DNA of 64,000 nucleotides, from contig OZ245817.1 in the NCBI GenBank assembly GCA_965228475.1, positions 3,200,001-3,264,000 of the forward strand, read 5' to 3'. A program made the position numbers and the translations under genes. Under the pieces are notes generated by a model, which saw only the letters and a program-made list of their open reading frames with translations, had not been told where the DNA came from and ran no database searches. This stretch comes from Myxococcota bacterium. Lineage in GTDB: Bacteria; Myxococcota_A; UBA9160; JAFDDA01. Shown piece by piece: positions 1-64,000 of the stretch (position 1 is its first letter; every line of letters starts with the position of its first letter).

Positions 1-745
1 CGTCGTTGCGCACCTCGATGCGGAACGGCACCCGCTCCCCGTACTCCGCACTCGAGGGCGTGAGGTCGACGAGCGCCGCCGTGGCGAGCGGGTCGAGGGA
101 GGCCGTGGGCGTGAGCGGAAGCGAAGCCGGGTCGACGGCATCGTCGAGCTCGATCACGAAGGGGCCGATCGGGCTGAAGCCGTCGAGGGCGTTCGCCTCG
201 GCCAGCACGGCGCCGAAGACGGTGACGTGGTTCGGCGTATGGGACGGGACCGGCACGTCGAGGCGCTGCCCCGTCGCGGTGCCGGCGTCGTCGACCAGGA
301 ACCAATCGTCCGGGAAGGGCGTGATGGAGTCGGTCGAGGTGCGGTCGTGCAGGACGCGGAAGGCCGCTCCAGCCGCGGCGGTGCGGAACTGGAGAGACTC
401 CGTTCCACCGCCGGAAGGCCAGGAGAGCGCGCAATCGTCCTCGGCCGGGAGCGGGCCGAGGGGGTTGATCACCACGATGCCATCGTGCGGGATGGCGGAA
501 GCCTGGAGGAAGCCCTCGGCGCTCGCACAGGCGAGGGAGAACTGCTTCGGGAGGGTCGTATGGACGGGCTCGGTGAACTCGAGGACGAGCCAGGCCGTCG
601 TCGGCACAGCGATCGCCCCGGGGGCCGGGTCGCTCGCCGCGAGCGGCGGCAGCGCGGGCCCGCCGGGCTGCGGGTCGCAGGCGGACCCGGCCAGCAGGAC
701 GGAGAGCAGGAGCAGGACGGAGCGAGCGGGGGACGAGGTCTTCAT
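1..745 (-). CDS. Secreted/lipoprotein with Ig-like N-terminus, probable extracellular lipase/alpha-beta hydrolase family (runs off window edge)
   Basis: Manual translation MKTSSPARSVLLLLSVLLAGSACDPQ... gives a signal peptide plus Cys; later PFPDD and LDGFSP motifs typical of bacterial lipase N-terminal domains. Absent from the ORF track because it is truncated. Confidence 0.6.
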   Translation of the reverse strand, partial: MKTSSPARSVLLLLSVLLAGSACDPQPGGPALPPLAASDPAPGAIAVPTTAWLVLEFTEPVHTTLPKQFSLACASAEGFLQASAIPHDGIVVINPLGPLPAEDDCALSWPSGGGTESLQFRTAAAGAAFRVLHDRTSTDSITPFPDDWFLVDDAGTATGQRLDVPVPSHTPNHVTVFGAVLAEANALDGFSPIGPFVIELDDAVDPASLPLTPTASLDPLATAALVDLTPSSAEYGERVPFRIEVRND

Positions 746-829
746 CGTGGGCGGTCTCCGCGGGGGCCACGAGCCTAACACAGGCGATTTCCACAGTGTT
801 ATCGTGTGCTTCCAACCTGGGAGGGTCCG

Positions 830-1567
830 ATGCCGGAACGCCGAGCACTGTCCGCCACGATCTCCGAAATGGTCGCGATCCTCGCCTTGTTGGCGGTGGT
901 CGTGGGAGCGCTCGCGGGCAGCCAGGAGTGGGTGCCCGGCTTCATCGGCTTCCGCATCTTCGGTGCAGGCATGGTGCTCGGGGGCCTGCTGGCGCTCGTG
1001 TTCGGGCTGATCGGCCTCCTGCGCACGCGGGCCGGCTCGGGCCGTACCGGGCGCGGGCGGGCGGTCTTCGGAACACTGACCGGTGTCGGTCTCGTCGGCC
1101 TCGCCGTCGTGCTCGCCGCACCCGGGCGGAACCTGCCGACGATCAACGACATCACCACCGACCCCGACGACCCGCCGGCGTTCGTCGCCGCCCGGGAACA
1201 CGCGGCCAACCGCGGGCGCGACCTCGGCTACCCCGGCGAGACCTTCGCCGCGCAGCAGCGCCGCGGCTACCCGGACCTCGGCTCCCTCGAGCGCGACGCC
1301 GGCGTGCGCGAGACCTACAACGACGCCCTCGCCGCCATCGACCAGCTCGGCTGGACCCTCGTCGCCCAGGACGCGACGGCCCTGACCATCGAAGCCTACG
1401 AAGAGACGTCCTTCTTCCACTTCGTCGACGACGTCGTGGTCCGCGTGCGGCCGCAGCCCGACGGTTCGGGCTCGATCGTGGACGTGCGCTCGAAGTCGCG
1501 CGACGGCAAGGGCGACCTCGGCGCGAACGCGGATCGCATCCGCAACCTGTTCGCGGCGCTCGAGTAA
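830..1567 (+). CDS. DUF1499 family membrane protein
   Basis: Three N-terminal TM segments, INDITTD, FHFVDDVVVRV, DVRSKSRDGKGDLGANADRI; GGAGGG RBS. Confidence 0.85.
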   Translation: MPERRALSATISEMVAILALLAVVVGALAGSQEWVPGFIGFRIFGAGMVLGGLLALVFGLIGLLRTRAGSGRTGRGRAVFGTLTGVGLVGLAVVLAAPGRNLPTINDITTDPDDPPAFVAAREHAANRGRDLGYPGETFAAQQRRGYPDLGSLERDAGVRETYNDALAAIDQLGWTLVAQDATALTIEAYEETSFFHFVDDVVVRVRPQPDGSGSIVDVRSKSRDGKGDLGANADRIRNLFAALE

Positions 1568-1597
1568 CGGACGCCGGCCGCTCGCCCTTCCCTTCCG

Positions 1598-3244
1598 CTA
1601 GCCCGCAGCGCTCGCGAAGCGCTTCGCCCAGCCGTAGTCGGGCTTCCCGCTCGGGGAGCGCACGATGCGCTCGACTTCGAGGCAGCGCTTCGGGCGCTTG
1701 TAGGCCGCGAGCTGCCGCCCCGCCTCTTCGACGAAGGCCTCGGGCGCGAAGGTGCCCCCGGCCCGCACTTCGACCAGGGCCACGATCTCCTGCCCCCAGC
1801 GCTCGTGGGGCACCCCGACCACCAGGCAGTCCCAGACGTCTTCGTGGGCCTTGAGCGCCTGCTCGACCTCTTCCGCGAAGACCTTCTCGCCGCCGGTGTT
1901 GATGGTGACGGAGTCCCGGCCGAGCAGGACGAGCGTGCCGTCCGGGGCGACGCGCGCGCGGTCGCCCGGGACCGAGAAGCGCTCCCCATCGACCACGGGG
2001 AAGGTCATCGCGGTCTTCTCGGGATCGCCGAGATAGCCGAGGGGCATCCGGCCGCGCCGCGCGAGCCAGCCGGTCTCGGGGCTTCCGGGTGCGAGGAAGC
2101 CCGTCCGGGTATCGTCGAGGACCACGTTGTCCTCGTTCATCGTGAAGTCGCCGGTCGAGGCTTCCTCGGGCCGGGTCGAGGCGCGAACGGCCTGGGTGCC
2201 GCTCTCGGAGGAGCCGAGCACGTCGAGGATGCGGACACCGGGCAGCGCGGCGAGCAGCGCGCGCTTCACGTCGGCCGAGAGCATCGCGCCGCCCGACGAG
2301 ATCTGGCGCAGCGAGGAGAGATCCCGTGCTCCCGCCGAGAGCGCTTCGAGCAGCGGGCGCGCGAAGGCGTCGCCGACGATCGTCATCGCCGCGACGCCTT
2401 CGCGGGCGACGGTGTCCCACACGTCGCCGGGGTCGAAGCGCTCGGGCCGCTCGGGGAAGACGATCGTCCCCCCGACGTTCATCAGCGAGAAGGCCGCCCA
2501 CTGGGCGGCGCCGTGCATGAGCGGCGGCGTCGGGAGGAGCCGCAGCGGCTCCCGCTCCGCGAGCCCCGCGCAGAGCGCTTCGAGAGACGGCGGAACGCGC
2601 CGTGGCGCCATGGCCGTGTGGTAGATGTCGTCCTGCCGCCAGAGCACGCCCTTGGGCATGCCGGTCGTGCCGCCCGTGTAGAGCACGTAGAGGTCGTCGG
2701 GCGAGAGACCGGTCGGCACCTCGGGCGCCGCTCCCGCGAGTGCGCCCTCGTACTCGACCGCGCCCGGCAGAAGCGACTCTCCCGAGCCGTCGTCGACCTG
2801 AAGCCACAGCGCGACCTCCGGAAGCCGCTCGCGCACGCGAGCCAGGGCCGGCGCGAAGCAGCCCTGGTAGACGATCGCCTTCGCTCCGGCGTCGCGGAAC
2901 AGGTAGAGGAGCTCGTCCTCGACGTAGCGCCAGTTGACGTTGAAGGAGGCCGCGCGCGCCTTGAAGGCCCCGAGCATCGCCTCGAGGTACTCGGGCCGGT
3001 TGTGCAGCATCACGGCCACGAGGTCCTGGCCGCTCTCGTGATTCGCGAGCGCCGGCCGCTCCCGGTGGCATCCGAGGCCGGCCCGGCGAAGCACGGCCGC
3101 CACGCGCCGCGTGCGGTCGGTGGTCTCGGCCCACGTCCGGCGGCACCCCGGCGAAACGATGCACTCGCGCTCGGGAATGACCTCGGCGATCGCTTCGTGG
3201 AGGCTCGCGAGGTTGACCTCGAAGCGCGGGGGCGCCGCGCTCAT
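1598..3244 (-). CDS. Acyl-CoA synthetase (AMP-forming, FadD19-like)
   Basis: YTGGTTGMPKGV AMP-binding motif, GSSE, PGD, INTGGEKVFAEEVE, SGKPDY. Confidence 0.9.
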   Translation of the reverse strand: MSAAPPRFEVNLASLHEAIAEVIPERECIVSPGCRRTWAETTDRTRRVAAVLRRAGLGCHRERPALANHESGQDLVAVMLHNRPEYLEAMLGAFKARAASFNVNWRYVEDELLYLFRDAGAKAIVYQGCFAPALARVRERLPEVALWLQVDDGSGESLLPGAVEYEGALAGAAPEVPTGLSPDDLYVLYTGGTTGMPKGVLWRQDDIYHTAMAPRRVPPSLEALCAGLAEREPLRLLPTPPLMHGAAQWAAFSLMNVGGTIVFPERPERFDPGDVWDTVAREGVAAMTIVGDAFARPLLEALSAGARDLSSLRQISSGGAMLSADVKRALLAALPGVRILDVLGSSESGTQAVRASTRPEEASTGDFTMNEDNVVLDDTRTGFLAPGSPETGWLARRGRMPLGYLGDPEKTAMTFPVVDGERFSVPGDRARVAPDGTLVLLGRDSVTINTGGEKVFAEEVEQALKAHEDVWDCLVVGVPHERWGQEIVALVEVRAGGTFAPEAFVEEAGRQLAAYKRPKRCLEVERIVRSPSGKPDYGWAKRFASAAG

Positions 3245-4044
3245 CGGCCGGCCAGCCAGCGCGGCCCGAGGCGCCCGAGGTGGACCAGCGAGGCCATGGC
3301 ATCGAGGGCGTCGGCCACCGGCTCACCGGCCAGGCTCCGCCGCCCGAGCGCGAAGCCCCCTTCCTCGGTCTGCTCGTTCGCGATCGCCTCACACAGGTCG
3401 AGAGCGGACAGGCTCGAACCCGGCAGGGCGAGCGCGTCGCACAGGACGAAGATGCGGCTCGTCGTGACCGCGTCGAACTGCTTGGTTCGAAACCCCCGGT
3501 CGAGCTCGCGGCCGCACCACTGCAAGACGCCGTCGGAGAGTTCGGAATCGTTCATCGAGAACCAGAGCGTGAAGGCGGCGATCGGCTCCCAGGATCCCGT
3601 CTTCACGAGTTCCTCGTCCCAGTGGCGCGAAAGGTAGGCATCGATCGCGTGGCCGAAGCGCGGACGGAGCATCAGGGTCTTCGCCAGGTAGCCGCCGAGC
3701 AGGCCGGTGCGCACGAGCCGGGCTTCTTCGGGCTCCCCGGCCGCTCCCCAGCTTCCGTCCTCCCCGAGCTGCTCCGTCAACCGGGCGACCAGGGCTTCGA
3801 CCTCGGGCCCCGACAGCTGGCGCGCGGGGTCGAGCGCTTCGAAGAGCGCGAGCGCCGCGTCGGGCTCGGGCGCGGCGAAGGCGCCGTCCTTCATCGCCTG
3901 GGCGAGAACGTCGCGCCCGGACACCTCGCCGACGAGGGCCTGGGCGCGGAGCCGCTCGAAGGCATTCCCGCGTGCCTCGACGAAGTCGCGCGCGCGCAGC
4001 ACCGCATCCCGCCAGGCCTCTCGGACGTCGACTTCTTCCACCAC
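3241..4044 (-). CDS. Hypothetical protein, possible prenyltransferase/squalene-cyclase-repeat helical fold
   Basis: QW-like repeats QLGEDGSW and EQTEEGGF; stop overlaps acyl-CoA synthetase ATG; start estimated. Confidence 0.55.
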
Positions 4045-4168
4045 GGGCGGGGACCATGCGCCATCGGAGGGGGTCCGTCCACGCCCCGGAGATCTCCTTG
4101 CTGCCCACAGCAACGACACCCCGGCGGACCGGGAGCGCGTTATGGTTCCCGCCCCGACAGGAGACGAG

Positions 4169-6229
4169 ATGTCCACGACGGACGAGACGCCGCCCGCCGA
4201 CCGCCAGACCAACCGCCTCGGCGAGGAAACCAGCGCCTATCTGCGCCAGCACATGCACAACCCCGTGGATTGGTACCCCTGGGGCAGCGAAGCCCTCGAG
4301 GCGGCGAGCCGCGACGACAAACCGATCCTCGTCTCGATCGGCTACAGCGCCTGCCATTGGTGTCACGTGATGGAGCGCGAATCCTTCGAAGACGAAGCCA
4401 CCGCGGCGCTGATGAACGAGCTCTTCGTGAACGTGAAGGTCGACCGCGAGGAGCGGCCGGACGTCGACCAGATCTACATGGACACGGTGGTCCGCCTGAC
4501 CGGCCACGGGGGCTGGCCGCTCACGGTCTTCTGCACCCCCGACGGCCGCCCCTTCTACGGCGGGACCTACTTCCCGCCCGAACCGCGCCAGGGCATGCCG
4601 GCCTTCCGCCAGGTCCTGGCGAGCGTGGCCGACGCCTACCGGAACCAACCCGAGGCCGTTCGCGACACGACGCTCCAGATCCTCGCCGCGCTCCGCGCGG
4701 AGCCTCGCGGCGAGGGCCGCGGCACGCCCGGCAGCGAAACCGTGAAGCAGGCCGCCGCCGAGATCCTGAAGAGTGCCGACGAGCGCTTCGGCGGCTTCGG
4801 CGGAGGGCCGAAGTTCCCGACGCCGACCAACCTCGACCTCCTGCTCGCCGCCCTCGACGTCCTCGAGGGCCCCGCGCGCGAGACGGCCGAAGGACACGTC
4901 GTACGAACCTGCCACGAGATGGCGCACCGCGGCCTCTACGACCACCTGGGCGGCGGCTTCCATCGCTACTGCGTCGATGGCCGCTGGGACATCCCCCACT
5001 TCGAGAAGATGCTCTACGACCAGGGCCAGCTCCTCCGCACCTACGCCGAGACCTGGCGGCGGACCGGCTGCCGCGACGAAAACCTCGTGTGGCCGATCCT
5101 CGAGACCGCCGGGTACCTGCGCCGCGAGATGACCGGGAGCGAGGGCGGGTTCTACGCGAGCCAGGACGCCGACAGCGAGGGCGTCGAGGGGAAGTTCTAC
5201 GTCTGGACGCCCGCGGAGGTCGAGGCGGTGCTCGGAGCGGAGCAGGCCGAGGCGTTCTGCACGATCTACGGCGTCTCGGACCTCGGCAACTTCGAACACG
5301 GAACGACCCACCTGGCCGACCACCGGCGCCCGGGCCGCGGGCAGATGGCCGCCGAGCGCGAGGCCCTGCGCATCGCGCGCGAGAAGCGCATCGCCCCGGC
5401 GACCGACACCAAGCGCGTCGCCTCCTGGAACGGCTACGCGATCTCCGGCCTCGCCCGAGCCGGCAGCCTGCTCGGGGAGGCGGCGTTGATCGAAGACGCG
5501 AAGAACGCGGCGGACTTCGTCCTCACCCGCATGCGCGACCCGGAAGGCCGCCTGCTCCGCATCTTCGACGGCGGGCGCGGCCACGTGCTCGCCTTCCTCG
5601 ACGACGTCGCGGCGATGCTCGAAGCCTGCCTCGACCTCCACCGCGCCGGCGCCGGCGACGCCTACCTCGAGGCAGGCCTCGAACTCGCGCGCGACGTATG
5701 CGAACGCTTCTACGACCCCCAGGAAGAGGATCTCTTCCTCGCGCCGATCGACGGCGAGCGGCTCATCCATCGCCCGCGCTCGGACCACGACGGGGCGACG
5801 CCGCACGCCGCCGGGCTCGCCGTCCTCGGCCTCCTCCGCGCGGCGGCGCTCTCGGGACGGCCGGAGCCGAGGCGCATCGCCGAGACCGTGATCACGGGCC
5901 ACGGGCGCATCCTCGACCGCGCACCGCACGCCTTCCCGACCCTGGCCCGAGCCGCCCTCGTCGCGGAGCGCGGCCTCTCGGCGGCGGTGATCATCGGGGC
6001 CGCGGACCACCCCGACACGCGAAGCCTGGCCGAAGCGGCGCACCGGACGCTGCGGCCCGAGGATGCGGTCCTCGTCGCCGAACCCGGCGCCGCATGGTCC
6101 GAAGCCATCGACCCGCTCTGGATCCAAGGGCGCGGCGCCGTCGACGGCCGGCCCACCGCCTTCGTCTGCCACGGCAGCGAGTGCTCCCTCCCCGCCCACG
6201 ACGCCGCGAGCGTGCGGGAGCTCGGCTAG
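4169..6229 (+). CDS. Thioredoxin domain-containing protein YyaL/SSP411 family
   Basis: [66 protein letters not shown]. Confidence 0.92.
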
Positions 6230-6294
6230 CGCACTCACCGGGGACTCCGCCCGTACCGCTTTGCTACGGTGCGCCGCCCGAGGAAAGGAGCCCC

Positions 6295-7344
6295 ATGCCC
6301 AAGGCCCGCGACGAGAGCCTCTACGGAACCGGCCACGACGACGGCCTCGAGGCCCTCGCCCCGCTCGATCTTTCCCGCGCCGGCTCGGTGAACGACCTCG
6401 TCACGGCCATGGCCCAGACGGCCTTCGGCGGCCGACGGCTCGGCGAAGCCGCGGACGTGCTCGAAGCCATGGTCCGCGACCCCGACTGCTACAAGGTCGT
6501 CACGATCTCCGGCGCGATGACCATCGCCAAGCAGGGGCTCGTGCTCTGCGAGATGATCGATCGCGGCTGGGTCGACGCCATCGTGAGCACCGGGGCGCTC
6601 ATGACCCACGGCTTCGTCGAGGGCGCGGGCATGCAGCACTTCAAGCATCGCCCGACGATGAAGGACGAGGACCTCTACGAGCGCGGCTACAACCGCGTCT
6701 ACGACACCATCGAGCTCGAGAAGAACCTCGACGACGCCGAGCTCCTGCTGGAGCAGGCCCTTGCCGACCTCGACCCGGGCACAACGCTCTCGAGCCGGCT
6801 CCTGTTCGAGGCCCTCGGCGCTCACCTGGCGGAATCCGTGCCGGGCCGCGCGATCCTGAAGTCCGCCCACGCTCGCGGCGTCCCGATCTACGTCCCCGCC
6901 TTCACGGACTCCGAGCTCGGCCTCGACCTCGCCATCTACAACAAGACCCGCGCGGCGAAGGAGGGCCGGGAGCCCTTCAGCTTCGATCCGTTCCTCGACC
7001 TCGACCACTACGCGGCGAACATCCGCGAGCACGAGACGCTCGGCATCTTCACGATCGGCGGCGGCGTCCCGCGGAACTGGGCCCAGCAGGTCGGCCCCTA
7101 CCTCGAGATCCTGCGCGTGCGGCTCGGTCTCGACGAGCCGGTCCGGCGCTTCCGCTACGCCATGCGCATCTGCCCGGAGCCCGAACACTGGGGCGGGCTC
7201 TCGGGCTGCAGCTACACCGAGGGCGTGTCGTGGGGGAAGTTCGTCCCGGAGGCCGAAGGCGGAAAGCACTGCGAGGTCTTCGCCGACGCCACGATTGCCT
7301 GGCCGCTCGTGGTGCGCGCCGTGATGGAACGCCTCGACGCCTAG
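6295..7344 (+). CDS. Deoxyhypusine synthase-like protein (probable homospermidine/polyamine synthesis)
   Basis: TISGAM, PAFTDSELG, IGGGVPRNW, GGLSGCSYTEGVSWGK (catalytic Lys), ADATIAWP; AAGGAG RBS. Confidence 0.88.
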   Translation: MPKARDESLYGTGHDDGLEALAPLDLSRAGSVNDLVTAMAQTAFGGRRLGEAADVLEAMVRDPDCYKVVTISGAMTIAKQGLVLCEMIDRGWVDAIVSTGALMTHGFVEGAGMQHFKHRPTMKDEDLYERGYNRVYDTIELEKNLDDAELLLEQALADLDPGTTLSSRLLFEALGAHLAESVPGRAILKSAHARGVPIYVPAFTDSELGLDLAIYNKTRAAKEGREPFSFDPFLDLDHYAANIREHETLGIFTIGGGVPRNWAQQVGPYLEILRVRLGLDEPVRRFRYAMRICPEPEHWGGLSGCSYTEGVSWGKFVPEAEGGKHCEVFADATIAWPLVVRAVMERLDA

Positions 7345-7360
7345 TCGATTCGCGGGCGCC

Positions 7361-7963
7361 TCAGCCGTCGATCTCCCGGGGAGCGCCGTAGACCCGGCCG
7401 TCGTGTTCGAGGACGAACCCCGCGGCGTTGCGCGGAACCTCGGGCTCGCTCGTGAGGTCGCGCGCGGCCCAGCCGCGCAGGGCCGCCATCACGCCCCCGT
7501 GACTCACGACGACGACGGTCTCGCCCGCGTGGCGGCGGGCCACGGCGTCGAGCGCCGGGCCGGCCCGCTCGGCCACTTCGAGCAGCGTCTCGCCCCCGGG
7601 CGGGCGGCGCTCCCAGCGCGTGCCCTCCGAGCCGGTTCCCGAGCCGGCCTCCGCGGTTCCCGCGAAGGAGGCGTAGGGCTTGCCGTGAAGGCTCCCGAAG
7701 AACTGTTCGCGGAGGTCCTCGACGATCTCGGGCTCGAGGCCGAGGAATCCCCCGATCAGCCGTGCCGTATCGACGGCGCGCTGGAACGGGCTCGCGTAGA
7801 GCGCGACGGGGGAATGGTGCGCGGCCACGAGCTGGCCCGCAGCCCGCGCCTCCTGGCGGCCGAGTTCCGTGAGCGGCTCCTCGGGGCCGTGGGTGAAGCG
7901 GCGCTCGGCGTTGCCGAGGCTCTGCCCGTGGCGGATCAAGACGAGTCGCGCAGCCTGGCCCAT
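7361..7963 (-). CDS. Histidine phosphatase family protein
   Basis: LIRHGQS, SPFQRA, LREQFFG, VSHGG motifs. Confidence 0.9.
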   Translation of the reverse strand: MGQAARLVLIRHGQSLGNAERRFTHGPEEPLTELGRQEARAAGQLVAAHHSPVALYASPFQRAVDTARLIGGFLGLEPEIVEDLREQFFGSLHGKPYASFAGTAEAGSGTGSEGTRWERRPPGGETLLEVAERAGPALDAVARRHAGETVVVVSHGGVMAALRGWAARDLTSEPEVPRNAAGFVLEHDGRVYGAPREIDG

Positions 7964-8045
7964 GGGGCGGCGAGCGTCGCACGGCAGCGTCGGGATCGCC
8001 AACCTCCGGCAGGGGTGCGCTGCCGCCGTGGTACGCTCGCCGGCC

Positions 8046-9086
8046 ATGACGCCCTCCACCATGCAGGCCGCCGTCTCGAAAGGGCCGCGGCGGATCGAAG
8101 TCGACACCGTTGCGCTTCCCGAGCCCGAACCCGGAGACGCGCGCATCCGCATCGAGGCCTGCGGCATCTGCGGGAGCGACCTGCACCTGTTCGGCGTCGG
8201 CGGGCTCGCGCCGGGCCTGATCCCCGGCCACGAGTTCATGGGCGTGGTCGACGCCGTGGGCGAGGGCGTCGCGAACGTCGCTCCCGGCGAACGCGTGGTG
8301 GTCGAGCCGTTCCGAACCTGCGGGACCTGCCGCCCGTGCCGGAGCGGACAGAGCGCGATCTGCCGGGACGCGCGGCTCCTCGGCGTACACGCGCCGGGAG
8401 GCATGGCCGGCTTCACGACGGCGCCCGCGGGCCGCCTCTTCCCGATTGCGGCATCGGTGCCGGCGCCGGTCGCCGCCCTCGCCGAACCGCTCTCCGTCTC
8501 ACTTCACGGCATCCGCCGCGCCGGCTTCGAACCGGGGCAGCGCGTGCTCGTGCTCGGCGCCGGGGTGGTCGGCCTGTTGACGGCTTTCGCCGCGCGGGCG
8601 CTCGGAGCCGGCGAGATCCTCGTGAGCGCCCGGCACCCGCACCAGGCGGAGCGCGCGGAGGCGCTCGGCGCGGACCGCATCCTCTCGGAAGCGGAGGCCG
8701 AGCCGGGCGCCCTCGATGCCCTCGGCCGCGAGCGCGACATCGACGTCGTGATCGAGACGGTCGGCGGCACCGCCGACACGCTGAATGCCGCGGCCGCGGC
8801 CATCCGGCCCGGCGGTGCGATCAGCGTGGTCGGCGTCTTCATGGGCCCGGTGACCCTGAACACGATCCCGCTCCTCCTGAAGGAGAACACGCTGGCCTGG
8901 TCGTACTGCTACGAGCACGGGGAACACGGCGCCGACTTCGCGGACGCCGTGCGGCTCCTCACCGAAGGCACCGGGGCCGCGCGCGAGATCGTCACCCATG
9001 AAGTGCCGCTCGCCGAAGCGCCCCGCGCCTTCGAGCTCGCCGCGGACCGCCAGGCGGGCGCGCTCAAGGTGAGCCTGCAGCCCTAG
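8046..9086 (+). CDS. Zn-dependent alcohol/polyol dehydrogenase (MDR)
   Basis: CGICGSD, GHE, CGTCRPCRSGQSAIC, GAGVVG. Confidence 0.9.
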   Translation: MTPSTMQAAVSKGPRRIEVDTVALPEPEPGDARIRIEACGICGSDLHLFGVGGLAPGLIPGHEFMGVVDAVGEGVANVAPGERVVVEPFRTCGTCRPCRSGQSAICRDARLLGVHAPGGMAGFTTAPAGRLFPIAASVPAPVAALAEPLSVSLHGIRRAGFEPGQRVLVLGAGVVGLLTAFAARALGAGEILVSARHPHQAERAEALGADRILSEAEAEPGALDALGRERDIDVVIETVGGTADTLNAAAAAIRPGGAISVVGVFMGPVTLNTIPLLLKENTLAWSYCYEHGEHGADFADAVRLLTEGTGAAREIVTHEVPLAEAPRAFELAADRQAGALKVSLQP

Positions 9087-9103
9087 GCCGGCCTGCGAAC
9101 GCT

Positions 9104-9757
9104 TCAGGCGCCGCGCAGGGCCTTGTAGAGCGGCGCGAACTTCCGGCGCGTCTCGTCCGGGAGCGGCACGACCTCCCCGAGCGCCTGAGCGCCCCACACG
9201 ATCTTGGCCGTACGCTCCACCAGGGAGGCGACCTTCAAGGCCTGCTCCGGATCCTTGCCGACGGTCAGGAGGCCGTGGTTGGCCATCAGCACGGCCCCGC
9301 GCTCACCGACGTGGCGTGCGACCTCTTCGCCGAGGGCGTCCGAACCCGTGAGCCGGTAGTCCGCGACCGGCACCTCGCCCCCGACGTAGATGTCGAACTC
9401 CTCGATCACGCACGGAATCGGCTGGTGGGTGATCGCGAACATGCTGGCGAACATGGCGTGGCAGTGGATCACCGCATGGACGTCGGCGTGGTCGCGGAGG
9501 CAACACAGATGGAGCGCCTTCTCGCTCGTCGGCGCGCGCTCCCCTTCCAGCACGTTGCCCTCGAGGTCCGTCACGACGAGGTCCGAGACGGTCATGGTCT
9601 CGTAGGCGAGGGAGGACGGCGTCATCGCGACGTTGCCGTCGGGCAGGCGCACCGAGAGATTCCCCGCCGTGGCCTCGGTGAGATCACAGCGCAGGAGTTC
9701 GCGGGCGGTCTCGAGGAGACGCTCCTTCAGATCCTGCCCTTCCGAACCCTCGGACAC
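9104..9757 (-). CDS. Class II aldolase/adducin family (fuculose-phosphate aldolase-like)
   Basis: GNLSVR, TPSS, PTSEKALH, HCH, NHG. Confidence 0.88.
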   Translation of the reverse strand: MSEGSEGQDLKERLLETARELLRCDLTEATAGNLSVRLPDGNVAMTPSSLAYETMTVSDLVVTDLEGNVLEGERAPTSEKALHLCCLRDHADVHAVIHCHAMFASMFAITHQPIPCVIEEFDIYVGGEVPVADYRLTGSDALGEEVARHVGERGAVLMANHGLLTVGKDPEQALKVASLVERTAKIVWGAQALGEVVPLPDETRRKFAPLYKALRGA

Positions 9758-9760
9758 GGC

Positions 9761-10045
9761 CTAGACCCTGACCCGCGTCACGGCTTCGTGCAGGGCCTCG
9801 AGCGAAGGAAGGAAGGCCTCGGACAGCGGCCCCTCGTCGCGCACGGCGAGTTCGAGCTCGATCACGATGGGGCGGGCGTCGTCCGGATCGCGCACGCGGC
9901 GCAGCTGGCGAAGCGTGCGTTCGACGCGCGCGTAGAACTCCTCCGAAGGAACGGTCCCCGGATGTTCCGCCCGCCACTCGCGAAGTTCGCCGAGACAGCG
10001 GGTGAGCACGTGCTGAAGCGGATCCACGGTGCGAGACACTACCAC
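9761..10045 (-). CDS. Small hypothetical helical protein
   Basis: 94-aa ORF filling the gap, ends 3 nt before the aldolase start; start uncertain. Confidence 0.55.
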   Translation of the reverse strand: MVVSRTVDPLQHVLTRCLGELREWRAEHPGTVPSEEFYARVERTLRQLRRVRDPDDARPIVIELELAVRDEGPLSEAFLPSLEALHEAVTRVRV

Positions 10046-10104
10046 GCCGAGCCAGGTCCAACGGTCCGGGACACCACCACGCCCGGCCTGCTAGGTTCCC
10101 GCGC

Positions 10105-10626
10105 GTGGAACGGCTCCTTCGTGCTTTGGACTTCGCTGCGCAGCGCCACGTCGACCAGCGCCGGAAAGGCTCCCGGGCCGAACCCTACGTGAACCACCTG
10201 ATCGAGGTGGCCTGTCTGCTCGTCACCCACGCCCGCTGCCAGGACGACGACCTGCTCGTCGCCGCCGTGCTTCACGACGTGGTCGAAGACACGGAGACGA
10301 CCCTCGAGGAGGTCGAGGAGGCCTTCGGGGCCGTCGTCCGAGAGCTCGTCGACGCCGTCTCGGACGACAAGTCGCTCCCCAAGGCCGAACGCAAGCGCCT
10401 CCAGATCGAACACGTACGCAGCGCGCCGGAGCCCGTGCGCCTGCTGAAGCTCGCCGACCACACGAGCAACGTCGGCGGCCTCCCGGACGCCTGGTCGACG
10501 AAGACCCAGCGCAGTTTTCTCGAATGGTCCGAGCAGGTGATCGCCTCCTGCCGCGGCCTCGCCCCGGAACTGGAAGCCGAGTACGGTGCGCGAAGGGCGG
10601 CCGCCCTCGCCAAGCTCTCGGAATGA
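10105..10626 (+). CDS. Stand-alone HD-domain (p)ppGpp hydrolase-like protein (SAH/Mesh1-like)
   Basis: HVDQRRKG, EPYVNH, LHDVVEDT, SDDK, KLADHTSN. Confidence 0.85.
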   Translation: MERLLRALDFAAQRHVDQRRKGSRAEPYVNHLIEVACLLVTHARCQDDDLLVAAVLHDVVEDTETTLEEVEEAFGAVVRELVDAVSDDKSLPKAERKRLQIEHVRSAPEPVRLLKLADHTSNVGGLPDAWSTKTQRSFLEWSEQVIASCRGLAPELEAEYGARRAAALAKLSE

Positions 10627-10637
10627 AGGAGACGTCC

Positions 10638-11294
10638 ATGTCGCAGCGCGCCTCGAGACTCGTCACGCCGATCGCCCTGGCGGGGCTCCTCCTGCTCTCG
10701 GGCTGCACGACCGCCTACTACGGCGTGATGGAGCAGTTCGGCCAGGAGAAGCGCCACATCCTGGCGGACCGCGTCGAGGCCAGCCGCTCGGAGCAAGGCG
10801 AAGCCCAGGAGGAGTTCCAGGACGCCTACGACCAGTTCAAGTCCGTCACCGGCTACGACGGCGGCGACGTCGAGGCCGTGTATCGCGACCTCGCTGCGGC
10901 CCTCGAGCGCTCCGAGAACAAGGCCCAACGCGTGAGCCAGCGCATCGATTCGGTTGAAGAGGTGGCCCAGGACCTCTTCGCCGAGTGGCGCGGGGAGATC
11001 GAACAGATCAGCAATCCGGAGCTTCGCCGCAGCAGCTCCCGCAGCCTCCAGGCGACCGAGGTCCGCTACGAAGCGCTGCTGCGGGCGATGCAGCGCGCCG
11101 AGGCGCGCATGGAACCCGTGCTCGTCGCCTTCCGCGACCAGGTCCTCTTCCTGAAGCACAACCTGAACGCGCGGGCGATCGCTTCGCTCGAGGGGACGGT
11201 GCTCTCCATCGAGGGCGACGTGCAGACGCTCCTGAACGATCTCGGCCAGGCGATCCAGGAGGCGGACCGCTTCCTTCGGACGCTCGAGGGCTGA
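10638..11294 (+). CDS. DUF2959 family lipoprotein
   Basis: Lipobox LSGC, AYYGVME, FRDQVLFLKHNLNARAI. Confidence 0.85.
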   Translation: MSQRASRLVTPIALAGLLLLSGCTTAYYGVMEQFGQEKRHILADRVEASRSEQGEAQEEFQDAYDQFKSVTGYDGGDVEAVYRDLAAALERSENKAQRVSQRIDSVEEVAQDLFAEWRGEIEQISNPELRRSSSRSLQATEVRYEALLRAMQRAEARMEPVLVAFRDQVLFLKHNLNARAIASLEGTVLSIEGDVQTLLNDLGQAIQEADRFLRTLEG

Positions 11295-11312
11295 ACCCGA
11301 ACGCCGCCGGCC

Positions 11313-11621
11313 CTAGCGGTCGAGGATCACCTCGAAGCCCTCGAAGACCGGGTGTCCCAGGTAGGTGCCCTTCGGCGCGCGCGCCTGGGCGTGGGCCTTC
11401 TTGAAGGACTCGGACCGGGTCCAGTCGGAGAAGGCGCTCTCGGAATCCCAGACGGTGTGGGAAGCATAGAGGGTGCACTCCTCGTCCTTCGGGCCGCGCA
11501 GCAGCCGGAAGTCCCGGAAGCCCGGGACGCCGTCGAGATGGCGTTCGCGCTCGCGCCAGAGGGTTTCGAAGTCTTCCTCGCGCCCGAGGGCGATGCGGAA
11601 ACGATTCATCGCGATGAACAT
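11313..11621 (-). CDS. Antibiotic biosynthesis monooxygenase / IsdG-like heme-degrading family
   Basis: MFIAMNRF, W..SESFKKAH, YLGHPVFEGF. Confidence 0.85.
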   Translation of the reverse strand: MFIAMNRFRIALGREEDFETLWRERERHLDGVPGFRDFRLLRGPKDEECTLYASHTVWDSESAFSDWTRSESFKKAHAQARAPKGTYLGHPVFEGFEVILDR

Positions 11622-11631
11622 GGTTCTCTCC

Positions 11632-12303
11632 TTAGCCCGTCGCCTCGGCGCTGCAACAGCCGGGCTCGTGGACGCAGCGGCAGCCGAGAACGGCCAGGCC
11701 CGCACCGCACACCGGCGCCGCGAGGTAGAGCCAGAGCGAGCCGAGCTGGCCCGAGACGAGTGCCGGGCCGAGCGAGCGGGCGGGATTCATCGAAGCGCCG
11801 GTCAGCGGCCCGGCGAACAGGGCGCACAGCGCGACGGTGCCGCCGATCGCGAGGCCCGCGGTGATCCCCTTCTCCTTGGCACCGGTCGAGACGCCGAGGA
11901 TCACGAACATCAGGAAGAAGGTGAGGACGATCTCGAGGGCGAAGGCCGCCGGGAGCGCGACCGAAGGCGCCGTTCGCCCGAGCGTCGCGTGGTCCGGGAA
12001 GAGCAGCCGGAGCAGGCCGCTCGCCAGGAGCGCGCCGCCGACCTGGCTCGCGACGTAGGCGGGCACGTCGGCGCCGGGCATCCGGCGCGCGAAGAAGAAG
12101 CCGAGCGTCACGGCGGGGTTGAAGTGCGCGCCCGAGACGTCGCCGACGGCCTGGATCATCGCCATCACGACCAGCCCGAAGACGAGCGCGATGCCGAGCG
12201 TGCCGAAGCCGCCCCCCGCCACTTCGTCCACGACGATGGCGGCGGTGCCGGCGAAGACCAGCGCGAAGGTGCCGATCGCCTCGGCTGCGCAGCGTCGCGT
12301 CAC
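11632..12303 (-). CDS. MIP family aquaporin/aquaglyceroporin
   Basis: SGAHFNPAVT and GASMNPARS; GTGA overlap with upstream stop. Confidence 0.92.
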   Translation of the reverse strand: MTRRCAAEAIGTFALVFAGTAAIVVDEVAGGGFGTLGIALVFGLVVMAMIQAVGDVSGAHFNPAVTLGFFFARRMPGADVPAYVASQVGGALLASGLLRLLFPDHATLGRTAPSVALPAAFALEIVLTFFLMFVILGVSTGAKEKGITAGLAIGGTVALCALFAGPLTGASMNPARSLGPALVSGQLGSLWLYLAAPVCGAGLAVLGCRCVHEPGCCSAEATG

Positions 12304-12719
12304 TGGGGCGCCGGGACGAGCGTTCCCGAGGTCGCGATCAGCCTCGAATCGGCGAGCGCCGCAGTGCGATGGGGCGCGATGGCCTGATACTCCGGCGAGG
12401 AGACCATCTCGACGAACGCCTTCCGGGACGGATATTCGACGAGGATCGCGTTGTCCCACTCCTCGCCCGCTTCCGCGATCAGCGCGCTTCGGACCAGCCC
12501 GATCCAGATCGGACGGGCGCCGGCGCGCCCGAGCAGCGGGGTCACGCCCTCGGAGTACCGGCCGTACGCCTCGGCGCCCGTGCAGGGTGCGGCCGCGAAG
12601 CCCTCTTCGTAGGCGGCCTCCTCGCGGTAGCGCAGGAGGTTGATCATCACGATCGGGCCGTCCTCGGGCTCCGCGAGGAACCGGCCGAGGGCTTCGGTGT
12701 CGGGTTCGATGACTGCCAT
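12300..12719 (-). CDS. DUF1330 domain protein
   Basis: GPIVMINLLRY, AYGRY, LVEYPSRKAF, HRTAALADSRL. Confidence 0.85.
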   Translation of the reverse strand: MAVIEPDTEALGRFLAEPEDGPIVMINLLRYREEAAYEEGFAAAPCTGAEAYGRYSEGVTPLLGRAGARPIWIGLVRSALIAEAGEEWDNAILVEYPSRKAFVEMVSSPEYQAIAPHRTAALADSRLIATSGTLVPAPQ

Positions 12720-12763
12720 GGCGCGCGAGCGTATCACGCCCTCGCAGCCAGAGCGGTCGAGCC

Positions 12764-13171
12764 TCAGCGGTTGGTCAGGAGCCCCGGCTTCTTCCACTTC
12801 GCCTCGGCACCCGCGGCGGCCGGCTTCTTCGGCAGCGGCGAGGCGATCGGCTCGAGCTTCTGCGTCCGCTCGACCCGGGCGACGCGCAGGGCATCCTCGG
12901 CCTTGGGCGCGCGGAGCCCGGCGTAGGCGGCCGAACAGCTCGCCGTGCTCCCGCCGGCCTCGGCGCAGAGTGCGAGCCAATCGCGCGCTTCCTGGACGGC
13001 GTCCCGGCGCGGCTCGGCGACGGTCTCACAGCGCAGCACGAACTGCTGGAGGTAGAGACCGTGGGCGATCCGCTGTTGTTTCGGATAGGTCACGCAGCGT
13101 TCGGCGGCGGACGCGAGGGGCGATCCGAGAAGCAGGGGGAGCAAGAGCAGCGAGAGCGAGAGCGGTTTCAT
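12764..13171 (-). CDS. Hypothetical secreted protein
   Basis: Signal peptide MKPLSLSLLLLPLLLGSPLASA, 4 Cys; GGAGG RBS. Confidence 0.65.
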   Translation of the reverse strand: MKPLSLSLLLLPLLLGSPLASAAERCVTYPKQQRIAHGLYLQQFVLRCETVAEPRRDAVQEARDWLALCAEAGGSTASCSAAYAGLRAPKAEDALRVARVERTQKLEPIASPLPKKPAAAGAEAKWKKPGLLTNR

Positions 13172-13198
13172 CGAGGCCTCCGGGAAGGCCGCAGGGTA

Positions 13199-13600
13199 TC
13201 AGCTCTTCGGGCGTTTCACGCGCGGCGGCCGCGCGACCTCGAGCTTCGCGTCCACGACCGTGCGCAAGTGCGCGAGCAAGGCCGCGCGAAACGGGCCGGA
13301 ATCCGCTTCGCCGGACCGGACGCGCTCGACGAGGGCGGCGTTCCGCTCCCGCACCGCCTCGCGCAACGCCTCGCGCGGCGCGGGCGGCGGCGACGCGTCT
13401 TCGAGCAGCGTGCCGAGGCCCTTCCACTCGGCCGCGAGATGCGCCTCCTCGGTCTCGATCTCGCGGGCGACGATCGCCACGACGTTCGCCGCAACGCGGG
13501 CGTGGAACCGGTTCGGGCCCGACAGGGCCGGCACGGCCTGCTCCTCGAGGAAGCGCTCGACCGCGCGCAGCAGCTCCGGTGCGGTGGGCTGGTCGTTCAC
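13199..13600 (-). CDS. DUF6285 / LvaB-like small partner of phosphotransferase
   Basis: DQPTAPELLRAVERFL, FHARVAANVVAIVARE; overlaps stop of the APH-family gene. Confidence 0.75.
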   Translation of the reverse strand: MNDQPTAPELLRAVERFLEEQAVPALSGPNRFHARVAANVVAIVAREIETEEAHLAAEWKGLGTLLEDASPPPAPREALREAVRERNAALVERVRSGEADSGPFRAALLAHLRTVVDAKLEVARPPRVKRPKS

Positions 13601-14640
13601 GATCCCCCTCCAGAGGTCTCCATGAGCTCGACCAGGGCTTCCTCCGCCTCGGCGGTGCGGCGCCCGAGGGAGGCGAGTTCGAGCGAGGGCATCGCTCCGG
13701 AGAGATGGACGTGGGCCTGGCGGATGAAGACGAGGGCCACCTTGAAGCTCCCGAGCGCCTCCCAGAAGCGAAGCGTTTCGAGCGAGACCTCCCCTCCCCC
13801 GCCGCGCTCGTAGGCCTCGAGCAGCGCCTCGCGCGTGCCGACGCCGCCGGCCGGCAGCGGGCTCCCGAAACGCCAGGCCTTGGTGCAGAACCAGCCGAGG
13901 TCCTCGGCCGGGTCGCCGACGTGGGCGAGCTCCCAGTCGAGAATCGCGACCACGCCCTTCTCGTCGAACATCACGTTCCCGATGCGGTAGTCGCCGTGGA
14001 CGAGGGTTTCGCGGCCGGGCGCGGGCAGGCGTTCGCGCAGCCAGCGCTCGGCGAGGTCGAGGATCGGGTGCGGATCCGGCGAGAGCTCGCGGATCGCCTT
14101 GGCGGTGAGTTCGAGCTGGTCCTCGGCCGGCGGACGGCCCGCGACCGGGCGGTCGAGGGTCCGCAGGCTCCGCTGATCGGTCTCCGTCGCGTGAATGCGG
14201 GCGAGCATCCCGCCGAGGGCCTCGACGATGCCCTCCCGTGTGGCCGCGTACGCCTCGTCGCGCAGCAGGCGGCGGGGGAGCGTTTCCCCGGCGAGCCGCT
14301 CCATCAGGAAGAAGGGCGTCTCGAGCACGTCGGGCTGGATGCAGGCCCAGTGGACCCGTGGAACCGGCACGCCCGTCGCGGCGACCCGGCGGATCAGCTC
14401 GAACTCGAGGCGGCGGTCCGATTCGCCCGCGCGCCCGGGCGGGTCGCGCCGCATCACCAGCTCGAGGCGCTCCGGGCCGTCGGGCGCGCTCTCGTCGAAG
14501 ACGACGTCGAGGGACCAGAGCTCGCGCGAGGCACCGCCGGCGAGCCGCGCGAGCCCCTCGATGCGGACGCTCCGCTCGGGGGCGCCGGCCTGGTGGGCCA
14601 CGAAGGCGCCCAGCCGCTCCGCCATCTCCTCGTTCGTCAT
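13597..14640 (-). CDS. APH-family phosphotransferase (LvaA / ACAD10-11 kinase-like)
   Basis: GGASRE, HGDYRIGN, LDWELAHVGDPAEDLGW. Confidence 0.88.
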   Translation of the reverse strand: MTNEEMAERLGAFVAHQAGAPERSVRIEGLARLAGGASRELWSLDVVFDESAPDGPERLELVMRRDPPGRAGESDRRLEFELIRRVAATGVPVPRVHWACIQPDVLETPFFLMERLAGETLPRRLLRDEAYAATREGIVEALGGMLARIHATETDQRSLRTLDRPVAGRPPAEDQLELTAKAIRELSPDPHPILDLAERWLRERLPAPGRETLVHGDYRIGNVMFDEKGVVAILDWELAHVGDPAEDLGWFCTKAWRFGSPLPAGGVGTREALLEAYERGGGGEVSLETLRFWEALGSFKVALVFIRQAHVHLSGAMPSLELASLGRRTAEAEEALVELMETSGGGS

Positions 14641-14644
14641 GGTC

Positions 14645-15850
14645 CTAGCGATCGAGCCAGCCGGGATCTCGCGTGAGGTCCTTGGTGATGTTCTTGTGGT
14701 GCGCTTCGAGGGTGCCGCCGCCGATCTCGATCAGCTTGGCATCCCGCCAGAGCCGCGCGACCACGTACTCCCCCATGTACCCGTACCCCCCGAGCACCTG
14801 CATCGCGGCGTCCGCGGCGCGCTTGGCGGCCTGGGAGGCGAAGAGCTTGGTCGCGTCGGCGTCCACGCGCTGGCCGACGGAGTCGAGCCGCAGCCGCCGC
14901 GCGGTGTCGTACACGAAGATCCGCGCGGCGCGCCACTCGGCGAACGTCTCGGCGATGTAGCGCTGGATCTGGCCGTGCTCGCGGATCGGCTTGCCGAAGG
15001 TCGTGCGCTCGTTCGCGTAGTCGATCATCACGCGCAGGCAGCGTTCGGCGATCCCGAGGGACATCGCCGCGAGCGTGAGCCGCTCGATCTCGAGGTTGCG
15101 CATCATGTGGATCGTGCCCTCGCCCTCGTCGCCCATGCGGTTCTCGAGCGGAACGCGCACGCCGTCGAAGACGAGCTCGCCGGTGAAGGAGGCCCGCATG
15201 CCGAGCTTGTCCTCCCACTTCTGGCCGAGCCGGAACCCTTCCATCCCCTTCTCGACGAGGAACGAGCTGATCACCTTGGGCTCGGTCGCGGCGTAGACGA
15301 TGAAGCAGTCGCCGAGCTCCTGGCCGTCGCTGGCGTTGGTGATGAAGGTCTTCGTCCCGTCGAGGACGTAGGCGTCGCCGTCGCGCCGGGCGCGGGTCTT
15401 CAGGTTCAGGACGTCGGTCCCGACGGCGGGCTCGGTCATGCACAGGCCACCGAGCCACTCGCCCGAGGCCGAGCGCGGCAGGATGTGCTTCTTCTGGAGC
15501 TCGCTGCCGTTCACCGCCACGTTGTTGGCGAAGAGGTACGCATGGGCCAGGACCGCCAGGGCGAACCCCGGGTCCGAGGTGCAGAGCGCCTCCATGATCT
15601 GGACGGCGGCCACCGCGTCGAGCCCGGCGCCCCCGTACTCCTCGGGCAGGGTCACCCCGAGCAGGCCGAGCTCCCCGGCCCGGCGGAAGAGTGCGTGGTT
15701 GAAGGTCTCGCTGCGATCGAACTCGGCGGCCTGGGGCTCGACCTCCTGGGCCACGAACTCGCGCAGCGTCTCCGCCAGCATGCGATGTTCCGGCGTCGGG
15801 GCGAGGAGATCGAACTCCTGCCAGCTTTCGGGCGAACTGGGGTCGGCCAT
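14645..15850 (-). CDS. Acyl-CoA dehydrogenase, isovaleryl-CoA dehydrogenase-like
   Basis: MTEPAVGTD, KTFITN, KLGMRAS, LEIERL (IVD-type catalytic Glu position), EIGGGT. Confidence 0.85.
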   Translation of the reverse strand: MADPSSPESWQEFDLLAPTPEHRMLAETLREFVAQEVEPQAAEFDRSETFNHALFRRAGELGLLGVTLPEEYGGAGLDAVAAVQIMEALCTSDPGFALAVLAHAYLFANNVAVNGSELQKKHILPRSASGEWLGGLCMTEPAVGTDVLNLKTRARRDGDAYVLDGTKTFITNASDGQELGDCFIVYAATEPKVISSFLVEKGMEGFRLGQKWEDKLGMRASFTGELVFDGVRVPLENRMGDEGEGTIHMMRNLEIERLTLAAMSLGIAERCLRVMIDYANERTTFGKPIREHGQIQRYIAETFAEWRAARIFVYDTARRLRLDSVGQRVDADATKLFASQAAKRAADAAMQVLGGYGYMGEYVVARLWRDAKLIEIGGGTLEAHHKNITKDLTRDPGWLDR

Positions 15851-15960
15851 GGGCCCTCCGGGTGGACGGGCAGAGTAGCTCCGGCGGGAGCGGGTTTCCC
15901 GGCCTCGGGGGCATTTCCCGGGCCCGCCCGGCGGCCGGCCGCCACCGACGGCGACGGGCC

Positions 15961-15976
15961 CGGCACCGCGGGTGCG
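15961..15976 (+). promoter_or_regulatory. Possible sigma54 promoter upstream of SPFH gene
   Basis: CGGCAC-CGCGG-GTGCG fits GG-N10-GC spacing, about 75 nt before ATG; weak match in GC-rich DNA. Confidence 0.35.
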
Positions 15977-16050
15977 CTTTTCCCCTGACCCCGGGCGTTC
16001 GACTTGGCAAATTCCCCCTGCGTACCCATCACGCCCCAGGAGACATCCCC

Positions 16051-16842
16051 ATGAAACGTTCGGCCCGCTTCGCCCGAATCGTCCTGCTTTCCCTCCTCCC
16101 GCTGGTCACCACCGCCTGCGTCATCATCGAAGACGGCGAAGTCGGCGTCTCGAAGAGCTTCGGCGCGATCGGCGACGAGCCCATCGGCCAGGGCATGACC
16201 TTCGTCATCCCCGTCGCCCGCCAGGTCGAGACCTGGAACGTGAAGCTCCAGGAGTACAAGGAGCAGGCGACCGTCCCCTCATCGGAGGGTCTGATCGTCG
16301 GCCTCGATACTTCGCTGCTCTTCCAGGTCGAAGCGGCTCGAGCACCCGAGATCCGCAAGACGATCGGCACCGAGCGCAAGTACTACCAGACATTGATCCT
16401 GCCCTACTTCCGCAACGCGCTGCGCGACGTCGTGGCGGGCTACCCGGTCCGCAACATCTACAGCGAGCAGGGGCGCAAGGAGATCGCCGACAAGATCAAG
16501 GCGAGCCTGGTCGAAAGCCTCGGGCCGCGCGGCGTGAACGTGGTCGACGTGCTCCTGCGCGACGTCCAGCTTCCGCAGCGCTTCCGCGAGAGCATCGAGG
16601 CCAAGCTCACCGCCGAGCAGCGCGTGCAGCAGAAGCAGTTCGAGCTCGAGCAGGCCGAGAAGGACGCCCAGATCGAGGTCGCGCGGGCGCGCGGTGCGGC
16701 GGAAGCCCAGAAGATCGTCCGCTCGACGCTCTCGAGCGCCTACCTGCAGTACCTGTGGATCAAGACCCTGAACGAGAACCCGAACGTGATCTACGTGGCG
16801 ACCGAAGCGAACATGCCGATCTTCAAGAACGCGGATCGCTAG
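16051..16842 (+). CDS. Prohibitin/SPFH (band 7) family protein
   Basis: GEVGV, SSEGL, LRDVQLP, IEAKLTAEQ, ARGAAEAQ; AGGAG RBS. Confidence 0.9.
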   Translation: MKRSARFARIVLLSLLPLVTTACVIIEDGEVGVSKSFGAIGDEPIGQGMTFVIPVARQVETWNVKLQEYKEQATVPSSEGLIVGLDTSLLFQVEAARAPEIRKTIGTERKYYQTLILPYFRNALRDVVAGYPVRNIYSEQGRKEIADKIKASLVESLGPRGVNVVDVLLRDVQLPQRFRESIEAKLTAEQRVQQKQFELEQAEKDAQIEVARARGAAEAQKIVRSTLSSAYLQYLWIKTLNENPNVIYVATEANMPIFKNADR

Positions 16843-16873
16843 GGCCGAACACAGCCCTTCCGAGCCCCGAGAA

Positions 16874-17509
16874 TCAGCTCGCGGCGAGTTCGTGGGTCAC
16901 GTAGCGCGCGATGGCCCGGCGGAAGTCGGGCCGGGTCGCGTGGAAGATCAGGCCGAGCTGCGGCATGAGCTGGTAGCTCGCCGAAGCCTGGGTCTCGATC
17001 GCGCCGAGCTCCGGCAGCTCGAAGGTCAGGTCGAGGACCGCGCCGAGCGGCGGCACCACCGACGATTTGATCAGACAGCCGTTCTCGGAGAGCGAGAGGA
17101 CTCGGGCGTCCCATTCCATGCTGTCGCGGCGGCAGCGCGCCTGCAGGCGCGTGGGCACGCGGGGGACGGAGCGCGGCTGCTCCTCGAGGGCTTCCTGGAG
17201 CACGCGATAGAGCTCGTGCAGGCCGGCCGGGGCCCGCACGGCGCCGACGATGATCTTGCCGTCCACGGCCGGCGCACCCCGCCAGCCCGTCAGCACGACG
17301 GTCGGGATCGACGAGGCCGCGGTGGTCTCGAAGATCTCGGGGAGACGCTTCTCCTCCACGACCTGCACGTCCGGCGGGCGCTCGGCGCGCTCGGCGTAGC
17401 ACTCGATCGGCACGATGTCGTAGCCGATCTTGGGCAGGATCTTGGAAGCCAGCGGCGAATAGCTCCGCTCACCGGCGTACGAGGCCACGATTCGGGGGGG
17501 TCGCTCCAT
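16874..17509 (-). CDS. PilZ domain protein with receiver-like N-terminus
   Basis: RSVPR (RxxxR) and SLSENG motifs. Confidence 0.75.
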   Translation of the reverse strand: MERPPRIVASYAGERSYSPLASKILPKIGYDIVPIECYAERAERPPDVQVVEEKRLPEIFETTAASSIPTVVLTGWRGAPAVDGKIIVGAVRAPAGLHELYRVLQEALEEQPRSVPRVPTRLQARCRRDSMEWDARVLSLSENGCLIKSSVVPPLGAVLDLTFELPELGAIETQASASYQLMPQLGLIFHATRPDFRRAIARYVTHELAAS

Positions 17510-17605
17510 GGTGAGGGGTTTATCGGCCAGGTTCGCTTCGCTATTGAGACGGGGTTTCCTTGAGAAGCCGGCGCGCAACGGGCCGGCGAACGGAGACCGA
17601 TCCAC

Positions 17606-18361
17606 TTGAGCGATGTAGGGATTGCGGCCGCGCACGCTCCCGCGCTCGCGGGATGGATCGTGCGGCAACGCCGGGCGATCGAGGCGTCCCTCGCCGCCGA
17701 ACTCGGCGAGCGGATGCCCGCGGTGACGTCTCCGGAAGCCGAGGCGCTGCGCCGCTTCCGCACGTTCGCTGCCTCCTGCCTGCTACGCGGCGTTCGCTCG
17801 GCGCCCGCGCTCGACGGCCTGAAGCTCGACGATGCCCGCGTCCGCAGCCTGATCGAGGCCTGGTGCGCGGCCGCGGAGCGGGTCGCCGGCCCGGCGGAGG
17901 GGCCCGCCACGCGCGCGGCCCTCGCCCCGCTCGCCGTCCAGTTCCTCACGGCGGTGCGCGGCACGCAGAGCAGCCGCCGGCGCCGCGGCGCCGCCCGCAC
18001 CGGAGCCCGGGCCGTGCGGGCCGCCATCGACCGCATCGCCGACGCCTTCCTCGCGATCGACCCGGACACGGGCCGGATCGTCGATGCCAACCCGGCCGCC
18101 GGCGCTCTGCTCGGCCTCCAGCGCGACGCGCTGCTGGCGAGCAACGTCGGGAAGTTCCTCGCGAGCCCGGACGCCGAGGAGTGGGTCGCCCAGATCGATG
18201 CCGTGGCCGAATGCGGCGAACCCACCCGCTTCCGGGCCGCGCTTCGCGACGGCGGCGGCCTGCGGATCCCGCTCGACGTCCAGGTCACGCGCCACGCGAC
18301 GCGCAAGCAGACCCTCGCCCTCGTCGTCGCGCGCCCCGCCGCGCCGGCACCCCCCGCCTAG
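17606..18361 (+). CDS. PAS domain protein with helical N-terminal domain
   Basis: DAFLAIDPDTGRIVDANPAAGALLG. Confidence 0.75.
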   Translation: MSDVGIAAAHAPALAGWIVRQRRAIEASLAAELGERMPAVTSPEAEALRRFRTFAASCLLRGVRSAPALDGLKLDDARVRSLIEAWCAAAERVAGPAEGPATRAALAPLAVQFLTAVRGTQSSRRRRGAARTGARAVRAAIDRIADAFLAIDPDTGRIVDANPAAGALLGLQRDALLASNVGKFLASPDAEEWVAQIDAVAECGEPTRFRAALRDGGGLRIPLDVQVTRHATRKQTLALVVARPAAPAPPA

Positions 18362-18433
18362 CCTTCGAGTCCCGTCCGCTCGGCGCACCGATGCCGCCCG
18401 AACCGGCGCCGGGAGTTGCTACGTTCCGCCGCC

Positions 18434-19375
18434 ATGCGACTCCTCGTCACCGGCGGTGCAGGTTTCATCGGGAGCCACGTGGCGGAGGCCGCACTCGCGG
18501 CCGGCCACGAGGTCTCGATCCTCGACGATCTCTCGACCGGCAAGCGGGAGAACCTGCCCGAAGGCGCGGCGTTCTTCGAAGCGGACGTGCGCGACCGCGA
18601 CGCCGTGCGCCGGGCCTTCGCCGAGGCGCGGCCGGAGGTCGTGAGCCACCAGGCGGCCCAGGCGAGCGTCTCGATCAGCGTGCGCGAGGCCGTCTTCGAC
18701 GCCGAGGTGAACGTGTGCGGCGGCCTCCAGATCATGGACGCCTGCGTGGCCGAAGGCGTCGGCCGCCTGCTGTTCGCCTCGACCGGCGGCGCCATCTACG
18801 GCGAAGTGCCCGAGGGCACCCTGGCGCGGGAGGACACGCCGCCCGTCCCGCTCTCGCCCTACGCCTGCGCGAAGCTCTCGGTCGAGCACTACCTCACCTG
18901 CTACGCGAGCGAGCACGGCCTCGCGAGCACGGTGCTGCGCTACGCCAACGTCTACGGCCCGCGGCAAGACCCGCACGGCGAGGCCGGCGTCGTGGCGATC
19001 TTTGCGCGCCGCCTCGTGGCCGGGGAGCCGATCCAGATCAACGCGCGCCGCGAGCCGGGCGACGATGGCTGCGTCCGCGACTACGTCCACGTCGACGACG
19101 TGGTCGCCGCGAACCTCGCCGCGATGGAAGGCCGCATCGACGTGCCGGTGCTGAACGTCTGCACGGGCGTCGCCACGGACACCCGGACGCTCGCGAAGCA
19201 CCTGAAGGAGCACCTCGCGAGCCGCTCCGAGTTCTCGGACGGCCCGCGCCGCGCCGGCGACGTCGAGCGCTCGGTGCTCGACCCCGCCGAACTCCACCGC
19301 CACCTCGGCACGGGCGTCGCCCTGGCCGAGGGCCTGGCGTCGACGGCCGACTGGTTCCGGAAAGAGACGCGCTAG
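18434..19375 (+). CDS. NAD-dependent epimerase/dehydratase (UDP-glucose 4-epimerase-like)
   Basis: TGGAGFIG, STGGAIYG, YACAK, YANVYGPRQDPHGEAGVV. Confidence 0.9.
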   Translation: MRLLVTGGAGFIGSHVAEAALAAGHEVSILDDLSTGKRENLPEGAAFFEADVRDRDAVRRAFAEARPEVVSHQAAQASVSISVREAVFDAEVNVCGGLQIMDACVAEGVGRLLFASTGGAIYGEVPEGTLAREDTPPVPLSPYACAKLSVEHYLTCYASEHGLASTVLRYANVYGPRQDPHGEAGVVAIFARRLVAGEPIQINARREPGDDGCVRDYVHVDDVVAANLAAMEGRIDVPVLNVCTGVATDTRTLAKHLKEHLASRSEFSDGPRRAGDVERSVLDPAELHRHLGTGVALAEGLASTADWFRKETR

Positions 19376-20118
19376 CCGCGCCTCCCCAGCACGATGACGA
19401 GCAGAGCGGCTCCGAGCAGCGCGAGAGGCGCCGCTTCGGGCACGGGGAGCACCGTGCCCGAGATCGTCAGGGTCGCGAAGATCGGCAGCGTGTTCCCGAG
19501 GAAGCCGACGTACGTGGGCGAAACGAGCTGGAGAGCAAAGCCCGGCGCCGGCGAGGACGCGACCTGGGAGAGAGTCGCCGTGCCGGTGTTCACGAGCCCG
19601 GTCCGCGTGGTCCAGCCCGCCGCGTCGTAGGCCGAGGTCGGTGCCGTTCCGGCGAAGCCACCCTGCCCTACGCGCATGGCATCCAGGTCGAGCGGAAGAA
19701 CGACGACGCCCGGGATGAGGTGGACGTTGAGACCGCCCGAGAGGCCGAGCAGCCCACCGATCCCGCCCCCGACGTTGCAGGCCTGGCGAGGGCCCGGAGG
19801 ACACGCCTCCCCCGCCGCCTGTCCGGTGAGGCCACCCAGGGAAAACGTGCCGCCCTGGAACGCGACTCCGGAGGAGGCCGTGAGCGCCGGGCGGGTCACG
19901 GGAAACGAAACCGTCGGAAGGACCTGGGGGAAGGCGGATCCCGGCAGTACCACGGTCGTCCCGGTCACGGAGATCGTGGCGACGCCGGAGAGCGAGACCG
20001 GCAGGAAGCCGGGGCTCTGCAGCTCGAGCACCAGATTCGCGAGCACCGGCGCGGCCCGCGCTGCGGGTGCGAAACCGAACGGGACCGTCAGCAAGCCGAG
20101 AAGAAGCGCGAACCGCAT
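19372..20118 (-). CDS. PEP-CTERM-type surface protein
   Basis: Signal peptide; C-terminal VPEA-hydrophobic-RR; paralog of 22123..22866. Confidence 0.8.
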   Translation of the reverse strand: MRFALLLGLLTVPFGFAPAARAAPVLANLVLELQSPGFLPVSLSGVATISVTGTTVVLPGSAFPQVLPTVSFPVTRPALTASSGVAFQGGTFSLGGLTGQAAGEACPPGPRQACNVGGGIGGLLGLSGGLNVHLIPGVVVLPLDLDAMRVGQGGFAGTAPTSAYDAAGWTTRTGLVNTGTATLSQVASSPAPGFALQLVSPTYVGFLGNTLPIFATLTISGTVLPVPEAAPLALLGAALLVIVLGRRG

Positions 20119-20195
20119 GGGAGCCTCCCTTCCGGACCTCGACACCTGGCGGTGCCCCCGTACAGGAAGTGGCGCCGGGGGCCCGAGGCGTGGCA

Positions 20196-20600
20196 CTACA
20201 AGAGCGGCGCGTCGCGGGTTTCCTCGTCGGGGATCGTGTACCACCAGGCCCAGGCGATGAAGAGCAGCTGGAACGGCAGCCGGATCCAGTTGGCGGCCCC
20301 GGCACCCGAACCCGGTCCTTCCCGGCCGACGTTCTCGAGCGCGACGTAGAGGTTCGCCGGGAAGACCGCGATCAGCAGCGCGATGAGGCCCCAGGCCGCG
20401 AGGATCCGCGTGCGCGGTTCGAGCACGTAGACGCCCAGGATGATCTCGAACAGGCCCGAGATCACGTTCAGCCACTCCGGGTTCGGCAGGCCCGGCGGCA
20501 TGATCGCCACGTAGAAGTCCGGGTTCATCAGGTGGTTGAAGCCGGCGAAACAGTAGGCCGCGCTCATCACGTAGAGCAGGACGCGCTTCGGCGTGCTCAT
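20196..20600 (-). CDS. DoxX-like membrane protein
   Basis: AGFNH, SGLFEI, AVFPAN, RLPFQ. Confidence 0.8.
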   Translation of the reverse strand: MSTPKRVLLYVMSAAYCFAGFNHLMNPDFYVAIMPPGLPNPEWLNVISGLFEIILGVYVLEPRTRILAAWGLIALLIAVFPANLYVALENVGREGPGSGAGAANWIRLPFQLLFIAWAWWYTIPDEETRDAPLL

Positions 20601-21310
20601 GCGTCTCCTTTCAGGGAGTCGTTCAGGAAGTCGACGAGGCGGCGCCAGGCGGCCGCAGCCGCCTCGGGGCGATGGGCCGCGGGCTGGGTGTCGTTCATGA
20701 AGGCGTGCCCGGCGCCGGCGTAGACGACCATCTCGCTCGGGTACCCGGTGGCCGCGACGCGCGCTTCGAAGGCGCGCACGTCCTCGACGGGGATCAGCGC
20801 GTCTTCGTCGCCGTACTGACCGAGCAGGGGGCACGAGAGATCGGGGGCGGCCTCCAGGGGCGAGCGCAGCTTGCGGGCGGGGTCGAGGCCGTCCGCGTAG
20901 GCGAGCATCCCGTAGAACGGGGCGCAGGCCGAGAGGCCGCGGCACGTGCACGCGGCGAGGATCGCGTACTGTCCGCCCATGCAGAACCCGGTGATGCCGA
21001 CCGGCCGCGCCGCCACCGCCTCGTGCCCGGCGAGGAAGTCGATGGCCGCCTGCAGGTCGCCGAGCACCTCGCCGTCGGAGAGCTCGGCGATCCAGGCCAT
21101 CGCCTGGGCGGGGCTCGTGATCGTCGGCGGGCCCGTTCGCCGGTAGAGATCGACGGCGAGAACGACGAACCCCTCGCGCGCGAGACGCGCAGCCAGCTCG
21201 CGGAAGTGATCGTAGAGGCCCCGGACGTCGGGGATCAGCACGACGCCCGGGTGGGGGCCGGCTTCGTCGGGGCGTGCCAGAAAACCGTCCTCGACGTCCG
21301 TCCCGGCCAT
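20597..21310 (-). CDS. Dienelactone hydrolase family
   Basis: GFCMGG nucleophile, GDED, GAGHAF. Confidence 0.9.
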   Translation of the reverse strand: MAGTDVEDGFLARPDEAGPHPGVVLIPDVRGLYDHFRELAARLAREGFVVLAVDLYRRTGPPTITSPAQAMAWIAELSDGEVLGDLQAAIDFLAGHEAVAARPVGITGFCMGGQYAILAACTCRGLSACAPFYGMLAYADGLDPARKLRSPLEAAPDLSCPLLGQYGDEDALIPVEDVRAFEARVAATGYPSEMVVYAGAGHAFMNDTQPAAHRPEAAAAAWRRLVDFLNDSLKGDA

Positions 21311-21318
21311 GGCGAGCC

Positions 21319-21326
21319 AGTATACT
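21319..21326. promoter_or_regulatory. Palindromic bidirectional -10 element (AGTATACT)
   Basis: TATACT on both strands, each exactly 8 nt from a divergent ATG (21310 and 21335). Confidence 0.75.
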
Positions 21327-21334
21327 CGCGCGCC

Positions 21335-22126
21335 ATGCCCTACGAACGAGAACTCGAAGTCGCCCTCGACGCCGCACGCGAAGCGGGAGCGGCGGTCCGC
21401 CGTTTCTACGAGACCGGGACCGAGCACTGGGAGAAGTCGGAGGACAACCCCCTCACCCAGGCCGATCTCGAAAGCGATCGCATCATCGCGAAGCACCTGC
21501 GCGAGTCCTTCCCGGAGGACGGCCTGATGTCCGAGGAGACGATCGACGACAAGTCGCGCCTCGAGAAGCGCCGCGCCTGGATCATCGACCCGATGGACGG
21601 CACGAAGGAGTTCACGAAGAAGATCCCGGAGTTCTGCGTCTCGATCGGGATGGTCGAATACGGCGAGCCCGTGGTCGGGGTGATCTACAACCCGATCGCC
21701 GACGTCGCGGTCTGGGCGACGCGCGGCGGCGGCACCTTCCGCGACGGCGAGCGCGTCACCGTCTCCGCCTGCGCGGAGCTCTCCTCGGCCGTCGTGATCG
21801 CGAGCCGGACCGAGATCTCCCGCGACAAGTTCGCGCCCCACGAGGGCTGGTTCGCGAAGATCGAGCCCGTGGGCTCGATCGCGTGGAAGCTCGCCTGCGT
21901 CGCCTCGGGCGAGGGCGATCTCAACGTCTCCATGGCACCGAAGAACGAGTGGGACGTGTGCGCGGGCGACATCCTCGTGCGCGAGGCCGGCGGCGTCTAC
22001 GTCGACTTCGACGGCGCGACCCGCACCTACAACCAGGACAACCCGCTCATCGAGAGCTTCATGGCCGCCGGCTCCGCCACCCTGGTCGAGCAGTTCTGCA
22101 CGAAGGAGCGGGCGCGGACGGCCTAG
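21335..22126 (+). CDS. Inositol monophosphatase family / CysQ-like bisphosphate nucleotidase
   Basis: TQAD, SEE, WIIDPMDGTKEF, EWDVCAG. Confidence 0.88.
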   Translation: MPYERELEVALDAAREAGAAVRRFYETGTEHWEKSEDNPLTQADLESDRIIAKHLRESFPEDGLMSEETIDDKSRLEKRRAWIIDPMDGTKEFTKKIPEFCVSIGMVEYGEPVVGVIYNPIADVAVWATRGGGTFRDGERVTVSACAELSSAVVIASRTEISRDKFAPHEGWFAKIEPVGSIAWKLACVASGEGDLNVSMAPKNEWDVCAGDILVREAGGVYVDFDGATRTYNQDNPLIESFMAAGSATLVEQFCTKERARTA

Positions 22127-22866
22127 CGCCGCCGCAGCGCCAGGACGAGGCCCGCCAGCCCGGCCCCGACGAGAAGCAGCGACCCCGGCTCGGGGATCGG
22201 GTGCGACGTGTTCGTGAAGGTCAGGTAGGACAGGATCGGCAGCAGGTTGCCGAGCGCCAGCACGTAGGTCGGCGTGACGAGCGTGAGCGGCGCGACGCTC
22301 CCGCTCGTCGTGACGAGACCGTTTCCCGTGTTGACGAAGGCCGCGCCGGTGCTCCAGGCGCCGGCGTCGAACGTGAAGGGCGCCGAGGTGAACCCGCCCT
22401 GCCCGATCCCCGCAGCGTCGAGATTCACCGGGATCACGACGATGTTCGGCACGACGTGGACGTTCACGAAGCCGTTGATCCCCATCACACCGCCGACTCC
22501 GCCGCCCTGGTTGCAGGCCACGCCCCATCCCGGCCCGCCGCCCGGGCAGACCTCCCCCGGCGCCTGGGCGGTCACGCCCCCCGCCGAGAAGGTTCCGGCC
22601 TGGTTCGACAGGGTCATCACCGTGATCGAGGCGATCGCCGTCGTGGAAGTCACCGGAAGGATCAGATCGAACGGGAGACTCACCGCACCGGCCGGGATCG
22701 CGACGGAGCTGCCGCTGACCGAGACGGTCGTCGCGCCGCTGATCGTCAGGGGAGCAATGCCCTGCAGATTGATCCCGAGGATGACGTTCGTCTGGACGGG
22801 TGCGGCCAGGGCGGGCCCGGCGAACCCGAGCGCCGCGATCGAAGCCAGGAGCCGGAAGCGTGCCAT
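22123..22866 (-). CDS. PEP-CTERM surface protein
   Basis: Signal peptide; IPEPGSLLLVGAGLAGLVLALRRR; AAGGAGG RBS. Confidence 0.88.
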   Translation of the reverse strand: MARFRLLASIAALGFAGPALAAPVQTNVILGINLQGIAPLTISGATTVSVSGSSVAIPAGAVSLPFDLILPVTSTTAIASITVMTLSNQAGTFSAGGVTAQAPGEVCPGGGPGWGVACNQGGGVGGVMGINGFVNVHVVPNIVVIPVNLDAAGIGQGGFTSAPFTFDAGAWSTGAAFVNTGNGLVTTSGSVAPLTLVTPTYVLALGNLLPILSYLTFTNTSHPIPEPGSLLLVGAGLAGLVLALRRR

Positions 22867-22946
22867 GGCGACCTCCTTGCGAGACCCGGAGGCTCGATCA
22901 TCCCCCCGGCGTGCGGCCGAAGCAAGCTCGGCCCGGAACCGGGCCG

Positions 22947-23696
22947 CTAGCGTCGCTTGTGCCGCGCCTGGGCGAGCCCGGGGGGCAGGAGCGCCCCCAG
23001 GAGGATCCCGGGCGGGTCGCCCCGCCGGCAGTCCGGCCGGGGCGCCTCGCGGCGTTGGCCGGGCACGAGACAGTGACTGTCCGCCAGGTCGACGTCGCCG
23101 TCGCCGTCGTTGTCCAGGCCATCGGAACAGGCCGGGCGTTCGTCGTCGTCGAAGATGTCGCTGCAGCCGTCGTCGTGAGGGAAGTCGACCAGGCCGTCGC
23201 CGTCGGAATCGACGCCGTCGTTGCAGGCGGCGTGCTCGGCGTCGCTGTTCAGCGCGTCACACTCCGTATCGGCCAGGTCGCTGAACCCATCCCGGTCGTT
23301 GTCGATCCCATCTTCACACGCGTGGAGCTCGCTGCGGGTCCACGGCTTGCCCTGACATTCGGGATCGGCGAGATCGACGAGCCCGTCACCTTCGTTGTCC
23401 CAACCATCGTCGCAGGCATGGGGCCGGCGCGGGGGGCAGCGGATGAGGCCCTCGCAGGATTGTTCCCGGACGAGGCACTGGGGGTCCCAGACGTCGATGA
23501 GACCGTTGCCGTCATTATCGATGCCGTCGTTGCACTCGGCGGCCTCGGCGTCATCGAGGGCGCTGCGGCAGTCTGGATCGGATCGGTCGATCCGGCCGTC
23601 GCCGTCGTTGTCGATGCCGTCGCCGCACTCGGCGGCCGTTGCTGCACCCGGAACGAGCAGCACGAGGCTGCAGAGCATGAAGAAGGATCGACCCAT
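22947..23696 (-). CDS. Secreted Cys/Asp-rich tandem-repeat protein (putative Ca/metal binding)
   Basis: Signal peptide plus six C-x-DG-x-DNDGDG-x-x-D-x-x-D-x-x-C-like repeats. Confidence 0.8.
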   Translation of the reverse strand: MGRSFFMLCSLVLLVPGAATAAECGDGIDNDGDGRIDRSDPDCRSALDDAEAAECNDGIDNDGNGLIDVWDPQCLVREQSCEGLIRCPPRRPHACDDGWDNEGDGLVDLADPECQGKPWTRSELHACEDGIDNDRDGFSDLADTECDALNSDAEHAACNDGVDSDGDGLVDFPHDDGCSDIFDDDERPACSDGLDNDGDGDVDLADSHCLVPGQRREAPRPDCRRGDPPGILLGALLPPGLAQARHKRR

Positions 23697-23742
23697 GTCG
23701 ATCCTATACCACGAGCGGCCAGCGGGCGTCCAAGCGGACGCC

Positions 23743-25137
23743 TCAGCTCTCGTTGACGGCTTCGGCCATCTCCACGGCCACGCCCTTGGCGTCGCCGAAG
23801 ATCATCATGGTGTTCTCGTTGTAGAAGAGCGGGTTGTCGATCCCGGCGAAGCCCGGGTTCAGGCTCCGCTTGATCACCATGACGTGCTGGGCGAAGTCGA
23901 CGTCGAGCACGGGCATCCCGTAGATCGGGCTCGATTCGTCTTCGCGGGCGGCCGGGTTCACGACGTCGTTCGCGCCGATGATCAACGCGACGTCGGTCTC
24001 GCCGAAGTCCGAGTTGATCTGCTCCATCTCGACGAGCTTCTCGTAGGGCACGTTGGCCTCGGCGAGGAGCACGTTCATGTGGCCCGGCATGCGGCCGGCC
24101 ACCGGGTGGATCGCGAAGCGGACCTTCACGCCGCGGGACTCGAGCGTGTCCATGAGCTCGCGCACCGCGTGCTGGGCCTGGGCGACGGCCATGCCGTACC
24201 CGGGCACGATGATCGCGGAGCTCGCGGAGTTGAAGACGATCGCCGCGTCCTCGGCCGTGTAGCCCTTCACCGCCGGGCGATCGATGCCGCCCTGCTGGCC
24301 ACCCGTCTCGGCCGCCGCGCCGAAGGCGCCGAACAGCACGTTCGAGAGCGAGCGGTTCATGGCGTCGCACATGATCTTGGTCAGGATGATGCCGGCCGAA
24401 CCGACGAGCGAACCCGAGATCACGAGACCGGCGTTGCCGAGCACGAAGCCCGTCGCACAGGCCGCGAGGCCCGAGTAGGAGTTCAAGAGCGAGATCACGA
24501 CGGGCATGTCCGCGCCGCCGATCGGGATCACCGCCATCACACCGAGCACGGCCGCGGCGCCCACGAGCACGGCGAAGGCCGTCGTGTTCGTCGGATCCTG
24601 GTAGATCATCACGCCGGCGGCGATCGCCGAGAGCAGGATCGCGCCGTTCACGAACTTCTGGCCCGGGAACTGGATGGGCGCGCCGGTCATCACCTCCTGC
24701 AGCTTGGCGAAGGCGATCAAGCTGCCGGTGAAGGTGACGCCGCCGATCAGGATGCCGAGTACGATGGCCACGGGAACGACGCCGGGGCCCTGGGCGATGC
24801 TCACCCCGCCGCGTAGCAGCTCCGCGCTCGCGACGAGCGCCGAGGCGATCCCGCCGAAGCCGTTCAGCAGCGCGACCATCTGCGGCATGGCCGTCATCTG
24901 GATGCGCGTGGCCATCAGGCCGCCGACGACGGCACCCGTGATCACGCCACCGACGATCATGCCGTAGCTGACGACGCCCTGGTTCAGCAGCGTCGCGACG
25001 ATGGCGACGAGCATGCCGATCGAGGCGAGCAGGTTGCCGGACACCGCCGTCTTGGCGGCGGACATGCGCATGATCCCGAAGATGAACAGGACCGCGGCGC
25101 TCAGATACGCGAGCTGGACGATGAAGCTCGAGCCCAC
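23743..25137 (-). CDS. pntB: NAD(P) transhydrogenase subunit beta
   Basis: MPQMVALLNG, IGGADMPVVISLLNSYSG, HPVAGRMPGHMNVLLAEA, GANDVVNPAA. Confidence 0.96.
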   Translation of the reverse strand: MGSSFIVQLAYLSAAVLFIFGIMRMSAAKTAVSGNLLASIGMLVAIVATLLNQGVVSYGMIVGGVITGAVVGGLMATRIQMTAMPQMVALLNGFGGIASALVASAELLRGGVSIAQGPGVVPVAIVLGILIGGVTFTGSLIAFAKLQEVMTGAPIQFPGQKFVNGAILLSAIAAGVMIYQDPTNTTAFAVLVGAAAVLGVMAVIPIGGADMPVVISLLNSYSGLAACATGFVLGNAGLVISGSLVGSAGIILTKIMCDAMNRSLSNVLFGAFGAAAETGGQQGGIDRPAVKGYTAEDAAIVFNSASSAIIVPGYGMAVAQAQHAVRELMDTLESRGVKVRFAIHPVAGRMPGHMNVLLAEANVPYEKLVEMEQINSDFGETDVALIIGANDVVNPAAREDESSPIYGMPVLDVDFAQHVMVIKRSLNPGFAGIDNPLFYNENTMMIFGDAKGVAVEMAEAVNES

Positions 25138-25140
25138 GGC

Positions 25141-25425
25141 CTAACCCTTCTTCCCGAACATGGCGAGCATCCGGTTCGTCACCAGGAAGCCGCCGACGCA
25201 GTTGATCGTCGCGAAGACGATGGCGAGGAAGCCGAGCCAGCTCGCGATGGTCGTGTCGCCGTGGCCGGCGGCCAGGATCGCACCGACGATCGTGATGCCG
25301 GAGATCGCGTTCGAACCCGACATGAGCGGCGTGTGGAGCAGCGGCGGCACCTTCGCGATCACGAAGAAGCCGACGAACATCGAGAGGACGAAGATGGTGA
25401 GTGCGGCACCGGGATCGGCGAGCAT
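25141..25425 (-). CDS. pntAB: NAD(P) transhydrogenase alpha, membrane part (alpha2)
   Basis: VPPLLHTPLMSGSNAISG, GGFLVTNRML. Confidence 0.95.
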   Translation of the reverse strand: MLADPGAALTIFVLSMFVGFFVIAKVPPLLHTPLMSGSNAISGITIVGAILAAGHGDTTIASWLGFLAIVFATINCVGGFLVTNRMLAMFGKKG

Positions 25426-26579
25426 CAGTTGGCGCCTCCTTCGACGAGGCCCCGCACGCGCTCGTTGGCGATGCGGCCCTCGTGGGTCAACAGGGCGCCC
25501 GAGGTGATCTCGTCTTCGAGATCGAGCTCGATCTTCCCTTCGTTGATCAGGTGGGTCAGGAACGTCACCAGGTTCCGCGAGTACATCTGGCTCGCGTTGA
25601 ACGGGATGGCGCTCGCGAGGTTGGTGGGCCCGTAGATCCGGACGCCATGGGCCTCGACCGTCTCGTCCGGCTGGGTCAGGGCGACGTTGCCGCCGTTCGC
25701 CGCGGCGAGGTCGACGACGACCGAGCCCTGCTTCATGCCCTCGACGGCGCTCTCCTCGAGGAGCCGGGGCGCCGGCGCACCGGGGACGAGGGCCGTCGTG
25801 ATCACGACGTCGCACTTCTTCGCGACCTCGCCGAGGAGCTCGCGCTGCTTCGCGTAGAACTCCTCGGACTGGGCCTTGGCGTAGCCGCCCGAATCCTCGG
25901 AGTCGCCGGTGTCGAGATCGAGCTCGACGAAGCGGCCGCCGACGGATTCGATCTGCTCCTTCACGACGCTGCGCGTGTCGTAGGCCTCGACGACGGCGCC
26001 GAGGCGCTTGGCCGTCGCGATGGCCTGCAGGCCCGCGACGCCCGCGCCGACCACGAGCACGCGCGCCGGCGAGATCGTTCCGGCCGCCGTCACGAGCATC
26101 GGGAAGAACTTCCCGAGCGTCGCCGCGGCGTGAAGCACCGCCTGGTAGCCCATGATCGTCGCCTGGGACGAGAGGGCGTCCATGCTCTGGGCGCGCGTGA
26201 TGCGCGGGATCAGCTCCATCGAGAACGAGGTCGCCCCCTGCTTCGCCAGCCGGCCCGCGAGCTCGGGCTGATCGAGCGGGCGCAGGAAGCCGATGAACGT
26301 GGCGCCCTGCTTCAGCTGATCGATCTCGTGACCCGCACCGGTGTCGGTGGGCGGCGAGACCTTGAGGACGAGGTCCGCGCTGCCGAGCAGGCCCGCGGCG
26401 TTCGCCTCGAGCCGCGCGCCGGCGGCCTCGTATTCGGGGTCCGTGAAGCCCGCTTCGAGGCCCGCACCGGCCTCCACGGCCACTTCGCAGCCGAGCTTGG
26501 CGAGCGCTTTCACGCCATCGGGCGTGAGCGCAACGCGGCGTTCACGCGGTGTCTTTTCCTTGGGGACCGCGACGAGCAC
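25425..26579 (-). CDS. pntAA: NAD(P) transhydrogenase alpha, soluble part (alpha1)
   Basis: ERRVALTP, RAQSMDALSS, GAGVAGLQAI, SGGYAK, DLAAANGGN. Confidence 0.95.
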   Translation of the reverse strand: MLVAVPKEKTPRERRVALTPDGVKALAKLGCEVAVEAGAGLEAGFTDPEYEAAGARLEANAAGLLGSADLVLKVSPPTDTGAGHEIDQLKQGATFIGFLRPLDQPELAGRLAKQGATSFSMELIPRITRAQSMDALSSQATIMGYQAVLHAAATLGKFFPMLVTAAGTISPARVLVVGAGVAGLQAIATAKRLGAVVEAYDTRSVVKEQIESVGGRFVELDLDTGDSEDSGGYAKAQSEEFYAKQRELLGEVAKKCDVVITTALVPGAPAPRLLEESAVEGMKQGSVVVDLAAANGGNVALTQPDETVEAHGVRIYGPTNLASAIPFNASQMYSRNLVTFLTHLINEGKIELDLEDEITSGALLTHEGRIANERVRGLVEGGAN

Positions 26580-26646
26580 GAACCTTTCCCTCCGCCGAGT
26601 GCCGGCGCACTATATGGCATGGGCCCCGGTCCCCCAAGGGTTTCCG

Positions 26647-27363
26647 ATGGAGAAGGCATTGGCGGCGGAGAAACTCTCGGCAGCGGCGTTCCTGCGCAAA
26701 ATGGGGCCCGGCTGGCCTTCCCGGCTGGCCCTCGACCCGGGGGCCGGAAGCGAAACGGACCGTTTCCTGTGGCTCGCTGCCTGCCTGCTGCGCGCGGGCG
26801 ACCGGCGCGAAGACCGCGTGGAGACGGCCCTCGCCGCGCTGGCCTCGGCCGGCCTCGATGCAGCGGAGAAGGTCGCCACCGGCGGGGCGAGCCTGACCGA
26901 TGCGCTCGCCGCGGCCGAACTGCGCAGGCCCGAGGTGCTCGCCGCGCAGCTCTCACGCTGTTCGGCGGCCCTGGTCGAGGGGGCCGGCGGCTCCCTCGAC
27001 GCGCTGGCCGCCGAAGGCCCCTCCCTCGAAGAACTCGGGGCGCGTCTGGTGCGCCTCGGCCCGGGCCTCGGCCCCGGCACCGTGCTGCGCTTCCTGCGCG
27101 CCCTGCGGGACCGCTGGCCGGCCGCGGACGAAACGCCGCTCGATCCGGCCGCCCTCGCGGCCGGAGCCCACCTCGGCTGGCTCGACGAGTGGGACGACCT
27201 CGAGGGTGCGCCCTCCCTGCTCCGCCGCCGGCTCGACGACGAAGCCGACGCCCCTCCCCTCCCCGCGGTGGAGGAAGCGCTCGAACGCCTGGGAAAGGCC
27301 GCGTGCCGGAAAGGCCGCGCTGCGCGCTGCCCGCTGCGCGGCGCATGCCCTGCTCGAGAGTGA
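26647..27363 (+). CDS. Degenerate HhH-GPD/endonuclease III-like protein
   Basis: HhH-like LGPGLGPGTVLRFLR, PLD, C-terminal RLGKAACRKGRAARCPLRGAC. Confidence 0.5.
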   Translation: MEKALAAEKLSAAAFLRKMGPGWPSRLALDPGAGSETDRFLWLAACLLRAGDRREDRVETALAALASAGLDAAEKVATGGASLTDALAAAELRRPEVLAAQLSRCSAALVEGAGGSLDALAAEGPSLEELGARLVRLGPGLGPGTVLRFLRALRDRWPAADETPLDPAALAAGAHLGWLDEWDDLEGAPSLLRRRLDDEADAPPLPAVEEALERLGKAACRKGRAARCPLRGACPARE

Positions 27364-27372
27364 GCGCGGCGA

Positions 27373-27885
27373 CTAGCGCGGTGCCTCCCGCTCGAACCAC
27401 GCCACGTCGTGGTAGGCGCCGAACTTCCGCCCGTTCCCGGTGAAGACGCCGACGCGCTCGAAGCCCACGCGCTCGTGCAGGCGGACCGAGCGCTCGTTCG
27501 GCAGGGTCACCCCGGCGACGAGCCGGTTCAGGTCCTCCCCGCGCAGGGCTTCGAACAGCCCCTCGTAGAGCCGCGTCCCGAGCCCGGCGCCGACCCCATC
27601 GGGCGCCAGGTAGATCCCGGTCTCGGCGGTCGTCTCGTAGGCCGCCTTGGCGCGAAACGGCCCCGAGCACGCCCAGCCGAGGGGGCGCCCACTCTGCACG
27701 TCCTCGGCCACCAGCAGCCGGTAGCGGCCCGTCGCCGCGAACTGGTCGAACCACGGGCGCCGCGTCTCGACGGTGTAGGGCACGACGTCGAAGGTGATCG
27801 CCGTGCGCTCGATGTAGTGATTGATGATCGCGACGATGCCCGGAAGGTCGCGGGCCTCGCCGGGCCGGATGATCGTTTCACCCAC
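27373..27885 (-). CDS. GNAT N-acetyltransferase (phosphinothricin/methionine-sulfoximine acetyltransferase-like)
   Basis: ITFD, GAGLGTRLY, PNERSVRLHERVGF, GRKFG. Confidence 0.88.
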   Translation of the reverse strand: MGETIIRPGEARDLPGIVAIINHYIERTAITFDVVPYTVETRRPWFDQFAATGRYRLLVAEDVQSGRPLGWACSGPFRAKAAYETTAETGIYLAPDGVGAGLGTRLYEGLFEALRGEDLNRLVAGVTLPNERSVRLHERVGFERVGVFTGNGRKFGAYHDVAWFEREAPR

Positions 27886-27986
27886 GGGCGCCTCCCTGCC
27901 CGGGCAGCATACGACCCGGCCCCGGGCACCGCCCGCGATGTCCCGACCGCCGGAGGCTGCTATCGTGCCGCGCCGCAGGAGACCCC

Positions 27987-29078
27987 ATGAGCGACGCACC
28001 CCAGATCATCCGCAAGAAGACCGGCAACTTCCTCGAGGACTTCGAACCCGGCCAGGTGTTCCGCCACAAGGGCGGCAAGACCGTCACCGAGGGCCTGTTC
28101 ACCACCTTCACCGAGTTCAACATGACGACGAACCCCTTCGCCAAGAACGCGCGCTACGCGCGGGCGTACGGGTTCGAGGGGCTCGTCTGCCCGCCGGGGC
28201 TCGTGATGCTCGTGGCCTTCAGCCAGACGGTCGAGGACGTCTCGGAGAACGCGCGCGCGAACCTCGAGTACATCGACATGCGCTTCGGCGCCCCGGTCTA
28301 CGTGGGCGACACGATCGAGGTCGAGACCAAGGTCCTCGGCGTCCGCCCCTCCTCGAGCCGCCCGAACCTCGGCATCGTCCACGTGCAGTCGACGGCGCGC
28401 AAGAACGTCGGGAGCGAGGACGAAGCGGTCGTCGCGACCTGGCAGCGCAAGGTCCAGGTCTACAAGGACGACATGGACGCGGATCTCCACGCCGGCGAGA
28501 TCGCGCCCGACGAGGTCGCCTGCGATCTCTGGCTTCCGGAGTACGACGCCTCGGCCGACTACAAGGCCCTGGCCCACCTCTCCGCCCCCGACAGCTACTT
28601 CGAGGACCTCGAGCCCGGGACGCGCATCGAGCACTCGCGCGCGCGCACGATCACCGACGAGCACATCTACCTGACGGCGATCCTCGACAACACGAGCCAG
28701 GTCCACTGCAACCAGAACATGATCGACCGCAACCCCGACCAGTACGTCGGCGGCCAGCTGATCATCTTCGGCGGCATCCCGTTCGTGCTGTGCCTCGGCC
28801 TGTCCTGCCCGGACGTCGGCGACAACGCCCTCGGCGACGTGGTCTACACGACCGGCCGCCACACGGCCCCGCTGTTCGCGGGCGACACGGTCTACGCCGC
28901 GACGGAGATCCTCGCCAAGAGCGACCACCCGAGCCGCGAAGACCTCGGCATCGTCGAGACCCGCCTGCTCGGCCACAAGTTCGTGCGGGACGAGTCCGCC
29001 GAGGACGGCTGGAAGAAGGTCGACATCTTCACGCTCGACCGCCAGATCGCCGTCAAGCGCCGCTCGCACTACGCCTGA
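27987..29078 (+). CDS. mch: Double hot-dog MaoC dehydratase, mesaconyl-CoA hydratase (beta-methylmalyl-CoA dehydratase)-like
   Basis: GNFLEDF, TVEDVSENARANLEY (compare Mch TVPDISLNAVANLGY), second YFED, HTAPLFAGDTVYA. Confidence 0.72.
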   Translation: MSDAPQIIRKKTGNFLEDFEPGQVFRHKGGKTVTEGLFTTFTEFNMTTNPFAKNARYARAYGFEGLVCPPGLVMLVAFSQTVEDVSENARANLEYIDMRFGAPVYVGDTIEVETKVLGVRPSSSRPNLGIVHVQSTARKNVGSEDEAVVATWQRKVQVYKDDMDADLHAGEIAPDEVACDLWLPEYDASADYKALAHLSAPDSYFEDLEPGTRIEHSRARTITDEHIYLTAILDNTSQVHCNQNMIDRNPDQYVGGQLIIFGGIPFVLCLGLSCPDVGDNALGDVVYTTGRHTAPLFAGDTVYAATEILAKSDHPSREDLGIVETRLLGHKFVRDESAEDGWKKVDIFTLDRQIAVKRRSHYA

Positions 29079-29106
29079 GGCAGTTTGCCTCCGGGCAAAC
29101 CGCCTC
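29077..29106 (+). terminator. Hairpin after mch stop
   Basis: GAGGCAGTTTGCC-TCCG-GGCAAACCGCCTC, 13-bp stem with 1 mismatch, weak U tract. Confidence 0.5.
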
Positions 29107-29179
29107 GACAACTTTGGACGCATCGATCGCCGTTTGATTCGGACCTAGCCTGGGTGGTGTCGCAACCCAGGAGGTCCAT

Positions 29180-31390
29180 ATGCTCGCTCGAATCGCTTGG
29201 AGTGTCGTCGCCTTCTTCCTGGCCGAGAGCTCGGCTGCAGTGACCCTGACGGTGACGGCGGACAATCAGACCGGCTACGTGAAGGAGAGCGCGCAGGGAA
29301 CGGGCGTTGGCGACTACACGGATACAACCGCCGTGGACGTCGGAGATCGCTCGACCCATCAGCGCCTGTACGGAATTCTCTCCTTCGACACCTCCGGGCT
29401 GCCCACCGGAGCTGTGATCGAATCCGTCACCCTCGACCTCCGATACGTCTACGAGGCCGGCGACCCCTTCGGTTCGCTGGGTGACCTGCTGCTGGACGGC
29501 TTTCGCGGCTCCCTCGGCGCAAACGAACTTCTTCAGAGCAACGACTTCGAGGCCGACGTCGGCGGCGAGGGAGACGGCTTCCTGACGATCGGCGACCCGG
29601 GAAGCCCGACCGTCGACTTCGACGAGGACTTCGGCAGCGTCGGCCTCGAGCTCATCAACGATGCCGCAAAGACGCAGTTCCGACTCCGATTCGACGGAGA
29701 GGACTTCGAGACCCCTGGCGCCCAGGACCGCGCCTCCTTCGCCGCCTCGGGTTCCGGAGCCCCGACGCTCGAAATCGAGTACCGAACCGGAGAAGACGTG
29801 CCCGGATTCGTCCCCCCGGACTACGAGGAAGGAGCCTTCGAAGTCGACGTGACGCTTCCGGCCTGCGACGGCAGCGCGCACATCATCGACACCACGGAGA
29901 CCAATTGGTCGAACGTGCCCTGGAGCACGAAGGACGTCTTCTGCATCAAACCGGGCGACTACTCGTCATTGGGGACGCTAGAACTCCACACGGTCTCCGG
30001 CTCGGCCACGACGAGAAAGTTCTTGCGTTACTACGATCCGAGCGATTCCGACCCCGAGCACCCGGTGGTCCGTGCGGACACGAGCGCCAACGAGGCGGTC
30101 GTCGAAGCATTGGAACTGGATGAATCCGACTACTGGACGTTCGATGGCATCACGATCCGCGATAGCCCGAAGGCGGCGAACTTCCTTCTCGACTCCTCGC
30201 ACAACGTGATCAACCGGGTTTTCTTCGACGACACGCAGGGCGACTCGCTCATCATCCAGAACGACTCGGACGGGAACGTGGTGCAGAACAGCGTCTTCCG
30301 AGACGATGACGGCGGCTACGAGTCCGACAGCGTATGCGTGCTGCTCGACGGCCTCGGGCCCGGGGCGGCAGACCCGGACCGAGAGCTCGAAGACACATGG
30401 ATTGCTCAGAACGAGTTCATCAACTGCAGCGACGGAATCACCCTCCACAAGCAGCCAAACGAGACGGGTGCCTGGGTTCCCGGGACGGTCATCGCGGACA
30501 ACGACATCTACCTTACCGACGTGGTCTATTCGGAATGCGATGGCGCCTTCGGTTTCCAAGACGGTGTGAGCAACGTCAAGAACGGCGCGTGCGCCTGCGC
30601 TGAGAACGGGATCGATGTCAAGATTGCCGTCCAAGCGAGCGACTTGGGCGACAACGACAAGCGTGTCCGGATCGAGAACAACCGGATCTGGGGCTACCGC
30701 CACACCGACGATAGCCAGGATGCGGGAGAGGACATCTGTTCATCCGGTAGCTTTGGGGACGCGATCGTGATCCATACCGACGCCGAAGGTGTCATCGTGC
30801 GCGGTAACATCATCTGGGATTCGCCTCGCGCTGTGACGGGCAGCGGACTTGGCGGCCACTTTGTCGTCAACAACCTGATCGCCGAGGGAAGAGACTGCCA
30901 CGAAGACACGGACGGGCTGAACGACTGTTTCCCGGACCGAGGGTATGGAATATCGGTCTTCGCTGCGGGAGACAACGTCGTCTACGGAAACACGGTCGCA
31001 GGAATGGGGGATCGCTGGGCGGTCATCACCGATGGGGACTCGGGCAGCCCGAACTCTTTCGAATGCAACGCCATGATCGACGCCAAGAACTGGGCGAACA
31101 GCGACTCAGAGAACATCTCAATGTGGAATGCCTTCCACAACGTTCGGCAGCCGAACGGTGCCAGCGAGTACTGCCCGACCCAAGCTGTCCCGCTTGTCGA
31201 CTGCGAAAGTATTTCCACCAGCGAAACGAGCCCGCATGCATCCTATACATTTCATATCAAGCGATGGACTGGGCCGGACGTGATGACCCTGGACAACGCC
31301 GTTCGGACCAAAGACACCCCGAACCACACCGACGAGGGCCACACGACCGCGGACTGTGACCACGAGGACTCGGGACACCCTTGGAACTGA
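29180..31390 (+). CDS. Secreted acidic protein: DNRLRE/CBM96-like N-domain plus right-handed beta-helix (pectin lyase-like) domain
   Basis: Signal peptide; ILSFDTSGLPTGAVIESVTLDL; PbH1-like repeats (VVQNSVF, IADNDIY, IENNRIW, VRGNIIW, VVNNLI, VYGNTV). Confidence 0.7.
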   Translation: MLARIAWSVVAFFLAESSAAVTLTVTADNQTGYVKESAQGTGVGDYTDTTAVDVGDRSTHQRLYGILSFDTSGLPTGAVIESVTLDLRYVYEAGDPFGSLGDLLLDGFRGSLGANELLQSNDFEADVGGEGDGFLTIGDPGSPTVDFDEDFGSVGLELINDAAKTQFRLRFDGEDFETPGAQDRASFAASGSGAPTLEIEYRTGEDVPGFVPPDYEEGAFEVDVTLPACDGSAHIIDTTETNWSNVPWSTKDVFCIKPGDYSSLGTLELHTVSGSATTRKFLRYYDPSDSDPEHPVVRADTSANEAVVEALELDESDYWTFDGITIRDSPKAANFLLDSSHNVINRVFFDDTQGDSLIIQNDSDGNVVQNSVFRDDDGGYESDSVCVLLDGLGPGAADPDRELEDTWIAQNEFINCSDGITLHKQPNETGAWVPGTVIADNDIYLTDVVYSECDGAFGFQDGVSNVKNGACACAENGIDVKIAVQASDLGDNDKRVRIENNRIWGYRHTDDSQDAGEDICSSGSFGDAIVIHTDAEGVIVRGNIIWDSPRAVTGSGLGGHFVVNNLIAEGRDCHEDTDGLNDCFPDRGYGISVFAAGDNVVYGNTVAGMGDRWAVITDGDSGSPNSFECNAMIDAKNWANSDSENISMWNAFHNVRQPNGASEYCPTQAVPLVDCESISTSETSPHASYTFHIKRWTGPDVMTLDNAVRTKDTPNHTDEGHTTADCDHEDSGHPWN

Positions 31391-31406
31391 GGGGCGGCTG
31401 GGCGGG

Positions 31407-31730
31407 TCAGACCTGCTCTTCGGCCCAGTCGCCCACGACGGGGAGCTTGAAGCGCTCGTTCTGGAAGGCCTTCACCATGAGCACGACCCAGAGGATCAGG
31501 CTCACCGGTGCCAGCAGCAGGCTGATCGCCCAGCCGATGAGCGGCACGAAGCCCGCGCAGGCCGAGATCACGAAGATCGCGCCGAAGGTCGCGGTGCTCT
31601 GGTAGGCGTGGAAGCGGACCGAGTCGTCGTCCTTCTCGAGGATCAGGAAGATGACGCCGGTGATGAAGCCGAGCAGGTAGCAGAGCGCTCCGGCGATGTT
31701 CGAGTCGAGGCCTGTCGAGGATTCGCTCAC
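31407..31730 (-). CDS. DUF4870 family membrane protein
   Basis: GALCYLLGFITG, VRFHAYQS, FKLPVVG. Confidence 0.85.
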   Translation of the reverse strand: MSESSTGLDSNIAGALCYLLGFITGVIFLILEKDDDSVRFHAYQSTATFGAIFVISACAGFVPLIGWAISLLLAPVSLILWVVLMVKAFQNERFKLPVVGDWAEEQV

Positions 31731-32677
31731 GGATGGTCTCCTTCGGACGCGTCACGCGCCTCCCCTTCAAAGTAGAAAGGATGCCGCGACTTCCCCAGCC
31801 AATCCGCGGGCACGGGGAGGTCGAGCCAGGAAAGCACGGTGGCGGCGGTATCGACCGTCTGCACCCGCGGGATCGTGCCGCCCGTCGGCACGCCGGGCCC
31901 CCAGGCGATCCACGGGATCTCGACGTCGGCGGGTGAGGCCCCGCCGTGCCGCAGCCCGCTCCCTCCGTGGTCGCTCGTCACGAGAATCCGGGCGCGCCCC
32001 TCCCACTCGTCGAGCAGCTCCTCGAGGAACTCGCCCAGGGCCGCGTCGATGGCCTCGATGGCCGAGCGCTGCTCCGGGCTCCCCCACCCGAAGCGGTGCC
32101 CCGCGGCGTCGACCTCGGCCACGTGCACCATCACGAAGTGGGGCTGCTCCTCGTCGGCGTAGTCGAGGGCGGCCTCGAACACGGCCTCCGCCCGCGGGGC
32201 CAGCCCGTAGCGCTCGACCCCGGGCTCGCCCCGGGCGAAGTGGGCGAACTTCTCCTTGGCCGCGAACAGGCCGCAGCGCATCCCCACCCGCGAGCAGTGG
32301 GTGAAGACGGTCTCGACGCCGATCTCGAACCCGCCCTCCCAGCGGTTCCAGAGCACCTTGTGCCGCTCCGGGCCCACGCCGGAGAGCATGCTCGTGTGGG
32401 AGGGCAAGGTCAGGCTCGGGACGGTGGTCATCGCCTTCTCGGCGCGGGTCCCCTCCCGGGCGAGGCGGTCGAGGGTCGGCGTCTCGGCCCGGGCGAGCAC
32501 CCGCGGCGCCAGGCCGTCCACGGAGACCAGCAGCACGAGCCGCTCGGCCGCCGGCCCGCGGCTCGGAAAGCCCGTCCGATCGAGCCCGGTCGGGGCAGCG
32601 GGCGGCGGGGGCGGCCGGCTCCCGCAGCCCACGGCCAGGCCGGCCAGGAGGAGCCCGGCGAGGGCCCACCCCCGCAA
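31727..32677 (-). CDS. Alkaline phosphatase superfamily lipoprotein (nucleotide pyrophosphatase/phosphodiesterase)
   Basis: Lipobox LAVGC; SVDGL, TLPSH, DAAGH, SDHG, HG all intact; start estimated. Confidence 0.85.
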   Translation of the reverse strand: MRGWALAGLLLAGLAVGCGSRPPPPPAAPTGLDRTGFPSRGPAAERLVLLVSVDGLAPRVLARAETPTLDRLAREGTRAEKAMTTVPSLTLPSHTSMLSGVGPERHKVLWNRWEGGFEIGVETVFTHCSRVGMRCGLFAAKEKFAHFARGEPGVERYGLAPRAEAVFEAALDYADEEQPHFVMVHVAEVDAAGHRFGWGSPEQRSAIEAIDAALGEFLEELLDEWEGRARILVTSDHGGSGLRHGGASPADVEIPWIAWGPGVPTGGTIPRVQTVDTAATVLSWLDLPVPADWLGKSRHPFYFEGEARDASEGDHP

Positions 32678-32807
32678 GCGGCCGGAGCCGGACGCTGTGT
32701 TACACAAGGAGCGCTCCGACGGAGCCCCCTGGCGGAGCCAGCGCGGGCCCCGCCGAAACCGCCAACCCGACGGCCCTCTGGACGGCCCACGCGAAGAAAC
32801 AGGAACC

Positions 32808-33974
32808 ATGCCGATCTCCACCAAAGCCTTCTCGATCTCCGCCCCCGACATCGAAGCCGAAAAAGCCCGCGTGGGCGGCGACCTCGACGCCGTCGAGTTC
32901 TCCCGCGTGCTCAAGATCGACGACCTCGAGCTGCGCGACGTCGGCCCGAAGGACGTCCACATGCGCGTCCTCGCGGCGTCGGCCGAGCACAACGTCGACC
33001 ACGCCGTCCTCGCGGACACCGTGAACATCGTAGAAGCCCGGGGCGGCAAGATCTATCCCGGCAACAGCGCCCTCGGCGAGGTCCTCGAGGTCGGCGCCGA
33101 GGTCACGCGCTTCAAGCCCGGCGACATCGTCATCACCCACTGCAATGGCGAGTCCGACAAGTACGGCTTCCCGCTGCGCATCTGGGGCTACGACCAGCCC
33201 GACTCGATCGGCTGGTACGGCAAGGAAGCCGTCGTCGGCGACTGGCAGCTCATCCAGGCCCCGGTGGATTGCGGCCTCTCGCTCTGGGAGATCGCGGCCC
33301 TCCCCCTCCGCGCGCCCACGGCCTACCACCTCTGGCGCCGCGCGATCGGCATCTACCGCCTCAAGGTGAGCGAGGCCGACCACCCGAGCCTGAACGTGCT
33401 CGGCTTCGGCGGCGGCGTCTCGGAGCTCTTCCTCATGCAGGCCAAGGCCGCCGGCCACCGCGCCCTCTTCTGCTCGGGCAGCCCGGCCCGCCGCAAGAAG
33501 CTCGAGGAGATGGGCATCGAAGGCATCGACCAGAAGGCCTTCAATCGCTTCAAGGACAAGGGCGACGTGAAGGCGTTCAACAAGGAGGTGAAGACCCTCA
33601 CCGACGGCGAAGGCGCGCACATCGTCTGCGACATGCTGCGCGGCCCGGTCTTCCCGGCCGGCTTCGCCGTGATGGGCCGCCAGGGCGTGAACGTCTCGGC
33701 GGGCTGGCAGCTCTCCCAGGTGATCGAATACAACACCACGATCGCCTCGGTGAAGCAGATGACCCTCGACCACACCCACTACGAAACGATCCCGTTCTGC
33801 GAAGAGGCGACCGCGCTCTACGGCTCGGTCTACAAGCCGGCGATCCACGACGAGATCTACCCCTTCGAGGACCTCCCGCGCTGCATGGCCGAGATGTACG
33901 AGAACACCCAGACGGGCGTTCCGATCGTGCGCATCGCGGACGAGATGCCGGATTCCGTGAAGGGAATCCTCTAG
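32808..33974 (+). CDS. Divergent MDR enoyl-CoA reductase, crotonyl-CoA carboxylase/reductase-like
   Basis: GDIVITHCN, RIWGYD, PTAYH, HTHY resemble Ccr motifs; EMC pathway context. Confidence 0.6.
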   Translation: MPISTKAFSISAPDIEAEKARVGGDLDAVEFSRVLKIDDLELRDVGPKDVHMRVLAASAEHNVDHAVLADTVNIVEARGGKIYPGNSALGEVLEVGAEVTRFKPGDIVITHCNGESDKYGFPLRIWGYDQPDSIGWYGKEAVVGDWQLIQAPVDCGLSLWEIAALPLRAPTAYHLWRRAIGIYRLKVSEADHPSLNVLGFGGGVSELFLMQAKAAGHRALFCSGSPARRKKLEEMGIEGIDQKAFNRFKDKGDVKAFNKEVKTLTDGEGAHIVCDMLRGPVFPAGFAVMGRQGVNVSAGWQLSQVIEYNTTIASVKQMTLDHTHYETIPFCEEATALYGSVYKPAIHDEIYPFEDLPRCMAEMYENTQTGVPIVRIADEMPDSVKGIL

Positions 33975-33993
33975 CGCCGCGGCGCGAATCGTC

Positions 33994-34021
33994 TCCCGCC
34001 GGCGGTTTGCCGCCGGCGGGA
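33994..34021. other. Perfect 12-bp-stem hairpin between ccr-like and CoA-transferase genes
   Basis: TCCCGCCGGCGG-TTTG-CCGCCGGCGGGA, no U tract. Confidence 0.6.
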
Positions 34022-34133
34022 AAACGTCATAACGTCCGCACCCTTAGCCGCCTGCGCCCCGCGCGGGGGGCGGTGCCCCGTTCGCTGGGACGCCTCGCCC
34101 GGCGGGCCCCAGCGAACCCTCCGGAGCCACACC

Positions 34134-35393
34134 ATGCGCAGCAAAGAAGAGCTCGATCAGTTCATCGCCGCCCAGCGGGAGAAGGCCGCCTTCGAAGGGC
34201 TCCCGCTCGAGGGCAAGCGCGTGCTCGACATGTCGACGATCGTCGCCGCGCCCTACGCCGCCGCCATGCTCGGCGACGCCGGGGCCGACGTGATCAAGAT
34301 CGAGAACCCGCGCGTCCCCGACGGCCTGCGAAACTGGAGCACGCTCTCGGAGCTCGGCATCGAGCCCTACCACTCGGTGATCGGCCGCAACAAGTTCCCG
34401 GTCACGATCAACCTGAAGGCCGACGAAGGCAAGACGATCTTCACCGAGCTGATCAAGAACTCCGACGTGCTGATCGAGAACATGCGCGTCGGTGCCATGG
34501 ATCGCCTCGGCTTCTCGACGGACGAACTCCTCCGCATCAACCCCGGGCTCATCATCGGCAAGGTCTCGGGCTACGGCATGACGGGCCCGAAGAACCAGCA
34601 GCCCGGCTTCGGCACCCTCGCCGAGGCCTACAGCGGCTTCTCCTACCTGAACGGCAGCAAGGACCGCGGCCCGCTGAGCCCGCCCCACGCCCTCGCGGAC
34701 CTCACCACGGGCATCCACCTCGCCTACGCCATCAGCCTCGGATTCGTGAACCAGGAGCGCGGCGTGAAGGGCGGCCAGGTGATCGACATCTCCCTCTACG
34801 AGCCGCTGTTCGGCTACTTCGGCGGCGAGTACCTCGGCTACAAGCTGACCGGCGAGGTCCCGGAGCCGATCGGCAACGAGCTGCGCTCGGCCGCGCCGCG
34901 CAGCGTCTACCGCACGAAGGACGGCAAGTGGATCGCGCTGTCCTGCTCGGCGCAGAAGCCCTGGGAGAACCTCGCCAAGCTGATGGAGCAGGAGGAGCTG
35001 ATCGAGGACCCGCGCTTCGTCACCAACAACGACCGCATCGCGAACCGCGAGGTGCTGAACGAGATCATCCAGGAGTGGCACTCCGGGCGCACCGAGGACG
35101 AAGCCCTCGAGGTCTTCCAGAAGGAAGGCATCACCGCCGGCCCGATCCTGACCATGAAGGACATCGACGAAGACGCGCACTACCGCGAGCGCGGCTCCTT
35201 CGTGACGATGGAAGACCCGGCCACGGGCATCGAGCTGCAGATGCCGAACCTGCCCTTCCGCATGCTCGGCCAGCCGACGAAGTTCCGCTTCCCGGGCCTG
35301 CCCCACGGCTCGGCCAACGACCACGTCTACGGCGAGCTGCTCGGCTACTCCCAGGCGCAGATCGACGAACTACGAGAAAAGGGCGCGATCTAG
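34134..35393 (+). CDS. Family III CoA-transferase (CaiB/BaiF), dicarboxylate (malate/mesaconate)-type candidate
   Basis: [32 protein letters not shown], catalytic Asp in ALADLTTG. Confidence 0.88.
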
Positions 35394-35418
35394 CGCGCAC
35401 CGCTTCGAGGAGACCCCC

Positions 35419-36468
35419 ATGCGAAACCCCAAGGACTTCTTCCAGCCCAAGGCGATCGGCGCGCCCGAGCCCCTGCGCGAGATCCCCTTCCGCCCCTCGC
35501 GGATGATCCACTTCTTCGACCCTTCGAACCCGAAGATGGCGGCCAAGGTGCCGGACATCGCGAAGAAGGTGGACGTGATCCTCGGCAACCTCGAGGACGC
35601 CATCCAGGTCGACAACAAGGTCGCGGCCCGCGAGGGCCTCGCGAAGATCGGCCGCGAGACCGACTTCGGCGACACCCAGCTCTGGACGCGCGTGAACAGC
35701 CTCGACAGCCCGTGGCTGCTCGACGACCTCACGCTCCTCGTCCAGGAGATCGGCGACAAGCTCGACGTGATCATGGTCCCGAAGGTCGAAGGCCCCTGGG
35801 ACATCCACTACGTCGATCAGCTCCTCGCCCAGCTCGAGGCCAAGGCCGGGCTCACGAAGCCGCTCCTCGTCCACGCCATCCTCGAGACCCACCAGGGCGT
35901 GTGCAACGTCGAAGAGATCTGCGGCGCGAGCCCGCGCATGCAGGGCCTCTCCTTCGGCCCGGCGGACCTCGCGGCCAGCCGCCGCATGAAGACGACGCGC
36001 GTCGGCGGCGGCCACCCGGGCTACATCGTGCGCACCGACCCGGACCCGGACGACGAGAACGCCCCGCGCATCACCGCCCAGCAGGACCCGTGGCACTACA
36101 CGCTCGCGCGCATGGTCGACGCCTGCACCGCCCACGGGATCTTCCCGTACTACGGCCCGTTCGGGGACATCAAGGACGTGCTCGCCTGCGAAGACCAGTT
36201 CCGCGCGGCGTTCCTGCTCGGCTGCGTGGGCGCGTGGTCGCTCCACCCGGTGCAGATCGACGTCGCGAAGAAGGTCTTCAGCCCCGCGATCGACGAGGTG
36301 CTCTGGGCCAAGCGCGTGATCGAAGAGATGGGCGACGGCTCGGGCGCCGTGATGATCGACGGCAAGATGCAGGACGACGCCACCGTCAAGCAGTGCAAGG
36401 TGATGGTCGAGCTCGCCCGCGCCCTCTCCGAGAAGGACGCGGAGCTGAAGGAAGCGTACGGCTTCTAG
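35419..36468 (+). CDS. mcl: Malyl-CoA/beta-methylmalyl-CoA/citramalyl-CoA lyase (Chloroflexus/actinobacterial type)
   Basis: [55 protein letters not shown] closely recall Chloroflexus Mcl. Confidence 0.88.
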
Positions 36469-36469
36469 G

Positions 36470-37120
36470 GTGCGACGCAGCCTCCTGGCGGGATGCCTTT
36501 GCATGCTGGCGTGGGCGTGCGCCCGCCCTTCGGCCGAGGTCGAACGGGACGACTACCTCCGCCACGTCGGCGTCTCCTTCCGGGGCAACGTCTTCGCGCT
36601 TCGATTCCTCGATCACCAGATGCCGCTGCGCGTCCACCTGCCCGTCCCGCCCGACGGCATGTTCGAAGACGGCTCCGCCGTTCTCGATTCGGTGCGGGAC
36701 GGATTCACCGATTGGGCCGATGTCGCCGCGCCGGGTGTTCCGAGCTTCCGTTTCATCGAGGATCCGCGAGACGCGGAGATCCGCGTCGTGTGGGAACTCG
36801 AGCCCGATGGGTCCTGGTACATCGCCCACTGCGTGTACAACTCGAACGCGGGGACACGAACCCACAGCGTGGAACGCATCCTCGTCACCGCGCGACACCC
36901 GGACGGGTACGTCGCAGACCTGACGGACGTCTATCGGATCATGCTCCACGAGGTCGGCCACGCCCTCGGGCTCTATGGACACAGTCCGACGACGGGAGAC
37001 ATCATGCACAAGTCGGCCGGCACGGCGCAGGGACTCTCCGACCGCGACCGAAACACGCTGAAACGCCTCTACGGCCTCGGCAACGGCACGCGCATCCCGG
37101 GCGGTAAGCGAACCCGATAG
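36470..37120 (+). CDS. Matrixin (M10-like) zinc metalloprotease lipoprotein
   Basis: HEVGHALGLYGHS, Met-turn DIM, LSDRD. Confidence 0.85.
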   Translation: MRRSLLAGCLCMLAWACARPSAEVERDDYLRHVGVSFRGNVFALRFLDHQMPLRVHLPVPPDGMFEDGSAVLDSVRDGFTDWADVAAPGVPSFRFIEDPRDAEIRVVWELEPDGSWYIAHCVYNSNAGTRTHSVERILVTARHPDGYVADLTDVYRIMLHEVGHALGLYGHSPTTGDIMHKSAGTAQGLSDRDRNTLKRLYGLGNGTRIPGGKRTR

Positions 37121-37128
37121 CCTTAGCT

Positions 37129-37686
37129 GTGACCACGCTACGCACCGAGAGGCTCCTGCTGCGCCCGTGGCGCGATTCGGACCGCGAACCGTTCGCCCGG
37201 CTGAACGCAGACCCGGTGGTGATGGAACACTTCCCGGCGCCGCTCACGCGCGCGGAAAGCGATGCTTTCGTGGAACGCGTCGAGGAACACTTCGCCACGA
37301 ACGGCTGGGGACTGTGGGCCGTGGAGACGCCCGAGCACCCCTTCGCGGGTTACGTCGGTCTCTGGCCCGCCACCTTCGAGGCGCACTTCACGCCGGCGGT
37401 GGAGATCGGCTGGCGCCTGGCGCGGGAGGCCTGGGGCCGGGGCTACGCGCCCGAAGCCGCCCGCGAAGCGCTGCGCTTCGGCTTCGAGACTCTCGGACTC
37501 GACGAGATCGTTTCCTTCACCGCGACCGCGAACCACAACTCGCGGCGCGTGATGGAGAAGATCGGCCTCCGCCACGACCCGGCCGACGACTTCGACCACC
37601 CCCGCGTCCTCGACGACCCGCGCCTTTGCCGCCACGTCCTCTACCGGCTCGGGCGGGCGCACTGGCAAGACACGCGCAAGGACTGA
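37129..37686 (+). CDS. GNAT acetyltransferase, RimJ/RimL family
   Basis: TERLLLRPW, VEIGWRL, WGRGYA, SRRVMEKIG. Confidence 0.9.
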   Translation: MTTLRTERLLLRPWRDSDREPFARLNADPVVMEHFPAPLTRAESDAFVERVEEHFATNGWGLWAVETPEHPFAGYVGLWPATFEAHFTPAVEIGWRLAREAWGRGYAPEAAREALRFGFETLGLDEIVSFTATANHNSRRVMEKIGLRHDPADDFDHPRVLDDPRLCRHVLYRLGRAHWQDTRKD

Positions 37687-37728
37687 TCCGAGCGACGAAG
37701 CGCACGCGGGCCGTGATACGGTCCGGCC

Positions 37729-39267
37729 ATGTGGCCGATGCTCATGCTGTTGCTGGTACTCGCGGGGGAGTCCTGCGTCCCCGGCCTGCCGCCGCCCCAG
37801 CCGAGCGCGAGTTTCCGCCTCCCCGCGCTCCACGCCGAGCCCGACCCCGAAGCCGGCGGCCGCATCCGCGACGCCCACGGCCGGGAGGTCCTCCTGCGCG
37901 GCGTCAACGTGAACGCCTTCGTCGAGTACTGGGCGTACGACCCGGCGCTCTTCACCGTCTACCCGCTCACGCCCGAGGACGCGGACCAGATCGCCGGGAT
38001 GGGCTGGAACACCGTGAGGCTGCTCTTCAGCTGGTCGCGCGTCGAGCCGGAGCCCGGCGTCTACGACGAGACGTACCTCGACGCGCTCGCCGACGCGGTG
38101 GCGCTGCTCGAGAGCCGCGGCATCTACTCGATCCTCGACGCCCACCAGGACGCCTGGGGCCCGAGCCTCGCCGCCCCGCCCGGCACGGTCTGCCCTCCCA
38201 ACGAGACGCCCGCCTTCGGCTGGGACGGCGCGCCCGCCTGGGCCACGCTCGACGACGGTGCGCCGCGCTGCGCGCGGGGCTCGCGCGAACTCTCGAGCGC
38301 CGTCGTCACCGCCTTCGACGCCTTCTGGGCGGACGCACCCGGCCCCGGCGGCGTCGGCATCCAGACCCGCTACCTCCGCATGTGGCAGCGCGTCGTCGCA
38401 CGCCTCGCGGCTTCCGATGCCGTGGCCGGCTACGACGTCATGAACGAGCCGAACGCCTTCATCTTCGTCGGCCCGCCCCTCGATCTCACCGCCTTCTACG
38501 AACGCGCGCTCGCCGCGATCCGCGAGACCGAACGGGAGAACGAGCTGCCGCGGCGGCTCTTCTTCTTCGAGCCCTCGATCCTCTGGGCCGGCTTCGGAAT
38601 CGGCGTGCCCCTGCCCTTCGGCGACGACCAGATGGTCTATGCGCCGCACCTCTACCAGGGCGGCCTCGACGACGCGCCCCTCGACACCTCGGTCTTCGAG
38701 CAGGCCAAGGCGGAGGCCGCGACCTTCGGAGGCGTCCCGGTGCTCTCGGGCGAGTGGGGCGCCGACCCGCGGCGGGCCGCCGACCCGGGCGACGACTATT
38801 TCGATCGCCACCAGGCGCTGCAGGACGACTTCCGCTTCGGGGCGACGCTCTGGACGTGGCGCGAGGCCTGCGGCGACCCCCACAAGGCCGGGGACGTCCG
38901 CGCCGGGCGGATCCCCTACGTCTGGGGTCTCTTCGACGTGGACTGCGAGACGAACCAGGTGAACGGGCTCCGCGAGCCTCTTGCGGAAGCCCTGCGCCGT
39001 CCCCTCGTCCGGGCGGCGCCGGGCCAGCTCGATCGGGTCGCCTGGAACCGGGAGACGCGGCAGCTCGAGGTCGAAGGCTCCGGGGCCGAAGCCGGCGAGG
39101 CCTTCATCGTTTTCTACCCCGCGCGGCCGGGCGAGAGGCTCTCGCCGTCCGGAACGGGGCTCGGGACGCTGCACGCGCAGCGCAGCATCGGCGGCGGCCG
39201 TTTCGTCTTCGGCAGGACGACGGGCGGGAGCTGGAGCCTGACGGTCGAATCCTTTGAGCGGCCCTGA
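37729..39267 (+). CDS. GH5 glycoside hydrolase, endoglycoceramidase-like, secreted
   Basis: LRGVNVN, HQD, DGAPAWAT, MNEP (acid/base), APHLY, GEWG (nucleophile). Confidence 0.85.
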   Translation: MWPMLMLLLVLAGESCVPGLPPPQPSASFRLPALHAEPDPEAGGRIRDAHGREVLLRGVNVNAFVEYWAYDPALFTVYPLTPEDADQIAGMGWNTVRLLFSWSRVEPEPGVYDETYLDALADAVALLESRGIYSILDAHQDAWGPSLAAPPGTVCPPNETPAFGWDGAPAWATLDDGAPRCARGSRELSSAVVTAFDAFWADAPGPGGVGIQTRYLRMWQRVVARLAASDAVAGYDVMNEPNAFIFVGPPLDLTAFYERALAAIRETERENELPRRLFFFEPSILWAGFGIGVPLPFGDDQMVYAPHLYQGGLDDAPLDTSVFEQAKAEAATFGGVPVLSGEWGADPRRAADPGDDYFDRHQALQDDFRFGATLWTWREACGDPHKAGDVRAGRIPYVWGLFDVDCETNQVNGLREPLAEALRRPLVRAAPGQLDRVAWNRETRQLEVEGSGAEAGEAFIVFYPARPGERLSPSGTGLGTLHAQRSIGGGRFVFGRTTGGSWSLTVESFERP

Positions 39268-39295
39268 GCCGCGCTTCGAGCGGCCCTGAACCGCG
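39252..39295 (+). repeat. 22-bp tandem duplication spanning the GH5 stop codon
   Basis: CTTTGAGCGGCCCTGAGCCGCG followed by CTTCGAGCGGCCCTGAACCGCG (20/22 identical). Confidence 0.8.
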
Positions 39296-39300
39296 GCGCC

Positions 39301-40122
39301 CTAGCGCCGGCGGCGGCGGACGAGCCAGACGGCAGCGCCGAAGGCGTAGGCCAGGCGCGCCGGCTCGGAGACGAGCAGGCTCGCGCCGGCCCCGGGCGCG
39401 CCGTCGGAGATGCGCACCTCGTCGAGGCTGCCGTTGAAGGCCGCCGCGTAGTCCATGCGGTGGCCGACCTCGACGTCGACCTCGTGTCCCCAGACGAGAC
39501 CGCGGCCGTCGGCGCCGTCGTGCGACGCGACGCTCGTGCCGTCGATCCAGACCTGCCCGAGCCCCTGGGCGGCGTCGTAGCTGAAGGCGAAGTGATGCCA
39601 GGCGGAGTCCATGTCGAACAGGTCCGAGAGGTCGACCCGCGTTGCGCCGCCGGCGCCGTCCTCGACCCAGTAGCTCACGTCGAGGGAGCTCGGGTTCGCG
39701 ATCAGCACGCCGTCGCTGCCCGTGCTGCGCGAGAACAGGGTCGCCTGGTTCTCGACGGTGCGGGCCCAGAATTCGATCGTGATGCTCGGGACGTCGAGCG
39801 CCGCGTACCACGCCGCCGTCGCGTTGATGCCGTTCGCGCCGCCCTGGCGCGTCCCGCCGAGACTCCCGGCGTTCGCCTGGCCGGTCAGCGGCACCGTGAA
39901 GTTCGGGTTGGCGGCGTTGTCGACGAAGGCTTCCGACGAGAAGAGGGAGCTTCCGAAGGCCACTTCGTTCGCGACCTCGAGGCCGTGGGCCGATGCATCG
40001 AGGTCGGTCTCCATCCGCCAATAGCCGATGGTCGCCGCCGAAGCGTGGGACGCCAAGAAGGTGATCAGGGTCGCCAGCAGCCATTCACGGCGTCGGATCG
40101 GGGAGCGCACGTCGAACCTCAC
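39301..40122 (-). CDS. LamG-like jellyroll protein with PEP-CTERM-like tail
   Basis: GYWRME, TIEFW, WHHFAFSYD, WIDG, FNGSLDEVRIS; VSEP-hydrophobic-RRRRR. Confidence 0.8.
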   Translation of the reverse strand: MRFDVRSPIRRREWLLATLITFLASHASAATIGYWRMETDLDASAHGLEVANEVAFGSSLFSSEAFVDNAANPNFTVPLTGQANAGSLGGTRQGGANGINATAAWYAALDVPSITIEFWARTVENQATLFSRSTGSDGVLIANPSSLDVSYWVEDGAGGATRVDLSDLFDMDSAWHHFAFSYDAAQGLGQVWIDGTSVASHDGADGRGLVWGHEVDVEVGHRMDYAAAFNGSLDEVRISDGAPGAGASLLVSEPARLAYAFGAAVWLVRRRRR

Positions 40123-40290
40123 GAGCGGGGCAGCTCGAAACTCGAGGTCCAGATCGGCGGGACGTGACCCAGACTGAGGGGGTTTTTCGACGGGGGAAGG
40201 CCCGATGCGCAGGAGGGTCGCGGCGCGGTCGCACCCGGCGCGCAGCCGCGGCAGGACGCACGCAACGAGGCCCGTCGCCGGGCCCGGGCG

Positions 40291-41280
40291 CTACTTCGAG
40301 AGTTCGAGCATGCGCTCGATCGGCCGCAGCGCCTTCAAGCGGATCTCTTCCGAGAGCGTGACCTCGGGCTCGAGGTTCAGGAGACAGAGGTAGAGCTTCT
40401 CGAGCGTGTTCAGACGCATGAACGGGCACTGGTTGCACGCGCAGCTCTCGTCCATGCCGGGCGCCTGGATGAGTTCCTTGTCCGGCGCCGCCTTGCGGAT
40501 CTCGTGGAACACGCCGTCCTCGGTGGCGATGATCAGCGTCTTCGCCGGCGACTCGATGGCGCGGTTGATGATGCCGGTCGTCGACGCGATGAAGTCGGCC
40601 TGGGCGAGCACGGACTCTTCGCACTCGGGGTGCGCGAGCACCTCGGCGTCGCGGTGCTGCACCTTCAGCTGGGCGAGCCCCTTCGCGCTGAACTGTTCGT
40701 GGACCACGCACGAGCCGGGCCAGGCGATGATGTCCGGGCGGTTGGCCTCGCGCGCGACCCAGCGGGCGAGGTGCCGGTCCGGCGCGAAGATCAGCGGCTG
40801 CCCGTCGAACTCGCGGACCATCTTCACCGCGTTCGACGACGTGCAGATCAGGTCCGAGAGCGCCTTGATCTCGGCGTGGCTGTTGATGTAGGTGAGCACG
40901 CCGGCGCCGGGGTGCTCGGCCACGAAGGCCTTGAAGTCCTCGGGCGGACAGCCGTCGGCGAGGGAGCAGCCGGCCTCGAGGTCCGGCACCACGACCTTCT
41001 TCTCCGGGTTCAGGATCTTCGCGGTCTCGGCCATGAAGTGGACGCCGCAGAAGGCGATGACTTCGCAGTCGCCGCTGTCCTGGGCGGCCTGGGCGAGGGC
41101 CAGGGAGTCGCCGACCACGTCGGCCAGATCCTGGACCTCGTCCTCCTGGTAGTAGTGCGCGAGCAGGATCGCGTTGCGCTCGCGCTTGAGTTCGAGGATC
41201 GCGCCCTCGAGATCGTCCGGGAAGCCGCCAGGGGGGGCTTCGACCACGGTTCCGCTGCGTCCGGGGGGCATGTCGGCCAT
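40291..41280 (-). CDS. nadA: Quinolinate synthase
   Basis: LAHYYQ, GDSL, FCGVHFMAETAKILNP, GCSLAD, CVVHE, AHPEC, CPFM. Confidence 0.96.
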   Translation of the reverse strand: MADMPPGRSGTVVEAPPGGFPDDLEGAILELKRERNAILLAHYYQEDEVQDLADVVGDSLALAQAAQDSGDCEVIAFCGVHFMAETAKILNPEKKVVVPDLEAGCSLADGCPPEDFKAFVAEHPGAGVLTYINSHAEIKALSDLICTSSNAVKMVREFDGQPLIFAPDRHLARWVAREANRPDIIAWPGSCVVHEQFSAKGLAQLKVQHRDAEVLAHPECEESVLAQADFIASTTGIINRAIESPAKTLIIATEDGVFHEIRKAAPDKELIQAPGMDESCACNQCPFMRLNTLEKLYLCLLNLEPEVTLSEEIRLKALRPIERMLELSK

Positions 41281-41517
41281 GGCGCGCAGGCTAGCGCAGG
41301 GGCCCCGCACAGGGGCCCTCGAGCCGGAGCGGGTGGGCTTCCTGCCGGCCCGGGAAGTGGCACGACGGATTCAAAAGCCCTCGAACAGGAAAGTTTTTTC
41401 CCGTTTGAGGAACGGCTTTGCCGTCGGCGTGGCAAAACGCCCTCCCCCGGGGGTCCAGGTCACCCCTAACCCACCGGAAACAGGGCCCTTCTCGGAATTC
41501 CGCCAGATGCGGCCATG

Positions 41518-41533
41518 CGGCACCGGACTTGCA
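41518..41533 (+). promoter_or_regulatory. Sigma54 (-24/-12) promoter for PEP-CTERM pair
   Basis: CGGCAC-CGGAC-TTGCA versus consensus TGGCAC-N5-TTGCW. Confidence 0.7.
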
Positions 41534-41575
41534 CCCTGGGGAGCCGGGAAATCGGGGATGTGTTGGCGAGTTGTG

Positions 41576-41608
41576 CGCCGGCCTCCCCTCGGGGTGCCGG
41601 CGTTTTTT
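41576..41608 (+). terminator. Intrinsic terminator inside the presumed 5' leader
   Basis: CGCCGGC...CCC-CTCG-GGG...GCCGGCG followed by TTTTTT. Confidence 0.7.
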
Positions 41609-41676
41609 GTGTTGTGTCCGCCGGAGCCTGGACACCCCGCAAGGGGAACCTGGGGAACTGGGGAAGGGAGACTTTG

Positions 41677-42528
41677 ATGTTGTCGTTGAACGGATTCGGA
41701 CGAGCCCTCGCGCTCGTTGCCGCGGGAGCCTTGCTCTCCACGGCAGGCACGGCCAGCGCCGTCCAATTCACGCCGGGCGTGGATGCCCGCCTCCACACGC
41801 TGACCAGCGGTCAGTCGGGTGCCGAGTGGAACACGGGAGCCCTCGGGGCCGCCAACGGGCAGCTCAGCTACTCGTCGGTCACCACGCAGCTCAGCCTGAC
41901 GGCCGAGCTCGACGTGCTGAACTACTACGACCCGAACGACATCACCTGCCCGACGGACGTCGGCTCGAACTGCACGTTCAACTACGGGACCAACCTCGAC
42001 ATCACGGTCGGGGCGGACCTGAACGGCATCGTGACGACCGCGCTCGGCGGCGGGTTCTTCCAGATCGACATCAACTTCGAGACGACCGCGGGCACGGACA
42101 TCACGATCGTCGACCCGACGGACTCGACGACGGTCCTGACGGCCGAGTGGCAGGCGGGAACCTTCAGCGGCTTCCCGACGACGGGCCTCACCGTGAGCGG
42201 CATCTACGACTCGGGCTCCGGCTCGGTGGTCGGTGACCCGACGGCGCTCGGCTTCGCCACCATCACGGGCGGCCTGTACGCCGGGCTCTTCGATTCCGGC
42301 GGAACCTCGGACGTGAGCCTCCACCTGGCCGAGTTCTTCGACTTCGCGCCCACGATCGACGCCATCGCCGCGGCCATCATCGGCACGGGCGTGCTCCCGA
42401 GCTTCACGGCCGAGGGTGAGGGCCAGATCTTCCGCGTGGCGGCCGGCGACTTCGTTCCGGAGCCGAACCTCGGCCTCCTGATCGGATCCGCGGTCCTGGC
42501 CATCGCAGCGATCCGGCGGCGCTCGTAG
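41677..42528 (+). CDS. PEP-CTERM surface protein
   Basis: Signal peptide, Thr/Gly/Ser/Asp-rich, VPEPNLGLLIGSAVLAIAAIRRRS. Confidence 0.88.
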   Translation: MLSLNGFGRALALVAAGALLSTAGTASAVQFTPGVDARLHTLTSGQSGAEWNTGALGAANGQLSYSSVTTQLSLTAELDVLNYYDPNDITCPTDVGSNCTFNYGTNLDITVGADLNGIVTTALGGGFFQIDINFETTAGTDITIVDPTDSTTVLTAEWQAGTFSGFPTTGLTVSGIYDSGSGSVVGDPTALGFATITGGLYAGLFDSGGTSDVSLHLAEFFDFAPTIDAIAAAIIGTGVLPSFTAEGEGQIFRVAAGDFVPEPNLGLLIGSAVLAIAAIRRRS

Positions 42529-42570
42529 AACAGCCACCCTGGTTTCTTGGGGGTGAAGAGGGTGAATGTC

Positions 42571-43338
42571 ATGATGAACAAGCTGGTCCACACGCTGCTC
42601 GCTCTGGTCGTCGTTGCCGCTGTGGCCGCACTTCCGGGACGGGCCAACGCGACGGTCTTCTCCTTCGGGACGATCGACGCGACCGACGAGATCACTTCGA
42701 TCCAGCTCTCGGCGGACGATGGATCGGGCTCGCCGACGGTCGATTTCGACACGTCGACGAACACGCTCGTGATCTCGGCCTCGGTCTCGACGATCAACTT
42801 CGCCAACAAGGCGGCGATCTCGGGGATCGCGGCCGGCGACGTGGTCTTCTCGAGCACGGTCGACCTGACGGGCGCCTACAGCTTCGGCGGCCCCGTCAAT
42901 CCGACGTTCACCGCCGGGTCGTTCACGAACGGCGTGGCGGCGGACTTCTCGATCACGGACATCGCGGGCGGGAACATGGTGCTCTCGGCGGACTACGTCG
43001 GAAGCCTCGACCTGACCATCCTCGCGGCGGGCTTCGTGATCCGCGGTGAGTTCAGTGGCGAGTTCGACCTGATCGACATCGGAACCGGAACGGACGCCGA
43101 CGTGGCGGCTGCCTGGGGATCGAGCGGCACCTACGACCAGCTCTTCACCATCGGCACGGGGGCCAACCTCTGCTGGCAGGTGACGAACTGCCCGGTCGCG
43201 ACGGACTGGGTCGACTGGAGCGCCAACACCACGTCGACCCTGTTGCCGGTCGCGGTGGTCCCGGAGCCCCAGGGCCTCCTGCTGATGCTTTCGGCGGGCG
43301 GTCTCGCTGCCCTGATTCGCCGAAGGGTCCAGGGCTAG
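42571..43338 (+). CDS. PEP-CTERM surface protein
   Basis: Signal peptide, VPEPQGLLLMLSAGGLAALIRRR. Confidence 0.88.
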   Translation: MMNKLVHTLLALVVVAAVAALPGRANATVFSFGTIDATDEITSIQLSADDGSGSPTVDFDTSTNTLVISASVSTINFANKAAISGIAAGDVVFSSTVDLTGAYSFGGPVNPTFTAGSFTNGVAADFSITDIAGGNMVLSADYVGSLDLTILAAGFVIRGEFSGEFDLIDIGTGTDADVAAAWGSSGTYDQLFTIGTGANLCWQVTNCPVATDWVDWSANTTSTLLPVAVVPEPQGLLLMLSAGGLAALIRRRVQG

Positions 43339-43363
43339 TTCCTGCTTCGAGCAGGGTTTCTCG

Positions 43364-43399
43364 ACGGCCGGTCGTGCCCAGGGTACGGCCGGCCGTTTT
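43364..43399 (+). terminator. Intrinsic terminator after PEP-CTERM pair
   Basis: ACGGCCGGTCGTGCC-CAG-GGTACGGCCGGCCGT-TTT, 15-bp stem with 2 G.U pairs. Confidence 0.65.
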
Positions 43400-43508
43400 C
43401 GATCAGGGCAACGGTTGACTTCGGGTCCAAGCGGTCGCACATCTCGAGGAAGCGAACGCAGGTGAAGTCTCGAGCGGAAGCGGGTTCTGCGGAAGGGAGG
43501 AAACGGTC

Positions 43509-45110
43509 GTGATGAGCCGATGGCTCCGGGGGCCGATCCTGCTTCTCGTCGTGGGCCTGCTGAGCCAGGGCACCACCTGCGCGACCGGGTCCGGCCCGAC
43601 GCCGCCCTCCATCTCCATCACCCTGAACGCCGTCGACGAGGACCTGAACGACCTCCTGGTGGTCCCGCCCTCGGGCTACGTGATCAACCTGGGCTTCACC
43701 GCGGGCACCTCGGCGGTCGCCCCGGCGACCCTCGACGTCCAGGCGCTGCAGTGGGGAACCGAGCTGCTGACGGATCTCTCGGGCGATCTCTCGGCGGACG
43801 CGAACGGTGCCGTGGGCATCGCGAGCACCGCCCTTCCGGCCGGCTCCTACACGCTCGTCGCCTCCGTGGAGGACGTCCAGGGCCGCGTCGGCGTCGCGAC
43901 CTACGAGTTTTCCGTTCGGGAGTACGTGACGGCGATGCCCCCGGTCGGAACCGGCCAGGTCATCTGGTACGACTTCACGGCCGACCGGGATGGCGATCTC
44001 GAGCCGGACTTCGCGGCCGACCTGCGCTTCTTCGGCCTCGGGTCCGAGACGGATCCCCACGGCCTGAACCCCCAGATCGAAGCCGACGTGATCGCTCGCC
44101 TCGTCTCCCGCGTCGAGAGCGCCTACTACGACCAGGACCCGGCGGGCCTCGGCGCCCCGGACCCGATCGACGTCACCTTCGTCACCGCCGACCCGGGCCC
44201 CGGCGACGTGACGCAGATCTGCATCGGCGGCGAGTACGCGAGCTACCCGAGCCTGATCGGCTCGATCCTGATCGACCGGAACAACCTCGCCAAGTCCGGC
44301 TCCGAGTGCGGAACGATCCCGCCGACGGGCGTCTTCGCCCGAGGCCTCCAGACCTACGTCGGAAACATCGGCTTCGACAATCAGTTCAGCCCGGTGATGC
44401 CGACCCTCTCCGGCACGCCCGCCGGGGACCACCCGCTCGACCCGACGGTGCTCCACCCCTCCTTCGACCCCGGCACGGCCAGCACCGAGGAGGCGCAGCG
44501 CTACGACGAGCTCCAGACCGCCCTCGACGCCTTCGCCAACGCCCTCGGCAGCATCGTCGCCCACGAGACCGGCCACGCCCTCGGGCTCACCGAGCCGGGT
44601 CCGCCCGGCGGCGGCCTCCACGGCGGGACCAGCGGCTACGCCTTTTCCCACAACGTCCAGGTCGACGGGGTCTCCGCTCCGGCCGAACCCTGGCTGATGA
44701 ACGCGGGCAACACCCTCTCCTTCTCCCAGCTCTCGGGGGACGGCTTCCCGCTGCCGACCTTCCGCCCGCTCTCCCACGCGTACCTGCGCGACCGGGTCGT
44801 TCAGGACCCGGACGTGACGGCGCTCCTCAACCCACCCATCGTGGCCTCGGCGACACCCACCTTCGTGGTCAACACGATCGAGAACCTCGTGGTGCTCGGC
44901 GAGAACTTCGCAGCACCCCCGGTCGTGCGCCTCCAGAGCATCAACCTCGACTACACCTACAACGTCGTCGGGGAGAGCCTCGTCTCGCCGAACGAGATCC
45001 ACGGCCTGATCCTCGACGTCCAGCTGCCGGCCGGCATCTACTGGGTCGAGGTCGTGAACCCGGACGGGCAGGTCTCGGCGCCGCTGACGGCCTACATCGT
45101 CAAGTTCTAG
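43509..45110 (+). CDS. Exported zinc metalloprotease-like protein flanked by Ig-like domains
   Basis: Signal peptide ending in Cys, HETGHALGL, WLMN Met-turn, C-terminal VVNPDG. Confidence 0.65.
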   Translation: MMSRWLRGPILLLVVGLLSQGTTCATGSGPTPPSISITLNAVDEDLNDLLVVPPSGYVINLGFTAGTSAVAPATLDVQALQWGTELLTDLSGDLSADANGAVGIASTALPAGSYTLVASVEDVQGRVGVATYEFSVREYVTAMPPVGTGQVIWYDFTADRDGDLEPDFAADLRFFGLGSETDPHGLNPQIEADVIARLVSRVESAYYDQDPAGLGAPDPIDVTFVTADPGPGDVTQICIGGEYASYPSLIGSILIDRNNLAKSGSECGTIPPTGVFARGLQTYVGNIGFDNQFSPVMPTLSGTPAGDHPLDPTVLHPSFDPGTASTEEAQRYDELQTALDAFANALGSIVAHETGHALGLTEPGPPGGGLHGGTSGYAFSHNVQVDGVSAPAEPWLMNAGNTLSFSQLSGDGFPLPTFRPLSHAYLRDRVVQDPDVTALLNPPIVASATPTFVVNTIENLVVLGENFAAPPVVRLQSINLDYTYNVVGESLVSPNEIHGLILDVQLPAGIYWVEVVNPDGQVSAPLTAYIVKF

Positions 45111-45192
45111 CCTCGTCGAGCCCCAAGAGCCCTTCGCCAAGCAAAGCCGGATACGGTAGCCTTTTCGGGCACTTCCCCGACAGAGGCCCCAC

Positions 45193-47190
45193 ATGAGCGA
45201 AGCCCGACGAGACCGCCCCTGGGTGTTCCGGACCTACTCCGGCCACTCCTCCGCCAAGGCCAGCAACGAGCTCTACCGCAAGAACCTCGGCAAGGGGCAG
45301 ACGGGCCTCTCCGTCGCCTTCGATCTGCCGACGCAGACGGGCTACGACGCGGACCACCCCCTCGCCCGCGGCGAGGTCGGCAAGGTCGGCGTACCGGTCG
45401 GCTCGATCGAGGACATGGAGACCCTGTTCCAGGAGATCCCGCTCGATCAGATGAACACGTCCATGACCATCAACGCGACGGCGGCCTGGCTGCTCTCGCT
45501 CTACGTGGCCACGGGCGAGCGACAGGGCGCCGACCCGAAGTCGCTGCAGGGCACGACCCAGAACGACATCGTGAAGGAGTACCTCTCGCGCGGGACCTAC
45601 ATCTTCCCGCCCGAGCCCTCGATGCGGCTGATCAGCGACATGGTGGCCTACACCGTCGACGCGATCCCGAAGTGGAACCCGATCAACATCTGCTCGTACC
45701 ACCTCCAGGAAGCCGGCGCGACGCCGGTCCAGGAAATCGCCTTCTCCTTCGCGAACGCCGTCGCCGTGCTCGACGCCGTACGCGAGCGCGACGACGTCCC
45801 CGACGAGGTCATCCCCAAGGTCTTCAGCCGCATCTCGTTCTTCCTGAACTCGGGCATCCGCTTCGTGGAAGAGATCTGCAAGGCCCGCGCGATGGCGGAG
45901 CTCTGGGATCAGCTCGGCCGGGAACGCTACGGCGTCGAAGAGCCGAAGCTCCGGCGCTTCCGCTACGGCGTCCAGGTGAACAGCCTCGGCCTGACGGAAG
46001 CCCAGCCGGAGAACAACGTGATCCGGATCGTGCTCGAGGCGCTCGGCGTCACGTTCTCGAAGAAGGCCCGCTGCCGGGCGCTCCAGCTCCCGGCCTGGAA
46101 CGAGGCCCTGGGCCTGCCGCGCCCCTGGGACCAGCAGTGGTCGCTCCGCATCCAGCAGATCCTCGCCTACGAGACGGACCTGCTCGAATACGAGGACCTC
46201 TTCGACGGCTCCCACGTGGTGGAAGCCAAGAGCCGGGAGATGGCCGAGGAGGCGACCGCCGAGCTCGAGAAGATCCAGTCCATGGGTGGCGCGGTCGCCG
46301 CCGTCGAGAACGCCTACATGAAGCAGCGGCTCGTCGAGTCCCACGCCCGGCGCGTGCGCTCGATCGAGACCGGCGACCTCCAGGTCGTCGGCATGAACTG
46401 CTTCACCCAGGCGGAGCCCTCGCCGCTCACCTCGGGCGAGCAGCACATCCTGAAGGTCGACGATACGGCCGAGCACGAGCAGATCGAGCGGCTGAACGCC
46501 TTCCGCAACAAGCGCAACGCGAAGGACGCCGAGGCGGCGCTCACGGGCCTCGTCGACGCGCTCAAGAACGGCGACAACGTGATGCCGCCCTCGATTCGCG
46601 CCGCCCACGCGGGCGTCACCACCGGAGAATGGGCCGACGCCCTGCGCAAGCTCTTCGGCGAGTTCCGGGCGCCGACCGGCGTCGCCGGCCAGAGCGCGGC
46701 GGCGGACGCGGAATCCGTGGCCGAGGTCCGCGCCCGGGTCACGGCCCTCGGCGAAAAGATGGGGCGCCCGCTCAAGATCCTGGTCGGCAAGCCGGGCCTC
46801 GATGGCCACAGCAACGGCGCCGAGCAGATCGCCGTGAAGGCACGGGACGTGGGCATGGAGGTCGTCTACGACGGCATCCGCCTCACGCCGGAGCAGATCG
46901 TGCAATCGGCGCGGGACGAGGGCGTCCACGTGATCGGCCTCTCGATCCTCTCGGGCTCCCACGGCGTGCTCGTCCTCGACGTGCTCGACGCGCTCCGCAA
47001 GGAAGGCCTCGAATCGCTGCCGGTCATCGTCGGCGGCATCATCCCCGACGACGACGCGGAGAAGCTCCGCAGCGCGGGTGTGGAGCGCGTCTACACGCCG
47101 AAGGACTTCGAGCTCACCAAGATCATGAGCGAAGTGGTCGACGTCGTTGCCGCTTCGAGCGCCGACACCGAGGCCCACGCTGCCGGCTGA
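45193..47190 (+). CDS. meaA: Ethylmalonyl-CoA mutase (MeaA/Ecm), B12-dependent
   Basis: DRPWVFRTYSGHSSAKASNELY, YGVQVNSLGLTEAQPENN, QLPAWNEALGLPRPWDQQWSLR, GLDGHSNGAEQI. Confidence 0.93.
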   Translation: MSEARRDRPWVFRTYSGHSSAKASNELYRKNLGKGQTGLSVAFDLPTQTGYDADHPLARGEVGKVGVPVGSIEDMETLFQEIPLDQMNTSMTINATAAWLLSLYVATGERQGADPKSLQGTTQNDIVKEYLSRGTYIFPPEPSMRLISDMVAYTVDAIPKWNPINICSYHLQEAGATPVQEIAFSFANAVAVLDAVRERDDVPDEVIPKVFSRISFFLNSGIRFVEEICKARAMAELWDQLGRERYGVEEPKLRRFRYGVQVNSLGLTEAQPENNVIRIVLEALGVTFSKKARCRALQLPAWNEALGLPRPWDQQWSLRIQQILAYETDLLEYEDLFDGSHVVEAKSREMAEEATAELEKIQSMGGAVAAVENAYMKQRLVESHARRVRSIETGDLQVVGMNCFTQAEPSPLTSGEQHILKVDDTAEHEQIERLNAFRNKRNAKDAEAALTGLVDALKNGDNVMPPSIRAAHAGVTTGEWADALRKLFGEFRAPTGVAGQSAAADAESVAEVRARVTALGEKMGRPLKILVGKPGLDGHSNGAEQIAVKARDVGMEVVYDGIRLTPEQIVQSARDEGVHVIGLSILSGSHGVLVLDVLDALRKEGLESLPVIVGGIIPDDDAEKLRSAGVERVYTPKDFELTKIMSEVVDVVAASSADTEAHAAG

Positions 47191-48160
47191 GCTCGCCAGG
47201 CGCCTGGCCGCGCGGGAGCGCGCCGCGGTCCCCGAGGCCTTGAATCTGCTCGACGACCGCCGGCCGCACCGCCGCGCGGAAGCGCTCGCGATGCTCGACG
47301 CCCTCGCCGAAGCCAAGGCCGGAGAATCGACGCCGCGCGTCGGAGTGACCGGCGCGCCGGGCGCCGGCAAGTCGACCCTGCTCGACGCCCTGGTGCGCGC
47401 GATCCGTGCGAAGGACGAGACCGTCGGCATCGTCGCCGTCGACCCCTCGAGCCAGCGCAGCGGCGGCGCCCTGCTCGGCGATCGCTTCCGCGTGCGCTCC
47501 GGCGCGAGCGACCCGGGCGTCTTCATCCGCAGCATGGCCGCCCGGGAGAAGCTCGGCGGCCTCGCCGACGGGACGTGGGCGGCGGTGACGGTCCTGGCCG
47601 CGGTGTTTGACCGCGTGTTCGTCGAGACCGTGGGCGTCGGGCAATCCGAGGGCGACGTCGCGGATCTCGTCGATACGCTCGTCTTCGTGGCGCAGCCGGG
47701 CGCTGGCGACGTGCTCCAGTTCATGAAGGCCGGGGTGCTCGAGCTGCCGGACCTGTTCGTCGTGAACAAGGCGGACCTCGGAGCTCCCGCCGAGCGCACG
47801 GCCCACGAGCTCGAAGCGGGGCTCGGCCTCGCCGAGAGCGACCGCGCCGGCTTCGGCCTGCGCGTCCTGCGCGCCTCGGCCCGGGACGGGAGCGGACTCG
47901 AAGAGCTCGTCGCGGCCCTCGACGCCCACGCCCAGCACCTGGCCGAGTCCGGCGCCCTCGCGGCCCGGCGAAGCCGCGCCCGCCGGACCCTCGTCGGCGA
48001 CGGCCTCCGCGCCCGCTACGGAAGCTACGGAGTCGAGGCCCTCGGCGGGGCCCAGGCCGTCGAAGCCCGGCTCGACGCCGACCCCGACCGCTCGCCCTTC
48101 GCCTGGCTCCGCGAACTCGGCGCCGAGGTCGAAGAGGCGCTGCGGAAGCCCTCCTCGTGA
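47147..48160 (+). CDS. meaB: MeaB/ArgK GTPase, mutase chaperone
   Basis: GAPGAGKST, AVDPSS, GGALLGDR, ETVGVGQSE, NKAD; start uncertain. Confidence 0.9.
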   Translation: MPLRAPTPRPTLPAELARRLAARERAAVPEALNLLDDRRPHRRAEALAMLDALAEAKAGESTPRVGVTGAPGAGKSTLLDALVRAIRAKDETVGIVAVDPSSQRSGGALLGDRFRVRSGASDPGVFIRSMAAREKLGGLADGTWAAVTVLAAVFDRVFVETVGVGQSEGDVADLVDTLVFVAQPGAGDVLQFMKAGVLELPDLFVVNKADLGAPAERTAHELEAGLGLAESDRAGFGLRVLRASARDGSGLEELVAALDAHAQHLAESGALAARRSRARRTLVGDGLRARYGSYGVEALGGAQAVEARLDADPDRSPFAWLRELGAEVEEALRKPSS

Positions 48161-48173
48161 CGGTGTCGCGCCC

Positions 48174-49334
48174 TTGGTGAAGTCCGCGATCCGGCCGGCC
48201 CGGGTACGCCGCATCCTCGAGCGCACGCTCGAGAACCCGACGGCGCCGTACCGCGAAGGCTGCGTGATCGGCTGGGTGCGCGAGTTCATCGAGGGCTGCG
48301 AGCACCTTCGCCTGCGCGAGGACGCCGACGGGAACCTCTACGTGAGCCGGCGCGGGGTGCGCGCGAGCCGCCGGCCTCTCGTCCTCGCCGCGCACATGGA
48401 CCATCCGGGGTTCCGGGCGATCCGCTCGAAGCCCGCCCGCGGCGGCCACCGGGTCGAGGCACTCTTCCTCGGTGGGGTCCGGCCTTCCTACTTTCCCGGA
48501 GCGCGCGTGCGCTTCCACACCGAGCTCGAGAGCGGCGGCCGCGGCGTGGCAGCCCGGGTCCGCAGCACGAAGCCGGACCCGCGCAGCGGCGAGCAGCGCG
48601 TCGTGCTCGATGCGCGTGCGCCCGTTCCCGCCGGCGCCTTCGGAACCTGGGACCTGCCGGGCTTCCGCATCTCGCGCCGCAACCCGGACCTCGTCGAGAC
48701 CCGCGCCGCGGACGATCTCGCCGGCCTGGCGGGCATCCTCACCGTCCTCGAGGCGGCCGACACCATCGACCCGAAGCGCCGCGTCGACGTCCGCGCGCTC
48801 TTCACGCGCGCCGAGGAGGTCGGCTTCGTCGGTGCCCTGGCCGTCGCCAAGGGACGGCGCATCCCGAAGGGCTCGCGCATCGTGGCGGTCGAGGCCAGCA
48901 AGGCGCTCGTGAACGCACGCCAGGGGGACGGGCCGATCCTCCGCGTGGGCGACCGCACGAGCCTCTTCGACGACCGGCTCACGCGCTGGGCCGCGGGCGT
49001 CGGGACGGCCCTCGAGGGCCGCGGCCGCTTCCGCTTTCAGCGAAAGCTCATGGACGGCGGCGCCTGCGAAGCCACCGCGCTGCAGCAGTACGGCTACCGC
49101 TGCATCGGCATGTGCCTGCCGCTCGGCAACTACCACAACATGAGCGAGCGCGGCCGCATCGCAGTCGAGACCATCCGGCTCTCGGACCAGGTCGGCCTCG
49201 TGCGCTTCTTCGAAGGCCTCGTGCGTGCCGGCGGCGACGCCCCGCGCCCCGGCAGCCCCGACCCGCTGCGCAAACGGCTCGACCGCATCCACGCGCGAGG
49301 ACGCAAGGAACTCGCGCGCGACCCGTTCGCGTGA
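48174..49334 (+). CDS. M20/M42-type metallopeptidase
   Basis: AHMDHPG, ADDLAG, AEEVG, GGACE, YHN. Confidence 0.8.
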   Translation: MVKSAIRPARVRRILERTLENPTAPYREGCVIGWVREFIEGCEHLRLREDADGNLYVSRRGVRASRRPLVLAAHMDHPGFRAIRSKPARGGHRVEALFLGGVRPSYFPGARVRFHTELESGGRGVAARVRSTKPDPRSGEQRVVLDARAPVPAGAFGTWDLPGFRISRRNPDLVETRAADDLAGLAGILTVLEAADTIDPKRRVDVRALFTRAEEVGFVGALAVAKGRRIPKGSRIVAVEASKALVNARQGDGPILRVGDRTSLFDDRLTRWAAGVGTALEGRGRFRFQRKLMDGGACEATALQQYGYRCIGMCLPLGNYHNMSERGRIAVETIRLSDQVGLVRFFEGLVRAGGDAPRPGSPDPLRKRLDRIHARGRKELARDPFA

Positions 49335-49353
49335 GCAAGACAAGGCTCATACG

Positions 49354-49590
49354 ATGAAGGCGCTGCGTTCCCTGCTCCTGATGATGGGGCTCTCGCTGGC
49401 CTTCGGCCTGGTCCTAGGAACCTGCGTCCGGCGGGGCGCCGAGGCGCCCGTCCGCTACATCGGCGAACGCGAGGCGCCCGGGGCCTCAGCCCTTGCGGCC
49501 GGTCCAGGGCACGTCGGGCACGCCGGCCCGGCGGTTCTCGACGCGCGCCATCACGAACAGCAGGTCCGAGAGCCGGTTCACGTAGCGTAG
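49354..49590 (+). CDS. Possible small membrane protein
   Basis: MKALRSLLLMMGLSLAFGLVLGTCVRR single TM; 3' end overlaps the convergent gene by about 105 nt. Confidence 0.4.
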   Translation: MKALRSLLLMMGLSLAFGLVLGTCVRRGAEAPVRYIGEREAPGASALAAGPGHVGHAGPAVLDARHHEQQVREPVHVA

Positions 49591-50043
49591 GGCGACCGGG
49601 TCGAGCTCGTCTTCCCGCGCCAGGGCCACCGCTTCCCGCTCGGCCCTGCGGCACACCGTGCGCGCCTGATGGAACGCCGCCGCCGCGGCCGTTCCGCCCG
49701 GCAGCACGAAGGTCTTCAACGGCTCGAGCTCGCCTTCGAGCGCGTCGATCTGCTGCTCGAGCGCCACCACGTCCTCTTCGCTCGGGGCCGGGACGTCGTA
49801 CTTCTCGCGGTGGGCGGGGTCCGGCGTCGCGAGGTGCGCGCCGAGATCGAACAGTTCGCCCTGGATGCGGCGGCACGATGCCACGAGGTCCGCTTGGTCC
49901 GAGGCCGCGATCGCCACGCCGAGCACGGCGTTCAGCTCGTCGACGGCGCCGTAGGCCACGACGCGCTGGTCGTCCTTGCCGACCCGCTCGCCGCCGAACA
50001 GGTCGGTCTCACCGCCGTCTCCGCGCTTGGTGTAGACCTTCAT
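49486..50043 (-). CDS. Cob(I)alamin adenosyltransferase, PduO/MMAB type
   Basis: KVYTKRGDGGET, YGAVDELN, FVLPGG, RTVCRRAER, NRLSDLLF. Confidence 0.95.
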   Translation of the reverse strand: MKVYTKRGDGGETDLFGGERVGKDDQRVVAYGAVDELNAVLGVAIAASDQADLVASCRRIQGELFDLGAHLATPDPAHREKYDVPAPSEEDVVALEQQIDALEGELEPLKTFVLPGGTAAAAAFHQARTVCRRAEREAVALAREDELDPVALRYVNRLSDLLFVMARVENRRAGVPDVPWTGRKG

Positions 50044-50056
50044 GGTGGAGTCGCCG

Positions 50057-50515
50057 TCAGTCGGACGAGCGGCCGAGCTCCTCGTCGATCAGGCGTTCGA
50101 TCTCGGGATCGACGGGCGCCACCGCCGCCGCGGGCTCGGTCTTCGCCGAGGCCTGGGCCCCCTGCCGTCGCATGAAGACGAAGACGATCCCGCCTCCCAG
50201 AAAAGCCGCGAGCAGGGGAATCGCGTAGGCCATCAGGCCGAATCCCGTGGCTTCGGGGGCTTGGCGGATCTCGTCGCCGAACTCCGACAGGAGCTGCGAG
50301 TAGACGGCCTCGGGGTCCCGGCCCGCGGCCTCCTGACTCTCGATCCATTCCGCGAGATCAGCGGCCTGGGGGCTCGGGCAGTTGCGCAGCGTCCGGCCCG
50401 GGCAGTACGGGCTCATCAGCTCGTCGATCATCTCGCCGCTCCACGCCTCTTCGGCCGAAGCGAAGGCCGGAGCCGCGAGCGTGAAGAAGAGAAGCGCCGT
50501 CACGAGGAACCGCAT
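50057..50515 (-). CDS. CcmH/CycL-like cytochrome c biogenesis protein
   Basis: Signal peptide, LMSPYCPGRTLRNCPS, EFG, C-terminal TM. Confidence 0.7.
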   Translation of the reverse strand: MRFLVTALLFFTLAAPAFASAEEAWSGEMIDELMSPYCPGRTLRNCPSPQAADLAEWIESQEAAGRDPEAVYSQLLSEFGDEIRQAPEATGFGLMAYAIPLLAAFLGGGIVFVFMRRQGAQASAKTEPAAAVAPVDPEIERLIDEELGRSSD

Positions 50516-51420
50516 CAGATGTCCCAGTGCAGCTGGGGATCGTCTTCGTCCTCCCCCTGCTGCACGCGTTGGGCGGGCGGCTTGATCTGCACGCGCGTCC
50601 CCGCCGGCACCGACTCCGTCAGCCAGACGTTGCCGCCGATCACGCTCCCCGCGCCGATCACCGTGTCGCCGCCGAGGATCGTCGCCCCGGCGTAGATGGT
50701 GACGTCGTCCTCGAGGGTCGGGTGCCGCTTCTGGCCGCGGATCATCTTTCCGTCCGGGTCGCGCGGGAAGGAGAGCGCCCCGAGCGTCACGCCCTGGTAG
50801 AGCTTCACCCGGTCGCCGATCACCGTCGTCCCCCCGACCACGACGCCGGTGCCGTGGTCGATGAAGAAGCGCCGGCCGATACGCGCGCCGGGGTGGATGT
50901 CGATGCCATACCGGCAGTGGGCATGCTCGGTCATGATGCGCGGCAGGAGCGGCACGCCGAGCCCGTGAAGCTCGTGGGCCAGCCGCTGGATCGTGACGGC
51001 CTGGAGCGAGGGATAGGAAACCAGGATCTCGGCAAAGCTGCTCGCCGCCGGGTCGCCTTCGTAGGCCGCCTCGACGTCCTCGGCGATGAGCGCCCGGACG
51101 GCGGGCAGCCGCCCGAGGAAGCGGTCGGTGACGTCGCTCGGCGACGCCCCGACGCCCTCGGGAAGCTGCTCGAGCAGCGCCGCGAGGCGGTCGGCCAGGG
51201 TCGCGAGCTCGGAGCGCAGGGCGTACCGGTCGCGCTGGAGCAGCAGCACCTGCCGGACGCGGTCGGTCCAGAGGATCACGCCCTCGGGATCCGGAAATCC
51301 CTCGGCGATGGCCTTGGCGAGGGCGTCGTCGCCACCGCCGGCCAGGGCTTCGATGGTTTCATCGAGCACGGATTGCGAGAAGACCTCCGCGTGGTCCTGG
51401 AATCGACGGGCTTCCTGCAT
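50515..51420 (-). CDS. cysE: Serine O-acetyltransferase (CysE/EpsC type)
   Basis: GDPAA, GIDIHPGA, IDHGTG, YQGVTLG, KRHPT. Confidence 0.9.
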   Translation of the reverse strand: MQEARRFQDHAEVFSQSVLDETIEALAGGGDDALAKAIAEGFPDPEGVILWTDRVRQVLLLQRDRYALRSELATLADRLAALLEQLPEGVGASPSDVTDRFLGRLPAVRALIAEDVEAAYEGDPAASSFAEILVSYPSLQAVTIQRLAHELHGLGVPLLPRIMTEHAHCRYGIDIHPGARIGRRFFIDHGTGVVVGGTTVIGDRVKLYQGVTLGALSFPRDPDGKMIRGQKRHPTLEDDVTIYAGATILGGDTVIGAGSVIGGNVWLTESVPAGTRVQIKPPAQRVQQGEDEDDPQLHWDI

Positions 51421-51528
51421 GGGGCACTCCTGCCCATCCCCCGGAGAACGGCTCCGAGAGTGTAGCGAAGGGGCCGAAGCTGGCCGCCGCGGGGTGCCGG
51501 GGTGTTACGCTCGGGAGGGGGGACGGCC

Positions 51529-52467
51529 GTGGCGCTCGAAAACGAGTACTCCTGGTCGAAATCGCGGGACGGCAAGTTCCGGGAATGCCCGCGCGCGTAC
51601 TGGTTCCACTACTACGGCGCCTGGGGCGGCTGGAACGGCGACGCGCCCGATCGGGTCCAGACCCTCTACCGGCTGAAGAACCTGCGAAGCCGCCAGATGT
51701 GGGCGGGGGACGTCGTCCACCGCTGCATCGAGCGGGCGCTCAAGAACCTCCGCCGCGGGATCGAACCCATGGCCGCGGACGCCGCCATCGACGCCACGAT
51801 CCACACCATGCGCGACGAGTGGCGCCGCTCGCGCAGCGGCGCCGTGAAGGAGCGCCTGACCGAGCACGAGTACGACCTCCCGATCCCCGAGCTCGAGTGG
51901 CGGGACAACGCGGACCACGTGCGCCAGTGCCTGTGGAACTTCTACGCGTCCTCGAATTGGGAGACCCTGCGCAAGCTTCCGGCCGAGCGCTGGCTCGACA
52001 TCGAGAGCCTGGCCTCCTTCGTCTTCGAGGGGGCGAAGATCTTCGTGAAGCTCGACGTGGCCTACCGCGACGAAGCCGGCCGCGTCGTGATCATCGATTG
52101 GAAGACCGGCCGCGCTCCGGACCTCGACCACTCGATGCAGGTCGCCACCTACGCCCTCTACGCCGCCGAGGCCTTCGGCGGTGAGCCGAGCGACGTACGC
52201 ACCCGCCTGGCCCAGCTGGCCTCGGGCTCGAACGAGGACGTGACCCTCTCGGCCCAGGCGCTCGAATCCGCCCTCTCGCGCATCCGCGCGAGCATCCGCG
52301 ACATGCGCGAGGCCCTGGCCGACCCCGAGGCCAACCTCGCCCGCGAGGAGGACTTCCCGGCGATCGACCAGCCGCGGATCTGCCGCCGCTGCTCCTTCCG
52401 CCGGGTGTGTCAGGAGGAGGGAATCATCGCGCCGCTGCCCGGCCCGTCGGGGAACGGTTCCCTATGA
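51529..52467 (+). CDS. PD-(D/E)XK nuclease (Cas4/AddB/RecB-like) with 4-Cys Fe-S motif, copy 1
   Basis: ECPR, GDVVH, IES, LD, IIDWKTG, QVATY, CRRCSFRRVC. Confidence 0.88.
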   Translation: MALENEYSWSKSRDGKFRECPRAYWFHYYGAWGGWNGDAPDRVQTLYRLKNLRSRQMWAGDVVHRCIERALKNLRRGIEPMAADAAIDATIHTMRDEWRRSRSGAVKERLTEHEYDLPIPELEWRDNADHVRQCLWNFYASSNWETLRKLPAERWLDIESLASFVFEGAKIFVKLDVAYRDEAGRVVIIDWKTGRAPDLDHSMQVATYALYAAEAFGGEPSDVRTRLAQLASGSNEDVTLSAQALESALSRIRASIRDMREALADPEANLAREEDFPAIDQPRICRRCSFRRVCQEEGIIAPLPGPSGNGSL

Positions 52468-53336
52468 TGCGGAGCGTGGGCAAGATCTACAGCCACTCCC
52501 GCATCTCCACCTTCGAGAACTGCCGCCGCCAGTTCCGCTACCGCTACGTCGACCAGATCCCCGTCGAGACCGACGGCATCGAGGCCTTCATGGGCAAGCT
52601 CGTCCATGCCGTCGCCGAGAAGCTGAACCTCGTGACGGCCGCCGGGCAGGTGCCCTCGCTCGGCGCCGTCCTCAAGCGTTTCAACAAGATGTGGGACGAG
52701 AGCTTCGACGCGAGCCGCATCCGCATCGCCCGCGAAGGGATGGAGCCCGAGCACTACCGCGCCACCGGCGAGCGCTGCACGGAGAACCTCTACCGCAGCC
52801 ACTACCCCTTCGACGAAGGCGAGTCCGTCGGCATCGAAGAGCCCGTCCGCTTCGACCTCGACGCCGAGGGCCGCTACCGCCTGCGCGGCGTCGTCGACCG
52901 CATCGTACGCAAGGGCGAGACTATCGAGATCCACGACTACAAGACCGGCGCCCGCGTCCCGAGCCAGGCCCGCATCGACAAGGACCGCCAGCTCGCCCTC
53001 TACCAGATGGCGATCGAGGAACGCTTCCCGGACCAGCCCGTCGAGCTCGTCTGGCACTACCTCGCCCAGAACCAGGTGCGCCGCTCGCGGCGGACCCCGG
53101 AGCAGCTCGAGGCGCTGCGCCGCGAGACGATCGACCGCATCGACCAGATCGAAGCCGAGGTCGAATACAAGGCCACGCCGAGCGGCCTCTGCCCCTGGTG
53201 CGAGTACAACACCCGCTGCGAGGCCGGCCGCGAGCGGCTCGGCATCACGACCCCGCCGCCGCCCGACCCGCCGCCGAAGGCCTCGCGCGCCGCGAAGCCG
53301 CCGGCGGACGAGGGGCAGCTCTCCCTCTTCTCCTGA
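52464..53336 (+). CDS. PD-(D/E)XK nuclease (Cas4/AddB/RecB-like) with 4-Cys Fe-S motif, copy 2
   Basis: SHSR..NC, GKLVH, IEE, VDRI, HDYKTG, QLALY, CPWCEYNTRC; ATGA overlap with copy 1. Confidence 0.9.
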   Translation: MMRSVGKIYSHSRISTFENCRRQFRYRYVDQIPVETDGIEAFMGKLVHAVAEKLNLVTAAGQVPSLGAVLKRFNKMWDESFDASRIRIAREGMEPEHYRATGERCTENLYRSHYPFDEGESVGIEEPVRFDLDAEGRYRLRGVVDRIVRKGETIEIHDYKTGARVPSQARIDKDRQLALYQMAIEERFPDQPVELVWHYLAQNQVRRSRRTPEQLEALRRETIDRIDQIEAEVEYKATPSGLCPWCEYNTRCEAGRERLGITTPPPPDPPPKASRAAKPPADEGQLSLFS

Positions 53337-53355
53337 GCTTGCTAGCCTTCCGGCC

Positions 53356-54114
53356 ATGGCACTCCGCATCGAACGCATCCCGACCTTCGGCGACAACTAC
53401 ACCTATCTGATCCAGTGCGAGGAGACGGGCGAAGCCGCCGTCGTGGACGCCCCCGAGGACGCGCCGGTGATCGCGCGCGCCGAGGCCACGGGCGCCCGGG
53501 TGACGAAGATCCTCTCGACCCACCATCACCCGGACCACTCGATGGCGAACCCGAAGCTCGCCGAGCACTTCGGCGCGCCGGTCTACGGACACGTCTCGGA
53601 CGAGGGGCGCATGCCGGGGATGACCGACACGCTCGAAGAAGGCGACACGGTGAGCGTCGGGAACTCGACGGCGCGCATCCTCCACATCCCCGCGCACACG
53701 ACGGGCCACATCGCCTACGTCTTCGACGAAGACCGGGCGCTCTTCTCCGGCGACACGCTCTTCGCCGGCGGCTGCGGGCGTCTCTTCGAAGGCACGCCCG
53801 AGATGATGTACACGGCGCTGGTGGAGAAGCTGGGCTCGCTGCCCGACGACATGCGCGTCTTCTGCGGCCACGAGTACACCGAGAGCAACCTCGTCTTCGC
53901 CGTGCACGCCGAGCCCGACAACGCGGCGGCCGCCGAGAAGCTCGAGCGCGTGCGGAAGATCCGCGCGAACAAGGCCGAGGACTGGCACGACGCCACCGAA
54001 GCCGAGATGACCATCCCCTCGACCCTCGCCGAGGAGCGCGCCACCAACCCGTTCATGCGCGCGCGCGACGCGGCCGACCTCGGCCGGCTGCGCAAGATGA
54101 AGGACGACTTCTAG
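53356..54114 (+). CDS. gloB: Hydroxyacylglutathione hydrolase (glyoxalase II)
   Basis: DNY, THHHPDH, HTTGH, GDTLFAGGCGRLFEG, GHEYT, TNPFMR. Confidence 0.92.
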   Translation: MALRIERIPTFGDNYTYLIQCEETGEAAVVDAPEDAPVIARAEATGARVTKILSTHHHPDHSMANPKLAEHFGAPVYGHVSDEGRMPGMTDTLEEGDTVSVGNSTARILHIPAHTTGHIAYVFDEDRALFSGDTLFAGGCGRLFEGTPEMMYTALVEKLGSLPDDMRVFCGHEYTESNLVFAVHAEPDNAAAAEKLERVRKIRANKAEDWHDATEAEMTIPSTLAEERATNPFMRARDAADLGRLRKMKDDF

Positions 54115-54578
54115 CGGAAGATCGAGCCCAAGGTGCGGCGCAGGCCGCCCTGGAGTTGGTCCTCGGTCCAGGCGGTGACGCGCTGGATGGTCTCGAGGGC
54201 GTCGTTCTTGCCCGGCCAGTGCGAACGCACGACGTCCGGATGCACCCGGTTCAGCATGCGCGAGAGCGCCGTCCCGACGATCAGCAGGTCGTCGATGAAG
54301 CCGATCGGGCCGAGCAGGATCTCCGGCAGGATGTCGAGGGGCGAGAGCACGTAGCCGATGCCGAGCAGCGCGATGCCCTTCGAGCCGACGGGCACGCGCT
54401 CGTCGCGCAGGAGGCGCATCAGGAGCACGGTCAGGTCCGGTAGGAGCAGCATGAGATCGAGCAGCCCCGTCTCGACGGAACTCGGCTCGGCCACCTGGGC
54501 GCGCAGCCGGTCGTAGAGGCGGCGCTCGCTCGGGTTGAGCTCGATCGTGACGTGGCCGTCGGCGGCCTGGCTGCTCAT
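54111..54578 (-). CDS. DUF1232/YkvA family membrane protein
   Basis: YVLSPLDILPE, GFIDD. Confidence 0.85.
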   Translation of the reverse strand: MSSQAADGHVTIELNPSERRLYDRLRAQVAEPSSVETGLLDLMLLLPDLTVLLMRLLRDERVPVGSKGIALLGIGYVLSPLDILPEILLGPIGFIDDLLIVGTALSRMLNRVHPDVVRSHWPGKNDALETIQRVTAWTEDQLQGGLRRTLGSIFR

Positions 54579-55099
54579 CCGTCCTCCGCTCCCGTCGGTT
54601 CTACGGCCCAGCCGACCCGCCGGTTCCCCCCATCATAGGCGGCCACGAGGAAAACCGGTTCCTCGTCGGAGAAGGCCATGGGCAGGAGTTCCCGCACGTC
54701 CTCGACGAGAGGGAGTTCCCCCAACCCCGTCAAGGGTTTCCAGGCCACCTCGTGGCCCGGGCCGGGCTGCAGCTCCCTCGTTGCACTCTCCCCGGCGAAC
54801 ACGAAGACGACGTGGGCCTCGCCGAGGAGGCCGGACTCGTGGATCACGACGCGCAGCCGCAGGCCCGGCACGTCGAGCCCGGCTTCCTCGCGGAGTTCGC
54901 GGCGGGCCGCGGCGAGCACGCCCTCCCCCGCCTCGACGTGTCCCCCGATGCCGTTCCACAGACCGGGGAAGCGGGCGTTCGTTTCCGGGTTGCGGATCAG
55001 GAGCACGTCGTCGCCGTGGCGCACGAACGCCACCGTCACGAGATGCGCGCTGTGACGCGCTCCATCCGGCTTCGGCGGCCCGCCTCTGCTACCGGCCAC
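54575..55099 (-). CDS. NUDIX hydrolase
   Basis: GGHVEAGEGVLAAARRELREEAGL Nudix box; start estimated. Confidence 0.88.
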   Translation of the reverse strand: MAGSRGGPPKPDGARHSAHLVTVAFVRHGDDVLLIRNPETNARFPGLWNGIGGHVEAGEGVLAAARRELREEAGLDVPGLRLRVVIHESGLLGEAHVVFVFAGESATRELQPGPGHEVAWKPLTGLGELPLVEDVRELLPMAFSDEEPVFLVAAYDGGNRRVGWAVEPTGAEDG

Positions 55100-56570
55100 C
55101 GCGACCGCCGGCCACCGACGGCGGCGTGACGACGCCGACGAGCGCCCGCCCCTCGGCCTCGGGCACGACGACGCCGAGCGCGTAGGCAACGGTCGGTGCG
55201 ACGTCGATCTGGCGCATCTCCGGGATCCGGAGCGCGGGCCGGACGCCGGCGCCCCAGGCGACGAAGGCCGTCCGGTGCGGGAACCCTTCCGCCGGTGTGA
55301 AGGAACCCGCCGCACCTCGCGTCCGTGCGGGCAGCAGCAGCTGCCGCTCGGCGAGCCCCTCCGCGAAGCGGTGACCGGGCAGCGCCTCGAGCCCGAACCA
55401 GGCGCGACGGTCCGCACCGAGCGCGAGGAGTTCCTCGGCCGGAACGATGCGGAAGGCTCCGCTCCACTCCGCCGCTTCGGCGAGGGCGCGACGCGCGAGC
55501 AGGGCCGCCTCCTCGTCGTCGGCATACACGAGGGCGGAACCGCCGGCCGCGCGGGCCACCGCTTCCCAGCGCCGGATGCTGCCGTCCGCTGCCGGCACGA
55601 GCAGGCCCGCGGCCTCGAGCGCCACGTTGGCCTGGATGCGGGTGTGGACGGGGCGCACCGGGCCGTCGCCGGCGACGAAGAAGGCGCTCCGGGCGAGCGC
55701 CCCGGAGCCCGCGAGGCACGTCATCAACCGGGCGAGTTCCCGGTCGACCTGGGCGAAGGCCGCGCGGGCTTCCTCGCTGTCCGGACCGAAGCGCGCGAGC
55801 TGGGGCCACGCCTGGGACCAGCGAAGCAGCAACAGGCGCGGCGCCGCCTCGCCGGTGAGCACGTGGCACGCGACCTCCGTGAGCATGCGGTCGCGAACCG
55901 GGCCCGGGAAGCCCGCCTCGGGCGCGGCAGCGCCACTCTCCTCGATCCAGGCCGCGAGCGAGGGGGTCGCGACCCCTTCGAGCAGGGCCGGCCAGGACTC
56001 CCCGCGCCGGGTGGGATGGATCTCCGGCAGGAGCCAGTCCGCCGCGGCCCCGACGGAGGTCGGCCAGCCGACCCCCGCGGTGAGCAGGCCCGCGCCGCGC
56101 GCGGCGCTCCAGAGCGTCGGCCCGCGAACGGCCGAGGCCTCGCGCACGAGCTCCGCCGAGGCACCGTTCGGCCCGAGGCGGTGGTCTCCGCCGAGGCCGT
56201 GGCTCGCCGGGGACCGCCCGGTGAGGAGGGTCGCGTGGGCGACGCCCGGCGTCGCCGGCGCGGCGGGAACGAGTCCGTCGGCGACGGCCCCCGCGGCCGC
56301 CATGGCGGAGAGGCGGGGGAACGGGCCTTCCGGGCCGAGCCGGTCCGGCGTGAGGCCGGTGATCCCGATGAGGAGAACGTGGGCCGGCGCCCCGCGCTCG
56401 GGCTCCGGGAGGCGTGCTTCGCCACCTGCCGCCGGGCTCGCTTCAGCGGCAGGGGCGCGGTCAGGCCCGTCCGAACGCGGCGCAGCGCCGGCACAGCCGA
56501 GCCAGAGGCAGCAGGCGAACCCCACCCCGAAGAGCCGGCGCACGGAGCCCGGACCGCGGCGCGAGCTCAC
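55089..56570 (-). CDS. Alkaline phosphatase/NPP-fold lipoprotein, apparently lacking metal ligands
   Basis: Lipobox WLGC; HATLLTG..PASHG, VGWP, IDVAPTVA retained; GTGA overlap with patatin stop. Confidence 0.75.
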   Translation of the reverse strand: MSSRRGPGSVRRLFGVGFACCLWLGCAGAAPRSDGPDRAPAAEASPAAGGEARLPEPERGAPAHVLLIGITGLTPDRLGPEGPFPRLSAMAAAGAVADGLVPAAPATPGVAHATLLTGRSPASHGLGGDHRLGPNGASAELVREASAVRGPTLWSAARGAGLLTAGVGWPTSVGAAADWLLPEIHPTRRGESWPALLEGVATPSLAAWIEESGAAAPEAGFPGPVRDRMLTEVACHVLTGEAAPRLLLLRWSQAWPQLARFGPDSEEARAAFAQVDRELARLMTCLAGSGALARSAFFVAGDGPVRPVHTRIQANVALEAAGLLVPAADGSIRRWEAVARAAGGSALVYADDEEAALLARRALAEAAEWSGAFRIVPAEELLALGADRRAWFGLEALPGHRFAEGLAERQLLLPARTRGAAGSFTPAEGFPHRTAFVAWGAGVRPALRIPEMRQIDVAPTVAYALGVVVPEAEGRALVGVVTPPSVAGGRGGR

Positions 56571-57502
56571 GCCACCTCGTGGCGGAAGGCCGGCTCCACC
56601 TGGGCCGGCTCGGGTGCCCCGGGCCTGCCCGCCGCCGCACGGCGCCGCATGCGCTGGATCTCGCGTCGCGCGTCGGCGTAGCCCGCGGTGATGAGACGGC
56701 TCGTGCGGCGCGCGTTCCAGGAGAAGAGCGAGAGCGGGCTGAAGCCGGCGTGCTGCTCGCCGGGCTCGAGCACGGTCACCGGGACGCCCTGGTAGCTGCC
56801 GTCGCGGTCGATGCGCGTGGTCACGTAGCCGACGTTGCCGATCGTGCGCCACATGACGTCGGTCAGGCGGCCGTAGTAGTCGAACGGGGTGCGGAAGGTC
56901 CGCTTGTAGGGGAGATCGCTCGCGATCACGGCCAGGACGTACACCTCCGTCGCACCCATTTCGATGGCCTGGAGGACGGGAACGTTCCATGCGAAGCCGC
57001 CGTCGACGAAGTATTCGCCCTTGTGCTTCACGGGCGGGAAGAGGATCGGGATCGCGTACCCGGCCCGGGTGAGCGTGCGCGCCTCGCGCACGGAGCTCAT
57101 GTGGCGGTTGGTCGCGAACTGCCCCTCGCCCCGCGAGAGGTTCAGCAGGACGAAGGAGAGGTCGAGAGGCGACTCGATCACGCGCTTGAAATCGATGTAC
57201 TCCTCGATCGTCTCGGCGAGGGGCTCCATCGAGAAGAGCGACATGCCGGAGATCGGATTGTGCTTCCAGCTCGGGCGGAACTTCGTCGCCACCGAGCCCA
57301 TGCCCGTCCACGCCTCCTCCATGTGATCGACGCCGCCCGTCGCGTAGAGGCAGGCGTTGATCACGCCGATCGAGGAGGCGACGATCGCGTCGGGGCGGAT
57401 GCCCTGTTCTTCCAGGTAGCGGAGCGCGCCGACCTGATGCGCGCCGAGCGAAGCGCCGCCCCCGAGCACGAAGACGCGCCGGGGGCCCTCGGTTTCGCTC
57501 AC
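56567..57502 (-). CDS. Patatin-like phospholipase
   Basis: LGGGASLG, ASSIG nucleophile elbow, DGG. Confidence 0.85.
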   Translation of the reverse strand: MSETEGPRRVFVLGGGASLGAHQVGALRYLEEQGIRPDAIVASSIGVINACLYATGGVDHMEEAWTGMGSVATKFRPSWKHNPISGMSLFSMEPLAETIEEYIDFKRVIESPLDLSFVLLNLSRGEGQFATNRHMSSVREARTLTRAGYAIPILFPPVKHKGEYFVDGGFAWNVPVLQAIEMGATEVYVLAVIASDLPYKRTFRTPFDYYGRLTDVMWRTIGNVGYVTTRIDRDGSYQGVPVTVLEPGEQHAGFSPLSLFSWNARRTSRLITAGYADARREIQRMRRRAAAGRPGAPEPAQVEPAFRHEVA

Positions 57503-58374
57503 GTGAAGATGCCCTTGCGTTCGCGCAGGCCCTTCTCGAAGAGATCCTCGATGGCGTGGCGGACCTGGTTCACCTTGAGCTGGATCACGGCGTCTTCGTC
57601 GTTGGCTTCCCCTTCGAAGCGCAGCGGCGCGCCGAAGTGGATGCGGTACTTCGTCGGCATCGGGAGAATGCCGAGCGGACCGAGCCAGGGGAAACCGAGC
57701 GTGATCGGAAGCGCCGGCATGCCGAGCGCCTTCCCGAGCCCGGCGAAGTTCGCGATTCCCGGCTGCTGCTCCTCGGAGCCGATGAACGCCACCGGGACGA
57801 TCGGCGTGCGCGTCTCGAGCGCGAGCCGCATGAAGCCGAGGCCGAACTTCTGGAGCCGATAGCGCTCGCTGTAGGGCTTGTTGATCCCGCCCGCACCCTC
57901 GGGGAAGACCATCACGCACTCACCGTCCTGGAGCATGCTGCGACAGTTCTCCGGCGTCCCGATCATCATGCCGCCGCGCGTCGCGGCCGTGCTCATCCAG
58001 GGCAGGCGCGCGATGAAGTACTCGCCCATGCCGCGCACGATGCGCGGCGGCTCGCCCTCGAGCAGCATGGCGAGGGTCAACATCATGCCGTCGAAGGGCA
58101 GCTGGCCCGCGTGATTCGCGATCAGCAGCACGCGCCCGGGCGGGACGTTCTCGATGCCGAAGTTCTCGACGCGGAAGTAGTAGCGATAGAGCGCGAGCGC
58201 GGGCGGCATGAGCCGCAGCGCGTCCTCCGGGTTGAAGCCGTACTTGTCGAAGCCGTACTCGTTGAGCGGCGTCGGCGTCTTCTGGATGCGCTCGGCGAGC
58301 TCGCGCTGGAGCGTGCGGAACTCCATCGGCGCGAGGCCCGCGAGGGCGTCGCCGATCGCCCCGGTGATGCTCAC
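57499..58374 (-). CDS. Lysophospholipid acyltransferase (PlsC-like)
   Basis: NHAGQLPFD, FPEG, PIVPVA. Confidence 0.9.
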   Translation of the reverse strand: MSITGAIGDALAGLAPMEFRTLQRELAERIQKTPTPLNEYGFDKYGFNPEDALRLMPPALALYRYYFRVENFGIENVPPGRVLLIANHAGQLPFDGMMLTLAMLLEGEPPRIVRGMGEYFIARLPWMSTAATRGGMMIGTPENCRSMLQDGECVMVFPEGAGGINKPYSERYRLQKFGLGFMRLALETRTPIVPVAFIGSEEQQPGIANFAGLGKALGMPALPITLGFPWLGPLGILPMPTKYRIHFGAPLRFEGEANDEDAVIQLKVNQVRHAIEDLFEKGLRERKGIFT

Positions 58375-59288
58375 CCCTTCACCCCGTGGAAGATCTCGCG
58401 CAGCCCGAAGGCCGGCCGGAAGTTCGTCGCCTCGATGAAGCGCTTGCCCGAGAGCGTCACCGGGTACTTCAGGTAGTCGAGCGCACCCGGCGGGTACGGC
58501 CACATCCCCCAGTCGAACATGCGGGAGAAGAGCGGCCGGACCACGGGCTCGGGCAGCGGCATGGCCTGCCCACCGATCTCCTCGATCGCGGTGTGCAGCG
58601 GGACCTCGCCGGGCCCGGTCACGTTGAACACGCCGCGCAGCCCCGCCTCGAGGGCCCGGGCGATGGCCTCGGAGAGATCCTCCTCGTGGATGAACTGCAT
58701 CATCGGGTCGAAGCCCATCATCGTGGGGATGCGCTTCTGCTTCAGGTACTGGCTCATCATCGAGTGGACGAAGTACCCGAGCACGTTCACCGGCCGCAGG
58801 ACCGAGGTCTGGATGTGGGGGTACCGCCAGATGAACGCCGAGGCGAGCGTGTCGACCTCGACCAGGTCCCGGATCTCCGGATACGAGCGGCTGGCGGAGA
58901 TCGGGTGGTCCTCGTCCATGTAGAACGGGTTTTCGGGAAAGGCCCCGTAGACGTACCCGCTCGAGACCACCACGAGCTTCTGCACGCCGTAGTTGTTGCA
59001 GTGGTCGAGGAGCTGCTTCGTCCCGCGCACGTTCACGTCGTGGCGGGTGTTCTCCTGCCCCCGGAAATGCCGGATGAAGCCCATGTGGACGATGGCCGTG
59101 GGGAGCTCCGTCCGGATCACGTCCTCGAACTTCTTCTTGCGGAGGTCCACGACGTGAACGTCCACCTCGCGCGGGCGGCCCTCCCAGGCCACGCGATCCA
59201 CGCCCATGACCTGCCAGTTCTCGAGCAGGCGGCGCGCCAGGAGCCTCCCCTGGCCCCCCGAAATACCGGTGATGAGTACTTTTTCCAT
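58371..59288 (-). CDS. Extended SDR NAD-dependent epimerase/dehydratase
   Basis: TGISGGQG, NVRGT, SSGYVYG, GFDPMMQFIHEED. Confidence 0.85.
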   Translation of the reverse strand: MEKVLITGISGGQGRLLARRLLENWQVMGVDRVAWEGRPREVDVHVVDLRKKKFEDVIRTELPTAIVHMGFIRHFRGQENTRHDVNVRGTKQLLDHCNNYGVQKLVVVSSGYVYGAFPENPFYMDEDHPISASRSYPEIRDLVEVDTLASAFIWRYPHIQTSVLRPVNVLGYFVHSMMSQYLKQKRIPTMMGFDPMMQFIHEEDLSEAIARALEAGLRGVFNVTGPGEVPLHTAIEEIGGQAMPLPEPVVRPLFSRMFDWGMWPYPPGALDYLKYPVTLSGKRFIEATNFRPAFGLREIFHGVKG

Positions 59289-59385
59289 CGATTTCCTGCG
59301 GGTTTAGGGCCCTAGCGTACATGCTCCTGCGGCGGCGATCTACTCCGGGCCGTGTTATAACCGGCGCCCGGAAGGGGCCGTGCCG

Positions 59386-60102
59386 ATGGAGCCTGCCGCC
59401 AAATTTGAGGACATCTCGATCCCCGTCACCTCCGAGGAGGGGGATTTCGAGGTCAGCGGCGTCCTGGGCGTCCCGGAGTGGTGGCCGAGCGGCGCCCGGG
59501 TGGGCGTGATCCTGGCCCCGGGCACCGGAGGGCGCCACGACGACCCCTTCCTGACCGAGCTCCAGCGTCTCCTAACGGAGCGTAAGCTCCTGACCTTGAA
59601 GTTCAATTTCCACTTCGGGGAGGAGGGCCGGAAGCGCCCCGACTCGATGCTGGTGCTCCGCCAGACCTACCGGGCTGCGGTCCAGATGTTCTCGGCGGAC
59701 CCGACCTCGGCCCCGGCCCACGTCTTCGCCGGCGGGGTCGGCCTCGGGGCCAAGGTGGCCAGCCACGTGGCGACGAGCCGGGTCCGGGTGACCGGCCTCT
59801 ACGCCCTCGGCTACCCGCTCCACACGAGCGGCAAGCCCGAGAAGCTCGACGCCGACCAGCTCTACCGGATCATCACGCCGATGCTCTTCATCCAGGGCTC
59901 GAAGGCCAAGAACTGCGACATCCCGACCCTTCGCCGGGTGCTCGGCCGCGTGGGGGCGCCGACGGCGCTCCACGTCGTCGAGGAGGCGGACCACCTGTTC
60001 AAGGTCGCCAAGAAGTCCGGGCGGACCCAGGAGGAGGTCACGGCCGAATGCATGGCCGCCATGACCTCCTGGTTCGAAAAGGCGGCCGGCGCCGCCCAAT
60101 GA
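59386..60102 (+). CDS. Alpha/beta hydrolase fold protein (KANL3/Tex30-like), nucleophile absent
   Basis: KFNF, GGVGLG, LGYPLH..GKP, MLFIQG, ADH. Confidence 0.75.
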   Translation: MEPAAKFEDISIPVTSEEGDFEVSGVLGVPEWWPSGARVGVILAPGTGGRHDDPFLTELQRLLTERKLLTLKFNFHFGEEGRKRPDSMLVLRQTYRAAVQMFSADPTSAPAHVFAGGVGLGAKVASHVATSRVRVTGLYALGYPLHTSGKPEKLDADQLYRIITPMLFIQGSKAKNCDIPTLRRVLGRVGAPTALHVVEEADHLFKVAKKSGRTQEEVTAECMAAMTSWFEKAAGAAQ

Positions 60103-60788
60103 GCCGCGGGCACGGCGGGGAACGCTCGGCCGCCGAGCGCCTGCTGTTCGACCGCCCCCTCCTCTACCGCGCCAAGCGCTTCCTGATCGAACGCGTGATC
60201 TGGGACTTCCTGCTCACCGGGATCTTCCGGCTCGAGCCGCGCCCGATGCCGGCCGCCCTTTCCGGCCTCGCGGGCCAGCGCGTGCTCCTGGCCGCCTGCG
60301 GGCCGGGCACGGCCACGACGGGGCCCGCCGTCGACGAGGCGGCCTCCGTGGTCGCCTTCGACCTCTCGCCCCACTTCGCCGCGTCCTGCGCGGCGCACCG
60401 TCCGGACTGGCAGGTCTACTGCGGCGACCTCCTCCACCTGCCCCACGGCCCGGGCGCCTTCGACGCCGCGGTGCTCTACTCCTCGCTCCACCACGTCCCG
60501 GCGGACGCCCGGCAGGTGCTGGGAGAGCTCTCCCGCGTGGCGGGAGGCCGGGTCTTCGTCCTCGAGGGCGTCGTGCCCGAGCGGGGGCTCCTGCGAAGGC
60601 TCCTCCTGCTCTGGTACCGCCTGGTCGACGGCGGCCATCACTACTACACCCTCACCGAGCTGCGCGGTGCCCTCGAGGCCACGGGCCTGCGCGTCGCGCG
60701 CGAAGACCTGCACGGGCCGATCCAGCACATGTGGCTGGCCGAGCTCGCCCCAGCCCACCGAGCGCCCTCCGGAGCACCCCATGCCTGA
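60099..60788 (+). CDS. Class I SAM-dependent methyltransferase
   Basis: ACGPG, FDLS, GDLLHLP, FD, SLHH; ATGA overlap. Confidence 0.75.
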   Translation: MSRGHGGERSAAERLLFDRPLLYRAKRFLIERVIWDFLLTGIFRLEPRPMPAALSGLAGQRVLLAACGPGTATTGPAVDEAASVVAFDLSPHFAASCAAHRPDWQVYCGDLLHLPHGPGAFDAAVLYSSLHHVPADARQVLGELSRVAGGRVFVLEGVVPERGLLRRLLLLWYRLVDGGHHYYTLTELRGALEATGLRVAREDLHGPIQHMWLAELAPAHRAPSGAPHA

Positions 60789-61482
60789 AACGAGCGATCT
60801 CTACTTCCGCCAGATCCCCGTCGGCGAGATGGCGAACTTCGCCTACCTCGTCGGGAGCGTCTCCGAGCGCAAGGCCCTGCTCGTGGACCCGGCCTGGAAC
60901 GTCGAGGGGCTCCTCGCCCAGGCGGCGGAGGACGGCATGGAGGTCGCCGGCGCCCTCGTCACCCACTACCACCAGGATCACTGCGGCGGAGAGATCTTCG
61001 GAATGAAGATCGAGGGTCTGGCGAAGCTGCTCGAGCTCGCGCCCGTCCCCATCCACGTGAACCACGAAGAGGCCGACGGCCTGCGCACGGTGACGGGGGT
61101 CTCGGAGTCGGACCTCGTCCGCCAGCGGGGCGGCGACGAGATCGCGCTCGGCCAGATGCGCGTGCGCCTGATCCACACGCCCGGCCACACCCCGGGCTCC
61201 CAGTGTTTCCTGGTCGAAGACGCCGCGGGCCCGGGCCGCCTCGTCTCCGGCGACACGCTCTTCCTCGGGAGCTGCGGCCGCGTCGACCTCCCCGGCGCCG
61301 ACCCGGAAGCCATGTACCACAGCCTGAACGGCACCCTGAAGGCCCTGCCCGACGAGACCGTCGTCTACCCGGGCCACCTCTACTCCTCCGAGCCCTCCGG
61401 CAGCCTCGCCGAAGAAAAACGCCACAACCCCTACCTGAGAGTCACCAGCCTCGACCAGTTCCTCACCTTCATGGGCCACTGA
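60781..61482 (+). CDS. MBL-fold metallo-hydrolase (glyoxalase II-like)
   Basis: THYHQDH, HTPGHTPG, GDTLF..CGRVD, YPGH. Confidence 0.9.
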   Translation: MPETSDLYFRQIPVGEMANFAYLVGSVSERKALLVDPAWNVEGLLAQAAEDGMEVAGALVTHYHQDHCGGEIFGMKIEGLAKLLELAPVPIHVNHEEADGLRTVTGVSESDLVRQRGGDEIALGQMRVRLIHTPGHTPGSQCFLVEDAAGPGRLVSGDTLFLGSCGRVDLPGADPEAMYHSLNGTLKALPDETVVYPGHLYSSEPSGSLAEEKRHNPYLRVTSLDQFLTFMGH

Positions 61483-61508
61483 GGCGGGCCAAAGGCCCGC
61501 CCCGTTTC
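61483..61508 (+). terminator. Hairpin terminator after MBL gene
   Basis: GGCGGGCC-AAA-GGCCCGCC then CCGTTTC. Confidence 0.55.
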
Positions 61509-61555
61509 AAATAAAACCGGCTGCACGCTCCGCCCCGCCCCCACCCCACCGAGTA

Positions 61556-61661
61556 GCGCCGGGTGGGAGGGAGGCCTGCCGGACCGTAAACCACGCCCAT
61601 CAGCCCTCGCCGAGACTCCGCCCAAGACGCCGGTCCGGCAGGCCTCCCTCCCACCCGGCGC
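61556..61661. repeat. Perfect 31-bp inverted repeat with 44-nt spacer (MITE/REP-like)
   Basis: GCGCCGGGTGGGAGGGAGGCCTGCCGGACCG (61556-61586) is the exact reverse complement of 61631-61661. Confidence 0.9.
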
Positions 61662-61668
61662 GGAGCCC

Positions 61669-61707
61669 AAAAAGAGAAAGGGCCGCGCACCCAACGGTAC
61701 GCGGCCC
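61669..61707 (-). terminator. Intrinsic terminator for 61735..62232
   Basis: Minus strand GGGCCGCGTACC-GTTG-GGTGCGCGGCCC-TTTCTCTTTTT. Confidence 0.75.
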
Positions 61708-61734
61708 ATCAAACCAAGAGAGCGAGCAGCCCGT

Positions 61735-62232
61735 TCAGCCCTCCTCGCTCGGCTCCTTCACGATGATCTCCCCTTCGATCCGCGCGCGCGAACCGGCGCC
61801 GCTCTGGCCGGGGTCGGGCCGCACGACCTTGTAGCGATAGCGGCCGGGCTTGAGCTGGCAGAAGCTCGCGAACTCGCCGGCGTGGATCGGCGCGGAGCGC
61901 AGCTCGTCCTCCTTGATCGAGAAGTTCACCAGGCTGTGGCAGATCATGTCGCGGGCGACTTCCCGCTCGAAGACGATCACCGAGGGCTGCGGCGCGTAGC
62001 TGACCCAGGCCACGAGCTGGCCCTTCTCGAGCACCACGCGGTCCGGGCGCAGGGCCTGGTCCGTGATGAGGACGACCTTGTGGCTCTCCATCCGGTAGCT
62101 CGGGTCGAGCGCGGGGACCTCACCCGGCGTGTCGTAGGGGACCTCGGACGGGCGGGTGTCTTCGGCCGTGGCCGGGAACCCGGCGAGGACCAGGGCGGCC
62201 GCGAGGGCCAGGAAGCGGGTAATGCGGGGCAC
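61735..62232 (-). CDS. Secreted hypothetical protein, possible cupredoxin-like beta sandwich
   Basis: Signal peptide, GQLVAW, PGRYRY, IEGEIIV; AAGGAG RBS. Confidence 0.6.
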   Translation of the reverse strand: MPRITRFLALAAALVLAGFPATAEDTRPSEVPYDTPGEVPALDPSYRMESHKVVLITDQALRPDRVVLEKGQLVAWVSYAPQPSVIVFEREVARDMICHSLVNFSIKEDELRSAPIHAGEFASFCQLKPGRYRYKVVRPDPGQSGAGSRARIEGEIIVKEPSEEG

Positions 62233-62587
62233 GCAGACTCTCCTTCTTCGACTCTTGTCGCATTCGGTTCGGAGCCGGGTCCGCGCAGATGCTGGCCGGC
62301 CGTGGGCGTTGGACGGCAGTGTATACCAGTTGATTCAAGGGGTTGGCGCCGTTTTCGCCGTCTGGGTTCCGCCCAGGCGGCGCGCCCCCGCGGGCCCGCG
62401 GCCCGGCGGCCCCCTTGGGCTCTAACCCCCCGGAACGCATTTGGTTTTCCGGCCGCGGGCGCTTGAAAGCGCCCGGCGCCCGAGCTAGCGTACCCGCGCC
62501 TCGGGCCGAGGCTCCCTGCCTCGGCGCCCCAGGGCTCGATCATTCGCATTACCGCGACCTCCCAGCGGGAAGGAAAGGCTTCCGTCC

Positions 62588-63370
62588 ATGAAGATCCTGG
62601 TCTGCCTGAAGCAGGTTCCGCACTCCGACGCCCGGCTCGACGTCGCCGGCGACGGAAAGTGGATCTCCGAAGACAACATCAAGTTCGAGATCAACACCTA
62701 CGACACGTACGCCCTCGAGGAGGCCTTGAAGCTCAAGGACGCCGGCGAGGCCGAGGTCGTGGTGGTCTCGATCGGTCCGGACCGCGTGACCCAGGCCCTG
62801 CGCACGGCGCTCGGCATGGGCGCGGACCGCGCGATCCACGTGAACGATGCGGCCGTCGAGGGCTCGGACTCGCTCGGCATGGCCAAGGTGCTGGCCGCCG
62901 TCGTGAAGGAAGAGGGCCCGGACCTGGTGTTCGCGGGCCTCATGGCCGACGACGGCAACTTCGCCGCGGTCCCGCCGATGGTCGCCCAGCTGGCGGGTCT
63001 CCCGTCCACGACGGCCGCGATGTCGGTCTCGCTGGCGGACGGCACGGTCACGGTGGAGCGCGAGCTCGAGGGCGGCGCCCTCGAGGTCGTCCAGCTTCCG
63101 ACGCCCTGCCTCGTCGCGGTGCAGTCGGGCCTGAACCAGGTCCGCTACGCCTCGCTCAAGGGGATCATGGCCGCCAAGAAGAAGCCGGTGGACGTGAAGA
63201 CGGCCGCCGACCTCGGCGTCGGCGACGCGGTCGGCGCGGGTGCCGCGAAGATCGAAATCGAGAAGGTGTACGTGCCGCCCAAGGGTGAAGGCGCGGAGCT
63301 CGTCGAAGGCTCCGCGGATGAGGTGGCGCAGAAGCTCGTCGGCAAGATCAAGGAGCTCGGGCTTCTCTAG
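62588..63370 (+). CDS. etfB: Electron transfer flavoprotein beta subunit
   Basis: MKILVCLKQVP, ALEEAL, GMGADRA, ERELEGG, RYASLKGIMAAKKK. Confidence 0.95.
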   Translation: MKILVCLKQVPHSDARLDVAGDGKWISEDNIKFEINTYDTYALEEALKLKDAGEAEVVVVSIGPDRVTQALRTALGMGADRAIHVNDAAVEGSDSLGMAKVLAAVVKEEGPDLVFAGLMADDGNFAAVPPMVAQLAGLPSTTAAMSVSLADGTVTVERELEGGALEVVQLPTPCLVAVQSGLNQVRYASLKGIMAAKKKPVDVKTAADLGVGDAVGAGAAKIEIEKVYVPPKGEGAELVEGSADEVAQKLVGKIKELGLL

Positions 63371-63395
63371 CCCCGAGCACAGAAAGGAAACACCG

Positions 63396-64000
63396 ATGGG
63401 CACCATCCTCATCGTTACGGAAATCCAGAAGGGCGCGATCCGCGAGGCGAGCTACGAGCTCGCGAGCTTCGCGCAGAAGCTCGGCGGCGACGTGAAGAGC
63501 CTGGTCCTCGGCAAGGACGTGAAGGGCCTGGCCGAGGGCTTCGCGAGCAAGGGCGGCGGCGAGGTCCACGTGGCCGAAGCCGACGCGCTGGCCGACTACA
63601 ACGCCGACGCGTACACCCAGGCCGTCCAGGCCGCGGTCTCCGCCACCGGCGCGGACCTCGTGCTGATCTCGAACACGCCGAGCGGCTGGGACTTCGCGCC
63701 CCGCGTGGCCGCGGCCCTCGACGCCGCGTTCGTCACGGACGCCTTCGACGTCGAGGACGACGGCGGCCAGCCGGCGTTCCTGCGCCGCGTGTTCAACGGC
63801 AAGCTCGACGCCCGCGTGAAGACGTCCGGCGGCGTGGTCGTGGCGACCATGCAGCCCGGCGCGACGGCGGCCTTCGAGGGCTCGACCGACGGCTCGGTGA
63901 AGGAGCTCGACCCGGGCCTCGGCGAGATCAAGACGAAGTTCGTCGAGATCAAGACCGCCGAAGCCAAGGGCGTGGACCTCACCAAGGCGAGCGTGATCGT
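63396..64000 (+). CDS. etfA: Electron transfer flavoprotein alpha subunit (partial, runs off window)
   Basis: Manual translation MGTILIVTEIQKG...APRVAAALD...RRVFNGK...VDLTKASVI, directly after etfB. Confidence 0.92.
   Translation, partial: MGTILIVTEIQKGAIREASYELASFAQKLGGDVKSLVLGKDVKGLAEGFASKGGGEVHVAEADALADYNADAYTQAVQAAVSATGADLVLISNTPSGWDFAPRVAAALDAAFVTDAFDVEDDGGQPAFLRRVFNGKLDARVKTSGGVVVATMQPGATAAFEGSTDGSVKELDPGLGEIKTKFVEIKTAEAKGVDLTKASVI

Follow-up and report, generated by a model that had tools for sequence, protein, structure and literature searches.

Organization of the Gene Pair

Two ORFs on one strand of the window (the whole 64,000-nucleotide stretch of DNA analyzed here) encode stand-alone PD-(D/E)XK nucleases with predicted Fe-S clusters, which are designated P1 (positions 51529..52467, plus strand, 312 aa; PF12705, 8.7e-21) and P2 (52464..53336, plus strand, 290 aa; PF12705, 6.4e-38). 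The P1 reading frame is open from 51502, and translation is proposed to start at the GTG at 51529, which agrees with the N-termini of homologues (MA-L-NE-SWS) in the P1 family alignment, A1. A Shine-Dalgarno-like purine-rich stretch, GGGAGGGGGGA, was read from the sequence at 51513..51523 (plus strand), 5 nt before this start codon. Neither a sigma-70-like promoter nor an intrinsic terminator was detected in 51200-54400 by a scan that covered sigma-70-type sites only. The ATGA shared by the two genes (52464..52467, plus strand; read from the sequence) is a real overlap, since the P2 ATG at 52464 overlaps the P1 stop codon TGA at 52465-52467. A preliminary description of this DNA had reported two intact Fe-S Cas4/AddB-type nucleases joined by an ATGA overlap, and direct reading of the junction and motifs confirmed this observation.

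The pair is followed, 19 nt downstream of P2, by gloB (53356..54114, plus strand), which encodes a hydroxyacylglutathione hydrolase (TIGR03413, 262.9 bits compared with a cut-off of 200.8) and is probably part of the same transcription unit. A divergent serine O-acetyltransferase-like gene (Hexapep) lies upstream of P1 (50515..51420, minus strand) and is considered here as context only; its score against the cysE model (152.9 bits) is below the cut-off of that model (210.65). The neighbors had previously been described as housekeeping genes, which holds for both, with the upstream gene named no more precisely than serine O-acetyltransferase-like. The GC content of the locus resembles that of its surroundings.

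Nuclease Family Assignment and Divergence

Both proteins belong to the PDDEXK_1 family (Pfam PF12705, curated cut-off 22 bits), which P1 matches with 75.4 bits over profile positions 2-247 of 247 and P2 with 131.5 bits over positions 3-247. Each displays a D...D-x-K site, a Q...Y helix, and a 1+3 cysteine iron-sulfur signature, from which cluster binding is predicted. In P1, these are Cys20 (51586..51588, codon TGC), the N-terminal ligand of a predicted 4Fe-4S 'iron staple', the catalytic residues D176 and D190-W-K192 (52054..52104), Q204...Y208, and the cluster cysteines C285-x2-C288-x5-C294 (52381..52410). The corresponding elements of P2 are Cys20 (52521..52523, codon TGC), also a predicted N-terminal cluster ligand, D145 and D158-Y-K160 (52896..52943), Q176...Y180, and C243-x2-C246-x5-C252 (53190..53219). 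All of these lie on the plus strand; the catalytic and cysteine codons were read from the sequence, and the motifs are invariant in the respective family alignments, A1 for P1 and A2 for P2.

The P1 family, which is widespread and solo, has a YYGxWGGW insertion as its hallmark. The two proteins barely recognize each other in BLASTP (E 1.3), and a profile-profile comparison gave a homology probability of 99.3% at 20% identity, so the earlier statement that they did not arise by a recent duplication stands. The structure models of P1 (pLDDT 93.4) and P2 (pLDDT 86.5) have the same best fold matches, namely ACE1 (9iab/9iac for P1), the nuclease domain of AdnA, and Dna2, with AddB in addition for P2, and the best solved relative of the A2 profile by sequence is AdnA (7.6e-7). 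On the basis of these models, both proteins are of the AdnA/AddB/ACE1/Dna2 structural type.

Distribution and Linkage of the Two Families

The two families differ in their occurrence. At least 573 P1 relatives were found in species genomes of many phyla, and P1 itself is present in 6 of 41 relatives, whereas P2 was detected in 46 of the 47 genomes of its order and in all 10 genomes of a sister family, in one copy each and with at least 326 bits. As judged from sequence comparison, P2 is inherited vertically and belongs to the housekeeping genes of its order. Among 50 P1-bearing genomes, 36 had no P2-type match at E <= 1e-10 and 11 contained a P2-type gene scoring at least 236 bits, which in 9 of these 11 was not adjacent to P1 (in one closed chromosome, the two are 2.6 Mb apart).

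Adjacency is correspondingly rare: P2 adjoins P1 in 2 of 80 P1 loci from other species, and P1 adjoins P2 in one of 29 other P2 loci from its own order. Clustering of ORFs within 5 kb of the 80 P1 loci revealed no neighbor family in more than 10 loci, and those in common are housekeeping genes (lipoyl synthase, LipB, E2 acyltransferase, citrate synthase, a kinase, and a glycosyltransferase). Downstream of P2, a gene in the gloB frame on the same strand is present in 27 of 42 loci (one place being counted twice), and subsets of loci contain a thioesterase, a DUF1232 protein, a NUDIX protein, or an Mrp/NUBPL-type ATPase. Thus, P1 and P2 are members of two separate, mostly unlinked solo families, as far as homology searches and gene neighborhoods tell.

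Within a narrow clade, the pairing is nevertheless real and stable. The CTATGA junction is kept in a genome of the same genus and in all six close metagenome contigs, and a genome of one sister family has the pair without the overlap, P1 stopping at TAA ahead of a gap of ~40-90 nt; beyond the own genus, these contigs, and this sister family, the arrangement does not extend. Such a stable ATGA-coupled pair points to some functional link, which a reading of P1 and P2 as independent enzymes leaves unexplained. A search for fused or longer P1 forms of 547-2000 aa gave none, a negative result of little weight. Five tandem modules, all of them P2-like, are present within some single polypeptides, indicating that multi-nuclease arrangements occur. 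A complex prediction for P1 and P2 using A1 and A2, run without controls, scored 0.00 against a mark of 0.32 and was counted neither for nor against an interaction. The preliminary description had proposed a heterodimeric, motor-less two-nuclease complex and had named rare adjacency of the families elsewhere as an observation that would speak against it. Rare adjacency is what the neighborhood survey found, and together with the 36 of 50 P1-bearing genomes lacking a P2-type match, it leaves the proposal in that form unsupported. Gene overlap in one lineage does not amount to evidence for an obligate heterodimer.

C-Terminal Tail of P2 and the Sliding Clamp

The nuclease core of P2 is followed by a Pro/Ala-rich linker (residues 253-284; 53220..53315, plus strand), whose sequence and length are not conserved and whose columns are mostly gapped in A2, and by a candidate beta-clamp-binding motif, QLSLF (residues 285-289 of 290; 53316..53330, plus strand), after which only a serine and the stop codon remain. 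The tail thus ends in Q285-L-S-L-F289-S290. Over the last 20 residues, the pLDDT of the model drops first to 55 and later to 36, and it is below 50 for residues 278-290. Of 120 P2 homologues, 99 have a QLxL[F/L] tail, compared with none of 120 P1 homologues. The strict form QLxLF accounts for 39 of these 99, many tails ending in L where the canonical residue is F, and the 21 P2 homologues counted as misses mostly carry near variants such as QLLLRL and QASLF. In the 99 motif-bearing homologues, the preceding linker varies from 18 to 100 residues (median 32). Q285 and L288 are invariant in A2 (25/25 rows), and the motif is clustered on a P2 tree built from the core only, requiring 8 changes compared with a mean of 26.8 after shuffling.

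The same type of motif occurs in other proteins of this genome, which also encodes DnaN: DinB-like, second Y-family, and ImuB-like proteins bear QLPLF, QLELF, and QLDLF. As a C-terminus, QLxLF is rare, being found in only 4 of the 15,841 frames that reach 150 aa or more; besides P2, three frames end in this way, one of which is a Y-family polymerase. QL[S/D]LF, to which the P2 motif corresponds, is quoted as the clamp-binding consensus in the available text of a recent paper (PMC13254535). The P2 tail therefore most likely hooks the enzyme to the replication sliding clamp, and the clamp-binding type of tail that had been proposed earlier is supported at the sequence level by its distribution between the two families and by its resemblance to the tails of the Y-family polymerases. 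A literature search, mostly outside subscription journals, found no paper on a solo nuclease of the Cas4-like or RecB-like kind that bears a clamp motif.

The motif is not uniform within or beyond the order. It is missing from 9 of 28 complete P2 tails of the own order, which include one subgroup with short PAFGG... tails, and in the wider P2-like superfamily it was seen in 9 of the 46 cluster representatives with short tails and in 2 of the 99 with long tails. This rarity suggests that the putative clamp tethering is a property of one clade and not of the whole family. P2-like proteins of 400 aa have an extra C-terminal domain of ~150 aa, for which no Pfam match and no solved relative by sequence were found. 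Together with the minimal and the motif-tailed forms, they make up three P2 architectures.

CRISPR, Helicase, and AddAB Context

No CRISPR-like repeats were found in 44000-60000, no Cas1 (PF01867) or Piwi match was obtained in the whole genome (96% complete), and no helicase gene lies beside the pair, in agreement with the initial observation that CRISPR, cas1, and an adjacent helicase are absent. An AddAB-type helicase-nuclease does exist elsewhere in the genome, however, in the form of an AddA-like gene of 1185 aa, which combines a UvrD helicase with PDDEXK_1, and an AddB-like gene of 1096 aa, at C1:3705157-3711997, ~450 kb from the pair. Since the genome retains such a machine, the P1/P2 pair is not a replacement for one.

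Proposed Roles and Alternative Explanations

On balance, we lean towards a joint reading in which P1 and P2 are independent solo nucleases, P2 being tethered to the clamp and cutting ssDNA or flaps in replication-coupled repair, and P1 being a second enzyme whose co-expression with P2 is confined to this lineage. As suggested by the models, each enzyme would most likely thread one strand of DNA along a narrow channel that leads to the D...DxK metal site. With a channel like that of the solved ACE1 and AdnA structures, P1 and P2 would cut ssDNA, flaps, and unwound ends but not intact duplex. The tail peptide of P2 would dock with DnaN, the beta sliding clamp, in its hydrophobic pocket, and the clamp could thereby hold P2 at the primer-template junctions that it marks, where P2 may trim flaps and ssDNA ends during lagging-strand maturation, gap repair, and the processing of stalled or broken forks. 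P1, which comes from another family that is widespread but patchy and has neither the tail nor a conserved partner, would be made together with P2 in the narrow clade including this genome, where its gene is directly upstream and translationally coupled. In this coupled clade, P1 and P2 may share substrates, but there is no sign of an obligate complex. A further reading, that P2 is a motor-less, AdnA-like bacterial counterpart of the eukaryotic Dna2/EXO5-type Fe-S flap nucleases, with the clamp serving at replication forks or gaps as both tether and track, and that recruitment of P1, from an unrelated family, to a translationally coupled operon created a minimal, clamp-guided, helicase-free two-nuclease module for ends or flaps, is doubtful.

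It is unlikely that P1 and P2 form an obligate heterodimer, i.e., a motor-less minimal AddAB/AdnAB in which each subunit handles one strand and the P2 tail brings the complex to the clamp. The two nuclease modules of AdnAB and AddAB (Fe-S or PD-(D/E)XK) act on opposite strands, and these fold matches provide precedents for the arrangement, as do, in another way, the five-module polypeptides, but the latter contain P2-like modules only and no P1 fusion of the sizes searched came to light. The coupling kept in the same-genus genome and the six contigs, together with intact active-site residues in both proteins, is consistent with joint action; it has to be set against the gap that replaces the overlap in the sister-family genome, the rarity of adjacency elsewhere, the near-universal P2 in the order versus the sporadic P1 among the relatives, the many P1-bearing genomes without a P2-type match, and the presence of an AddAB-type pair in the same genome. 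These observations favor separate enzymes.

Docking of the P2 tail to a partner other than DnaN, or its use as a degron, with P2 acting as a repair nuclease free of the clamp, appears quite improbable. The motif is short and often ends in L instead of F, as would suit a different ligand, yet it equals the published clamp-binding consensus (PMC13254535, available text) and the motifs of the genome's own Y-family polymerases, and C-termini of this kind are rare in the genome, one of the other three belonging to such a polymerase. A role of the pair, or of P1 alone, as an anti-phage or anti-plasmid defense nuclease related to ACE or other Cas4-like defense components is very improbable. ACE1 is the best fold match of both proteins, the PADLOC model Aga_Cas4-like_Nuc (PDLC02406) matches the entire length of P1 (6.2e-21), weak Cas4 and DruK matches were obtained for both, distant P2 relatives (24-25% identity) are found in phages, and many ACE genes are reported from genomes without pAgo (PMC12094033, available text). 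Against this, the genome has no Piwi-domain protein or Cas1 and no CRISPR-like repeats near the pair, the Cas4 model scores (27 and 40 bits) do not reach the cut-off of 65, the neighbors are housekeeping genes here as well as in the 80 P1 and 42 P2 loci, the GC content is that of the surroundings, and P2, single-copy and near-universal in its order, has the pattern of a core gene.

Significance

Stand-alone Cas4/AddB-like nucleases are common, but nearly all of them are named just 'PD-(D/E)XK nuclease family protein' and their cellular roles are mostly obscure. With its conserved putative clamp-binding tail, the P2 family, found almost throughout an order of Myxococcota-like bacteria, can be given a definite position in DNA processing coupled to replication, one that lends itself to testing. 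If this is true, P2 would extend the bacterial clamp interactome by a class of nucleases; this interactome is one that a 2026 paper describes, in its available text, as incompletely defined while reporting RecB as a new clamp partner (PMC13254535).

Comparison with Known Systems

Similar to ACE1, P1 and P2 are stand-alone proteins of ~270-310 aa with a PD-(D/E)XK core, a D...DxK site, and the 1+3 cysteine Fe4S4 signature, and ACE1 is the best Foldseek match of both P1 (2.9e-9, TM 0.59-0.68) and P2 (3.5e-10, TM 0.60-0.68). ACE1 is characterized in the available text as an ssDNA endonuclease with a narrow, buried channel (PMC12094033). P1 and P2 share just 14-16% identity with ACE1; the A1 profile matches ACE1 chains in the C-terminal half only (3.8e-7), and the PADLOC Aga_Cas4-like_Nuc model gives 73.2 bits over the full length of P1 but just 24.3 bits for P2. 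ACE1, found only in cyanobacteria, has a long-A pAgo as its partner, and the available text mentions no clamp-type tail for ACE1 (PMC12094033), whereas P2 has such a tail and the present genome has no Piwi protein. Only housekeeping families are shared among the neighbors of the 80 P1 loci. Because many ACE genes also occur without pAgo, its presence is not strictly defining for ACE (PMC12094033, available text).

The Fe-S 'iron staple' nuclease module is shared with AdnA (AdnAB, PDB 6PPR/9NP6) and AddB (AddAB, PDB 4CEH/3U44), in which it forms the C-terminal domain of helicase-type subunits, each longer than 1000 aa, which act as heterodimers. P1 (312 aa) and P2 (290 aa) are single-domain proteins without a motor and hence do not belong to AddAB or AdnAB. 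Both share superfamily and cysteine pattern with Cas4 (TIGR00372, PF01930), although the matches are weak: TIGR00372 gives 27.1 bits for P1 and 39.9 bits for P2, below the equivalog cut-off of 65, so neither is assigned to Cas4. They are also ~100 aa longer than CRISPR-associated Cas4, and cas1/cas2 beside a CRISPR array, as expected of Cas4, are missing (no PF01867 in the genome, no repeats in 44000-60000). Hudaiberdiev et al. (2017) classified pfam12705-type proteins as non-CRISPR Cas4-like, and the solo families of P1 and P2 are not described in the available part of that paper (PMC5704561).

Dna2 and EXO5 (PDB 5EAN, 7LW7), which have the Fe-S PD-(D/E)XK fold, are much weaker matches of P1 and P2 (TM 0.26-0.52). 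Unlike P1 and P2, they are eukaryotic, and Dna2 bears a helicase. Both act on ssDNA 5' flaps or ends. Among bacterial proteins, the feature-based look-alikes of P2 include an actinobacterial 'putative RecB family exonuclease' cluster (~302 aa, Actinomycetota, PF12705; e.g., Rv2119). According to the available text, a recA mutant treated with mitomycin C overexpresses rv2119, which is referred to as a recB-like exonuclease (PMC8151990). Literature searches for Rv2119 and COG2887/'RecB family exonuclease', mostly outside subscription journals, found no biochemical study of this actinobacterial group.

For a nuclease tethered to the clamp, EndoMS/NucS offers the closest parallel in function, although its fold family differs from that of P1 and P2; to our knowledge, it has no Fe-S cluster, and NucS_C was not found in this genome. 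EndoMS/NucS is a repair nuclease of the PD-(D/E)XK type that relies on an interaction with the sliding clamp for its activity, according to the available texts (PMC6159521, PMC8228993). E. coli RecB binds the beta clamp via QVEMEF, a canonical pocket motif in its nuclease domain, which is internal, buried until a conformational switch occurs, and part of a three-subunit motor (PMC13254535, available text). The P2 motif, unlike that of RecB, is situated at the free C-terminus of a motor-less enzyme.

Family assignment and gene organization

P1 and P2, the two neighbouring Fe-S PD-(D/E)XK nuclease genes, belong to a known superfamily, and both products exceeded the Pfam PDDEXK_1 cut-off across the whole domain, with only sub-threshold matches to Cas4. 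The N-terminal Cys and the D...DxK, Q...Y and CxxC-x5-C motifs, which the preliminary description had read in both proteins, were indeed present in each and invariant in the family alignments (19 P1 and 25 P2 members). No significant similarity between the two was detected by BLASTP (E 1.3), and profile comparison gave a homology probability of 99.3% at 20% identity. Judged from their sequences, P1 and P2 are old paralogues, in line with the earlier view that they do not represent a recent duplication. An invariant YYGxWGGW motif sits in a P1-specific insertion. P2 also has a fifth cysteine beyond the four cluster ligands (Cys105, 52776–52778 of the window), which was invariant in all 25 rows of its alignment.

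Both genes lie on the forward strand in a stretch with approximately 70% G+C. P1 (312 aa) extends from 51529 to the TGA at 52465–52467, and GTG 51529 was taken as its best start because the resulting N-terminus (MALENEYSWS) agrees with homologues and a GGGAGGGGGGA stretch precedes it. P2 (290 aa) runs from ATG 52464 to 53336, its start codon overlapping the P1 stop as ATGA, just as previously described for two genes of about 300 aa. A divergent serine-acetyltransferase-like gene is located upstream of P1, and gloB (53356–54114) follows 19 nt downstream of P2. The same downstream position and strand of gloB were observed in 27 of 42 P2 loci (L088–L129). In P0249, a predicted protein of 2709 aa, two P2-like modules occur together with metallo-beta-lactamase and HD domains. 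This proximity and fusion could reflect chance, an artefact of gene calling or a functional link. The reported lack of CRISPR and cas1 was confirmed: no array-like repeats were found near P1 and P2, and neither Cas1 nor Piwi had a match anywhere in the genome (96% complete, one contig).

Distribution of P1 and P2

When species genomes were scanned using the P1 alignment, at least 573 relatives emerged from many phyla; the taxa named in their record titles include Planctomycetota, Verrucomicrobiota, Lentisphaerota, Acidobacteriota, Latescibacterota, Krumholzibacteriia, Thermodesulfobacteriota, Methylomirabilota and Myxococcales. Of the 80 P1 loci kept for neighbourhood analysis, each with flanks of up to 6 kb, only two had a P2-family gene adjoining P1, those of a same-genus genome and of one sister-family genome of the order; every other neighbouring family was limited to 10 loci or fewer, and the recurrent ones were housekeeping genes. 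In 50 of these P1-bearing genomes checked for P2, a P2-type gene (≥236 bits) was present in 11, being non-adjacent in nine (in one case 2.6 Mb from P1 on a closed chromosome), and 36 had no P2-type match at E ≤ 1e-10. Orthologues of P2 (≥326 bits) were detected in nearly every genome of the order (46 of 47) and throughout one further family of the class (all 10 genomes); of the other genomes among the 301 searched in the phylum, just six gave weak matches (approximately 110–120 bits), these counts being a floor as the search used a stricter first look. P1 was found in six of 41 relatives, three of which carried versions only 33–34% identical, on contigs different from the P2-carrying one.

Within a narrower group the arrangement is retained. 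In six metagenome contigs with P1 at 71–75% identity and downstream DNA present, P2 came next in every case and the CTATGA junction was kept; P2 was absent downstream in four contigs carrying P1 relatives at 33–46% identity (at least 2.3 kb of downstream sequence). The overlap is also preserved in the same-genus genome; in the sister-family genome, P1 stops with TAA, followed by a gap of about 40–90 nt before P2. The pairing is thus real and stable, though only in a narrow clade, and outside it the families are independent. The preliminary description had proposed a heterodimeric, motor-less two-nuclease complex; conservation of the neighbourhood is rare (2/80 P1 loci, 1/29 other own-order P2 loci fetched), an outcome that the description itself had named as refuting its proposal, and given that the families are mostly unlinked outside this clade, an obligate heterodimer is unlikely. 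The data rather suggest that P1 is a second solo nuclease, co-translated in this clade with P2, which points to shared timing and perhaps to shared substrates. As a gene pair at another site in the genome encodes an AddA-like protein (UvrD helicase plus PDDEXK_1) and an AddB-like one, P1–P2 does not substitute for a missing end-resection machine.

A conserved clamp-type tail in P2

The C-terminal QLSLF of P2 is identical to the canonical clamp-binding consensus QL[S/D]LF, as quoted in PMC13254535, and the earlier assignment as a beta-clamp motif holds at the sequence level. With the motif defined as Q-[LIVMF]-x-[LIVMF]-[FLWYM] in the final 15 residues, it occurred in 99 of the best 120 P2 homologues (strict QLxLF in 39 of those) and in none of 120 P1 homologues. 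The 21 misses were mostly near variants (QLLLRL, QASLF, QLALPL, or the motif plus 12 further residues), and nine of 28 complete own-order P2 tails lacked it. The preceding Pro/Ala-rich linker (18–100 residues) is poorly aligned among homologues and was modelled at low confidence in P2. In the wider P2-like superfamily (661 clusters at E ≤ 1e-30), the motif was present in 9/46 short-tailed versus 2/99 long-tailed representatives. On a core-domain-only tree (157 of 171 rows, 14 being dropped for length or lack of the cysteine pattern), it needs at least eight changes, versus a shuffled mean of 26.8 (0/500 shuffles as low), implying that the tail is mainly the trait of one clade. No description of such a tail on a stand-alone Cas4/AddB-like nuclease was found in the literature, a provisional result as most subscription journals lay outside the search.

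Of 145 wider-superfamily representatives with the cysteine pattern, 99 have an additional domain of about 150 aa at the C-terminus; in an alignment of 24 such proteins of about 400 aa, this domain ends in a basic LSKRK-like tail, and it matched neither Pfam nor, by sequence, any solved structure. In the P2 clade, the domain seems to be replaced by the clamp-type tail. In addition, P0259 (1297 aa) and P0341 (1245 aa, its modules known from domain hits alone) are single polypeptides with five P2-like nuclease modules in tandem; every module of P0259 carries a CxxC-x5-C of its own, and most carry a D-Y-K-[TS] site. From their sequences, both are apparently natural multi-nuclease arrays.

Within this genome, QLxLF in the last 10 residues is rare: among 15,841 six-frame ORFs with a length of 150 aa or more, only four have it, namely P2, a Y-family polymerase, an AAA_21 ATPase and a YgjP/WLM-type metallopeptidase. 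Y-family motifs comprise QLPLF in a DinB-like polymerase, a terminal QLELFGD in a second polymerase (the one counted among those four) and QLDLF in an ImuB-like protein. The ImuB-like frame (832 aa, motif internal) lies near the DinB-like gene, some 20 kb ahead of the window (G000:C1:3174872–3180478, contig coordinates), probably forming a mutasome-type cluster. The AAA_21/AAA_15 (AbiEii/RecF-like) ATPase (391 aa; G000:C1:2976982–2978154, forward strand, outside the window) ends in RRADQLVLFDL. The metallopeptidase (G000:C1:4621286–4621771, reverse strand, also outside) has a Pro/Ala-rich linker and then EQLALFR, a clamp-type tail like that of P2, and could be a clamp-tethered protease. SPRTN and Wss1 are eukaryotic DNA-protein crosslink proteases, of which this protein is reminiscent.

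Proposed role and comparison with known systems

P2 is proposed to be a housekeeping nuclease for single-stranded DNA (ssDNA) or flaps, whose C-terminal peptide would hold it on DNA-loaded clamps; it would work at primer-template junctions, trimming flaps, processing gaps or repairing forks. Its predicted nuclease chemistry follows from the invariant residues, its putative ssDNA preference from fold analogy and its predicted clamp binding from the presence of a conserved motif; the pathway (flap, gap or fork processing) is a guess. The genome encodes AddAB and MutL as well as 5' nucleases of the Pol I and FEN types, and no NucS was found in it; P2 therefore supplements existing activities instead of standing in for a missing one. 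Docking of the tail to a partner other than DnaN is improbable, slightly more so than the obligate heterodimer. A role of P1 and P2 in defence, to which PADLOC matches and the resemblance to ACE enzymes might point, is the least probable, considering their core-gene behaviour, the housekeeping context and the absence of pAgo, Cas1 and a CRISPR array.

A motif in the RecB nuclease domain has been shown to bind the E. coli clamp (PMC13254535). Section 8 of Hudaiberdiev et al. (2017; PMC5704561) covers pfam12705 Cas4-like proteins in phages and helicase fusions, not these solo families. AlphaFold2 models built from the family alignments were confident (pLDDT 93.4 for P1 and 86.5 for P2), and the best solved fold matches of both were, in order, ACE1 (9IAB/9IAC), the AdnA nuclease domain, Dna2 and AddB; by sequence profile, P2 was closest to AdnA (7.6e-7) and P1 to ACE1 (3.8e-7). 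ACE1, the top fold match, is a stand-alone Argonaute-associated Cas4-family enzyme. It is described as an ssDNA endonuclease whose D-DxK site lies inside a channel too tight to admit duplex, as in AdnA (PMC12094033), and by analogy P1 and P2 would act on similar substrates.
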